Shown: in pieces, positions 1 through 64,000 of the stretch
Position numbering within the stretch: the first letter of the stretch is position 1
How the letters are laid out: each line of letters opens with the position of its first letter
Assembly (NCBI RefSeq): GCF_026210795.1
Contig: NC_089429.1
Span: forward strand, 1,426,001-1,490,000
DNA length: 64,000 nt
Source: Rhizophagus irregularis
Lineage: Eukaryota
Reading direction: 5' to 3'
Program-made: the position numbers and the translations under genes
The notes under the pieces: model-generated
Seen by the model: the letters and a program-made list of their open reading frames with translations, nothing else
Told to the model about the DNA's origin: nothing
Databases searched by the model: none

Positions 1-99
1 TATGACTTACCGAACTGATTTATCAGTTGATAATCTTTTTTTATTACAGTAAAAAAAAAGATTATTAAAAAACGGGTTTATTTTTTTTATAATGAACTC

Positions 100-910
100 G
101 GCCTTACACCCTTAAACTGAATGCGAAAGGTAAGCGGATTTATATTTTTTTTTTTAATTGATTTAAGAACGTTACTAACGTTCTTTTTCACCTTTTTCTT
201 CTAGAAACACCTTCTGGGACTGGAATTTGGCGAAATGGTAGGTTGAGAAGACTGCTGAAAAGGGGGGGAGTGTTTTTTTTATTGTAGAAAAGCTACTAAT
301 GTTCTCTTTCACCTTTTTCTTTTAGGAAAACCTTCTGGAGTAGGATTTTGGCGAAATGGTAGGTTGAGAAGACTTCTGAAAAGGGGGGAGTGTTTTTATT
401 TATTGTAGGAACGCTACTAACGTTCCTTTTCCTCTTTTTTCTTTAAGAATACTTCCCAGAACTAGAATTTGGCGAAATGGTAGGTTGGGAAGACTGCTGA
501 AAAGGGGGGAAGTGTTTTTTATTGTAGAAAAGCTACTAACGTTCTCTTTCACCTTTTTCTTTTAGGAATACCTATCATTTCAGCGAAATGGTAGGTTGAG
601 AAGACTTCGGGAGTGTTTTTTATTGTAGGAAAACTATTAATAGCGTTTCTTTTCCTTTTTTTTCTTTAAGAATACTTCCCGGAACTAGAATTTGACGGAA
701 TGGTAGGTTGGAGAGGAGGAGGAGTGTTTTTTTTGATCGTAAGAACGTAACTAATGTTCTTTTTTTCTTTTCTTTTTTTTTTATAGGAACGGATCTATCG
801 GCACTATTTCTAAAGGTAATTTAGAGGGAAAGGGTCTTTTTTTATTTTGATAAGAACGTTACTAATGTTCTTTTTTCTTCTTTTTTTATAGGTGCCGTTA
901 GAATTCGACC
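100..910 (+). repeat. Array of repeated micro-exon/intron-like units (part of a non-coding repeat element truncated by the window start)
   Basis: Units of about 120 bp (ggaatttggcgaaatggtaggttgagaagac...) separated by T-rich tracts ending in TAG. Each tract has a gaacgttactaacgttc-type hairpin with CTAAY at its centre. Confidence 0.7.
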
Positions 911-1172
911 GGATAAGAGTTTCTATGATGAGATTGGTGGGAATTTTGGAAAAAAAATATAATTTACTATCGTATTATAAGATTGACCAAATTGTCCGGG
1001 AATATATATCTCTAAAATATAATGTATAATTATAAAGATATTGTAATAATTTATAAATTTATATTGTTGTTTCGGAAATTTGATGTATAAATTGTAATTA
1101 TAATTTATTAAATTAAATCGAATAAATAAATAAATAAATAAATACGTTAAATAATTAATCAAAACAAATTAA

Positions 1173-1380
1173 TAGCTCGAGCCCAGCTTGGCTTGAGCCG
1201 AAATCTATCAAAGCTTGACTCAGCTCATTTGTTTCGAGCTAAGAATTATTATAGCTCGACTCGTATCAAGCCGAATCATAGAAATTTTTGTGACTTGGTT
1301 CGGCTTGGCTCAATATAATCTTCAAGCCGAGCTCGAGCCAGACCCTGGCTCGACTCAAGTCAGCTCATGCGGAACTTTAA
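1173..1380. mobile_element. Fragment of a hAT-like non-autonomous element end (GAGCCGAGCTCGAG subterminal repeats)
   Basis: Clustered gagccg/gctcgag/cggctt motifs ending in ...catgcggaacttta. No partner TIR or TSD seen. Confidence 0.35.
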
Positions 1381-1544
1381 CCAAAATTGCTGTTCTGAAA
1401 GAACCGTTTAGTCCGTTCCTGAAGAAATAAAAAAAAAACAAAAAAAAGATCAGATAATCAAATGATTCTATTTGAGTCGATCTTTTCCCGATTTGAGTCA
1501 ATTCTGAATCAAAAATTTAATAAATAAAAAAAAATTTAAAATAC

Positions 1545-1757
1545 CGGTACCACATATCATACAAATATCGGGTGCCTGGTATACATATCGGTGACTAATA
1601 GTTTAGCTATCGGGGTCTAGGCAATTTACAATTTTAGGAATTTTCTAAGATGTAACAAATTGGGTACCCGATATGTAAAAAAGCCCAATATGTACCCGAT
1701 TAGTTACCGATATATAGGTACCCGATATGTACCCGATAGTATTGATTTTGACCAGTG
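1545..1757. mobile_element. End of a CACTG (CACTA/CMC-like) non-autonomous element
   Basis: Repeated gtacccgatat motifs ending in ttttgaccagtg, similar to the TIR and subterminal motifs of the MITE at 52530-52824. Confidence 0.55.
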
Positions 1758-2603
1758 GTAGGTTAGAAAAAAAGAAAAGAAGTGTATAATATAAATAAAA
1801 ATTAGTAAAAAATATACCTTTGTATTTATTTCACCTCTTTTTTGAAGTTTGCTGTTTAAAGAGAAAATAGATCTTGTTAATTATTTTTCTTTAATAAATA
1901 AAAAAAATAAATATTTAAATTACCTTGATGTGCGTTACTCTCATATTCTTCTGAAGATATATGATTAGATCTTCTTTTTCTTGAGTTTACTATATATAAA
2001 CTAAATTAATTTTTGATTAAATTTTTTTAAAAAAAATGCTTAGATTACCTTGATATGTGTTGCTTTCAAATTCTTTTGATTTAGAGTTTTTTTTCTTGAA
2101 TTCGCAGATATAGGATTACCATCTTGACGCACAGTATCAAAAAATGTCCGCCCTTGATGTGGAAGGTACTTAGGAACCACCTCGTCTCCCGATTAATGAG
2201 ACCCTAAGTCAGAGGAGGCTAGCCTATCGGGTACAAGTACCCTACAACTTCATCCCTAGTAGGTAGTCAAAAATCTCAGGTGGTTCCAGACCACAGCGTA
2301 CTACATGATTAGTCTTTGGACATGTTGGGATTTGATAAGTGAGAGAAAAAATAACTCCAGCACCAGCGTTTTGTAAAGAATAATAAAATAATATTTTTAA
2401 GTTAGTTCTTTCTTTATTAAATTTTTGAAAAAGTTTTATTTCTTAAAATCGTAAAAAAATGCTGGTTGCTACAACTGATGGACAATGACAAATTGTCAGG
2501 CTACCCCGGACAAAGTAATTGGAAGGCAGAAAATGTCATAAAATATCCAGTCCTATTTCATAACATTTTCCTCCAGGCTAAAGCAAATATTACAAAAGAA
2601 ATT

Positions 2604-2746
2604 GCAAATATATTTAACAAGCAATAGATACATGGCAGTTGAAAAATATATTCACACTTCATATTGTAATACCACAGTCTAACAAAGAAAGCAAATATAT
2701 TTAACAAGCAATAGATACATGGCAGTTGAAAAATATATTCACACTT
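2604..2746 (+). repeat. 56-bp direct repeat, two copies (2604-2659 and 2691-2746)
   Basis: gcaaatatatttaacaagcaatagatacatggcagttgaaaaatatattcacactt occurs twice. Confidence 0.85.
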
Positions 2747-3589
2747 ACATCAGCAAGTTTGAAAAGCGTTGATTCACACCAGTATACGCGTTGATCAACA
2801 CCAGCTAGTTGTTCAACATGATTAACAATATTAATCAACACCCATATATTGGAGTATATCAGCGCATAATGTTAATATACGCGTCGTTCAACTCTAATTT
2901 GTAGTGCAACACATTATGCATTGTTGTTCAACGCACTGTATATTAACGCATATATATGATTACATGTGTATATTTTAATTAAATTATATTTATTTATTTA
3001 TTTTTACTCACCTTAGGAACCGAACCGGTTACCTCAACTTACAATATCATATCTCACGATCTAACCACTGTACTATTTAATTTAAGTATAATATACATTT
3101 ATTAAAATTAGTATTTAAAAAAAAATCATTTCGTCAATACTATAATGGCCGTACTCTATATCACATGTATCACGTGATACTGGATTACCGCTGCGGACTG
3201 TGGTATAGCAAAAAAAGAAATTAAGCTTTTTTTAGCAAAGCTTAATTTTTTTTTGCTTTTCTTCGTTCTCCCCTTCCCTTTCGTTTTCCCATTACCCCTT
3301 CGTTCTCCCCTTCGTTCTCCCCTTCCCTTTCATTTTCCCATTACCCTTTATTTCTCCCCTTCCCTTTCATTTCGTTCTTTTCCCTTTCGTTCTCCCCTTT
3401 CTCCCCTTTCCTTTATAAAAGTTTTATCCGTTATTTCTATAAAAACTCCGTAAAAATGAGCCTTCACGGATCCATTCACAGAAAATGTAATAAGTGGATA
3501 AATTCCGTAATATAAGGTCATTAATTCCGGAGATATGAGCCTTTTACGGAAAAAAGTTTGGTGAGTTTCACAACGAAACGTTGCGAAAC

Positions 3590-4425
3590 TATTTATTCAT
3601 TTTTTAACGAAACATTTTTTAACGTTTCGAAATATTTTTTTTAAAAATTCTTTTAATCGGAATGTTGGCTAACGTTCTGATTATTTTTTTTATTTCATTT
3701 TTAATAGGAACGTTGAAAAACGTTCCGAAATATTAATTTTTTTTTAAATTCTTTTAATCGGAACGTTGGCTAACGTTCCGATTAATTTTTTTACTTCATT
3801 TTTAATCGGAAGCGTTGAAAACGTTCTGAAATATTGTTTTTTAAAAAATTCTTTAATCGGAACGTTGGCTAACGTTCTGATTTTTCATTAAAAATATTTT
3901 CGAAACGTTTTTTAACGTTTCGAAATATTTGTTTTATTTTTTTAATCGGAACGTTGTCTAACGTTCCGAAATATTTGTTTTTTCATTTTTTTAATCGGAA
4001 CGTTGCTAACGTTCCGATTTTTCATTAAAATTATTTTCGAAACATTTTTTAACGTTTCGAAATATTTGTTTTATTTTTTTTAATCGGAACGTTGGTTAAC
4101 GTTCCGATTTTTCATTTTTAACGAAACATTTTTTAACGTTTCAAAAATATTTTTTTTTCTTTTTTTTAATCAGAACGTTTTTAACGTTCGAAACAATTTT
4201 TTTTAATTTTTTTAATCGGAACGTTGGCGTTCCGATTATTTTTTTATTTTACTTTTTTAACGAAACGTTGAAAAACGTTTCATTTATTCTTTTTTTTAAC
4301 TTCTTTAATCGGAAGCGTTGTCTAACGTTCCGATTTTTTTATTTTTCATTTTTTTTAACGAAACGTTTTTTAACGTTTCGAAAATACATTTTTTTTTTAT
4401 TTTTCTTAATCGGAACGTTGGCTAA
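3590..4425 (+). repeat. Tandem array of short palindromes (atcggaacgttggctaacgttccgat alternating with cgaaacgtt...aacgtttcg)
   Basis: Directly visible. Resumes after 19468, and the mirror-image array is at about 37390-38330. Confidence 0.9.
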
Positions 4426-4931
4426 GTCGTTGGGCTGGTAGTGTGCCTCGCTACGCTCATCCCATTTCGGCCTCAACGGCCTCGCAGTACCTACATCACC
4501 CCTCCGTGGGGCAGGTTTACCTGCCACAGTACCATGGTCTGCCACAGTATTTTTCCACTTATTTTTTTTTCTACATTTTTTCTTATATATAACTTACTAT
4601 GACAACTATGGCAACTATGGCAGACTACTTAAAAACGGAATAAAAACGCGAATAAAGCCGAAATCAAACAGAATCTCCTGCCATAGTACCTGCCATAGTA
4701 CGAAAAATCTTATAATAATACTATGGCAGCCTTAGTCAGCCCCTCAGACCCCAAAACCCGATTCACGCTATGATTACCCTTTATATACTCACCTAGACCC
4801 TCCAAGTATGATTCCCTATGTCCTGAACTATGGCACCCGAACTATGGCAGCCGAACTATGGCACCCGAACTATGACCACTTACCCCCGTCAGAAAAAATA
4901 TATTCGGCAATTGAAGATTAGGTAACTATAA
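4426..4931 (+). repeat. Left terminal inverted repeat (506 bp)
   Basis: Reverse complement of 18948-19467, from gtcgttgggctggtagtgtgcc to gaagattaggtaactataa. Confidence 0.95.
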
Positions 4932-4959
4932 ATTAGTACTCGATTTGATAGAACAAAAA

Positions 4960-7436
4960 ATGGCCGCTCAAGTTCCAGCAATCTTTAACCCCAACAACCA
5001 TTTCTTCTACGATGACCTTCTTAAAAAATGTGTAGGTACACACACGAAAGAAAGCGTCAATTCAGCAATCTTGGCTTCTGTGGCTTTCATCACCACAAAA
5101 TCCGGCATGTGGATTAGAAAAAAGAAGGCTTACAATGGAAGCATATACTTCGAGTTCGCCGCAGATCTTAAGGGGATTTCTACTAAGCACAAGGTAATTA
5201 TTCGGTCAGATACCGGAGAAGACAGTGACGTGACCACATCCATCAAATTAAAGGATCTTCTTCTCCAAGCATCAATCGCAAAGATCTGTTATACAGATGT
5301 AAACTTCATGCCTTATCCCCAAATGCGCCAAAGTATAATCCTGAATTCTTCAATCTCTTCCTAGGTTTCAGGGCCCAACCCGCTAAGCGCATCAAACCAA
5401 ACCTAGTTAATCCAATCATCCGACACGTTCATGAGGTATGGTGTGCAGAGGACAAGCAATTAACTATATACATCCTCAACTGGCTCGCATTTCTAATTCA
5501 AAATCCAGACAAAAAACCCGGTACAGCAATTATCATGCGCAGTCCCCCCAGATGTGGTAAGAATATCTTAACCGATTTTATCGGAGAACGTATTCTCGGC
5601 CGTGAAAATTTCCTCTCCACTACTCGTCTTGAAGATGTAATGGGAAGGTTCAATGTGGCTGTTCGTGCCAAAAAACTTATCATCCTCAATGAATGCGATA
5701 TGTCAGGCAAGGAATGGCACGGGGCAAACAACTGACTCAAGAGTTTAATCACCGAGCCTTACATCTCTATTGAGGAAAAGGGGATAGATGTGAAGGTTAT
5801 TGATGACTTTGCTGGCTACATGATCCTCAGTAATCATGCTATGCCAATCCGCATAGAAATGGGAGATGAAAGATTTGTAGCTCTCAACGTCTCAGCCAAA
5901 TATAAGGGCAATAGAGAATACTTCGGTTCTCTCGTAAAAGTATTAGAAAATCCGGATACAGCCAGTTCCTTCATGTCCTATCTACTTAGCCGAGACTTAA
6001 CTGGCTTCAATCCCCGATCTATTCCTGATACTCAAATGAAATGGGAGTTAATTGAAGCAAGTATCCCGAATCCCCAGCGTTTTATACAATATTACCTTGA
6101 AATGATGTGGCCCGACAATTGCGACACACTTGAAATCCCGTGTACAAATTTCTATAGCACTTACCAGAATTGGTGCAGTGAGAAGGGTGAAAACAAAACA
6201 CTAAGTGACAATAAATTCGGTATGGAGATTAAACAATTTGCCCCTAAAATGCGTGTAAGCCGCTCAGGTACCTGAATAAACTATTACATACTAGATAAAG
6301 CAAAAATCGTGGAGAATTTTAGTAAAGTAATCCAAGATGTACAAGACGTACAGGAAGCACCAGTAGAGGGAGTAGAGTTAGTTGCCGAGAAACCCGCTGA
6401 GGAAAAACCCGCTGAGAAAAAACCCGAACCTGCTGAGGAAAAACCCACTGAGAAAAAACCCGAACCCGCTGAGGAAAAACCCGCTGAGAAAAAACCCGAA
6501 CCCGCTGAGGAAAAACCTGCACCTGTAATTCGCAAGACTCCTCCACCGCTTCCACCCAAGCCTGACCACTTAAAAGAACGTCCACAAGAGTTAAGAAAAG
6601 AACAACCAGATCCCGATGAAGATACTAATGAGTCAAACACCGATAAATCTATAGATAACTTCTCAGATTGTTATCTATCTGACGAGGAACCCGACCAAAA
6701 AGAATCTATCCCCGAGCCAGATAACTACGACGTTTTAGATGACTTGCTATCTGACTCAGATTTTACAACTGTGAACCCAGCTCCTGAACAACAACCCAAG
6801 TATCCCGCAGAATCTTCTGCATCTGTCACTAAGCCTGACCCAGAACCGGCTTCTGAAGAGCAATTTATCCCAGAACCCGACACAGAACCAGAAGTTGACC
6901 GGGATCCTGAACCAAAGGAAGGCACTCGAGCGCACTGGGCTTGGCAAGAAAGACACCGATGGGATCGCAAACCATGGGTTAAAAATTTAAAGGACCAGGT
7001 CTTCAATGATCTCTACAATACAGGTAAGGAATTATGGGCCAAGTACCAAGACGCGTCAGACGAATATGACTGGGAAATACTCGCGTTTGAAATAGAGGAA
7101 TGTCCCACAACGCGTATTGAGGACGAGTACCAGTACTACCTTATGGAGGTAGTAGACCGCTTCAAGGACTGGATTGAATATAATGGATACTTACCTAAAA
7201 TACCTAGCCGTAAAGAACTCGCAGATTTAATAAGAATATACAAGGAGAATCGTAATGCCGAGATTATTCCCATCCCCTCTGGTTATGAAACTATGAGGGC
7301 AGATAAAAGTAAAGCGCGAGAGATCCCCGAGGAATGTCCAAAAACTGATATGGAACGTGAATGGGAGGCCGCCAATGGAATCATTGATGACTGGGACGAA
7401 GAGGATACTGAGGGCGCTATCAACGACATATTGTAA
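4960..7436 (+). pseudogene. SF3 (D5/NrS-1-like) helicase with a long acidic, proline-rich C-terminal extension; disrupted
   Basis: ORFs 4945-5364, 5535-5735, 5790-6275 and 6309-7436 join into one reading frame with a 1-nt loss in the C-run near 5317-5320 and two in-frame TGA codons (5733, 6273). Motifs: FNLFLGF, LNWLAFLIQNPDKKPGTAIIM, Walker A SPPRCGKN, Walker B LIILNE, motif C MILSN, winged-helix-like FYSTYQNWC...KFG. Confidence 0.85.
6385..6520 (+). repeat. 36-nt coding tandem repeat (AEEKPAEKKPEP)
   Basis: gctgaggaaaaacccgctgagaaaaaacccgaacc repeated about 3.5 times. Confidence 0.9.
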
Positions 7437-7522
7437 GCGCTATTTGAGATTATTTCTTTTTTTTTTTTGTATATATATAGAAAGATATTATTTATAGTTG
7501 AAGACAAATCATATACATAAAA

Positions 7523-9376
7523 ATGCAATACTCAAGAATTGCCCACACTTTACCAACACGACCTGACATCAAGGAACTTCAGTATTCCGGTGCTCGCTTT
7601 TCCAGAGGAGCTATCGCCAGACTCGGTCAGACTCTCCAGACGCGATTTCCAGATAGAAAGTTCCAGATCCTACTTCCCTATGAAAACTGGAAACCCGGTG
7701 GATGGACATCAGGAAACCAACCAGCCAGCCTCTTTTCACTATTAGACCATTATGATGAAGCACAACTACCGGATGACGCAGACCCTGATTATTTTGAACG
7801 ATTCATAATTTATGCAAGAGATAGTCCACCGGCCACAGGAGGATGCAATGGGGAGCTAAATGATTGCCTGTATGAATGCCTAAAAAATATTTACGGCACA
7901 TTCTCTAAAATGCCAAAGTCAATCGAAAAGCCCGAGTATATCAAAAAGGCATTAAGTCTCAATCGCGATGCTCCCATCCCAGTTTCATGCATGGACAAGG
8001 TTGAACAACTCGCAGGAAGTCTCGCAATTAATATTGTGGGGGACATTACCCGAATCTCTAAGAGTAAGTCTGATAGACGTGCGACTCTCATCCTATCAGA
8101 AGGCCATTACTCCCTCACGTTAAATCCTGGAAGACTCCACCCCAGTAAAATAGATAGAAAGCGTAATTTACCCATTGTATACTATGAAGATGGGACCAAT
8201 AATGTAGTCACAATATACAACGGCAAAACAGTTAAGTCTTGCACAATTGCGCAGTTTCAAAAGACTAAGAATTCCAAGAGTTCTTTCATCCCCGTCGAGA
8301 AAAACTGTAAGACTGGAGTATATGAAACTCTTGAAGAAGCATATCAGAGAATCCACGAGGAGCGGGATGTCTTCTTACAAACTACAAAGAAGTTCAGTTT
8401 AGGAATCGACTTATCATACCATAACTGGTCTTACAAAAGAACGGCTCTCTGGTTATTCGAACGATTAAGTGTAGGGATTCCAGCCAATGATCCTCTTGAC
8501 CCGATAGAAGCAGAGTGGTTAAGTGATGCAATGATGGGAGGATTAATCTGGGCAGTTAACGAGTGGAAAGGCTATGGAAGACAGTACGATGCAACAAGTT
8601 TATACCCGAGTATCCAACAATCGAACGTGAACTTTCCAATCAGACAGGGTAAATTCCAGACACTTAATGACTTTGTTGACCACAGGGGTTATGCCTTGTA
8701 TGGATTATTCCATGCTAAGGTAAGTGGGAATAATATTCTCTTCCGACAGAATAAAAGGGGAATCTATACATTCATCGACTTACAACGAGCAAAAAAACTT
8801 GGTCTCAATATACAGTTAATACAGGATGGGAAGCCAAATGCATTGATATATGATAGAGAAGCGAGAATCCCTGGAACTGTAATATTCGGTGAGTATGTAC
8901 ACTTCCTCTTCAAAATTAAAAACCAGGGTGGCGTAGCTGGCCGCGTGGCAAAGCGAGTCCTCAACACATTATGGGGAGCATTATGCCAGAGGAAGCGTAA
9001 TTACAAGACACTCACCGCAGATCAAACAGACCCATTTACATTTCCAGAGGGCCATACACTCGACTCTATCATACCAGTAGGATCTGACCAGTGGCGATTC
9101 CAGTTCACAAACCCGGGTAATCCCTTCAAAGGTGAGTATCCCAGGATCGCCCCATTCTTATTAGCACGTGGTCGCAAAATCACATCTGAGGCAATTCAAC
9201 CATACAAGGATAAAGTACGACATATCCATACGGATGGATTTATTTTAGAAGAGCAGCCAGATAGCCCCGCGCTTTTCACTTGTTCAGAGAATGCAGATAC
9301 GACTCTAAAGACTTTCAAGTTTGAAACCGCGGGATACTGCCATGTGAAAAATGCGAACAAGGTTATCTGGACATGA
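7523..9376 (+). CDS. polB: Divergent family-B DNA polymerase (probably protein-primed type) with putative OTU-like N-terminal domain
   Basis: MMGG pre-motif, motif A YDATSLYPS, motif B KRVLNTLWGAL, motif C HIHTDG. N-terminal NDCLYECL...GHYS. Intact 617-aa ORF. Confidence 0.85.
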   Translation: MQYSRIAHTLPTRPDIKELQYSGARFSRGAIARLGQTLQTRFPDRKFQILLPYENWKPGGWTSGNQPASLFSLLDHYDEAQLPDDADPDYFERFIIYARDSPPATGGCNGELNDCLYECLKNIYGTFSKMPKSIEKPEYIKKALSLNRDAPIPVSCMDKVEQLAGSLAINIVGDITRISKSKSDRRATLILSEGHYSLTLNPGRLHPSKIDRKRNLPIVYYEDGTNNVVTIYNGKTVKSCTIAQFQKTKNSKSSFIPVEKNCKTGVYETLEEAYQRIHEERDVFLQTTKKFSLGIDLSYHNWSYKRTALWLFERLSVGIPANDPLDPIEAEWLSDAMMGGLIWAVNEWKGYGRQYDATSLYPSIQQSNVNFPIRQGKFQTLNDFVDHRGYALYGLFHAKVSGNNILFRQNKRGIYTFIDLQRAKKLGLNIQLIQDGKPNALIYDREARIPGTVIFGEYVHFLFKIKNQGGVAGRVAKRVLNTLWGALCQRKRNYKTLTADQTDPFTFPEGHTLDSIIPVGSDQWRFQFTNPGNPFKGEYPRIAPFLLARGRKITSEAIQPYKDKVRHIHTDGFILEEQPDSPALFTCSENADTTLKTFKFETAGYCHVKNANKVIWT

Positions 9377-9469
9377 TTGCTAAGAACTGGTAGGTTTATT
9401 TTTTACCGACATACCGTGATAGCATAATTGAATAAACCTATAGAACATGTAATCTTACAAGATACCCAA

Positions 9470-9964
9470 ATGCAAAACACCGACGGATTAGGTAGACAAG
9501 ACGATGAAAGTTTCCACACGTGGGCTAAGCGCATTCAGAATGCTGTGCAATATTATGAGACTTGTAGTAGAATAGGTTTTCATAGGCGGCTACCTTATCC
9601 AAGGTCTCGTCAAGCTGTATATGCTTATATTGTGCACATTAGGAGAATAGTATCACGACTACCAAATAGGTGGTACTGTACCTACTGTAAATCTTTTATT
9701 GATCGCGGATGGGGAGCCGATGCTTCCATGGATCAAGCGGTACGACTACATTTATATAGTTGCTCGAAGCATTTTAATTTCGACTATTATACTCATCATG
9801 CTGAAACGATCCAAAAAGCCTTTAGGAGATATATAGAAAGAAGGAACAATAAAGCGGCTAAGATTATCCAGAAAGTCGCTATCCCCTGGTTATATAGACC
9901 AGGCTCTCTATTGATACAAAAGGCTGAGCGACGCTTCTACTGTCTTGCAGTATCCCAAGTGTAA
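9470..9964 (+). CDS. Hypothetical protein with CxxC/His zinc-finger-like segment and two IQ-like motifs
   Basis: WYCTYCKSF...HLYSCSKH; AETIQKAFRRY and AAKIIQKVAIPW. First ATG at 9470, preceded by the element's upstream motif. Confidence 0.6.
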   Translation: MQNTDGLGRQDDESFHTWAKRIQNAVQYYETCSRIGFHRRLPYPRSRQAVYAYIVHIRRIVSRLPNRWYCTYCKSFIDRGWGADASMDQAVRLHLYSCSKHFNFDYYTHHAETIQKAFRRYIERRNNKAAKIIQKVAIPWLYRPGSLLIQKAERRFYCLAVSQV

Positions 9965-10045
9965 ACCCGAGGTTCATATTTATTTTTTCTCATTCGAATG
10001 AACAGGTAACTGAAGATTTATATTTTTTACAAAGTACAAAGAATC

Positions 10046-10516
10046 ATGTCAACATATACCGAATTCGCAAGCATTGTTAACAGCACTGACAGCACTAGTG
10101 AGGAGATTATTTACGAGGCATCGCGCATTCAGCCTAGTGTTATCACTGATGAAACTGTCCCCAAGATTATTCGCGCATTAAAAGATACTATAGTAGTCGC
10201 ATTAGTATCTGGGTTTAGCAAAACCAGTTACCTCGTCCAGGACCACGTGAAGTATATCAAGCGAATCCAGACGGCAAATTCTCCTGTATCATATGTGAAG
10301 TTCGTGGCCAGAAAACTCTTCCCAGATAATGCGGCATATACTGCTAAAATAGCAAAAATCTGCGAATCATACAAGAATAAACAAGCTCTCCTAGATAAGC
10401 TTGAGGCCCTCTTCGAATTGTATTATAATGCGACTAAGGACTCATCAACCGGTCCCCCAAAGCGAGCTATTACTAAAAACGAGGCTGAGAAAACCTTAAC
10501 AGAACTTCTTGCATAA
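10046..10516 (+). CDS. Hypothetical protein (156 aa)
   Basis: Intact ORF flanked by the element's upstream motif and a downstream T-tract. No domain recognised. Confidence 0.65.
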   Translation: MSTYTEFASIVNSTDSTSEEIIYEASRIQPSVITDETVPKIIRALKDTIVVALVSGFSKTSYLVQDHVKYIKRIQTANSPVSYVKFVARKLFPDNAAYTAKIAKICESYKNKQALLDKLEALFELYYNATKDSSTGPPKRAITKNEAEKTLTELLA

Positions 10517-10609
10517 GCGGCTCCTGTACGAATTTAGTTTATATTTTTTATCTATTTATAATGGGCATACAGTAATTGAAGATAGCTATAGTATAAGTAA
10601 CATAACATC

Positions 10610-10985
10610 ATGTTGGACCGATTACCAGTAGAAATAGTCGAACGCATTGTCGCAAAGATCCCGGATACTGACCTTATTGCAGTGAGTAAGGTAAATAAAG
10701 TGTGGTGGCAGGAAGTTCGTCAAGAGGCATATAAGAGGTGGAAAAATTATGCCACTACGATCGGGTATGTCCGAGCTCTTGGAAAGCCATTCAAAAAAGG
10801 GAATGTTGACTGGATAACACTTGAAGATGTAAACGACTTCTATAAAAGGCCTCACCAAGGATCAGCTTTATATTATGGAGAAAATGCTTAGGAATGGGAT
10901 GGTCGTGGACTTCCAAGAGAGGGAAACCATAGAGCATGCATTAAGTGAACATAGATGGGGAGGCGATCCTTGGGGAGTGGTATGA
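10610..10985 (+). pseudogene. F-box protein, frameshifted near 10850
   Basis: MLDRLPVEIVERIVAKIPDTDLIAVSKVNKVW fits the F-box consensus. Another frame continues LTKDQLYIMEKMLRNG...WGGDPWGVV* to 10985. Confidence 0.7.
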
Positions 10986-11339
10986 ATAAACTCAACAGGA
11001 GTAAGCATTTTGTACTTGACTTTCGTAAGAATTACCCTGCAGAGTCATATTTTTTAGATCCGGCCGGCATTACCGCGTAATCCCGAATTACCGAAAAAGG
11101 AAATTTATGTTACACAAGATTACAAACGCATTTTTACCAAAATCGATTTTTTGTGGAACTGGTATCGCCCAAAAAGGAAATGATCTACGTACCCGCATGA
11201 AGTCACATGACATCGAAATTATTAGATCGAGAGATCGTGTCCCGATCTCAAAGTTTAGCACTTTTTTTATACACTGTACTGTAAAAAATTCCACGGTTTT
11301 TCCATGAATGCATTTTAGGCCAATAATCCAATAACTTAT

Positions 11340-11430
11340 TCATCAGGTATCCTCGTGTTTCGCGACAAGGACTGATGACCATGTAACCTCATCATCAGGT
11401 ATCCTCGTGTTTCGTGACAAGGACTGATGA
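11340..11430. repeat. Two tandem hairpin units (period about 53 bp)
   Basis: tcatcaggtatcctcgtgtttcgYgacaaggactgatga occurs twice; each is self-complementary (tcatcag/ctgatga, tcct/agga). Confidence 0.8.
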
Positions 11431-11497
11431 CGATGTCACTTGGTTATTGTAAATTGAAGATAACAATTAGGTATGTAGACACGTACAGAAAAAAGCG

Positions 11498-12082
11498 ATG
11501 TCTTACACTTATATAACTAATCCTATAACCGGACGTCCAATCCGTGTTGGTGGAGATACCTTTAATCGAATAGTTATGGAATCCCATGATTATATCGATG
11601 GAAGGCTTGTCCGTAGACAAACCGCACCGCCTCCACCCCAAGAACAACCTGTATATTTAAATACAGATACAGGACGCTATATTCAACACGGTACTAGAAC
11701 GTATCATAGATTGGTTGAGAGTGACTACGAGGTAGTTGAGGACTACTACCTTGTTCATTCTGAAGAGGAGGAGCTTATAGAGGAAATCATCAATGAAACG
11801 CGCTATAATGAGGAAAATTTTGATGGCCAGCGGTTAACTTTTAATGATATACAACAAATCAGGGCCGCTATTCAGGCTGACCAAGATGAATATGATGATT
11901 TTATCTTACAGCAAGATACGACTAACGGGACACCTTCCTCTGGTCCTTCCGGTCATCTACGAACTTTGGAGGACCATGTCCCGAGACTTGCAGAGCTTAA
12001 TATTGAGTTGTGTAGGGAATGTCTCATGCCTGTGAACCCAAGTGACTTAACGGACAAGTTGTGCAAGGACTGCGCTTCCTAA
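11498..12082 (+). CDS. Protein with two NPxTGRxI-type repeats (2-cysteine-adaptor-like, typical of large DNA viruses) and a C-terminal CxxC...CxxC zinc ribbon
   Basis: ITNPITGRPIRVGGDTFNRI and YLNTDTGRYIQHGTRTYHRL; CRECLMP...LCKDCAS. Confidence 0.6.
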   Translation: MSYTYITNPITGRPIRVGGDTFNRIVMESHDYIDGRLVRRQTAPPPPQEQPVYLNTDTGRYIQHGTRTYHRLVESDYEVVEDYYLVHSEEEELIEEIINETRYNEENFDGQRLTFNDIQQIRAAIQADQDEYDDFILQQDTTNGTPSSGPSGHLRTLEDHVPRLAELNIELCRECLMPVNPSDLTDKLCKDCAS

Positions 12083-12234
12083 TGGTCAGTCCTCCGGTCC
12101 TCCGGTCTTTCCAACGGTCGATCCCTTAATGCCAGTTATTTTTTTTTATACAAATGACAGGTATTTAAAGATAACAATATATAAAAAAGATTGTAAAGGA
12201 TACTAAGTGAGCGAATAATCAAAGAAAGATAGCC

Positions 12235-12795
12235 ATGTCAACATCAATCGTAATAAACCAGTGTCAGAACTGTGGAGTATTCTCTGCAAAAGCGGCATAT
12301 AGAGGATTATCCAGCGTGTTGTATAGACAGATTATAAAGAAGATTGGTGACGAGAGTGAACCTTTACAAGCCTTGGGACTTGCCAGGGATAAGTTGGTCC
12401 AGATTATTTGTCGGGCAAGTAATGCGGATTTTACGCAATTATTCACACAAAGACTGGATATGAAAATTATGGACGGAGATTCATACGAGGATACTAGGAA
12501 GTGGCTTCTTGAACAGCTTATAGCCATTGGATGTGACAGTGGGGAAATTACCTTATATCAGTTCTTACGAAATACATACCCGGATGGTATTGACGAACCC
12601 TTTACTACATTCTATGAGAACTATGTAAGTCATATAAGTAATCCGATGACTAAGAACTTTGCTTCTCGAGCCTTAGGAGCTATTGGGTTAAAAGCTAGGA
12701 TGTTACGGATTGACTTTGAAGGACATAAAAAAAGCGCCATGATTCTTAGGGCTTCTGCGGAAGAACTTCGCGAGATTCTTACAAAATACTATTGA
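12235..12795 (+). CDS. Hypothetical protein (N-terminal CxxC, possible C-terminal winged helix)
   Basis: Intact 186-aa ORF whose 3' end overlaps the convergent ATPase gene by 17 nt. Confidence 0.6.
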   Translation: MSTSIVINQCQNCGVFSAKAAYRGLSSVLYRQIIKKIGDESEPLQALGLARDKLVQIICRASNADFTQLFTQRLDMKIMDGDSYEDTRKWLLEQLIAIGCDSGEITLYQFLRNTYPDGIDEPFTTFYENYVSHISNPMTKNFASRALGAIGLKARMLRIDFEGHKKSAMILRASAEELREILTKYY

Positions 12796-14002
12796 TCCCT
12801 ACTCGTAATGCTCGACGGTCCATGTGGCCCTTAGAAAAGATCTGTAAAAGGACCCCGATGCCTTCTATTATTTTTTTATTATCCAAAGGGTGACTAGACT
12901 TCAGGGTTTCATACCGGGAGAATAACTCCTTTACGGTCTCAGGTTTTGGAATTTCAGTCTTCGCGGTCCTATCCCGTACTTTTGCTAAGAATTTTTGGAA
13001 GTCTGATCCCAGGGTCTTACCAGATAGTCCGTAGGCTTCCCGAAAGACGTACTTAATCCAGGTATCTGCATTCTTAGCTATAACACCAGATACGAGAAGG
13101 TGTTTTCTCTCTTTAGGCGATGGATATTCCTGAGCAAACTCGATTAGCTGGGAGGACTTTTTTGCTTCAGCTACGGCTTTCTGGCCATAAGGACTAAACT
13201 TCGATCGAACTGGGTTCAAACTCGGATTGAACGGGGATCGAACTGGGTTCAAACTCGGATTGAACGGGGATTGAACTGAGATTAAACTAGGATCGAACTG
13301 AGATTGATCGGTGATCGAACTGAGACTAGTATCCCATCTAACCCGAATAGATAACGGATCGCTCTTGGATCTTCTAAGATCAAATACTATAAATTCGCGT
13401 TGTAGAGTAAGGTCATCGATTACTGGAGCTAGTGACTCCGATTCTTCTGTATACTGGCGGATGATCCTCTTAGTATCGGTCAAACTTCCGTGACCTCCAT
13501 GTAGGGAAATATAATTCACATTTTCACGAATAGCCTTAGGAATGGTAAAAAATCTTTGGGCTACATAAATACACGAGATATTTTTGTGACGCCCGTGTGT
13601 AAAAAATCCAGTGATGAGATCCTGGGTTTTTTTAGGCGCATCCATCAAATCCTCAAAGATTACCACAGTAGCCTGGGTGGAGTTGAAGTCCTTAACATTT
13701 GGAATCTCACTATGGGATACTGCGGTAAACGGAATTTCTTCTTCTTTGAAAAAATCACGTACGACTGCCCACTTCGGTTCATCGAGGTATCTGCCAACTA
13801 GAATTACCGCATCACATAATATGTACCTTTCGCCATCCTCCTTTGCCTTCTTGTCTCCCATTAACAAATTAATGATCATAGTTGTCTTACCCGAGTCAGA
13901 ACTTCCTGCTACGGCAAGACGGAAAGGCCATGATGGGGCAAACTCATTACCCTGTCTCGAGTCGGTCGTGTACTCGTCCAAATTGTATACATAAAGATCC
14001 AT
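12779..14002 (-). CDS. A32-like (FtsK/HerA superfamily) genome-packaging ATPase with C-terminal extension
   Basis: PFRLAVAGSSDSGKTT (Walker A), VVIFEDLM (Walker B), FFTHGRHKNISCIYVAQRFFTIPKAIREN (signature of A32/Polinton ATPases). 33-nt repeat encoding SPFNPSLNPVR at about 13200-13330. Confidence 0.92.
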   Translation of the reverse strand: MDLYVYNLDEYTTDSRQGNEFAPSWPFRLAVAGSSDSGKTTMIINLLMGDKKAKEDGERYILCDAVILVGRYLDEPKWAVVRDFFKEEEIPFTAVSHSEIPNVKDFNSTQATVVIFEDLMDAPKKTQDLITGFFTHGRHKNISCIYVAQRFFTIPKAIRENVNYISLHGGHGSLTDTKRIIRQYTEESESLAPVIDDLTLQREFIVFDLRRSKSDPLSIRVRWDTSLSSITDQSQFDPSLISVQSPFNPSLNPVRSPFNPSLNPVRSKFSPYGQKAVAEAKKSSQLIEFAQEYPSPKERKHLLVSGVIAKNADTWIKYVFREAYGLSGKTLGSDFQKFLAKVRDRTAKTEIPKPETVKELFSRYETLKSSHPLDNKKIIEGIGVLLQIFSKGHMDRRALRVGINSIL

Positions 14003-14030
14003 TTGAATTTTATTCTAATTTAGTTTAAAT

Positions 14031-14738
14031 ATGATGTCGACACCAATTGCAATTTATACTCCTTCAGAGCCTACTGGACCGCCTCCTAGGGATTTGCGTG
14101 ATATGAATAATATACCATTAGTTGCGGTAATTAAGGATCTAACAGATTTTTTAACTGTCAGTGATCGCATGGTTGTTAATCGAGATGTACAAAATGCAAA
14201 CCATCATCTTAAACATGCTCTTAATTTATTAATTCATCGCTGTAGAGAAACATACGAAGAACGCGATATATTAAAAGCGGAACGCGATCGATCTCGAAAA
14301 GAACGTGATGAATTACAAGACGAACTCGAGGTTCAAACAGGTTTGTTAGGTCTTACACAAGATGAGCTAAATATCGTACAAGATACTATTACTGGTTTAG
14401 AAGCTAATTTGGCTGAATTGGAACGTGAGTTTGGTGGTATGCGGACGACTAATCATCGTCTTCAGCAGCAATATAATCTTATGAGAGGAGAACGTAATAG
14501 AGCTATAGGTGAACGTAATAGAGCTATAGGCGAGCGTGATGTGTCACGAAATCGGCTTGTATATGCCAATAATCGGGTTCTTTTTGGAATTTGGACATTG
14601 GGACGTCTTAGGAATCGACTTTTCCAACAAATAGCCACTCTGCGTATCCAAGTACAATGGTTTCGGATTAGACAATTGAACCCTCCTCCACCTCCTCTCA
14701 ACCATCCACAAAATACGATATGGCTGCCGTTGGTATAG
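14031..14738 (+). CDS. Coiled-coil protein, probably the N-terminal part of the Gag-like ORF
   Basis: Heptad-rich, with GERNRAI repeats. One extra A in the A-run near 14710-14713 would fuse it to 14720-16222 (...NHPQKYDMAAV...). Confidence 0.65.
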   Translation: MMSTPIAIYTPSEPTGPPPRDLRDMNNIPLVAVIKDLTDFLTVSDRMVVNRDVQNANHHLKHALNLLIHRCRETYEERDILKAERDRSRKERDELQDELEVQTGLLGLTQDELNIVQDTITGLEANLAELEREFGGMRTTNHRLQQQYNLMRGERNRAIGERNRAIGERDVSRNRLVYANNRVLFGIWTLGRLRNRLFQQIATLRIQVQWFRIRQLNPPPPPLNHPQNTIWLPLV

Positions 14739-16222
14739 CTGCCCCTATATTTTATGGTCGGGAAGATGAAGATCTTAATCTTTTTATTGATAACTTTTTA
14801 GGGTATATTAATACTGTTGGTATTGATCCATTGGACGATGCCGGTGCACCTCCGGGTCAGGTGCGAGCGATGGGGGTTCTTCGTAGCTGTATGAGAGATG
14901 AAGTGGCGAGGTGGTTTGATGCAGAACTTACTGGAAAAAATTGGGAACTCTCGAATATTCGGTTAGTAGCTACTGCAAATGGTGGAGCCAGTGCTACTCG
15001 CCGAGCATTCAGAGCTTTGGTTGTTCCTGAAAATGCTGGTGCTGGACGACTACATCTTAATATTTATGTGCCTGGATCTGCTGCTCATGCATATTCTCTA
15101 GTTGCGGCTAATGCGGCGGTAACTATTGGAGACGCATTTTTCCCGTCACGCGCTGATATCGTTAGAACGAATTTTAAAGTTGAAGAGCAGTGGAGGCGTG
15201 CGGGCGGACGTCCTACTCATCTACCCGTTAATGGGTTGGGAGATCATGGAGGTCCATTCAATGCTGCTGCCCAGAATCAACCGATAGTCTTACAGGGGAT
15301 TCTCCTGGATCAAGCATTTATGCATATGCGCACAAATTTTCCAACCGTCGTGGAAGAAAGACTTCAAATACGATTTAGTAACCTTTACCAGGAACAAGGT
15401 GAACCTGTTCGATCTTACTACAAGCGAGTTGAGAGGGCTGGGGATATTGTAGGATATAATCGAATTATGGTTACTGACCAGTTCTATAGAGGACTTTTGC
15501 CGGAAAACGTTATTGAAGCTTCCAGAATCGGGGCGGCACCTCTTAATACATTAATCGATAGATTGAGTGATCTTGAGCGACGAAAGGGTGAAATGTTCTA
15601 TGGATTACAAAGGCGTCAGGGTATTGAAAAGGCTAAAAAAGAGGAATTGGCTGGCTATACTCATCCCGTGACTCCACACCAAGGTGCTGTAATACAAAGG
15701 TCGACTGACGTTATTACTCAAGAACGATTACAAGAATTGCTCAAGGCACAAGCCGAGGAACTTACCAAGAATTTCCAGGCACAATTTAAACAATTACAAG
15801 CATCTAAGCCAGTTCGTAAACCACCGGTCTATAGACAACAGATTAAACCTGTTCGGCAAAAGCCACGGCCACGCGTTGTTCAGGATCATCAGGATCCTGA
15901 TTGGGATGATGGTTATGTAGATCATGATTTTGGTGATGACCCTGGTGACCCTGATGCTCCTGAGTGGACTAGTGAGGATGATCAACATGTTATTGATCTT
16001 ATTATGGGATATGAGACGTCTAAAAGATTTCCAAAGAGACTTCAGAAGGCTAAAGATAGACGCGATGATCTGGAATTAGCCCGAGCAATGAGAAACCTTG
16101 ATCTTAATGATGATGCTATGGATATTGATACTAATACCGCGAGTTTTGATGACTTGAAAATTGTTCCCGATGAGGAAGGTGGTTTTCGGATTTGTGCGGT
16201 TCGAAGTACAAAAAAAAAGTAA
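14720..16222 (+). CDS. gag: Ty3/Gypsy-like Gag capsid protein without zinc knuckle
   Basis: PIFYGREDEDLNLFIDNF, LRSCMRDEVARWF and LYQEQGEPVRSYYKRV...DQFYRGLLP align by eye with the genuine Gypsy Gag in this window (PLFYGKEDEDVNDWVRQF, HLRGAAAQWY, TRQEVNESVEEYTRRF...DHYIEGLEP). C-terminal AMDID motif. Confidence 0.8.
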   Translation: MAAVGIAAPIFYGREDEDLNLFIDNFLGYINTVGIDPLDDAGAPPGQVRAMGVLRSCMRDEVARWFDAELTGKNWELSNIRLVATANGGASATRRAFRALVVPENAGAGRLHLNIYVPGSAAHAYSLVAANAAVTIGDAFFPSRADIVRTNFKVEEQWRRAGGRPTHLPVNGLGDHGGPFNAAAQNQPIVLQGILLDQAFMHMRTNFPTVVEERLQIRFSNLYQEQGEPVRSYYKRVERAGDIVGYNRIMVTDQFYRGLLPENVIEASRIGAAPLNTLIDRLSDLERRKGEMFYGLQRRQGIEKAKKEELAGYTHPVTPHQGAVIQRSTDVITQERLQELLKAQAEELTKNFQAQFKQLQASKPVRKPPVYRQQIKPVRQKPRPRVVQDHQDPDWDDGYVDHDFGDDPGDPDAPEWTSEDDQHVIDLIMGYETSKRFPKRLQKAKDRRDDLELARAMRNLDLNDDAMDIDTNTASFDDLKIVPDEEGGFRICAVRSTKKK

Positions 16223-16941
16223 ACTCAGATAAGGGTGTAAGTATCTCGAAACTTCTTAAATCTGTTCCAAAAAAATCAGTTAAAATGACTCCTATTAAGA
16301 TTCCTGTGAAGATTACTAGTAGTAAGCCCACACTTATAAAAGCCGTCACCAAAAATGATTCATTAAGTTTATTAAGGTCTGCAGATTTTAGAAAATTACT
16401 CCGTGAGATTCTTCGGGAAGAATTAAAGTCTGCTCGTAAAAGTACGGAGATTCTGGAAGACCTAGTTGAGGAAAAACAAGAAGAGGATATCAGGGAAGAT
16501 GACCCGATGGATATTGACATAGCTCGTTTGGAGAATACTAAAGATCTTTTAGCGCTGGATGGGAAGGTCAATGGGATAGCAATTCAGTGTTTAGCAGACA
16601 CTTGTGCTAACGCGTCTTTTATTCAGAGGGAAGCCGCTGAAGAATTAGGGTTGAATATCGACAAGAGTATTACACATAACATATCCGGCGCTCCGGGTTC
16701 TGGTAGGACATTCGGCATGGTAAAAGGTGTGTCAATCAAACTAACCCCTGATTGTGTAATCACTGAGAATCTCGCGGTTTTAAGCGATTACAAGCATAGG
16801 GAGATTGGATTGAGCCGGACGTGTCTGAAACGTTACAATTATGATGTCCATGAATCACGTGAACATATCGCCCTTACTTGTAATGAGAAGAATGTTTTTA
16901 TCCCGATAGTTTCTGACGTGAATCGAGGAGACAAAAAATAG
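16192..16941 (+). CDS. Retropepsin-like aspartic protease in the -1 frame relative to Gag
   Basis: GKVNGIAIQCLADTCANASFIQREAAEELGL (DTG replaced by DTC), flap-like ISGAPG. No ATG at the ORF start; overlaps the Gag end at an A9 run just before the TAA. Confidence 0.75.
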   Translation: MCGSKYKKKVNSDKGVSISKLLKSVPKKSVKMTPIKIPVKITSSKPTLIKAVTKNDSLSLLRSADFRKLLREILREELKSARKSTEILEDLVEEKQEEDIREDDPMDIDIARLENTKDLLALDGKVNGIAIQCLADTCANASFIQREAAEELGLNIDKSITHNISGAPGSGRTFGMVKGVSIKLTPDCVITENLAVLSDYKHREIGLSRTCLKRYNYDVHESREHIALTCNEKNVFIPIVSDVNRGDKK

Positions 16942-16955
16942 GGAATATTTATTTT

Positions 16956-18047
16956 TTATTCCCAAAATTTGCGAATTAAATCGGGAACATCCTCCTCCAA
17001 CCGGTCAGCGGGTTCCTAAGTGGCTTCGGTATCTGGGTATCGTTCCCACTTGATTAGATACTGGTCTTGACCCTTCCTGATGCGATGCCGGAGTATCCGC
17101 TCAGATACAAATCTTTCAGGTTGCCCTCTTATCACGGAATCAGGTGGGGGATATTCATTTTCTGGAACAATCTGCAACTCTTTTCGGGTGTACGCACATC
17201 TGGATACACCTAGTCGCCCATGTGGTCCATCAAGAAGATATGTAGGAGGTTGTTCGGGTGAGAGTATCATTTTTTTGATGACACGGATATTGGGATTCCA
17301 TCTTATGTCTCCTGTACGAAATTTTCCATGAAGTTTATTACCGAGTACTGAGATAGGTTCATCTAACTTTACTCGGACTCGCATTCCTTCAGAGAGAAGT
17401 TCCGTCTTTTTTGACACCTTGGGTGACCCAGTCGGAATGTCTGGAGGATTTCTTTGCCAGATTTCATCTATTTTACTAACCACATCATGGAAATCTTCTG
17501 ACCATTCCACGGATGTCACCCCAGTCTTCAACTCCTGTGCCACCATTCGTTTTAGGAGAGGTTCCTGGATTGCTTGGATGGCTCGTTCAGCGTATGATTG
17601 CTGTTTGTGTCTTCCTGGTTCGCCGAACCTCATCATCACCCCTAGGCTGTTCAGGAAAAAATCACGTACCTGATCATTGGTGAATTCTGATCCGGAGTCT
17701 GTCTCTATTCGATGTGTTGGTGGCTTAATGCGATTTCTTCTGTAGATTTTAACAAATCCATTGAGAACCTTATTTGCGGTTTTATCCTTTAGGGGCTCTG
17801 CATCGACTCGTTTACCCGTGACTTCTACCACTACGAGGAAATAGTGAAATCCTTTGGGGTCGACTGGCATCTCTGCGAGATCTGCCTGATGCGTCGCATT
17901 TGGTTTCCATACAACTACTCGTGGACGCTCTGATGACTTCTCCTTTAGGGGCTTTTTGTATAGGTTGTAGTGCTCCTCACCTTTTAGAATTCGTGCTGGT
18001 ACTCCAGAGAGATTGTAGTATTTGTAATAATTCTCTAAATGCGACAT
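16956..18047 (-). pseudogene. Retroviral-type DDE integrase with C-terminal chromodomain; one premature TAG inside the chromodomain
   Basis: HQADLAEM (D), IETDSGSEF (D), SYAERAIQ (E). Chromodomain FVSERILRHR...YLIKWERYPDTEAT*EPADRLEEDVPDLIRKFWE*, where TAG at 17016-17018 replaces the conserved W. ATG at 18047. Confidence 0.9.
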
Positions 18048-18091
18048 ATTACGACAAATTAAAGGAAAGATTTTGGACTTCAAATCTTAAG

Positions 18092-18412
18092 ATGACACGA
18101 TTTTACTGCCTAAAGTGTAAGAAGGAAACCGAAACTGCTAGTGAAATACAAGATATGACCACAAATGGGCGTTACCGGCTGCATGGTGATTGCACAGTTT
18201 GTGGTATGCATAAGAATACTTTTACTGGGATAGACTGGGTTATCAAAAAGAAAACCAAGGAGAAGAAAAAAGAAACTGCGGCTAAAAGACATCAGACGGC
18301 GTACAATCGGCAATGCAAAAAACTCGGGCAGAAAATCTTAGATTCTGATGACACGTGTAAGCAGTGTATTGATAAATGCTTTAAGGAGGCAAAAAAGAGG
18401 AAGACGGATTAG
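18092..18412 (+). CDS. Small basic zinc-ribbon protein (YCLKCK...NGR...GxCxVCG, DUF5679-like)
   Basis: MTRFYCLKCKKET...TTNGRYRLHGDCTVCGMHK followed by a Lys-rich tail. Confidence 0.7.
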   Translation: MTRFYCLKCKKETETASEIQDMTTNGRYRLHGDCTVCGMHKNTFTGIDWVIKKKTKEKKKETAAKRHQTAYNRQCKKLGQKILDSDDTCKQCIDKCFKEAKKRKTD

Positions 18413-18421
18413 TACCGCCTT

Positions 18422-18937
18422 CTAAAAGTATTCCTCATCATCTGAGTCATCGAGAGATACCTCTCCATCATCTGATTCATCATCCGAGTCGTCAGGAGTG
18501 TGACCTTCCTTAAGCAATTGGATGTTGTACGTTATTTGAGTCCATTTCTCCCAGTCGGACTCTTGCGTTATAAAGCCGCATCTGAGGAGTGCTCTTTCTA
18601 TTACTACCATCCCTGCAAACCTGGTGTATTTTTTCTGATCGGCTTCATTGAAATTGTCAATGGCTTCCTTGTAGTAGTCTACTGCCTGTTTGTATACCTC
18701 TTCGGCTTCTTTATGCCGCTTCTACAACTCAGCTTTACAACAGTTATACCAGAGTCTGTTAATCTTGAGATGTTTTCCGAATTCTTTAACCGGAAGGTTT
18801 CTGACCATCTCTGCTACTATGTCCGGGTCATTGAGGGGTGATGCCCGAATTTGGATCCATTTACGGATTCCATAGATGTCTACAAGATCAAGCCCGAGGT
18901 CTTCGGCAAGAGAAGTGGCGGCGTGTAAGTTTATCAT
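18422..18937 (-). pseudogene. Second F-box-like protein with acidic tail and one internal TAG
   Basis: ORFs 18722-18937 and 18422-18610 are in the same frame with an open 37-codon linker. PLNDPDIVAEMVRNLPVKEFGKHLKINRLW is F-box-like. Confidence 0.6.
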
Positions 18938-18947
18938 TGTATGTTAC

Positions 18948-19467
18948 TTATAGTTACCTAATCTTCAATTGCCGAATATATTTTTTCTGACGGGGGTAAG
19001 TGGTCATAGTTCGGGTGCCATAGTTCGACTGCCATAGTTCGGCTGCCATAGTTCGGGTGCCATAGTTCAGGACATAGGGAATCATACTTGGAGGGTCTAG
19101 GTGAGTATATAAAGGGTAATCATAGCGTGAATCGGGTTTTGGGGTCTGAGAGGCTGACTAAGGCTGCCATAGTATTATTATAAGATTTTTCGTACTATGG
19201 CAGGTACTATGGCAGGAGATTCTGTTTGATTTCGGCTTTATTCGCGTTTTTATTCCATTTTTAAGTAGTCTGCCATAGTTGCCATAGTTGTCATAGTAAG
19301 TTATATATAAGAAAAAATGTAGAAAAAAAAATAAGTGGAAAAATACCGTGGCAGACCATGGTACTGTGGCAGGTAAACCTGCCCCACGGAGGGGTGATGT
19401 AGGTACTGCAAGGCCGTTGAGGCCGAGGTGGGATGAGCATAGCGAGGCACACTACCAGCCCGATGAC
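18948..19467 (-). repeat. Right terminal inverted repeat (520 bp)
   Basis: Matches the left TIR apart from a few substitutions and one extra 14-bp gaactatggcaNNc unit. Confidence 0.95.
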
Positions 19468-19599
19468 GCTAACGTTCCGATTTTTTTTGTATTTCATTTT
19501 TAACGAAACGTTTTTTAACGTTTCGAAACTTTTTTTTTTGATTTTTTCTTTAATCGGAACGTTGGCTAACGTTCCGATTTTTTTTTATTACATTTTTTA

Positions 19600-20800
19600 A
19601 TGAAACGCTTATTAACGTTTCGTAATTTTTTTTCATTTTTTTTTCCTTTCTTCTTTTAGGTCAGCGGGTGGGCTTCCGAGTTCCGAAGAACGGAAAACCA
19701 AGATTCGTAAGATAAGTACGAATCTTGGTTTAATTTTTTTTTCTTTTTTTTTAATATTATTAATGAACGGTTACTAATAACCGTTCTTTTCTTTTTTAGG
19801 TTTCGGGCAGCTTCCTGGTTCCGAAGAACGGAAAAGAACCAAGATTCGTAAGTATATACGAATCTTGGTTTTGTTTTTTTTTTGTTTTTTTTTTAAAAAA
19901 ATATTATGAACGGTTACTAATAACCGTTCTTTACTTCTATTTTTTAGGTTTCGGGCGGCTTCCTGGTTCCGAAGAACGGAAAAGAACCAAGATTCGTAAG
20001 TATATACGAATCTTGGTTTTGTTTTTTTTATTTTTTTTTTTTAATATTATGAACGGTTACTAATAACCGTTCCTTTCTTTTTTATAGGTTCGGGTGGACT
20101 TCGGACAAACGGGAGAACCAAGATTCGTAAGTACGAGTACAAATTTTGGTTTTTGTTTTTTTTTTAATATTTTGGAACGGTTTACTAACCGTTCCTTTCT
20201 TTTTTCTTTTATAGGTTCAGGTGGGCTTCCCAAGAACGGAAAAACCCAAAGATTCGTAAGAATCTTTATTTTTTTTCTTTCTTTGTTTATTATTATGAAC
20301 GGTTTACTAACCGTTCTTTCTTTTTTCTTTTATAGGTTCGGGTGGGCTTCCCAAGAACGGAAAACCCAAAGATTCGTAAGGTATGGTACGAATCTTAACT
20401 TTTTTTATTTTTTTATTATTAAGAACGGTTAACTAACCGTTCTTGTATTTTTTTTTATAGGTTCGGGTGGGCTTCCGAAGAACGGAAAACCCAAAGAATC
20501 AGTAAGTTTTGAATAAAACACGTTTTTTATTTTTATTTTTTTTATTTTTTTTTAATTTTCTCTTTTCTTTTTGTAGGTATCGATTCTTTCGGCTTTGGGA
20601 CTTGGATATGCCGATATGGTAAGTTTCGATATTCGAAACTTACATTTTTTTAATTATTTTTTTTAATTTTATTCTTTAAGAAACGTTCTAACTGAACGTT
20701 TCTCTTTTTTTGTAGGCCTAGATTTTCTTTTCGGCGCTCTGGATTTTTCTTTTGTAGGTCAGCTTGATGGTTATTTCGACCCTTGAGCGAATGAATAATG
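19600..20800 (+). repeat. Micro-exon array with hairpin-embedded splice signals (CATCAG copy 1)
   Basis: Repeats of ttttag|gttcgggtgggcttcc..gaacggaaaa..ccaagattc|gtaag...acgaatcttgg, each followed by gaacggttactaataaccgttc and a T-tract. Confidence 0.8.
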
Positions 20801-21807
20801 GAAGATAATTCCTCAATCCTCAATGTGAATATTAAACCACTTGATGTTGTTAAGACACATATGACGAGATTTGGTTTTGATTTTTATCATGAAGGAGCAT
20901 AATATTAATATAATTATCGAGGGAAAGTTCATATTTCCACCTTGTTATGGTTGTGTCACCAGGGGCGCTATGTCAACGGAATTTTAGTACGTTGATCGCT
21001 TAAAAATCCGTAGCAATCCAATTATAACAAGAGGATGAATTTTTACAATTTTACATGATTAGATATTGTATTTGTATTGTACTGTATTCTATAAATAAAT
21101 TTACAATGTTTTACAATTTAAAAATTTTAAAATATACACGTTAATAATATACAATAATATATATGTTAATAAATTACTAATACTACAATTAAAGTTAACT
21201 ATCGTACGATGACTAAAAAATACCATTGCTACCGTTGCTATACGTGTTTTTAATATCAATATACGTCGTTTTTATACATTGTATACGTCGTTTTTAAACT
21301 ATCGTTGTTTTACTATGTGTAGCTTTACACTTAAATGGGTGTTGTTTTACACGTTTTTAAACATTTTTAAGTGGTGTTGATTGACAAAGGGTTCGTTTCC
21401 CTACGTTTTTTGGCGTTGAGCAACACATGGTGTTTTTCAACACTTTATACGCCTGTTTAAAACTTGCTGATGTATACCACAAAGAAAGACTCAAACCACT
21501 ATTGTAAAGAAAAATATGAAAAATATGTGTATATCCTATTTTCATACCTTGCTTAACAGTTTCACTATTTATTTAAAAGAGACTTTTCTCTTTTTTGTAT
21601 GTGGGTAGGGGTACATTTTTTCCTTTTTTTTATTCTTTTCTTTTGTATATGGTAGATGAGTACGTCTTACTATATTAAATATATAAACTAAAGTGCCAAA
21701 GTATTGTTAATATTGTAAAAGATAAGTAAAGTATACTTGGATAAAAGAGAAAAGAAGAGACGAACCGTAAAGCGTTAATAAAAGATAAGTAAGAAGAGAA
21801 AAGTGTA

Positions 21808-22768
21808 CAGTCAACTCCCTCTATAGTCACTCCCGTTATAGTCACATTCTACTATATAGTCACACCAGTTGAATGTTCAAAACACTTTATTATTAAAATC
21901 TATCCTATATAGTCACAATCTATCTATAGTCACTATCACACCTATCCTCAAAAATCTTATATTAAAAAGAACTGTTTATAATCACAGTTATATAAAGAAT
22001 ATATTAAATAACTTGGCATCTAATAATCGTACAAAGTTGTATCATAGCTTGTTAGAATCTTCTCACTGAGACGAACCGAATGGTGGTAGTTTTATCCTTT
22101 TCCGATCACTGGCCGACGAGTTATTCAACTAAATGTTAAACATCGGCATTATAATATTTCTTGATTTACGTTTACTGCGCCATTTAACATTTTGCTAGAT
22201 TTCTCAGTACCTAGTAATTGTAAAAAGACGATTTATAGCTCGTTGGAATCGCCTCATCGAGACGAATCGAATGGTGGTAAGCTCATCTCTCTGTGATCAA
22301 TATTGACGGAGTTATTACTTAAAAACCATTTAATATTTTTTAATTTCGGAAATTGATCTAGTGATTGGATTTCGATGTATCTTATATCATTAGATTCGTC
22401 TCATCATGACGAATCGAATGGTAGTAAGATCGTCTTTCTAGGATCAATATTGGCAGAGTTATTACACAAAAACCATTAATATTTTTTTAATTTCGGAAAT
22501 TAATCTAGTGATTGGATTTCGACGTATTTTATACCATTAGAACCGTCTCATCAAGACGAATCGAATGGCGGTAAGATCATCTCTCTACGATTAATATTGG
22601 CGAAGTTACGATACAATAAAATTTTAAGTATAATTCTGGCTAAAATTATGTTAATTTTTGGCCGGAATTATGATATACAAATATAAGAAATTTTTTATAT
22701 AGTCACATCTCTTTATAATCACCAAATATGGACTGTCCCAAATGTGTGACTACAAAGAGAGTTGACTG
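21808..22768. mobile_element. Tc1/mariner (pogo-like) non-autonomous element with about four internal ~130-bp tandem repeats
   Basis: TIR CAGTCAACTC...GAGTTGACTG, TA TSD. Repeat core cgtctcatcaagacgaatcgaatggtggta at about 22060-22600. Confidence 0.85.
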
Positions 22769-25612
22769 TATTTTTGAAAATAAACAAAAAAAATCGCACA
22801 TTAATTTTAGATATCACATGTATGTAATCAAAGCGATTTTAATTGGTTATTAATATACATGCATAAATGTCATGTGATTTTAGTGACCTATACAAAAGAT
22901 AAAAATTATTTTACAAAAAAATACGTTTCCAACCTTCCAACCAGTGTATAAAATCTGGAAAAAAATGTGCACACGTGCACATAAGAATTTTTTTTTTTTG
23001 TGCACGTCACGAACTCAATTTTTAAAAATTTTTGTGCACAAAAATATGCACTATATTAATTTATAATATAAAACGTCCTAACTTTTAAATCCTAAATTCC
23101 TAATTATATTATAGATTTTATTTATAAAATATAATTAATTACACTAAAATGTTCCAAAAAAATGAAAAATAAATCACTATAATTATTAAATTGCCCGATC
23201 TTTAAAAGCCCAATGATTGTAAGCTGCTAAATAATTGAAATTTTCAAAATTTTGAGGGCCATTTAAAGAAACATGTAAATGCATATTAAGAGTATCAATA
23301 TGCACTCTGTTTCAAATGTCAGTTTGTTTTGATTAAATTTTGCCTAGAAAATACACGCTCCACCACAGTGTTAGAAAAAGGTATAATTAATAACAAATCA
23401 ATAAGAATAATAAGATTAGGGAATTGGTTTCAGAAATGAGTAGTATTAAAGATCTTATACCAACATTTAGTAAATTTACATCCTTTGGCAAATCTATATG
23501 ACGCAATTAGATTTTTAGCCAAATCCCATTCTTTCTTAACTTCTTCGTCATCAATTAATGAATGCTCATCATTCATCAGCAAGTTTTAAACAGGCGTATA
23601 AAGTGTTGAAAAACGCCATGTGTTGCTCAACACCAAAAAATGTAGGGAAACGAACCCTTTGTCAATCAATGCCACTTAAAAACATTGAAAAATGCGTAAA
23701 TAAACACTCATTTAAGTGTAAAACTACACATAGTAAAACAACGATAGTTTAAAACCGTGTATACATTGTATAAAAACGCGTATATCGATATTAAAAACGC
23801 GTATAGCAACATATAAATTTTATTAATCGTAAAATATTGTAAATTTATTTATATATATATATAGTAGTAATAGTACAATACAAATACATTCATTATCTAT
23901 CTAACTACACTACATACAAATTGATATTTCTCAGTAATGTAAATTGTCAAATGTTTAAAACTCTTGTTATAATTGGATTGCCACGGATTTTTAAGCGATC
24001 AACGTACTAAATTTCCGTTGACATAGCGCCCCTGGTGACACAACCATAACAAGGTGGGGTTTTGATTAAAAAAATACAATATTAAAAGTTTCGTTAACAA
24101 AACTTACACGATCTGATTCATATTTCAAAAAGCCTACAAAAAAGAAAAAAGGAATCGTTAACAAACGTTTCCTAAAAAAGTCAACTATAAATTAAGTTTC
24201 GCAAAAATTGCGAAACTTACCATTTTGTCTACCAGAAAATCCGTAGACCTACAAAAATAAGAAAAGAAACGTTAGTTAACGTTTCTTAAAAAAAAAATTA
24301 TAAAATAAAGTTTCGCAACATTTCGTTGCGAAACTTACCCATTACCATCCGCAATTCAAAATCTGAAGCCTAATAAAAAAAAGAAAATGGAAATGTCAGT
24401 AACATTTCCTAATTAAAAAAAATAAAAAAAATGGGTTTTGTACCGAAAAAATGTTATGAACTTACATTTAATATCTGAATTTCCATATTCCCAGAAACCA
24501 AACCTACAAAAAAAGGAGAAACGTTCAGTTAGAACGTTTCTTACTAAAAAATAAAACAAAATGGAAGTTTCGTAATGAAATGTACAAAACTTACCATTTT
24601 CCAAAATTCCAAGTCCCGGAGGTTGGCCGAACCTACAAAAAATAAGAGAAACGTTCAGTTAGAACGTATCTTAAAGAAAATAAGACAAAAAAAAATGGAA
24701 GTTTCTTACGAAACTTACCGTTTAAAGACCCTTTTCTAACATTGTTTCCTGAAACCTAAAAAAAGAATAAAGGAAACATTAGTAAGAGTTTCCTAATAAA
24801 AAAAATTAAGTTTCGTAATGAAACATTACGAAACTTACCCAATCATTCTTCCGTTCCAAACTTTCCGATCCTACAAAAGGATAAAGGAAACATTTAGTAA
24901 ATGTGTTTCCTAATAAAAAATTAAAAACATTAAAATTTCGAGGGAAACCCTTCGAAACTTACAATATCCAAGATCCGAAGTTTGAACACACCGAAGGTCC
25001 TACACAAAGAAAATATAGGAAATGTTAGAAACGTTTCCTTATAAAAGAAATTAAAAAAAAAAATTTTTTAAAAAGTTTCGAAGCAAAATGCTTCGAAACT
25101 TACCCTTTCCTCCGTTTTCCAAAAAAAACCTACAAAAAAAATAAAGGAAACGTTAGAAACGTTTCCTTATAAAAAACTAAAAAAAAATTTTTTTTAAAAG
25201 TTTTGAAGCGTAAAATTACGCTTCGAAACTTACCCTTTTTCCTGTTTCCCAAAAAAAAGACCTACAAAAAGAATTTAAAGAAACGTTAGTAAACGTTTCT
25301 AAAAAAAAATTAAAAAATAAATGAAGTTTCGCAATGAAACGTTGCGAAACTTACCATAACATTAAAATTCTTCGAAATCCCATTTAGAAAAAAAAATCCG
25401 CGGACCTAAAAAAGAAAGAAAAATGAAACGTTAGTCACGTTTCGTTAAAATAAATTAAAAAAAAATAATTTTACCTGTCCGTGAATCATCCAGGAAGCGG
25501 TCCTAAAAAAATAAAAAAATGAAACATTAGATACGTTTCGTTAAAAATAAAAAATTAAAAATTTTGAAGGTTTACCTTCAAAATTCCCGTCTGTGAGCCA
25601 TCTGAAAGCCGC

Positions 25613-26695
25613 TGTAAACGGTCGAATATCAAGCGTGAAAAGATGATAAAATTCAACCACCAAATGTAATTGTCAAATATTAAGAACGAACAAATTAATT
25701 ATGAATTGGCGTAGATGGATAAATAATTAGCCGAAAAGGATAAACATTTAGGAAGAGTAATGATCTACATGATGTAATATTTGTCAAATGATTGACAAAG
25801 AACCAATAGAATAATTAGAGTCAATTAATTGCGGCTTAGCAATCTTTAATAATAAGAACAATTAGAAAGAATAATTATAAGCCACAAAAGATAGATTATA
25901 AGCAAAACACATAAAGCGAATTGAAAGAACATATAAAATAATGTCAGAAAGATTAAAGAACATAAAATAATATAAAAGATAATATAAAAAGATAGTATAA
26001 AGATGGAATATAAAGGATAACATATTAAAAAGAACATATATAAAAAGATAGCATATTAAAAGATAGCGTATTTAAAATATAGATAGCATATTAGAAAGAT
26101 AGTTCAAAGATAACATGTAAAAAGAACATAAAAGATAGTATATAGATAGAATAGAAAGTAGCATAAAAATTTGTATAAATAGAGAGCGGAATTTAAAGTA
26201 ATTCCACAGTTCTCATCCACAGAACTCAATAAAAATATAAGTTTCATTTAATTATTTGTTAGTGAAGTTTAATGTTAATTAAAGGTAATAGGTTTGCCCT
26301 AAACTTTAATTAATGTTTGCTTAATTAATTTTAATTGAATAAATGGAAATTTTAAGATGAATTAAATATACACTTTTGGAAAGTAATAATTCGTAGCGAG
26401 AGCTATCGAAGTTTGAAATTAAAGGTAAAAGTGGATATAATTTGGGGAAAATTTAGAGAAGTTAATTTTATTTTATATCGTTTGATGTTTTATATTACTA
26501 ACGCTATTTATGTCATGAACCAAGAATGTTGTTATATATTGTTCGTTGATTATGTTGTTTGTTAATTATGCTGTTGATTATTTGCTCGTTTATTCAATTG
26601 TTCATTTGTTCGTTCATTTGTTCGTTCGACCATGGGAATGCCCGTTCGATGTGGCAACTCTGTAAGTTGATGACAGAGGGAATTGGGGGATCTCA
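25613..26695 (+). repeat. 5' LTR
   Basis: tgtaaacggtcgaatatc...gggggatctca, near-identical to 36284-37366. Confidence 0.95.
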
Positions 26696-26697
26696 TA

Positions 26698-26713
26698 TGG
26701 TGCATGCTCTGAG
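26698..26713 (+). promoter_or_regulatory. Primer-binding-site-like sequence
   Basis: TGGTGCATGCTCTGAG begins 2 nt after the 5' LTR. Cognate tRNA not identified. Confidence 0.6.
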
Positions 26714-28225
26714 AAAGGAAATGGTCATCATCACATGATTATTATTATATGAAAATTTAATTTCGTTAGTAAGTCACTGATAGGTATTATTAATCAATAT
26801 TTTATTTTAGAATTTATTTTTAGATTTCAGGTTTTAACAAGTTCAAAAGGAACCAATAAATCAATAAGGATTTAATTGAGTTAAAAACTTGAAAAGGTGA
26901 AAGATTGGAGTTTGTTGTTGTGCAAGTAATCACTTAATCGATAGAAAGCACAAGAATATTTCTTTCGGGAATAAAGTACCTGAGAAATTTCATAAGGAGA
27001 TGTGGAAGCGAAAGATGGATTTTGAAATAAAGATTAATAATGGGAGAACACCAATGTATTATCCGGGGTTCATCTGTGTCGTATGGGTTACGTCTGAGTT
27101 TGAATTTTGGATAAATGCTCGAAATTGGAAAATTTTTATTCTTCGACATTAAGGATTATAACGTATGGGTTACGTCAAATCTGGATACCCAGCTCAATAA
27201 TGCGCAAATTGCTTTGGGGACGGGGAATGAAAATTGTAAAGACACCTACTATCAAGAAACATTGAATGGATAAAATGGGACAAACCTGTAAACTATCATG
27301 CTTTTACCCAATGGGAAAAAGATAGAGATAAGCCCAGTATAGGTCCACCAATTTGAGGAAAGATAAGTTGGCTTAGATGAGTTTTATGGATAGCAGATGA
27401 CTTTTGAAACTGGATTTCGGAAGGTTAGATTCACCCGTTAAGAGACAAGTTGGCTAACGAAAGAAGAAAAGACGGATACGTTGTATTGTTACAGGTCCTA
27501 GGCTACATTTCAGATGAGGGTTCTCGGTGTAGTGTGCTAGGTCACGCTTTCATCACAATGTTCTGTTAAAAAAAGATGAAATAGAAAGATATTTACACAT
27601 TAACGAGCTGTATAATGAATATTATGTGCAGTATTTAATAATAGAGTAAAATCCGAAAAGATGGATATTTTATTAAAAAGAAGGATACTTATTTAAAAGA
27701 AGAACATTTATTCGAAAAGAAGGACATTTATTTGAAAAGAACGACATTTTGTGTACTACAGATTAATTCATATAATATAGAATATATAGTAAGAAGGATT
27801 TATATGGACGATAAGAAAGATTGAAAATTCACAAACTTTGAAAGTTATGAAAATTTTGGAGTTTGTGATATGTGAAATTATGGATCTTGGTGACAAAAAG
27901 ATGTGATATGTGAAATTATGAATATCGGTGATAAAAGATAAACTTTGTGGTGCAGTAAAAACCTCCGCAGTCTGAGGAGATCGTGGACTTAGAATAATTT
28001 TTGAAATTTTGAGGCGCAGTAAAAATTAATAGTAAAATATGGCATAGCAAATACATAAAACTGAAAGATAGAATCTAAAGATTGAAAGAAGTAATCTATT
28101 TAAAGATAAAAGAGTGTTTAGAAGATTGAAAATAGAAACGATAAGAGTGAAATGTATATATAGAGAGATAGGAATCCGATTGAGATTCTGGATGGATATT
28201 CATAGCAACTTAACTAAAGCATATA

Positions 28226-31200
28226 ATGGAATGGTACCATCAATGGGAAAGTGAATATAGAACACATAAAGAGGAACACAAATTAGGAACAGAAGAATTG
28301 GACGAATGTTTAAATTGTGAATTATGTCATCCAATAGAAAATGAACCAATAGTGTTCAAGAAATTTTGGGACGCATTATTTAAGTTCGAAGATACAATAA
28401 TAATATATAATAATGTAACGATCAAGGGAGTAATAGATTTATTAAGTATGAATAATTCGGAAAGAGAAGATACAATACATAAAGGAAAATGTAGGGACAT
28501 AATGGATAGAATAACAGAATCAATAAGATATAGAATACAACCAAAAATGAAAGAAAAAAGATTACGAACAATTATATTAGTAATTGTAAGAGATTGTATT
28601 GAAAGAAATCTGGGGAATGAAGTATTTGATAGATTAATTGGAAATCCCGAATTAATAGAACACAAATATATTTTGGAAGATTGGGATGTTGAAAGAAGGT
28701 TTGAGAAATTTTGGCAATGGTATAGAATCACATCGAAAGAAGTTGGACCATTACGAGTAAAGATGGGAGCAATAAAGACATTTAGGGAATTACTATATGA
28801 AGAGGTAGGAATAGCTATGAATGAGGAGAAAGTAAAGGAACTAATGTTCTATATAGAATATGAGAACATAAATATAGAAAATGTTCACAAATATCACAAG
28901 AATATGGTGCAAAAGATAATAAGGATATTTATAGATACTAGGGGTTTTACAAAAGAACTGGAAGATTCAGAAAGTGAAGATAGTCCAGCAAGCTACGAAT
29001 TAGAAAATAGTTCCGAGGAAGAATTAGAGATAATAATAGGAGACAAATCATGGAAATTTAGTGAATTAAAAAGAAAGACAAGCTCTATAGATGAAGATCA
29101 ATTGAGATACATTTGGAAGATAGGAATAAAGTTGATGATAGAAATGGATATATTGGTAACGAAATCATTTATAGATAAAGTCCAAGAGATAGAGGAAATG
29201 GATGTAAGGGAAAAAGAATTGAAGATAAAAGAATGGTTGGAAAAAGAAACAGTAATATGTAAAAGATGTGGTAATAGAAGGTTCAAAATGGACAAAACAG
29301 ATAATGAATGTGGGGAATGTATTAAAGAAAGGTGGAAAGATGAACAAGATGAGTTAATAGAATTAAAAAACAACTTAGAAAAGTTAGGATACGAAATAGA
29401 TGTGTCAGAAATTCAAAGAATAAAGAATTTTGGGGTTAATAATCGAATAATAGTAACAGAGGAATTCATAGAAAGGTATCTGAGAATAATAGAATTAGAA
29501 GATAGAGAGTTAAGAAAAGAGGTGCACAGATGGTTAAACGAGAACACAACCTGGTGTGAAAGATGCGAAATAAGATGGATGAATGATATGTTTAGATTAG
29601 GAGGAACTGTATGCAAAGATTGTGAGGAAGAAGATATCGATGAAATTGATGATCGGGTAAAAAGATTGCAGAAGATTTTTGAAGATATTGGAACAATAAT
29701 AATTGAAGAAGAATTGTTGAGATTAACTAGTATGGGATATACAGATGGAGAAATTTTAGATAAAGAATTCATTGAAATTTTTCAAGAAAATAAAAATGAG
29801 TCAGAAAAAGAATTGAAGAAAAAGTTAGATAAGTTGTTGAAAGAACAAGCAGGAATAATAGATAGTGAAGAAAGTGGTGAAAAGAGTGATAATGAAACAT
29901 CAGAAGAAGACAATACAGATGATTCAGAAAAAACTGGAGAAATATTAAGTCCAGATGAAATATGGGATGAAAATATTGAAAATTTTAATGAAGATGAGTT
30001 TGAAGATGAAATTGAAAATGTTATAAATAGAGGAGGTAGCGACTTAAGTCAAAACTCAGATACGAATAGTTCATTAAATATCAAAAATTCTGACAACGAA
30101 AGTGAATTATCTGATTACAATTTACAAGATTTATTTCAAGAGAATATATCAAATATGGCAACTGAGAATCAAATAAAAAGATTGATAGAGAATGCTTTAG
30201 GTTTTCCAGCTAATACTTTGAATGCAGCAGTAGGAGCAGGAGCAAGTTTGATAGATAGAATTGAAAATGCAGGGAATGAAGCAGGGGGAGTAATTAGTGT
30301 ACCACTTTTTTATGGGAAAGAAGACGAAGATGTTAACGATTGGGTTAGACAATTTGAGGTAGCATTTACAGCAGTCGGAAAAGCAGCAGGAGCTAATGGT
30401 ACAAGACAAGCGGCATACGCAGCAGCACATTTAAGAGGGGCAGCAGCACAATGGTATAATGAAATGAAAGAAGTAAATGTAAGTCACTTAGTGAATTGGG
30501 CAGATGTAGATAATGATAATGATTTAAAACATAGAATAAAGAGGAGATTTACCAGAGAGGATGTTAGAAGAAAGAAAATGCTAGAATTAAGAAAAACTCG
30601 ACAGGAAGTAAATGAAAGTGTTGAGGAATACACAAGAAGATTTAGACAAATATTAAGAATAGCAACTAGAGAACATGCCTTAGCAGAGGAATGCCAAGTA
30701 GATCATTATATTGAAGGATTAGAACCAACAATAGGGTATCAAGTTAGAAGACAAAACCCAGCGAACTTAAATGGGGCAATAGATATAGCAGTAAGGGAAG
30801 AAGGTGCAAAGGACGAATTTTTTAGGAAAGTAATAGGTACACCAATTAGTGCGAGGATAGACATCGGAAAAGATGATAATAGACAAAATATGTTTGCGAA
30901 ACCATTAAGCGAAAATTATGAGGACGAATTAGTTAGAGCGTTTGAAGAAAAGGCAAGAATTAGTAAATTAGAAGGACTGGTATCAAATATAGAGAGAAGA
31001 TTAAATAATGATAATAGGAATAGGTATCAATCAAATATGGGAAGGAGATTAAATAATGGTAATAGGAATAGTTATCAATCAAATCAGAATAGGGTACCAA
31101 CATGTTTCAGATGTAATAGAGTGGGGCATTATAAGAATAATTGTCCTGAAGGAAGGAATGCAAGAGTAAATATGGTGGACGAGTATTATGATCAAGAAGA

Positions 31201-31792
31201 ATATGATTATGATGAATATGGATATGAGGAACCACAATATAATGAAGTATATTATACATAAGGCTATTACGATGATTATGAAGATAGAGAATTAAATTAC
31301 CATAATGAATTATACGCAAAAGATAACGCAGTAAAAACAAGAAGACAAACAAGAAGGTCGAATCCAATAGTGGGATATAAAAATAATGGTGAAGAAGGAA
31401 ATTTACAAGAAGAATTAAGAGAAGCAGGAAATAGAATGGATGATAGAGAAATACCAAGTGGTACAACGGCACCAAGTTATACACCTGAACGAACTGAACA
31501 GAATTGGGATAGACCGATAGGACCAAGAAAAATGAAATGGAGTAATAAAAGGCAAGATTATTATGACCCAACAGAAGGACTAAGAAAATGGAGAGAAGCA
31601 GGGGGACCAACAAAACTCAGAGTATATGGACCAAGATTAACTGACAAAATACCACCTTACGACATTATAGGAGACGTGAAAAATTGTAGAGCGAATATAA
31701 CATATGGACAATTAATAAATGAGAATACTAAGTATCATAAACAATTGAGGGAAGGAACATATAAGCCAAGAAGTGTAAATGAGAGAAATTGA
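28226..31792 (+). pseudogene. gag: Gag with a long N-terminal extension (CxxC motifs, acidic tract), capsid domain and CCHC knuckle; internal TAA at 31259
   Basis: Capsid motifs near 30300-30730; CFRCNRVGHYKNNC; 31262-31792 continues in the same frame. Confidence 0.85.
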
Positions 31793-31801
31793 CTACACTC
31801 G

Positions 31802-32305
31802 GTGGGAACTATGAAAAATGAAGAAAAGAGAACTACAGCAATGAGAACAGAATTAGAAGTTGAAGATCAATTAGTGAATGTAATAATAGATACTGGAGCA
31901 GCAGTAAGCGTGATAACAGATAAATTAAGAAGAAGATTGAATATACCTATATTTGGAAAAAGTAAATTTAGATGTACAATAGCAAATGGGCAAAAGATAG
32001 CAGCATTAGGAAAGGCGAATATAACTTTGAGGTACAAAGATGAATTAGAAATACTGAAAGAAGTTGAAGTAATCGATTCAGAAGAAGAGGATCTAATTTT
32101 GGGAAATGACATATGGAAGTTGTATAATGCAAAAATAAATTTTGAAGATCATACCTTAAGAATAGAAGAACAGGGAGAAATAATAACGATTCCAGTAGGA
32201 TACGAAAGGGAAGTAGTATATGAAAGTGAGGAGAGTGAGGTCGATGAAGAATATGAAAGTAACGACGAAGGAGAGGTATTCAGAATGCACCAGAATTTTA
32301 AATAG
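31802..32305 (+). CDS. Retropepsin aspartic protease
   Basis: VIIDTGAAVSVI...DLILGND. Confidence 0.9.
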   Translation: MGTMKNEEKRTTAMRTELEVEDQLVNVIIDTGAAVSVITDKLRRRLNIPIFGKSKFRCTIANGQKIAALGKANITLRYKDELEILKEVEVIDSEEEDLILGNDIWKLYNAKINFEDHTLRIEEQGEIITIPVGYEREVVYESEESEVDEEYESNDEGEVFRMHQNFK

Positions 32306-32331
32306 AGAGTCTTGGCTCTGAAGAGAGAGAG

Positions 32332-33780
32332 ATGGAAAAGATGCTCGAACCAAGTGAAAAATTTATGCAAAAACTAAGTATAGGGGAAGTAGAAGAACCA
32401 ATTTGGGAAAATATGGTAAAATTACTATTAGAATACCAAGATATTTTGGAATACGATGAGGAAATAGAAGGAAGAATAAAAGCAGCGCAACATGAGATAA
32501 AAATAAAAGATGGGGTAGAACCAATAAAGCAAAGAAGATACAAAGAAACGGATGAAAAGGCAAAATTTATAAGCAAAGAAGTGGATAAATTGTTAAGACA
32601 GGGAAGGATAAGGAAATCAAAAAGTCCATGGAGTTCACCTGTTACACTAGCAGGGAAGAAAACGGGAAAATATAGATTCTGTATTGATTACAGAAAGTTA
32701 AACAAGATAACTATAATGGATAGTTTTCCTTTACCAAGAATGGATGAATTATTAGACAAATACAGGAAAGCAAAATGGTTTTCAAGTATAGATTTAGCGG
32801 CAGGATTTAATCAAGTAGAAATGAAAGAAGAAGACAAAGAAAAAACAGCATTTGTATGTTCAAAAGGATTATTTGAGTATAATGTAATGCCGTTCGGTTT
32901 AACGAATGCACCAGCAACATTTCAAAGATTAATGGATGAAATATTAGAAGAATACATAAACGATTTTGTAGTAGTATATATCGATGATATTATGATATAT
33001 TCAGAAAATTTGAAAGACCATATGGAACATGTGGAAAAAGTATTAAAGAAGCTACAGGAGAATAATTTAATAATAAAATTAAAGAAATGTAGATTTCTGG
33101 AAAGAAACATAGAATTTTTAGGACATATAGTAGGAAATGATGGATTAAGGCCAGACGATAAAAAGATAGAAAAGATAAAAGAAATGAAGGCACCAACAAC
33201 AGTGAAAGAAGTAAGATCATTTTTAGGACTTTGTTCATATTACAGAAAATTTGTGAAGAATTTTTCAAAGATAGCAAGACCAATAAGTGATTTGAGAAAG
33301 AAGGGGATACCTTTCATTTGGGGAAGAGAACAACAAGATGCATTTGAAAAATTGAAAGAAAAATTAATACAATATCCAATATTGCGGCATCCAGATTGGA
33401 AGAAAGAATTTCTATTAATAACAGATGCATCAGGAAAAGGATTGGGTGCAGTATTAAGTCAAAAGGATGAAAAAGGGAAAGAAGTAGTAATAGCATATGC
33501 AAGCAGAAGCTTATTACCAGCAGAAGAAAATTATCCGATAACAGAATTGGAATGTTTACTAGGAATAGTTTGGGGAATTCAACATTTTCATAAATATTTA
33601 ATCGATAGAAAATTTAAAGTAATAACAAATCACAGTGCATTAAAAGGATTAATGAATGCAAAGATACTGAAAGGAAAAAGAGCAAGATGGGTAATGGAAT
33701 TACAGCAATATAATTTTGAAGTAATACATAGATCAGGAAAAGAAAATACGAATGCTGACGCATTAAGTAGGTTATTAAAG
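32332..33780 (+). CDS. pol: Reverse transcriptase and RNase H
   Basis: SPWSSP, RFCIDYRKLN, MPFGLTNAPATFQ, YIDD, FLGH, ITDASGKGLGAVLSQ, NADALSR. Confidence 0.95.
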
Positions 33781-34920
33781 ATAGTAGAGGATCAACCAGA
33801 AATAGTAATAATCGATGGAGTAGCACAGGTCGAAAAGTGAAAAATCAGGCATCAATCAGTCACCAATCGGTCACCAATCAGGTACCTGATTGGTGACCGA
33901 TTGGTGACTGATTGGCATTTTCGCCAAATACCATCACCAATCAGGCAGTTTGCTAACTTTTGATCCAGTGATCAGAAAAGAATGAAATATAGCTCATTGG
34001 AATCGTCTCAGCAAGACGAATCTAATGGTAGTAAAATCGCATTTCTAGGATTAATAGTTAATAAAAAATTAAATAAAATATAAATGATACATTTTTATTT
34101 TTATATTTTACTTAATTTCTCATCAAGTATTAATCCTAGAAATGAGATTTTACTACCATTAGATTCGTCATGTTGAGACGATTCCAATGAGCTATATTTC
34201 ATTCTTTTCTGATCACTGGATCAAAAGTTAGCAAACTGCCTGATTGGTGACGGTATTTGGCGAAAATGCCAATCAGGCACCGATTGGTGCCTGATTTTTC
34301 ACTTTTCGACCTGTGTAGATGGATTAGGAAAAACAAGTATAGTACAAAATCTAATTAAAGAATGGGAAAAGCAAGGATTAAAAGTAAGATTCAACACTTA
34401 TAAGAGAAGAAGAAAAGATAAAGATGAATTTTATGAATCAAAGATGGAGACAGAATGGAAATTCAGAAAAGAAGTAGTGGAACAAATAAACAGAAGAATG
34501 TTAGAATATGATGAAGATACAGATATAATAATTTTAGATAAATCACCATATTGTGAATATTATTATCAAAAGACGAAAAGTTTTGACAGAGGATTAATTA
34601 CTCCACATGGAAATCATGAGATGGAAAAAGAAATATTCAGATTGAAAGAAACGATAGATAAATCAATAGTGATATTTCTAGAAAAAGATGGCTATGTATG
34701 TTAGAAAAATTACATCGGAAGAGAAACAAAGAAGATGGAAAAATCATCATATCCAACATTAAAGAAGGATGAATATTTGGACATGGTTAAAATGTTTGAA
34801 GAAAATCAGAGTGTGTACAAAGATACCAAAAGATACAGTTGAGTAAAAGTTAAAAACGACAATAGTAGCTGGAGAAAAGTATTTAAAGAAGTGGAGAAAT
34901 GGAGAAGAGCACAGGACTAA
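33781..34920 (+). pseudogene. Thymidylate/deoxynucleoside-kinase-like P-loop domain fused in frame after RNase H, interrupted by a MITE and two stops
   Basis: Excising 33824-34318 gives EIVIIDGVDGLGKTSIVQNL. Downstream: IIILDKSPYCEYYY and IVIFLE. Confidence 0.75.
33824..34315. mobile_element. Palindromic (foldback) MITE, 492 bp
   Basis: CACAGGTCGAAAAGTG...CACTTTTCGACCTGTG with arms of about 200 bp; 3-bp TSD TAG. Confidence 0.9.
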
Positions 34921-34980
34921 AAATATAGAACACATAACGAAAATAACAAATTTAGAAGTGAAATCAATTAAAGAAGTATT

Positions 34981-36207
34981 ATGGAAGAAAATAATTACAA
35001 GATAATAATTGACAATATCGAAAAGGAGAATAAATATGAATTGAAAGAGGGAATTCTATATAGAGTAAAAGGACAAAACAAATTTAGAGTAATCAGGGAT
35101 TATGAATATGAAGGATTGATGTACATGATGCATGATAATGAATTATCAGGACATTTTGGAATAGAAGCGACATTAGATAGAATAAAAGAAAATTATTGGT
35201 GGAAAAATATGAAGGAAGATGTAGAAGAATATGTAAGGACATGTTGGAATTGTCAGATGAGAGGAAAACCAAGATGAAAGAACGAATTAACGTCAATAAA
35301 GATAAATGAACCATTCGAAATGATTGGGATAGATATAGTTGGACTATTAAAAGAGACAGAAAAGGGAAATAAGTACATTGTAGTAGCAATGGATTATTTT
35401 ACAAAATGGCCCGAGGCCGCATTACTAAAAGAAGCTACAGCGAAAGAGGTAGTAGAATTTATTTGGAGGGACATAATTTGTAGACATGGGTGTCCAAAGA
35501 AAATAATTAGCGATAGAGGGACTCATTTTAACAATAAAATGATGGAATAATTAGTAGAAAGATGTGGGATAAATCATAGATTAAGTACACCATATAAGCC
35601 ACAAACGAATGGTTTGGTCGAAAGATTCAATAAAACTTTATGCGAAGGATTAGCCAAATTAGGAGAAGAAAATTGGGATAAACATATACCATCCGTATTA
35701 TTTGCATATAGGACAAAGAAGCAATCATCAACAAGAATTAAACCTTTTTATGCAACATACGGAAGGAGAGCGAAACTACCATTAGATAAAGACGAAAATA
35801 AAATAACATTAGCTGACAGAGTAAAGATATTAATTGAGGAGCTACCAGTAATAAGAAGAAAAATAAAAGAAAATGTGGAAGAAGCTCAAGAAAAACAAAA
35901 ACAACAACATGACAAAAGAGGAATTAGGAAACCTAAATTTGAAATAGGAGAAAAAGTATTATTATATGAAGCATGGAGAGAGAAACAATGGTCTGGAAAA
36001 TTACAGAACAAATGGAAAGGACCATATTTAATTCACGAAGAATTTGGAAATGGAGCGTACAAACTCAAAGAATTGGACGGAAGAATACTAAAAACACCAC
36101 AAAATGGAGAATGGTTAAAGAAATTTTATGATCGAGGGAGATTTACACCAAAAATAGTAATTAAAGGAAAAGAGGTATTCGATAAGACCCGAGTTCGATT
36201 CGATTGA
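34981..36207 (+). pseudogene. Gypsy integrase (HHCC, DDE, GPY/F) with two in-frame stops
   Basis: HDNELSGH...CWNC, IGIDIVG, ISDRG, VERFN, WKGPY. Stops at 35275 and 35548. Confidence 0.9.
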
Positions 36208-36269
36208 AATTATTATGGATAAGACACGAGTTCGATTCTATTAAAGTTATTTGTGAGGTCACAAATAGC

Positions 36270-36280
36270 GAAGAGGGGGA
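36270..36280 (+). promoter_or_regulatory. Polypurine tract
   Basis: gaagaggggga lies 3 nt upstream of the 3' LTR. Confidence 0.8.
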
Positions 36281-36283
36281 TAA

Positions 36284-37366
36284 TGTAAACGGTCGAATAT
36301 CAAGCGTGAAAAGATGATAAAATTCAACCACCAAATGTAATTGTCAAATATTAAGAACGAACAAATTAATTATGAATTGGCGTAGATGGATAAATAATTA
36401 GCCGAAAAGGATAAACATTTAGGAAGAGTAATGATCTACATGATGTAATATTTGTCAAATGATTGACAAAGAACCAATAGAATAATTAGAGTCGATCAAT
36501 TGCGGCTTAGCAATCTTTAACAATAAGAACAATTAGAAAGAATAATTATAAGGCACAAAAGATAGATTATAAGCAAAACACATAAAGCGAATTGAAAGAA
36601 CATATAAAATAATGTCAGAAAGATTAAAGAACATAAAATAATATAAAAGATAATATAAAAAGATAGTATAAAGATGGAATATAAAAGATAACAAATTAAA
36701 AAGAACATATATAAAAAGATAGCATATTAAAAGATAGCGTATTTAAAATATAGATAGCATATTAGAAAGATAGTTCAAAGATAACATGTAAAAAGAACAT
36801 AAAAGATAGTATATAGATAGAATAGAAAGTAGCATAAAAATTTGTATAAATAGAGAGCGGAATTTAAAGTAATTCCACAGTTCTCATCCACAGAACTCAA
36901 TAAAAATATAAGTTTCATTTAATTATTTGTTAGTGAAGTTTAATGTTAATTAAAGGTAATAGGTTCGCCCTAAACTTTAATTAATGTTTGCTTAATTAAT
37001 TTTAATTGAATAAATGGAAATTTTAAGATGAATTAAATATACACTTTTGGAAAGTAATAATTCGTAGCGAGAGCTATCGAAGTTTGAAATTAAAGGTAAA
37101 AGTGGATATAATTTGGGGAAAATTTAGAGAAGTTAATTTTATTTTATATCGTTTGATGTTTTATATTACTAACGCTATTTATGTCATGAACCAAGAATGT
37201 TGTTATATATTGTTCGTTGATTATGTTGTTTGTTAATTATGCTGTTGATTATTTGCTCGTTTGTTCAATTGTTCGTTCGCTCGTTCATTCGTTCGTTCGA
37301 CCATGGAAATGCCCGTTTGATGTGGCAACTCTGTAAGTTGATGACAGAGGGAATTGGGGGATCTCA
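36284..37366 (+). repeat. 3' LTR
   Basis: 1083 bp, TG...CA, followed by TSD CCGC. Confidence 0.95.
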
Positions 37367-40300
37367 CCGCGGTCCTAAAAAAAACAAAAAATCGAAACGT
37401 TAGACACGTTTCGTTAAAAACAAACAATTAAAAAAATTTTGAAGGTTTACCTTCAAAATTCCCGTCCGTGAGCCATCCAGAAAGCCGCGATCCTAAAAAA
37501 AAATAAAAAATTGAAACGTTAGGTACGTTTCGTTAAAAAACAAACAATTAAAAAAAAAATTTCGAAATGTTTTTTAATGTTTCGTTAAAAAATGAAAAAA
37601 TTGGAATGTTAGCCAACGTTCCGATAAAAAAATTAAAAAAAAAATTATTTCGGAATATTAAAAAACGTTCCGATTAAAAAATTAAAAAAAAAAATATTAC
37701 GATACGTTAAAAAACGTTTCGTTAAAAGAAGAAAAAATAAAAAAATCAGAACGTTAGCCAACGTTCCGATTAAAAGGAATGAAAAAAAAATGTTATTAAC
37801 GAAACGTTATAAACGTTTCGTTAAAACAAGAAAAAAAAATGTAAATCGGAACGTTAGCCAACGTTCCGATTAGAAAAAAAGAAAAAAAAAAGTTATTTAC
37901 AAAACGTTTTTCAACGTTTCGTTAAAAAAATGTAATAAAAAAAAATAATTGGAACGTTAGCTAACATTCCGATTAAAAAAAAAATAAAAAAAATTTATTT
38001 TCGAAACGTTAAAAAATGTTTCATTAAGAAAAATGAAAAAACAAAAAATCGGAACGTTAGCCAACGTTTCGATTAAAAAAAAAAATAAAAAAAATTTATT
38101 TTCGAAACGTTAAAAAACGTTTCGTTAAGAAAAATGAAAAAAAAAATTATTTTCGAAACGTTAAAAAATGTTTCGTTAAAAAATGAAATAAAAATGTAAA
38201 TCGGCACGTTAGCCAACGTTCCGATTAAAAAAATATGAAAAAAAGAAATATTTTGAAACGTTTTTTGACGTTTCGTTAAAAAATAAAATAAAAAAACAAA
38301 TCGGAACGTTTATTAGCCAACATTTCGGGATGAAAATGAAAGGGAAAATGGAACGAAGTGAAAGGGAAAAGTGAAAGGGACGAAAGGGAAGAACGAAAGG
38401 GAAGGGGAGAACAAAGGGAAATGGGGATAATCCGTTTTTATATTCCATCTTTCCGTAAAGACTCTTCTCTCTGGAATTAAATAACCTTAATTACGGAATT
38501 TATCATTTTCCGTGAATGGATCTATAAAAGGCTCATTTTTACGGGTTTTTACAGAAATAACGGATAGAACTTTTTATATGGATGAAGGGAGAACGAAAGG
38601 ATTATGGGAAAATGAAAGGGAAGGGGAGAACGAAAGGGCAATGGAAAACGAAAGGGAAGGGGAGAAACGAAGCAAAAAAAAATTAAGCTTTGCCAAAAAA
38701 AGCTTAATTATTTTTTTTGCCATACCGCAGCCGCAGCGGTAATTATTAAATCCAATATCACGTGATACACGTGATATAAAGTATTCCGAAATAAATGTTT
38801 TTTAGATATTAATTTTAATATGTATATATATATATTTAAATTAAATAGTACAGTGGTTAGATTGTGAGATAACTAATAGTATTATGTTGATGTATTCGGT
38901 TCGGTTCCTAAGGTGAGTAAAAATAAATAATATAATTTAATTAAAATATATATATATATAATCGTGTTAATATATGGCGTTGAACTACACATTAGAGTTG
39001 AACAACGCGTATATTAACATTATGCGTTGATATACTCCAGTATACGGGTGTTGATTAATAATATTGTTAATCGCGTTGAATAACTAGCTGGTGTTGATCA
39101 ACGCATATACTGGTGTGAATCAACGCTTTTCAAACTTGCTGATGTTATTAATTCTTTTTTTCTTTCCATAAAAATGTATAAGATCCGAAAGCTCTTCTTC
39201 ACATAGTTTTGTAAAGCATTTTTATCATTTTTATCAAGCGGCACTTCATGAGGATCAAAAATTCGTAAAGAATAATATAAATTTTCATTAGGAAATCTTG
39301 TTCACAAATTTGTAATAACTTTTTCAGCATAATGTTTAATAAAATTTAATTAACAAATATAATTGAGCAAAAATTTATTAGTAATTAATTTAATAAATAA
39401 GTTAAAAATAAAATAGCCTGGCAAATCTTCAGGGTGTAATTCTAACTCATCTATTAACTTTCGCAAATGGGTACCATACTTCGGTAAGACATCTGCAGAT
39501 CCAATAAAATTTGCGGTTATAGATTCATATGCCATTTCGAGTTGTGATCATAAAGAAATATAATCAAATTGAAAAACCAATATAATTTTTTTTAAAATAA
39601 AAAAAAATATCAGCAAAAAATTTTGTAATAATAAGAAATTCGGTATCCACATTGCATTAAATAAGAATTTAGCCGTATTAGATGAATTAATATCATGTTG
39701 TAATGCTTTTTGAATGGGTTCAATTATTTGGTGAAAATTGTTAATTACATTAGACCATGATAGCCATCATGTATCACATACATTAAGAATTGTTAAATCA
39801 GAAACTTCCATATCTTCTTTGATTTTTTTTAATTCATACATTCGCTTATATGAATTAGAAAAATAAGAATAAATTCCTTTAATTATAGTTTTATAATGTG
39901 CGAAATATGGTGTTTCATTTGCAGCTTCTTCTGAAGCTAAGTGTAAGCGATGTGCAACACAATATGTTGATGTAATAAAATTATTAAGTTTTTTTAGTTG
40001 AGTTGCAACACCATTACGAATGCCTAAGTAAAATGATAAAAAATATATATATATATATATTATTAAATTATATATTTTTGATTAATTAATTATTATTTAA
40101 TAATTACCTGTCATGGTTGCAGCTCCGTCACTACCAAAATGTCTTAATTTCGTTATATCCAGTTCTTTTTGAGTTATAAAAAGGTTTATTACATTCATAA
40201 TTCCATCAGCCGATGCATCTGTTATTTGTGTCAATCCAAGAAAATGAAAATAGGTCCACCATTTACTAAATGTTTCGAAACTAATGCAATAGTTTTTTCA

Positions 40301-41699
40301 GATATAACATTTGTATTGCTTTCATCAATAAGTAAACTCTAACATGGTGATTCTTTAACCTTAGCAACAACGCTTTCTTCAACAATAGTAAATATAGAAA
40401 AAAGTAATTCTCTTTCTGCAACTGCATTTTTATAAAGTGCATAATTATTAGTTGAAGATGATGAAGTTGTAATTTCAGAATGATTTTGAAGAAGAGGTGG
40501 ATGAAGATTTTGGATAAAATTTTCATCCCCAGTTTGATATTGATAATTAATTTGATATGTAATTAAATCACAAAGAGATCCATAATTATTAAGTGCTATA
40601 TTACGTTGTGTTAAATAATATACATTACGCATACAACAAATAATTAATGCTTGATTATGGTTCATTTGTTGCATAAAGCCTTCTTTAATTGTCAACTGAT
40701 CTGAATTTTTTGCATTAATTGCTTTTATATGCATTTCAATACAATCTTCCTTTAACCACTCCAAACCAGTAGTTGTCCACACACTAGAACTATTTGCATT
40801 TTTGCATATTTTACAAAACATAACTTCTTTTCCATTTCTTTTTTCACAATATAACCATGGATATTTGAAAGGCCAAGATGGATTCCATTTAAGGTTATCT
40901 TTTTCTAAACGTGAATATTTATTTTTTTTTATTTTTATTTTTCGCCTTAAATAATCTCATTTAATTCTCCTTCACTATTAATTTCATTATCTTCAACATC
41001 ACTAATTTGAATAACCTCTGTATTTTTATCATTTTGACTTCTTTTTTTTGTTGGTTTGTCAGTTTTTTTCTCTTGAGGAGTATAATTATTTAGATATTTT
41101 GTGATATCTTCCATTCTTATTATGCTTAAAAAAAAGAAAAATTAGATTATCATATCATTTATCTAATACAAATATATATACGATGTATATCAAATTTTTT
41201 TGTGCACGGAATAAAATTTTTTGTGCACGAAAATGTGCACTATTATTTGTGCACTATGGATAAACCACATGTGAAAAAAAATTGGTGTATGGCAGTCTGC
41301 CAGATGATCAGTAATTGAAAGGAACCAATAAATTAATTAGCATAACGAAAACAATTTTTAAGAGTATTGGATATCATTTAAGGATCTTATAGAAAAAGCT
41401 TTAATTTTTAGCAGCGCTGAAAATTTTGATGATAGTCATGTATCAATTATTAAGTATTATTTGATTCTTGCATCAAATCATTAAGTTTAGCATTATTTGA
41501 AGACTTTTTTATTTAATATAATAATTACAAACATGCTATTATTTTATGTATTTATTATAGCTTTGAAGGATATCGGAATGTGAATTATTATTCTGTGAAT
41601 GAAAATAAAAAACTCATTAATCATTATTGACTAAAAAAGGAAAAGAAATTAATAAATTTTGTATTTACGACTAAAAAAGAAAAAAAAAATTAATAAATT

Positions 41700-42477
41700 T
41701 TGTACTTACCATTTCGATCTTCTGTATTTAGAGTATTCGTATTTTGAGTATTCTGGCTCTCATGTGCTATAAAATAATTAAGAAAATCAATAAAAATTTA
41801 TAATTTGATTAAACTTTTATACTTTACATACTATTCCTTCTGCTTCGTCTGCGTTGAGTTATATTAACACCAATTGAAGCCTGTACAAACTGATCATCTA
41901 GAAACATATTAAATCATATTAAATAAAACAATTTACCTCTTTAATATAATCATTTTGTTGATTATATAATGTTGTTAGATTTAAAAGTTCTTACCTGGTT
42001 TCTCCCAAAACCGTGTATTCATGACTTCAAAAAAAATGGCACCAGCACGGCTTCTTGCTCCTCTTGGATCGTTTGCAATCACTAATAATTGATCCTAAAG
42101 TATTAAGTGTTAAATAAGTATTAATAAGTATTAAAATTACTATTACAACAAATTTTTATTAATATTTAACTCACGTGATAACCGGTCACTAATCCATTGA
42201 ATTTTGTTTAGCACTGTTTGCCCGAATAATTGCTCCCACACCTCTCATTTACTTTATTCGCAACGGAATTCCAGAAATTTTTTCTACTTCTTCCTGCAAT
42301 TTGATAATGGTACTCGAAGTTTCTTGACCTCCGCTGCTCAATCAAAGCAGCGATTTGGTCATCCGACCACTCCACCCGGCCAGAAGAATAAGTTATAGTG
42401 TCAAAAATGGAGGTAGTATTGACATTGATAGTATTGGTATCATTGACGGTGGTTGAATCAGTTGAAGATGAGGACAT
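41700..42477 (-). pseudogene. Myb/SANT-like DNA-binding protein, spliced, with an internal stop
   Basis: VEWSDDQIAALIEQRR...RKNFWNSVANKVNERCGSNYSGKQC*TKFNGL; GT-AG introns follow. 3' end approximate. Confidence 0.65.
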
Positions 42478-44691
42478 TGTTTGAAATTTTGTTAAAAAAT
42501 TGTTTAGAATATTTGGAAACATATTTGATAAAAAAAAATGTATTGATTATAAAAAAAAATATGTATTGATTATTAATTAGTATTGATTATCAAAAAAATG
42601 CGAGAAAGTTCTTGTAACAATTCTAATTATGCCATTCAATTATCATGATATTACATCATTTCATTTTTTAATTATTAGTACAATTTTTAATGTAACACCA
42701 TTTCAAAATGATTTCGTTGATTCATGATATTATATCATAAAATTCACAAAACATAGAATTCGTAAAACTCCGTCTCTTGTCCATTAAAAGTGATTAAAAT
42801 GTCGATCTTCCATTGTTTTCCATCGTACAAAAAAAAAAATTAGCCATTAAAAGTGATTAAAAATTTTGTAAATTAGGCCCGGTATTATTCTTACGTAAAA
42901 ATTAACATTTATTTATTACGACTTACTAATGTGAAAAAAAATTAATTAATTTTATTAATTTTACATCTCGGATTGATTTAATGTTAATTTTCAAATGTTG
43001 AATTAATGTTGAACGCGTTAAATGAATTCGTTGAGCAAAAATTATGCTTATGTAATATGCGATTAATAATTTTTCATTTGATAAAAGTCACGAGACATAC
43101 TATCTTCTTGCTTATATTATACACGATTATCACTAAGCTTGAAATGGAAATCAAATGTGTCATCATTTTCTTTATTTGGTGTGGCATACTACAAGTTAAA
43201 TCTTCTATTCAAAGGTATAATCGACAAATATTTTTGTTTTCCTACCGTAATATTTCTAAATTTTGTAGCTCGACATAATATCCTATGAACTGCTAACAGG
43301 GAATCACAACCTTCTTGAAAGTATTTGGCTTTCCATAATTCAGTATTTGATATTTTTGGCTCCATAAAACTATGTTTAAACCGAATACTAGAAGAAGGTG
43401 CAGGTTTATACCACTTGACATATGCTAGGAGTAGAGCTCCGAATCGGATCGGGTAAAATGGGTCACCCGATGGGTTAACCCGAAAAATTCAGATTGGGTA
43501 GGTGAAATATTGATCTAATATCAGGTCGGGTCAAGCCTTTAACCCGATCCGGATAACCCAAGTTAGAGTATATAATAATAAATTCAATTAATTGCTGATC
43601 GTTTGATTATTGTATACTATAAATAAAAATTAACTAACCAAATAAGTAAGTTGATTTACTTGATTATTAATATATATCAATCTAATTTTTTTTTTCACAC
43701 GTCGCTTAAAAATATTTTTTTACAAAATGTAATATTCTTTTACAAAATGTCTAAGCGTCGTTATCGTGAAATTAATGCAGATATAGAAGAAGAAACAACT
43801 GAATTTGCTCCTACCGAGGAAGAAAATCTTAAAGAAGTTGAATCAGAAGATGGATTAGAAAATCAAGCAGAAGGCGGACTACCGGATAATTCAAATTCAG
43901 GTTTAAGTACTTTAGACGAAAATGATAGAAAAGGAAGCTTTGTATGGAATCACTTTGATAAATTTAGAGATAATAATGGTGGTTTATGGGCAAAATGTCA
44001 ATATTGTGGGTAAGAATTAACACAATAGTCAATATATATTTACTAGTAATTGAACAAATTAGATAATTGTTACAATACTTAATAGAGGTGGTAAATATGA
44101 TATGAGTAAAGGTGGATCAACTGGTAATTTAAACCGTCATCTTAATAAAGTACATCCAGAAAAAATCAATCCTTCTATTGCGAAGCAAGCTGAATTTATG
44201 AAAAAATTTATACAGTCAAATGAACAAATAGGAAGTATAATTTATATTAATTTGTTTTATTTTAAAGTAATAATTAATAATTAATTTATATACATTTACA
44301 GAAATTTTCTAATGAGATCTTTCGTAAAAATCTTGCTGAATGGATTGCCGCTGATGATCAGCCGTTCACAGTTGTAGAATCTCCCGAATTTCATCATGTA
44401 ATACATTCTTGCAATCCAATGGCATTCATTCCTTCAGCAGATACAGTGAAAACGGATATTTTAAAGTTATATAAAACCCATCAATCAAATATGCAAGATT
44501 TACTACAGGTTAGTAAATATCAATTGTGATATATTGATATTGATATTACAATTAATTTGATTAAACTACTAATTTATCTTTAATTAAAGAATACTCCAGG
44601 AAAGATAAGTTTTGCAATAGATGCATGGACATCACCTAACATTATTGGATTCCTCGGTATAACTGGACACTTTATTGATGTTGATTGGAAT

Positions 44692-44988
44692 AGGACCCCG
44701 GATATCTAATATAAAGGTCATAATGGACTTTTGGCCAAAAACACCCCTTTTTGCTGAAACTCAAAAAATCGTTTTTTGTAAATATCTCAGCATCCAGTAA
44801 TTCAATTTTAATGAACTTTTTTTTATTTTGTAGCCCTCATTTAGCTCTACAATTTAAAAAAATGTTCTTCAATATTGGACCACTGGATGCCGAGATATTT
44901 ACAAAAAACGATTTTTTGAGCCCCTGAAAAATGGGCCAATCTGCCGAAAGTGTGACTTATGACCTGTTTTGGAGATATCCGGGGTCCT
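44692..44988. mobile_element. MITE with 8-bp TSD
   Basis: AGGACCCCGGATATCT...AGATATCCGGGGTCCT, TSD ATTGGAAT. Excision restores DVDWNLRNV. Confidence 0.88.
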
Positions 44989-46516
44989 ATTGGAATCTTA
45001 GGAATGTTCTTGTAGATTTCATTGATCTTTCAGAACCTCATTCAGGTGCAAACTTGGCAAAGGCATTCGCAGCATGTCTTCAAGAAAAAAAAATATTAAC
45101 GAAGGTAACTAATAAGTTGGTTTGAAATTTTATGTATTAAGTAAAATAAAAACTTTTAAATTATTTATAATTAGATTCTTGGTATCACTGCTGATAATGC
45201 AGCAAACAACAATACTTTTTTAAAGTCATTTGAACATACATGTACTGAAAATCGAATCAATTTTCACCATAAACGAAATCATATAAGATGTATAGCACAT
45301 ATCATGAATCTTACAGTACAGGAAATATTAAAGCAAATTAAAGCTGAAGAAGCACAGGATGAAGACATGATCTTGGAAGAATTTTGCAACAGCCGTACTA
45401 CTCATACATATGAAATGATACCTAAGGTAAATATAATAATAATATAAAATAAAATCAGAATAATTAATTATAAATTTCTAACTTCTAATAAATATTTAGC
45501 TGAGAAGACTTATCGTAAAAATACGCGCTTCTCCACAACGTTGTGCAAAGTTTTCTTCCCAATGTGATCTTTATGAAGATGTTAAAAATCTAAATCTCGT
45601 TTTGGATGTTAAAACAAGATGGAACTCGACATACATGATGTTAAAATGTGCTCTTGAACTTCAAAAAGCAAGTATAATCTTGAAATTTTAAATTATAATT
45701 TATAAAAATGATTAACTAAATATGTTAATAATTTTATATAGCCTCTCCATGATACAACAATGATTGAACGTGAATTGGAAGAATTTTCTATTTCTACAGA
45801 AGAGTGGAATCAGATGAAAGAATTATGTCATGTATTTGAGGTAAAGTGTTTATTAGATTTCAATGTAATTTTAAATTAATTAATAAATTATTTCTAAGTA
45901 TAATTTTATAATTTTAGATCTTTCATAAAGCTACTGTAGAAATGTCAAAGGCACAATATATTACCCTTTCTTCATCAATTCCTGTTTACAATATTTTATT
46001 GGATCATTTAGAAAAGCTTCTTGACAATAAAAACAAAGAATATTGTACAATTTCCAAAATAAGAACTGCTATAACAAAAGGGTATGAAAAGCTCAAAACG
46101 TATTACGCCAAAACAGACGAGTCACATGTTTACCCGATTGCTACAAGTATTGAATATTTTATTTTATTTTATTTATTGTTTAATAATTAATATGTTTATG
46201 CATTTATTAACTTATTATAATTTTTTTTTAGTACTGGATCCACGAATGAAACTAAAGTATTATCTTCAACAGGAATGGGAGCAAGAGTATATTGATGCTG
46301 CAATAAAAGTTATCAAGGATACATACAATGAACATTACCAAAATGATCCTTTATTAAATAATAGCAACTTAGAAGTTCAAGAAAATGATCAGGAAAATTT
46401 TTTTAGCTTATTTGAAATTGGTAATGATTCATCTGAAGAAGATGAATTGGATGAATACCTTCGAAAACCAGTAGTTAGTTTTAAGATGAATCCTTTACAA
46501 TGGTGGAAGGCAAGTA

Positions 46517-46688
46517 CAGTCAAACCTTGATATAGCGAACCCTTGATATAGTGAATTTTTCAGACAACTATAATAAATTTCCCCTTGCTATAACGAATTA
46601 ACCAATCAAATCTCTTAAAATCTTCACTATAGCCCTATAGCGAAGTTGAGGTCTGGAACCTAGGGTTCGTTATAACAAGGGTTGACTG
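46517..46688. mobile_element. Tc1/mariner-type MITE in a hAT intron
   Basis: CAGTCAA...TTGACTG, TA TSD. The empty site is visible in the paralogous copy near 62670. Confidence 0.92.
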
Positions 46689-49600
46689 TATATTTGTAAA
46701 GTTTTATCTGAATAATATATACATAATTTAAATAATTTAACTATCTAAATATTCTTTTTAGGTGCACGAAGCTACTTATCCGCGTCTTGCAGCTATGGCG
46801 TGAGATTATTTAGCGATACCAGGTAAAATGTAAATTAAGATTATTTATTTAATTTTTAATTAATTATATTATTAACAATAGTATGATTTTCGATTTTAGG
46901 AACCAGTGTACCTGTTGAAAGAATTTTTTCAGGTGGGGCCGATTTGATAACAAAAAAGCGTTCTAATTTAGGAATTGAAACAATTCGAGCATGTATGTTG
47001 CTTAAAAATTGGATTAAGTATTCTAGGCCGTTTAGCAATTAATATTAGCACTAGTATTTGGTAATATAATTAAAATTTAATCTTTTTTTAATATTAATTA
47101 GTAATTACATTATAATAATAAATAATATAACGATATAATAAATTATAAAAATATGATATTTGCAATTTGCGATTTAAATTGATTTTATATATTAATCAGG
47201 TTGATTTGACCCACGGATCAGGTCGGATAAATCATAAATTTACATTGGGTTACATTTAGTCTGACCCGAAAAAAAAATATTGGGTCAGGTCAAGTCAAAA
47301 ACCCGACCTGACCTGACCCATTCGGAGCTCTAGCTAGGAGGTGAGTTTTCGTTCCTTCTGGAAATCTAAGAGCATGCTCGAAATAATATTGGACTTCACC
47401 TGGATAAGTTTCAACTGAATCATCATTAGCTGCTTTCCATTTTGCAAATATATTTGCATTTTTTTCATGGCGACCAGAAATCATAGATCCAAATATTTCG
47501 GCGCCAATTTGTAGTCTTGCATGCTGATTCATATGCAAATCCATAAATCCTAACACATCTTCTTTTTCCCTTTCATATAATATTGCATACCATTCACATA
47601 GAAATCCTCGCAACTCCAAAGGTATAATGACATTGATATATGATGGGTTAAGCATTTGGCCAGGTAATGGTTCAGTGCCATATATTTTGGAAATCATAGA
47701 CGTATTATGTCTCATGAATAGAAAATGCTGCAGTTCCTCCCTTTCTGCTGTGATTGCTAAACTTCCTACAGCTTTTTTTGGTACAAGAAGATGGAGAGAT
47801 TCATCTAGAAGGCCAGATGTCCATTTACATGATAAGTGATAATCCACCAAAGTGTTTTTAAGAACAATTTTCATTAATTCGGGTTCTATTTGTCGGTTAC
47901 TATTAGGATATGATTCTAAATAACAGGAATTTTTTTAATAAGGGTACTAAAGACAATTGAAAGACACTGAAGTAAATTTACCTATATATCCATTAAGTCT
48001 TTCAAACGGGAAAAGCTAAAAACTATATATAGGACCATAATCACGACAGCAATCAGGGATATGAAGTGCGAGATGTATATTGCTTGTTATAAATTCTGGT
48101 CCATATGTATATTCTATAAGGTAGGCCATATCTTTTAACCTCTCTTACGTCTCCTTCAAATCATCATCTGTAATAAATCTTGCTACTAAAAGATTACAAG
48201 CTCGAACAAAATGCCCTAAGATTTTTCTATCATTATCATCTAGCATATCCCATAATATAGATGTAGAATAAATCATAATAAAGGTCTTTCATTGATCAGC
48301 AGTTAAGTTAGAAAACCCATCATTTCCGATTGCAATCTTTGGAGGAATTCTACCAATGTCAGAAGGTAAATCAATATTATCCATTCTGTTTTGTGCTACA
48401 CGAAGTTGTTTCATAGTTAATTTTTTTTGGTTTACAAAAATGGATTTGATTATCCATTTTGCAACACCGAGGAAAAGACAATGCATAGGATCCACTACAG
48501 CAAATTGTATAGGATCCATGTATAGTAGGCGAAGCACTTCAGTCCATCTTATACCATGTACTTTAAAATGTGCTTCTCTGGAGGACTTTGAGTTACATTG
48601 CAACCATTCATGAGCATATTGCCTATGTAATAAAAGATCTGCAGGCTTTGTTACCCATTCATTATAGTCTTGCATTCCTCCGTAATGAGTTTTTCTAAAT
48701 TCCTCGCTATAAGTGATACGTTTATCACACCTATAGCATTTCATTACTACAGATCCATGACCAAATAACTTTCGTGTAGCTGGAGTATCAGACAATCCAA
48801 CAATTAACGCAACTTTTATTTCTAAACTATTGGAAAATTGGTGAGTTTTTGGTACTTTCTACCCCTTTCAAAGTTCTAATAACTCATCTACAATAGGAGC
48901 TAAATAATGATTAATGCGTTCTAACCCTGCCTCTTTTGGTCCTGGTAAGAAACCTAAATATATAATATTTTCGGGCTTATTCCTTTCTGACCTTAGAAGA
49001 TTGCAAATAGATGCATAAATAGCGCCAGTACTATGCTGCGTGTAGGAGAATGGTTGGAACCAATCAAGATTAAGGAGAAGACCTAGATGGGTTGTGGCAG
49101 TCTCTGTTGTAAAAAAGGTACTACCATCAAATGGAAAATTTTTCCATACCTTACCATCGTAAATATCTGAATAGATATTATTTTCGTTTCTTTGAGTCCC
49201 TGATAATTTTAACATGTTCTCAAAATCTGGTCGTTGATATAAAATGCTCAATTGCTGATGAATGTTTGGCTTAGGATAAAGCATGCGAGGTACCGCAATT
49301 GTTGCATTTTTATTTTTTTTGAGAAAGGAAAGTGGATTATTGCATTGGTGATTACGACTTGATATTGGATTATTTGGATACTCTTTATACGGGCAATTCA
49401 TTATAGCAACTTTTCCTTCTTCCTTATATGCAATAATATCTTTAACATTATGCAATTTATGGCAATCGGTACATGCAGCTAATTGCATTTTCAGTTGAAA
49501 AATGTTTAACCATATTTTTGCCATATATAATGAGGTAGGAAAATTTTCAAATTGCAACTTATCAAAGCGCATAAGAATTATATGAAAAATTTTATTAAGG

Positions 49601-49844
49601 ATTCAAGTGCAATATCAGGCAATCGAAATCTTTGTTGAAATTTAAATAGCCATATTATAATCTCAGTATTAATAGAATCACTTAAGCTTTTCACTATAAA
49701 TGCTTTTTCATTGTCATTGTCAATCTTAGGAGATGCGAAAAAATCTTCTACATCATCATTCTCCTCTCCTTCATCCACATCATCATTCTCTTCCTCATCC
49801 ATATTATCTACATCATCATTCTCCTCTCCTTCATTCACATCATC

Positions 49845-50088
49845 TAAGGTTGCTTGCCTAAACCTCTTCAAAATCCTATGATTAGTTTCATCAAAATTTT
49901 ACTATAGATTTATTATAGTTTCGGCAGAGTTTCGGCAGTTTCAGCATTTATAATAAGTTTCAGCAGTTTCGCCATTTTCCAAAGTTTTGCCAGTTTTTTA
50001 ATATAACTTTAATATAGTTTCAGCAGAATTTCGCTTTTCGGCGAAACGCCATCTTGCCTAAACCCCTAGGTTTCGGCAAGCAACCTTA
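49845..50088. mobile_element. hAT-type MITE
   Basis: TAAGGTTGCTTGCC...GGCAAGCAACCTTA, 8-bp TSD ACATCATC. Confidence 0.9.
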
Positions 50089-51042
50089 ACATCATCATTC
50101 TCTTTCCCATCCATATTATTTACATCATCATTCTCCTCTCCCTCATCCACATCATCATTCTCTTCCTCATTCATATTATTTACATCATCATTCTCTTCCC
50201 CCTCATTTATATTATCTACATTATAATTCTCACCAAAATAATTGATTTCATCATTATTTTCATCAATTGTAGGTGCTGGAATACGAAAACATGAAGGTTT
50301 TGATGAAAATAATGTTATATTTTCTTCAATATATTGGAAAGAGGGACCAGGATGGGAAGAGTCCTGATCTGGACTAGATGTACTGGAGTAATTATTTCTT
50401 TCTCGCTTTTTTGATATGTTCAATTTTATTTCTGTATTTATATATGTATTATTAACAGATGATGTTTTTTTCTTTCTTATCATGATGGTATTTTCCTGAT
50501 TTTTTCTAGAATCTTTTGATCTCGATTCCCACAAACTATCATCATACGTATGTTTCTCTTGAGTGCGAGAATCAACTTCTGCACCTTTGCAACGAGCACA
50601 ATTGCAAATATACAAATACTTTTTTTTGGGCTTTATTAAATCAGCCACAAAGGTTTCAGAGGTTTCAACTTTACGTTTTTTATTACTCTTTATTAATTCA
50701 GATACAGAGTTACATTTTTTATTACTCATTTTTATTAAAATGTATAAAATATATTTTTTATTCTATCACTTTTAATAGTTAGTAATCAAGACGTTCAGAA
50801 ATGAGCTTTTAATAATCCTTATCATACAAAAGAATTGCACAAGAATTTTATGAGCGCATTACTTTTACCTGGTGAGAATTGCGCAAACGCGTTGCTACCT
50901 CTGAGCCTTGATCTGCATCCTGAAATCTCCGAAATCATTATAAATTTGCACACAATCAACTTTTTTCACGTTCTGAAATCTCTACTTTATACGGGATTTT
51001 TTTATTTTACAAAATAACAAAAAGATTTTATACTTCGTAACA

Positions 51043-52229
51043 ATGAATAGTGATAATGTATCATCTAGTGATGAATCATCATCATCATCATCCTCCTCCT
51101 CCTCCTCCTCTTCTTCTTCTTCTTCCTTTTCTAAAAGTTCTTATAACACGATAAAAGCAAGTATTTGATTATTTTATATATTATTTCTGCTTTTATCCTA
51201 TTTACATTTATCTATTATTTTACAGAAAGAAGTGTTTATTTGGAGCGACTCTAAGCTAAAAGACATATACAGTATTAACTATGAGCTCACATTGGCTGAG
51301 CAAAAAGATAATATAGTCACCAAGTTGCTTCCACCACTTTACAAACTTGTAAATAAAAAATATAAAGTCTCAAATAGTGATTTATTAAAGATGTTATATG
51401 GACGTTGGCGATCTTGCCATCGCGTTAGTAATATTAGAAAGCAAGGGGAAGCCCAAATAAAACGTAACAAAAGAAGAGCAATGAAGAATTCAAGGATGCA
51501 GAATGTAAATTATTTAATTAACAGAAGCTATTAAATTTAGTTTTTTTTTTAAATTAATTATATTGTGCTTTATAATTAACATTGTTAGAAAAAAAAAAGA
51601 AGAACAAATGCGGCCAATTACCTAATACAAAACAAAGATAAGTACATTTGCCGATATTCTGAAAAGGATCTAATTCAAATTTTAAAAGATTCAGGCTACC
51701 ATTCCGAAGAATGGGAGGAAACTGACGAAGATGATGAAGATGATGAAAATGATGAAGAAGAAGTAGTCACAAAAAAAAATTCGATATATATTTATGAAAG
51801 ATGGTGGAGATCTCCTGCTGTATGTATATTTTATTATTTTTTATCAAAGTATAAACACTAATTTATAGTTTAATTTCTTTATTTAAGCTTCAACGTTTAT
51901 TACATGATCGCATTAATCCAACGGTAGAGTTATTAAGGAAAAAACTACCAAACTTAAAATGTAAAAGAGTTCTAGACAAAACAGAAACAGCTAGTGTGCC
52001 ACCTGCCGGTGCACCAAGCTGGTGTTTAAATAGAGAAGCACTTGAAAAATTCAACCGTTTAACCAAAAATATTCCGGTTTATGATTATGATACTGATGAA
52101 AGCATTATTCAAGACAACAATGGTGCCGATGATGATGTTGATAATAACGTCGTAAATAACAAAAATAACAACAAAAGGAAAAAAAAGAAAAATAAATCTA
52201 AATCAAAAAATAAAAAATCAAAAAAATAA
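51043..52229 (+). CDS. Spliced hypothetical gene divergent from the CACTA transposase (probable second gene of that element)
   Basis: Ser-rich start, GT-AG introns, exons including SGYHSEEWEETD, IYERWWRS and PPAGAPSWCL, Lys-rich end. Confidence 0.55.
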
Positions 52230-52529
52230 ATTTTACAATTATTACACTTTTGCCTAAATAGGTTTATCGTAAAAAATACTAATCAGACTTTAATAAAAAT
52301 CAGAATTCAAACATTTTCATTTAATTTTTTTAAAAATTAATTGATTAAATTAAAAATATCATGGTTTGATAAAGCTATAGATTACAGTTTATTTTTTATT
52401 AATAAACAAGTTACGGTACTGATTACTTTATTACAGTAACAATTTAATTACAGATAAGGTATTTAATAAGATATCAAAAACTGATTAATAAAATTTTCTA
52501 TATTAACATACGATAAATTAGATTAATGA

Positions 52530-52824
52530 CACTGGTCAAAAACCAATATATCGGGTAGCAGATATGTATCAGATATGTACCCGATATGTGTAGTATTAAT
52601 GCAGAAAATCGGGTACCCGATATGTGTAAGATATATGTAAATATATATATCATATACATATCGGATACCGATATGTATATGATATGTAAATGATATGTAG
52701 ACGATATATATATTTACACATATCTTACACATATCGGGTACCCGATTTTCTGCATTAATACTACACATATCGGGTACATATCTGATACATATCTGCTACC
52801 CGATATATTGGTTTTTGACTAGTG
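52530..52824. mobile_element. CACTA-type foldback MITE (295 bp, near-perfect palindrome)
   Basis: CACTGGTCAAAAACC...GGTTTTTGACTAGTG, 3-bp TSD TGA. Confidence 0.92.
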
Positions 52825-52964
52825 TGAGCTAAATACGATAATATTATTTTTTCAAAAAAATTAAAATGAAAATATACACAAATTTTTGTTTTTGGTATGT
52901 AAGTCAAATTAAATTACTATATGCTTAAATCATAACTCATAACCCAAAGTTGAGGATTAACCGG

Positions 52965-53191
52965 CAGTGTTGGAAATTCAGATTTTAAATCATGTGCAGA
53001 ATGCGCACATTATTTGAAATTTTTATGTGCGCAAATTCATATGCAATGTGCGGAAATGTGTAAAATATACAAGAATGTGTCAGATATGCAAATTTTTGTG
53101 TGCGCAAAGCGCACACAAAAATTTTTGGTCATGTGCGGAGTTTTTAAAATTTGTGCGCGCGCACACTCCGCACATTGAATTTCCAACACTG
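52965..53191. mobile_element. hAT-type MITE
   Basis: CAGTGTTGGAAATTCA...TGAATTTCCAACACTG, TSD TTAACCGG/TTAACCAG (7 of 8 match). Confidence 0.85.
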
Positions 53192-55259
53192 TTAACCAGA
53201 TACCTTGCTTTAGATTCAGCGACACTTCCCAAGTCAGATGAGGTACCACAGGTACGCTTTAAGAAAACTCGCTATGATAATAAGGATAAGTATATTCGAA
53301 AATACCATTTATGAATGAACATAGGATACGATGAATAATCTCAAATAGAAAAATAAAAAATAAAAAAATAAAATAAAATAAAAATAAAAATATAAAAAAT
53401 AAAATAAAATAAAATAAATATTTTCAATTAGACAAAGTATCCTCGTTCCTTCCTGAAATTCTCATTTGACTAAATTATTATTGTTTGTAATTTGATCCAT
53501 TTGAATCCACCATAAATTGCCAGACAGGGCGAACCCTTATTAGACAATTATAGCTTCATCACCAAATGGCTGCGATGTATTTAATGATATGGCAACCTGT
53601 TTAATTCATTTTTAAATGAGCAAACGTGGCCATAAAACTCATTAAAAAGGTAGGCTACAGAGTGCAATGCAACCTACCTAACCTAACAAGTAGGTCTAAG
53701 GGTTAGGGAATAAAATATACCCTAAACCCACGCAGTTGGTATGGAAATAAAAGTTTATAAATGGAAGTTTCAGACTGTGCCTGATGACAAAATGGGTGAG
53801 GTGCAATCAGGACTTTTTTCTCTAATCCAGCCCGGAATTATAGAGGCAACATTGTTATCGTACAAAGCACATCGACGAAAACGTCTCTCAAAGAAATTAA
53901 TCAATAAAGAGTATACTTGGGCAATAGCCGATCTTCATTGTCATCCTATAAACTCCAAAAGGATAGGGATCAGCGCAGGCATTTTGACTTACGTATTTCT
54001 TTAAAAATTAATTAAATTGAAAGATAGGATCCAAATTCAATATGACTGAATCGATCGCCTCCGGTTATCAAACTTCCATCAGAAGTGATCGCTAGAATCA
54101 AAGATACCAATAATCACCCTTATCAGTAACGATCGAACTAAAGATGTTGGAGAAATAAAATCTGTCATTTATATGGAATTAGTTTGTATTACAATTTTAT
54201 TACGATTTGGGTAAAAAAATATCTCCTTAAAATTTATTTTTTTTCAGGTATCCTGGCTATATGGAAAGATTCCTAATATGGTAATAGTACAATACACCTT
54301 ATACGCCATTTTGCAAATTCAGTGTAATAGTTTACAAAGAAAAAAAGGGGAACGTATACAAAATTGTTAAATTAATGTTAAATAAAGAGTTTAAGAATAT
54401 AAAAAATATATACCGTAATCTGCGTGTCCAAAGATCCTGATGAAGCCGCCTAAAAAACTAAAACACCAGTAAATGTTTTGTTAAAGAATCAAAATCTCAC
54501 ATGTCTAAATATTTGAAGACTACTAAAAAACAAATGAAACAAATTTACAAAAAGAAAAAAAATGAAATTTTAATAATTGATTCATTAAAAAAGTAAAAAA
54601 AAAAATGGTATTAAAGAGAAATTTAGGAATCTGTATCCAAAGAGATTCAAAGCAGCCGCTAAAAAAAAGTAAAAGAAAAACAGGGAAAGGGAAAGGAAAG
54701 AACAAGGGAAGGGTGAGAAGAATAAAAGAAAAAAAGAAAGGAGAAAGAATTATAAAAGGAAAGAGAAAAATAATGAAAAAAAAAGATTTTAAAAGCTTAA
54801 AAAAGCTTAGTCTTTAATAATTAATAATCACTGTTCAAATTTCGGGGAAAGCCCCTTATTTATATAAAATTATGTATCACGTGATTAACATGACAATTTT
54901 AACAGATCAGCCACGTTTTTTTTTAAACTTTAACAAACCTTTTTCTTTTCTCACAGTCTCACCCTTCTCTTTCCCATCTTTTGTTCTTCCTCTTGTTTCA
55001 CCTTCTTTAATAAAATCTTTAGCAGAATATTTAGCAACATTTTCAGTTTTGATATTTTTTCTTATTAGAAAAAATAATTGCATTATGCAATGAAAATTAA
55101 GAGTTCATAACGAAATTTTTTTTTAAAAAAAAAAATAATCTTAAATGACAATATGACTTCAGTAAAAAAAATGGATTAAGAAAAAGCTGGATTCGTTATT
55201 TTAAATATGATGAATTTAAATCGAAGAAACTGGTAGAGAAAGGGATATTAGGATTTCGG

Positions 55260-56366
55260 TGAGATCCCCCAATTCCCTCTGTCATCAATTTACAGAGTTG
55301 CCACATCAAACGGGCATTCCCATGGTCGAACGAACGAATAAACGAACGAACGAACAATTAAACGAGCGAGCAATTAATCAACAACATAATTAACAAACAA
55401 TATAATCAACGAACAACACACAACAACATATAACAGCAACATTCTTGGTTCACAACATAAATAGCGTTAGTAATATAAAACGTCGAACGATATAAAATAA
55501 AATTAACTTCTCTAAATTTTCCCCAAATTATATCCACTTTTACCTTTAATTTCAAACTTCGATAGCTCTCGCTACGAATTATTACTTTTCACAATGTATA
55601 TTTAATTCTTCTTAAAATTTCCATTCTTCAATTAAAATTAATTAAGCGAACATTAATTAAAGTTTAGGGCGAACCTATTACCTTTAATTAATATTAAACT
55701 TTACTAACAAATAATTAAATGAAACTTATATTTTTATTGAGTTCTGTGGATGAGAACTGAGGAATTACCTTGAATTCCGCTCTCTATATATACAATTTTT
55801 ATGCTACTTTCTATTCTATCTATATACTATCTTTTATGTTCTTTTACATATTATCTTTGAACTATCTTTCTAATATACTATCTATATTTTAAATACGCTA
55901 TCTTTTAATATGCTATCTTTTAATATGCTATCCTTTTATATATGTTCTTTTTAATATATTATCTTTTACGTTCCATCTTTATACTATCTTTTTATATTAT
56001 CTTTTACATTATTTTGTGTTCTTTAATCTTTCTGACATTATTTTATATGTTCTTCTAATTCGCTTTATGTGTTTTGCTTATAATCTATCTTTTGTGGCTT
56101 ATAATTATTCTTTCTTATCGTTCTTATTGTTAAAGATTGCTAAGCCGCAATTGATCGACTCTATTTATCCTATTGGTTCCTTGTCAATCATTCAATAAAT
56201 ATTACATCATGTAGATCATTACTCTTCCTAAATGTTTATCCTTTTCGGCTAATTATTTATCCATCTACGCCAATCCACGATTAATTTGTTCATTCTTAAT
56301 ATTTAATAATTACATTTGGTGGTTGAATTTTATCATCTTTTCGTGCTTGATATTCGACCGTTTACA
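55260..56366 (-). mobile_element. Solo LTR of the same Gypsy family
   Basis: Reverse complement of the 25613-26695 LTR, more diverged, with 4-bp TSD TCGG on both sides. Confidence 0.93.
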
Positions 56367-56369
56367 TCG

Positions 56370-57260
56370 GTGAGATTTTTTTCATCTTTATTTTTTTAAT
56401 GAATAGTTCTAATGGTTCATTTTTTTTCTTTCTTTAGATGGTTTCAAGTTACTTTGGGAGATATTTTGGTAAAGATTTTTATTTATTTCTTCCATCTTTT
56501 AACGAATGGCTCCTAACAGTCCATTTCTTTTTCTTTTTAGACGGTTCTTTTGTATTTCTTGTGGTAAGTTAAAATTTTTTTTTCTTTCATTTTTTTTTAT
56601 TGACAAGATATTAACAAATTTTATTTTTTTGTTTCTTTCTTTTTTATAGACGGTTAGGCCTTTGGACGCATGAAATTTCCAATGGTTGGTTTATTATTAT
56701 TTTTTTAAATTCTTTTTAATTAACATTTGTTTTCTTTCTTTGTTTTTAGACGGGTCAGGCCTTTGGACATGTGAAATTTTCAATGGTTAGATTTTTTCCT
56801 TTTTAAGTTCTTTCAGATTAAATTTTTTTCATTTTTATTTAATGAAACATTAACTAGTAAAGTTTCATCTTCTTATTTCTTTTTTTAACAGTCATGTGTT
56901 TTTCTTTTTTAGGTTCTACGTTCCCTTATCACGAAAATTATTTACTTATAGGTTCTGTAAAGTTTCGTATGGTGGAATAAAATATTGGAATCTTGAAATG
57001 GTAAGTTTCGTAATGAAATTTACCTTTTTTCTTAGTATTGGAAACATCCTTACTTTTTAATTTTTTTTTGTAGTTATAGAAGGGCTTTGATTGCGTACCT
57101 GGCTGGAAATTGGAGATGGTAAGTTTCTTTGCGAAACTTAATTTTTTTTTGTTTTCTTTAATTAGAAACATTAAAAATGTTTCTTTCATTTTTTTTTTTA
57201 GATCTTGGCTTCTTCAAACCTTCTTATTATTGGACAGATTGTTTTTTGGAGTCCTTAAAC
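56370..57260 (+). repeat. Another micro-exon/hairpin-intron array
   Basis: Short exon-like pieces (acggttaggcctttggac...) between T-rich tracts ending in TAG; gtaagttt...aaactta donor hairpins. Confidence 0.6.
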
Positions 57261-57435
57261 AAGTAGAATTTTGGTAGGAGGCTCCCTTTCTTGGGATTAT
57301 TTTGTTTCAGTTAAGGAAAAGTTTCATTTTTTTAGACTTTTTCAAATTACCTTTATCTAAACATGTATATTAAATAATTTTACTTTTATACACTTTATAT
57401 AAAGAATTATGTTATCAATACTTAATAGTGTATAA

Positions 57436-60400
57436 TTTTTTTTTTTTTTTTTTTTATTTTATAAACGTATTTTAATCATTTTATTAGTAAATAGTAACGC
57501 GTTACATCAAACTAGTAAATACAAAAAAATACATTGAAGTCAGTTATTTCTAACTACACCTCTCCATATAAAAACTTTAGAATTCATTCTAAAGTGAAAA
57601 CTATCGTAACCAGCGTGCTATTCACGTTACATTCTTGCGGACTAAGTATTAACTAGATTACTAATTACTTGACTAGCTATTTTAAATCTATTATGATCTT
57701 CTAATCTAAATACGTTTGTTCTTCTAAATCTGTTTTTAATAATTTTCTAATTTTTTTACTATTTTTAGTTTTTTCTAATTTTTCAACGTTCAATATTTTC
57801 CCATTATCGTTACTTTTAATCCTTTTTCGTTTAGTATTTTTAAAAATGCCCATTTGTTTCTCTAACTCAATTGTCTCATTACAACGCTCAATCCAAATCT
57901 TTTTATGAACCTCGTTCAAATACTCGTTAAGAATTAATAAAACTAGCTTTCGTTCTTTAACTGTGTTGTAAGAATTTAACCATTTCTCATTAATTAATCC
58001 TCTTGTTACTTCTCTAATTATCCCTTCCGTTGTCATTATAAAAGAATGGCTTGAAGCTATATTTAATAGTGTATCTATAAATTCTTTACATGATATATCA
58101 TCTTCCAACATGTCTTGATTATCCAATAAGACTTGATTGATACTACTATTAAAAATATTCATTTCTGTTATAAAATTATTTGAGTCGCATGTCCAAATAT
58201 GTTCCCATGTCTCGTCCTCTATTGAGCATCTAGGACATTTACTATTTGGAATTCCAAAAACTCCTCTTTTCCACAACGTCTCATATGTTGGTAAGATCTT
58301 TAAAAAATTTTTAATACGCCACGTTCTTATTCCCGCATCTTCTCTATTAGTTGTATTCTTAGAAATAATTATTTCGTTATTGATCAATTTGAATGTTTCC
58401 TTCCAATTAATCAGAATATTCGCTCCGTTCATCTCAATAAAACAATCTTTCAAATAATCTAATAATATAATATCGATTTTTGTTATATTATTATTTATTT
58501 CTTTAAACCACTCTCTGTACGTAAGGATGGTCAGTCGGTCTTTCGGTCCTGGACGGTCCTGCCCGGTCTTTGGAAAAGTTATAAGGAATGCACCCTTGAA
58601 TTTTTAAGGCGCAGCAAGTATGGCTAAAGACCAATAAATGTCAAAATTTGGCCTTTATACTTCTTTTTTTAAGACCAGCAGAGGCGAAATTGGAAAAAGA
58701 CCGAAAAAAGCAAAAAATACTGGGTTTGGCAAAATAAAAACCTGCCTAGCTCTAAATTGGGTGATTAGATTGAGACCAAAATTTACCACTTTTTGGTCTT
58801 TAATCAGTTCTGTTGTGCTACAAAAAATTGGAAGCACAGCCTTATTACTTTTCCAAAAATTTCCTAAAGACCGATCAGGACCGATCAAAGACCGCAGGAC
58901 CGACTGACCATCTCTATCTGTACGCTCCTTCTATAGGTATGTGATTCCATCTTAGACAGTATTCCTCAACTAACATATTGTCTAATTTAATTACAATTTC
59001 TTCAATCGAGTCCTTACACTTGATTAATTCTTTCTTAAGAGCTGGTAATTTAATCTCCTGCATATCTTCCATCACTTCTGATTTTTTATGTGAAATTTTC
59101 AAGGTCATATTCTTTAATTCTAATATTGTATTAAGAAAATTCAAATATATATAGAGATTATCATCCAATTCTCTTCTCGTACTTCCTATTTCAGAATACT
59201 TCGTTAACCATTCAGCTATATCTAGGTCCATCCTTAAATCTATACTAATATTGTATGGTAATATAATTATCGCAACGATCAACGCGATTATATATACTTT
59301 TTTCACATTTTTAACCATTTTTAATTTTCCTTCAAAATTAAACTTTTCTACACTACTATTTTTAGCAAAAATCTCTATTGCGAACATACCATCTAAACTC
59401 CATTCATCGCCTTTTTGTATTATCATGCCAATTTGTAATAAAATTTCTTTATCAATAAATTGCTTCATATGTCCTATAACAAATTTAACCATTTTATCAA
59501 ACTTATTCGATTTTCTATAACAAATTCTAACCATTTTAAACAATTATCAATTATATCTTCTTCTTCATCCGTACTCATATTACTGTCAATTTCTATATAT
59601 CTATTATTCGTTACATTTTGTTTTATCAATTCATTTTGTCGATAAATATTTTCCCGTGTCATATATGGTTTAAATATTTTATTTTCTCCGGCTTCCATTT
59701 TCTCATTTCTACCTTCAAACGTAGTTGCTACATCTTTTTCAATATAAATAAAACATTTTTCCTTATTAAATTTTCTTCCAATATTATACTCGCAACCCTT
59801 ACAATCCACTAAATAAGGCGAATTATCATCTTCATTATCAATATTTAAATCCCTATCTTCAACTAAATGTCTTCCTATCTCATCATATTTCTTATGTCTG
59901 GATCTTTTACTTTTGATACTATATATAATATTTTTTCCAAGATTCCATGTAATCAATTCTTTATTGGACTTTTTAACCGATTTTTGTTCAATATCTTTTC
60001 TTAACAAAATTCTTTTTTTATCGTCACTATGTCTTATCTTAATATCATCTACCACTATACGATTATTATTTTTATCTTCGATACTAATCTGTTGTTTCAC
60101 TGTTCTAAACCAATTAGGTTCTATTCGTGGCGTCGATTCATTATATCTTATAAAATGTGTCCATTTTAATAATCTATTTGTATAGGGTTCCATCAGTTGT
60201 TCTACAAACAAAACTCCACAACTCTGCAAACTTTTCTTATGCATATTGTACGAGTTTTCCAAAATTTCTTCAATTCTAATATTACCACCTTCAATTCTAT
60301 GATTTATTTTCAATTCTTTACGTCCTTCATGATCACAAATTCGAATATTATTAATTCCTAATATTATTAAAGCGTCACCTATATATGTCTTCGTCAGAAA

Positions 60401-61894
60401 TTTATCTTCTGTAGCTATTTCTGCAAAACATTGTGATGTCCAAAATCTATATGGCAAGGATTTCATTTGAATTTGAAATATCATACTCAAGTTTTCATTA
60501 CCATTCGCCATATACATTATATTTTTACTGATACATTCTAATTGTAAATTATAAATATTTTTGACCCCATATAAGTCTTTATCATATATAATGCAATTTG
60601 GTAAAGTTTTTGGCATTCCACTTTTATGTTTCATAAGCGTATTAAAAGGTATCATTAACGCCTCCGCTTCTTTTTTCGATAAAACTACCCCCAATAGTTG
60701 ATATTCTATAGCAGGTATTAGCGTTATATTCCATAATTTAGCTGTCTGTTTGTCCGTTAAAACTTTCCTACTCATGATTTTAACGAAACCTTTAATCATT
60801 TCTCTGATTTTTTCAATATGTTTTTGTCTCTTGTTATCATGTGTAAAGAAAATTCCCAAAAATCTATTACCTTTAACTGAATTCATTTTCAGAATTACAG
60901 TATTATTAATAATTAATTGTTTATTTTCATTGTCATTAATTCTAATTACTTCATATTTTTTTGGATTAGCTTTGATATCATTCATCTCGTAAAAACTATG
61001 GCATATTTCTAACATTTCCATTATACCATCACGTGACTTACTAATGATCGTCATATCGTCCATAAAGGCGATTGCGTTAACAAAAAATTCTTTTCTCGTT
61101 AGTTCCTGATTCCAAACATTTTGTTTGTATTCTATGTCCATTTTATAGCCCACTCTATTTTTAATTTTCTCCAATTTACAAAGTAACGGATCATAGAAAA
61201 TACGCCATAATAAAGGTGACCATACCTCACCCTGATCTATCCCGTCTTCAACATAATACTCTTCCGTCAAATCATTATTTACTATAATTCTATTAAATCT
61301 ATTTTAATACTATCCACGCTTCTTTTTTATTAATATTAGCATCTTCGATAACACTTTGTACAATTTTAATTGGCTCGAATGTACTTTCATATTTTAATGC
61401 CGCAAAGTTTTTTCCTTTTAATATATTATTCTTCGCTAATATCGTGCTCAATCTATTCATAAAAATTTTGATTGCTAATTTTCTTGCTGTTTCTATCAAC
61501 GTGATTGGTCTAGTTAAACTCAAATCTCTATTCCAATCCATGGTCTTTTTTATAGGATAAATTATACCTTTCTTCCAATCTCCCGGCCAATTTTCTTCAT
61601 TCAAAACTCCATTTATAATCATTAAAAGTAGGTTTTTTGTCATATCTCCGCTCTTTTTCCAAAAATCGTAGGGTATACCACTAGCACCTGCTGCTTTATC
61701 ATTTTTCACTTGTTTTAAGACGTCGTTTAATTCATTTATTTGAACATCTTCACATAAAGTCATGTAAATATTCTCATCTATTTCATCCAGCGGTTCGTAT
61801 TCATCTTTCCAATGATTATTAAATGCTATTTCATTAAAATTTCTAACAGCCGTCCATTCCTTATAATGTTCGCGTACTTCTACTTTAACTTCCT
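57436..61894 (-). mobile_element. 5'-truncated non-LTR retrotransposon (LINE), decayed
   Basis: Poly(A) tail seen as a T-run at about 57436-57455. TSD cttaatagtgtataa(ttt) at 57421 and 61895. RT motifs KAAGASGIP, RPITLIE, GIDQGEVWSPLLW, AFMDD, FLG; C-terminal CPRC...ETWEHIWTC. Confidence 0.9.
58522..58916. mobile_element. hAT-type MITE inside the LINE
   Basis: TAAGGATGGTCAGTCGGTC...GACCGACTGACCATCTCTA, 8-bp TSD TCTGTACG. Confidence 0.9.
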
Positions 61895-62028
61895 CTTAAT
61901 AGTGTATAATTTAATAGTTAGCTAGCGTATTAATGTAATATATAATATTGTTTGCTTTATTAAATATACAATATATGCAAATAAAGTGTGTTTACAACGT
62001 TGTAAAAAATAAATTACTACGTTTTGAC

Positions 62029-63088
62029 TAGAGCTCCGAATGGGTCGGGTCAGGTTGGGTTTTTGACTTGACCTGACCCAATATTTTTTTTTCAGGTCAG
62101 ACTAAATGTAACCCAATGTAAATTTATGATTTATCCGACCTGATCCGTGGGTCAAATCAACCTGATTAATATATAAAATCAATTTAAATCGCAAATTGCA
62201 AATATCATATTTTTATAATTTATTATATCGTTATATTATTTATTATTATAATGTAATTACTAATTAATATTAAAAAAAGATTAAATTTTAATTATATTAC
62301 CAAATACTAGCGCTAATATTAATTGCTAAACGGCCTAGAATACTTAATCCAATTTTTAAGCAACATACACGCTCAAATTGTTTCAATTCCTAAACTAGAA
62401 CGCTTTTTTGTTATCAAATCGGCCCCACCTGAAAAAATTCTTTCAACAGGTACACTGGTTCCTAAAATCGAAAATCATACTATTGTTAATAATATAATTA
62501 ATTAAAAATTAAATAAATAATCTTAATTTACATTTTACCTGGTATCGCTAAATAATCTCGCGCCATAGCTGCAAGACACGGATAAGTAGCTTCGTGCGCC
62601 TAAAAAGAATATTTAGATAGTTAAATTATTTAAATTATGTATATATTATTCAGATAAAACTTTACAAATATACTTGCCTTCCACCATTGTAAAGGATTCA
62701 TCTTAAAACTAACTACTGGTTTTCGAAGGTATTCATCCAATTCATCTTCTTCAGATGAATCATTACCAATTTCAAATAAGCTAAAAAAATTTTCCTGATC
62801 ATTTTCTTGAACTTCTAAGTTGCTATTAATTAATAAAGGATCATTTTGGTAATGTTCATTGTATGTATCCTTGATAACTTTTATTGCAGCATCAATATAC
62901 TCTTGCTCCCATTCCTGTTGAAGATAATACTTTAGTTTTATTCGTGGATCCAGTACTAAAAAAAAAATTATAATAAGTTAATAAATGCATAAACATATTA
63001 ATTATTAAACAATAAATAAAATAAAATAAAATATTCAATACTTGTAGCAATCGGGTAAACATGTGACTCGTCTGTTTTGGCGTAATAC
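62029..63088 (-). mobile_element. Truncated second copy of the hAT element (3' end only)
   Basis: Near-identical reverse complement of about 46099-47332, lacking the 46517 MITE. Confidence 0.92.
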
Positions 63089-63719
63089 AATAAAAATGTA
63101 ACACTTAAAAATCTTTCAACTCCTTAAAAAAATACAATTTAGAAAAAATAAACTGGTAACTTTATTCTTTGAGGTAAGCTCTATCAAATTACTGGTCAGA
63201 TTTTTAAAAGAAGATCTACGTAAAAAGTTATAAGCATTTGAAATTGCATGATTTTCATATGATCGGCCCAAATTTGAAACAAAATATGTTAGCCAGAACT
63301 TATGATAATTTTGGCTGACTCCCATGCATTGTGATAATGCCAGCCCGAATTATCATAATATGAATCAAATGTAATTTTTTTTTTAAAAAAAAATTTTATC
63401 AATGTATGACTAATATGAAATGGTAGTTGCGATTTATTGCTGAAATCTACTTTTTCTTATGTTTTATCTTATTTGTAATAAAAAATTTTCAAAATCTGCA
63501 TTTTATTAGTACTTTATACAAGAAATCCCAGTTTTTTATTGGCTGAATTCCCGATCACATGATATAGAATCAGCTCAGAAAATTGAAACAAAATCACGTG
63601 ATTGTCGAGTATAGACTTCCGGCACCATACAATTATTTTTTTTTTAAAAAAAAAAATTTAAATTATAGATTTTATCCTTTTTGTCCTTTCACTTCAACTC
63701 GGCAATAAGAATGTAAATA

Positions 63720-63905
63720 CAGTCATCCTCCCATATAATCACACCCTTCGGGACCATAAAAAAATGGTGTGACTATAAAAATTATATATAATGTGATTAA
63801 AGGGAAGGTTTTTTTAATAAGTTTATTAGTAACTTGGGATTAATGTAAATGTGCTTATAAGGGAGTTGTGATTATACAGGGGGTGACTATATGGGAGGAC
63901 GACTG
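63720..63905. mobile_element. Tc1/mariner-type MITE
   Basis: CAGTCATCCTCCCATATA...TATATGGGAGGACGACTG, TA TSD. Confidence 0.88.
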
Positions 63906-64000
63906 TATAACAATTTTTTTTATTAATCCATTAACGAAAATATTATCTGAAATAAAATTGTGTTCAAATTTACCTAATGTTAAAAAGTAATAGTTGTTAA

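Follow-up and report, generated by a model that had tools for sequence, protein, structure and literature searches.

Large virus lineages are defined by the fold of their capsid protein, with the double jelly roll as the usual partner of the A32 ATPase. A Polinton/Maverick of Rhizophagus, at 4426–19467 (15,042 bp) of the window (the whole 64,000-nt stretch analysed), carries such an ATPase beside Gag-like and retropepsin reading frames, which raises the question of what shell, if any, this ATPase serves.

Anatomy of the element and the undetected jelly-roll genes

The features of the element are as follows (window position, strand, description).

4421–4425: left target-site duplication (TSD), 5 bp GCTAA, inside an AT-rich repeat array (families D5/D6/D8)
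4426–4931, +: left terminal inverted repeat (TIR), 497/506 aligned bases identical to right arm
4960–7436, +: D5-like superfamily 3 helicase, broken, with long acidic C-terminal extension (Pox_D5, E 9e-6; DUF5906, E 2.5e-6 and 1.4e-5)
7523–9376, +: protein-primed-type family B polymerase (pPolB), 617 aa (DNA_pol_B_2, E 3.6e-6, residues 353–503)
9470–9964, +: accessory ORF, 164 aa (weak IQ-motif match, below cut-off)
10046–10516, +: accessory ORF, 156 aa (no assignment by Pfam)
10610–10891, +: F-box ORF, 93 aa, probably truncated (F-box, E 2e-4)
11498–12082, +: accessory ORF, 194 aa (weak 2-cysteine-adaptor match, 2C_adapt, E 9e-4, below cut-off)
12235–12795, +: accessory ORF, 186 aa (D5 C-terminal winged helix as a lead only, Atlas score 0.89)
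12779–14002, −: A32/FtsK-HerA-type packaging ATPase, intact, with conserved extra C-terminal domain (Pox_A32, E 1.3e-10)
14031–14738, +: coiled-coil ORF in matrix-like position (Pfam matches coiled-coil only)
14720–16222, +: Gag ORF, 500 aa, with predicted two-lobed retroviral-type capsid (CA) domain (predicted structure; Atlas 0.94, Retrotrans_gag)
16174–16941, +: retropepsin frame, −1 to Gag (Asp_protease_2, E 5e-8)
16210–16218, +: nine-A run just 5' of the Gag stop, candidate −1 frameshift site (from sequence)
16956–18047, −: rve integrase with C-terminal chromodomain (domains 17016–18047; rve, E 2.9e-9; Chromo, E 6.6e-8)
17933–18412, +: DUF5679 zinc-ribbon ORF (E 1e-17)
18422–18943, −: broken accessory ORF in two pieces, 99 and 73 aa (weak MIT match, E 0.012)
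18948–19467, −: right TIR, 497/506 identical to left arm
19468–19472: right TSD, GCTAA, the same 5 bp as on the left

With a pPolB, an rve integrase, long TIRs, a short TSD and a length of 10–20 kb, the element agrees with the transposon definition of Polintons/Mavericks, and its A32-like packaging ATPase, recognized by Pox_A32 and by homologue motifs, with that of Polintoviricetes. Pfam, the TIR identity and the GCTAA on both sides confirm the original prediction of a 15-kb element bounded by TIRs and TSDs and encoding PolB, an SF3 helicase, a chromo-integrase and an A32-like ATPase. The pPolB, rve-chromo integrase, A32 ATPase and long TIRs are shared with Polintoviricetes, adintoviruses and Mavirus-type elements, and a pPolB in which no exonuclease was detected, together with a separate S3H, resembles the arrangement in mavirus as given in excerpts of 10.1101/2024.03.18.585575. 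By our reading, the Cys/His motifs of PolB near residues ~115 and ~196 resemble a vOTU domain; PDB sequence searches returned no relative of PolB or of CA. Judged from its sequence, this copy is not autonomous, because its helicase gene has one frameshift and two stops and its integrase a premature stop within the chromodomain.

Unlike Polintoviricetes, which have a double-jelly-roll MCP, penton and adenain, the element has a predicted retroviral-type CA and an aspartic protease instead. Neither Pfam nor comparison with the MCP-like ORF of a control element (L004) detected a double-jelly-roll MCP among its ORFs; the largest globular ORF without assignment, the acidic helicase tail aside, has 194 aa, and the MCP-like and penton-like ORFs of L004 have 490 and 256 aa. 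No single-jelly-roll penton was matched by Pfam or L004 (the 156–194-aa ORFs being judged by sequence alone), no adenain-like cysteine protease by Peptidase_C5 or the L004 protease, and the small ORFs include no evident portal protein; the ATPase alone among the L004 proteins compared matches the element (1/4). The original prediction had likewise recognized neither jelly-roll capsid nor adenain, and had seen no LTR, RT or RNase H around gag; a repeat and Pfam scan found none of these three within 4426–19467.

L004 was the one inspected of six loci retrieved by scanning viral contigs with the ATPase alignment, and is an ordinary jelly-roll-type element. No close relative turned up when viral contigs were scanned with the ATPase, with PolB or with the Gag alignment, and a prokaryote scan gave a single weak match of 35 residues. 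L003 was rejected as a spurious match on a phage-like, GC-rich contig.

The Gag module and its predicted fold

The Gag module stood as regards its predicted CA fold, but not as the Gag-like ORF plus retropepsin ORF first described: it comprises three reading frames (coiled coil, Gag, protease) with a −1 shift at each junction. The coiled-coil ORF overlaps the Gag start by 19 nt, identically in L001 and L002. The module lies head-to-head with the ATPase across a 28-nt gap (14002 to 14031), and its protease frame ends at 16941, 14 nt from the convergent integrase stop (16956–16958), both distances being as first reported.

Because the Gag ORF has no Pfam match, its assignment needed structure. 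The model (pLDDT 85.6) has a two-lobed CA at residues ~5–290, whose N-lobe is interrupted by an insertion of ~120 aa (residues 73–192). In structure comparison (VIA) the top 36 rows, all of one fold family, were retroviral, Ty3, copia or Arc capsids matching both lobes, the N-lobe resembling Ty3 NTD (Z 6.4, rmsd 3.1, 74/74) and Arc 7r1z (Z 8.1, rmsd 2.0) and the C-lobe MLV CTD (Z 9.8, rmsd 1.9), with Z-scores (maximum 10.1) below the value under which the tool urges caution with helical proteins. Foldseek gave no match to the model at E ≤ 0.001, and Retrotrans_gag is matched by 24 of 69 Gag family members. The element's Gag is predicted from this model to have the retroviral CA fold, the Ty3/Arc type that had been expected for 14720–16222.

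An MHR-like Gln is kept in 53/54 Gags, and both CA lobes and the frameshift-like end are kept across 30–45% identity. Among close copies the insertion diverges faster than the core (83.5% vs. 95–96%), as expected of a surface domain. Values of dN/dS of 0.27 and 0.34 indicate purifying selection on Gag; that of the coiled-coil ORF is 0.34. After CA, Gag has basic, proline-rich stretches, no zinc knuckle and a C-terminal KKK, and lysine-run ends occur in 11 of the 14 complete members of its lineage. No frameshift-stimulating RNA fold was found downstream of the A-run (fold z +1.1 and +0.8). Introns placed by public gene models at the Gag-protease junction vary between copies (at least 20 variants) and are taken here for errors of gene prediction caused by the frame shifts; splicing at the junction may be the other reading, and in four runs guessed to be RNA a splice joint was seen at neither of the two junctions, which is uninformative either way.

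The protease keeps its catalytic Asp, with DTG changed to DTC and the second Gly motif reading LS; atypical motifs recur in 106/106 matches, and an Entrophospora relative reads DSC. Since these motifs stray from consensus, maturation may be atypical or absent. The module shares with Gag-protease of Ty3/gypsy elements (Metaviridae) and with Arc, PNMA and PEG10 a two-lobed CA, an MHR-like motif and a gag stop with a −1-frame protease, but differs in its ~120-aa N-lobe insertion, split-off coiled coil and DTC protease, in the absence of RT, RNase H, LTR and zinc knuckle, and in sitting in a DNA-replicating element.

Linkage, lineage and described relatives

Among 120 ATPase homologues, Walker A is present in 105, Walker B in 112 and GRH in 111; dN/dS of the ATPase gene is 0.06 over 89 codons. 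The order ATPase/coiled coil/Gag is retained in an 89.6%-identical contig (L002), and one gene model (P0062) joins all three; CAB4422005.1 and CAB4422007.1 were counted as further linkage, and one contig of a ~82%-identical subfamily joins protease to integrase. At the level of contigs and gene models, these data establish Gag-ATPase linkage in close relatives. In distant ones it is suggested by coincident contig sizes for one Gag cluster: among contigs below 300 kb, 8 of 22 Gag-bearing sizes recur among 19 ATPase-bearing ones, and ENA contigs of 11,574 and 12,670 nt are listed both for a 32%-identical Gag and for a 55%-identical ATPase, each separated from the protein of the window by the deepest split that is well supported. 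From these matching sizes we infer that both genes lie on the same two contigs. For 15 other lineage-A Gag clusters, most of whose contigs are too short to carry Gag and ATPase, no same-size contig was found among the best 120 of 234 ATPases.

All complete members of the window Gag's lineage start at the CA Met (14/14) and none has a CCHC (0/14), which is present in 7/12 of a sister set whose knuckle-bearing Gags include GBC46968.2, CAB4418762.1 and CAG8605871.1; the split between the two has support 99/97, and placing the window Gag with the knuckle-bearing set was rejected (p 0.024, in a test picked after seeing the tree). Loss of the zinc knuckle in this lineage is evident from these sequences. 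No RT, RNase H or LTR was found in gene models of 122 Gag relatives. A fungal retrotransposon is the likely source from which coiled coil, Gag and protease were acquired in the distant past; the direction of this transfer, into the Polinton, is inferred, because the resident Ty3 Gag as outgroup left the root unfixed (57/98).

The original statement that no such system had been described was too strong. Table S1 of PMC4028283 gives Polinton-1_GI, P_Gi1.1 and P_Gi1.2 without MCP, penton or cysteine protease, P_Gi1.2 with an ATPase and one tabulated Glomus Polinton without; excerpts of PMC7805220 also describe Glomus Polintons without MCP, their capsid being lost or not yet found. By tabulated features these elements resemble ours in host genus and in lacking the same three genes, but are 11–12 kb against 15 kb, with no Gag mentioned there; their recent expansion in R. 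irregularis (as Glomerales Mavericks) is noted in parts of PMC8647823 and PMC11952901. The Fig. 5 legend of PMC8502044 (Starrett et al. 2021) mentions retroviral Gag and retropepsin similarity ('Matrix/Capsid/NC/Pro ... S3H') and a D5-like S3H among PolB elements, and its Fig. 3 legend names Rhizophagus as exemplar; going by the legend, the Polinton-like element of Fig. 5 is probably this family. 'Gag' occurs once in the text, in that legend, and section 3.4 there holds no test of fold, conservation or mechanism. Bidnaviruses offer a precedent in which a Polinton-derived pPolB is joined to an unrelated capsid, but theirs is a parvovirus-type capsid with ssDNA, without integrase or retroviral fold.

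A possible Gag shell and its alternatives

We put at about 0.5 the probability that Gag replaced the jelly-roll shell and acts as the element's capsid, with the A32 ATPase, which has been retained, loading it with linear DNA. For the chimera first proposed speak the anatomy, the predicted CA fold, the absent jelly-roll and adenain genes and the gag-ATPase link, while packaging of DNA by a Gag shell and the ATPase is its conjectural part. The three observations named at the outset as fatal to it (most other copies without gag-pro or with a jelly roll, near-identity to a resident LTR element, no CA fold) were not made.

Under this proposal, copying of the excised element by pPolB and helicase would start at its ends, Gag translation would begin at its own conserved Met, and a minority of ribosomes would slip at the A-run to yield Gag-protease. 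CA would build a shell and, the knuckle that selects RNA having been lost, the ATPase would pump DNA into it; within the coenocytic mycelium the particle would ferry DNA and integrase from nucleus to nucleus, and the chromo-integrase would insert the element with a 5-bp duplication. This copy would depend on helpers in trans. Counting against a motor-filled shell, we know of no portal or ATPase docking site in CA lattices.

Slightly short of even odds is the wider proposal that Glomeromycotina host an old dsDNA virus lineage combining Varidnaviria-type pPolB/A32 with an Ortervirales-type CA lattice that bears a surface domain and is motor-filled with 15 kb of linear DNA. If true, it would supply the capsid that Glomus Polintons seem to lack, and a CA capsid loaded by a motor would be seen for the first time. 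Keeping the motor while exchanging the shell for retroviral CA would bridge two virus realms within a single genome and pose the question of how a DNA pump can be fitted to a CA lattice; a CA shell able to contain 15 kb of DNA with no reverse transcription would also have structural and vector interest. The element offers, in a model mycorrhizal fungus, a direct test of the capsid that PMC7805220 treats as not yet found.

Unlikely, though best placed among the alternatives, is a Gag shell that co-assembles, retrotransposon-like, around the element's DNA-integrase complex (or RNA), with the ATPase working elsewhere, e.g. on the transport or resolution of replicated DNA. Every solved CA-fold capsid in the structural match list comes from a co-assembling retroelement, Gag retains basic, proline-rich stretches after CA, and the small ORFs show no evident portal; however, the knuckle is absent from 14/14 lineage members, and the ATPase, head-to-head with Gag at 28 nt, persists in its motifs under strong purifying selection with no other capsid to serve.

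We consider it decidedly unlikely that the element is a capsid-less transposon whose gag-pro is old, selected cargo with a non-structural job, e.g. poisoning the capsids of competing LTR retrotransposons. Such cargo would leave the retained packaging ATPase unexplained, and the CA lobes, MHR-like Gln (53/54) and frameshift-like end kept over 30–45% identity, and the fast, surface-domain-like variation of the insertion, argue against it; yet the protease motifs are atypical, the coiled coil is separated from CA, there are CA proteins domesticated as restriction factors (Drt2 is among the structural matches), and capsid loss in Glomus Polintons is the reading of earlier authors in the excerpts cited. 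That a helper virus or another Polinton supplies a jelly-roll capsid in trans, the ATPase being kept for genome selection and Gag being secondary, is improbable: distant ATPase relatives (L004) work with jelly-roll modules and the capsid-less transpovirons use helper viruses, but the tables and excerpts cited report no MCP for Glomus/Rhizophagus Polintons, and the long-term Gag-ATPase linkage would go unexplained. That the module is a recently and passively captured piece of a resident LTR retrotransposon is highly improbable and already largely refuted, for although donors are at hand, the same window holding a Ty3-type element that has a long N-terminal Gag, a stop and a protease, the window Gag aligns with the resident Gag over 29 residues only, the two proteases do not align by BLASTP, no close Gag relative has RT, Gag dN/dS is about 0.3, and its lineage is deep and distinct, union with the knuckle-bearing set being rejected by the post hoc test (p 0.024).

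Anatomy of the element and state of the copy

The Polinton at 4426-19467 (15,042 bp) has terminal inverted repeats (TIRs) identical at 497 of 506 aligned bases, a 5-bp duplication on both flanks, a GC content of 39-46% against mostly 24-35% outside it in the window, and an AT-rich repeat array as its site. Arrays of short AACGTT-centred palindromic repeats between A/T runs lie at 3575-4425, 19468-20456, 24135-25563 and 37367-38297; the Polinton sits inside one and an LTR element is flanked by others, a common setting that suggests a shared target preference. Its genes are as follows.

4960-7436, D5 helicase pieces (Pfam)
7523-9376, PolB (Pfam)
12779-14002, minus strand, A32 ATPase (Pfam)
14031-14738, coiled-coil ORF, first frame of the Gag block
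14720-16222, Gag ORF, frame -1 to the coiled-coil ORF
16174-16941, protease frame, -1 to Gag
16285-16941, retropepsin (Pfam)
from 18047, minus strand, rve integrase with chromodomain (Pfam)
within the element, DUF5679 and F-box ORFs (Pfam)

The original prediction had named PolB, ATPase, chromo-integrase and helicase as core genes; Pfam bears out the first three and finds the helicase as D5 pieces. The copy is young, judged by its TIRs, and defective, since one frameshift and two stops interrupt the helicase gene and a premature stop cuts the chromodomain of the integrase gene. The predicted spacing was confirmed at both ends, the Gag block lying 28 nt from the ATPase start and 14 nt from the integrase stop, and the predicted Gag-retropepsin module is present but spread over three frames, with the coiled-coil ORF separate. 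R. irregularis proteins match the ATPase domain at 100% identity, which together with the species name on the listed Gag homologues identifies the host.

Predicted capsid fold and Gag lineage

The Gag ORF itself has no Pfam match; Retrotrans_gag is matched by 24 of 69 aligned family members, and the ESM Atlas groups Gag residues 1-310 with Retrotrans_gag clusters (score 0.94). An AlphaFold2 model built from the 69-member family alignment (mean pLDDT 85.6) was compared with the PDB by Foldseek, where all 35 matches listed were CA-type (two-lobed retroviral-type capsid), none reaching E 0.001, the PEG10 C-lobe giving TM 0.73-0.76 by target (rmsd 2.1-2.2); in a viral structure library Foldseek also ranked Gag first. 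As anticipated for 14720-16222, the predicted model adopts a Ty3/Arc CA fold: against 48,161 PDB representatives, rows 1-36, at Z 10.1 to 5.8, contained nothing but capsids of retroviral, Ty3, Ty1/copia, Arc or PNMA type and spanned both lobes, the first unrelated row having Z 5.1. An N-lobe insertion (residues 73-192), common to all relatives, is more variable than the core (83.5% versus 95.4% and 96.2% identity among eight close copies).

An exhaustive search gave 146 Gag relatives, and 26 of 142 new ones have a full CA at ≥380 aa. Fourteen of these start exactly at the CA Met and lack a CCHC zinc knuckle, 11 of them sharing the lysine-run end of the window's Gag, where a run of nine A's just ahead of the stop encodes it; in the other 12 the coiled coil is fused in frame (10/12) and a knuckle occurs in 7/12. 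These groups were drawn after the sequences had been seen, two Met-start proteins being put in the second by eye, and the Gag tree separates the two sets at 99/97 support (19 versus 12 rows, root not fixed). An Entrophospora candida member of the knuckle-free set likewise has Cys in place of the active-site Gly. The second set may well be the retrotransposon source. The chimera of Polinton and Gag is real and under selection, and apparently old.

Pairing of Gag and ATPase in relatives

Metagenome contig L002, 89.6% identical, has the gene order of the element from ATPase through coiled coil to Gag and an unchanged overlap; a second related contig, L001, keeps the coiled-coil/Gag overlap with a coiled coil of a different subfamily. 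Gag gives dN/dS values of 0.27 over 215 codons and 0.34 over 283 codons, the coiled coil 0.34 and the ATPase 0.06. L001:1-613 is a recombinant junction, joining the coiled-coil ORF of a second Rhizophagus subfamily to the window subfamily's Gag; the two subfamilies have near-identical Gag tails and proteases, yet CA domains ~45% identical. Four runs, from three organism codes and one rhizosphere sample, supply contigs over 30, 30, 30 and 29 of 30 bins. No joint among the 15 shown, of 61, cuts out the Gag block, and on one contig at about 82% identity the protease is joined to the integrase.

All 120 Gag homologues listed (of 186) are named Rhizophagus irregularis; their gene models cover Gag in 120, protease in 105 and coiled coil in 71, one continues into the antisense frame of the ATPase gene, and RT is absent from all. 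A search of longer proteins gave two matches, both coiled coil-Gag-protease, a blank on RT that carries little weight. One 37.8-kb contig encodes both CAB4422005.1 (ATPase) and CAB4422007.1 (Gag), and 8 of 22 Gag-bearing contigs <300 kb equal in size one of 19 ATPase-bearing contigs, a lower bound with one contig shown per cluster. The strongest sign comes from a Gag cluster at 32% and an ATPase cluster at 55% identity to the window's: ENA contigs of 11,574 and 12,670 nt are listed for each of the two, and we infer them to be the same contigs. In its own subtree, each of these proteins is separated from its counterpart in the window by the deepest split with good support. Fifteen other lineage clusters gave no size match among 120 listed of 234 ATPases, most being on contigs too short for both genes. 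Linkage of Gag to the ATPase is kept in close relatives and, if the equal lengths mean shared contigs, would extend to distant ones.

Proposed packaging, prior descriptions and neighbouring elements

Our best reading, to which we give a probability of roughly 0.5, is that a Gag shell took over from the jelly-roll shell and that the ATPase would fill it with element DNA. In its favour, ATPase motifs are kept without another capsid to serve (Walker A, Walker B and GRH in 105, 112 and 111 of 120 homologues) and the Gag lineage dropped its RNA-selecting motif. A ~170-aa ATPase C-terminal domain (13300-12779, minus strand), after a Ser/Gln/Pro repeat linker, recurs throughout the aligned family and is a candidate adaptor for the putative Gag capsid; L004, a control jelly-roll-type element found with the window's ATPase, has an ATPase of 230 aa that lacks this domain. 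With a lumen of ~40 nm for a Ty3-size shell, 15 kb would fill ~0.5 of it, a density for which phages depend on a motor. Because the fungus is coenocytic, a particle of this kind might take the element from one nucleus to another and never leave the mycelium. The proposed packaging mechanism is directly testable.

Against the reading of an ATPase-filled Gag shell stand the protease, with both glycine motifs altered and DTC in 106/106 matches among 122 proteins, the A-run before the Gag stop (a candidate -1 frameshift site), behind which no RNA fold was found, and CA lattices, for which no portal is known. Co-assembly of a Gag shell without the ATPase motor is a rival reading, but appears unlikely. 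Gag as non-structural cargo is somewhat less probable again. A helper capsid supplied in trans seems improbable. The element has, at sequence level, no recognised jelly-roll shell: its unassigned ORFs are of 93-194 aa, plus an acidic helicase tail of 386 aa, whereas in L004 the positions of major capsid (MCP), penton and adenain are taken by ORFs of 490, 256 and 137 aa, the first two labelled by our own reading and the protease by Pfam (E 0.004). The ATPase was the one protein among the four from L004 to match the element. The predicted absence of any jelly roll stands for the MCP, on ORF size and this comparison; the small ORFs were judged by sequence, and a divergent penton might still be among them. 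L004:1-15944 is a Polinton-like virus contig that also encodes a 1075-aa fibre-like protein. Passive capture of part of a resident retrotransposon, which the original prediction had set as a refuter, is largely excluded, the window's Ty3-type element being only distantly related to the element Gag (29 aligned residues).

The element belongs to the Polintons as transposons, is not a member of Polintoviricetes by capsid and is not an LTR retrotransposon. The claim that no such system had been described needs amending: a figure has probably shown this gene set already, since legends in Starrett et al. 2021 (PMC8502044; preprint 10.1101/697771) give a Rhizophagus exemplar (Fig. 3) and Gag/retropepsin similarity (Fig. 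5), likely the family of this element. The fold test, Gag lineage and deep Gag-ATPase link are not in print as far as our searches reach; no discussion of a Gag capsid in a Polinton was found in the literature covered, subscription journals being mostly outside its scope. Elsewhere, Glomus Polintons are scored without MCP, penton or protease, one with ATPase (Krupovic 2014, PMC4028283), G. intraradices has no MCP yet known (Bellas and Sommaruga 2021, PMC7805220), Rhizophagus A32 ATPases are noted without the word Gag (2026 preprint 10.64898/2026.06.19.733378), Mavericks are reported to be expanded in Glomerales (PMC11952901, PMC8647823), and a pPolB domain layout and bidnavirus precedent are described (10.1101/2024.03.18.585575); passages of PMC5751038, PMC4409740, PMC11296320, PMC11075540 and 10.1101/2025.06.16.659975 hold nothing on Gag.

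In the Ty3-type LTR retrotransposon (25613-37378, LTRs ~1.1 kb), the Gag ORF is 1015 aa long and opens with an acidic/cysteine-rich extension of ~650 residues. A stop separates Gag from the protease, and an ORF resembling a deoxynucleoside kinase (34213-34704, dNK E 0.007) lies after RNase H and before the integrase. A second TIR-bounded element (46100-63088, arms ~1.2 kb at 98-100%) contains a broken Transposase_21-like gene (47290-49602, minus strand), a LINE-type RT (57701-61895, minus strand) and a third, inverted copy of the Ty3-type LTR (55248-56370, 88-94% to the other two), probably a solo LTR.
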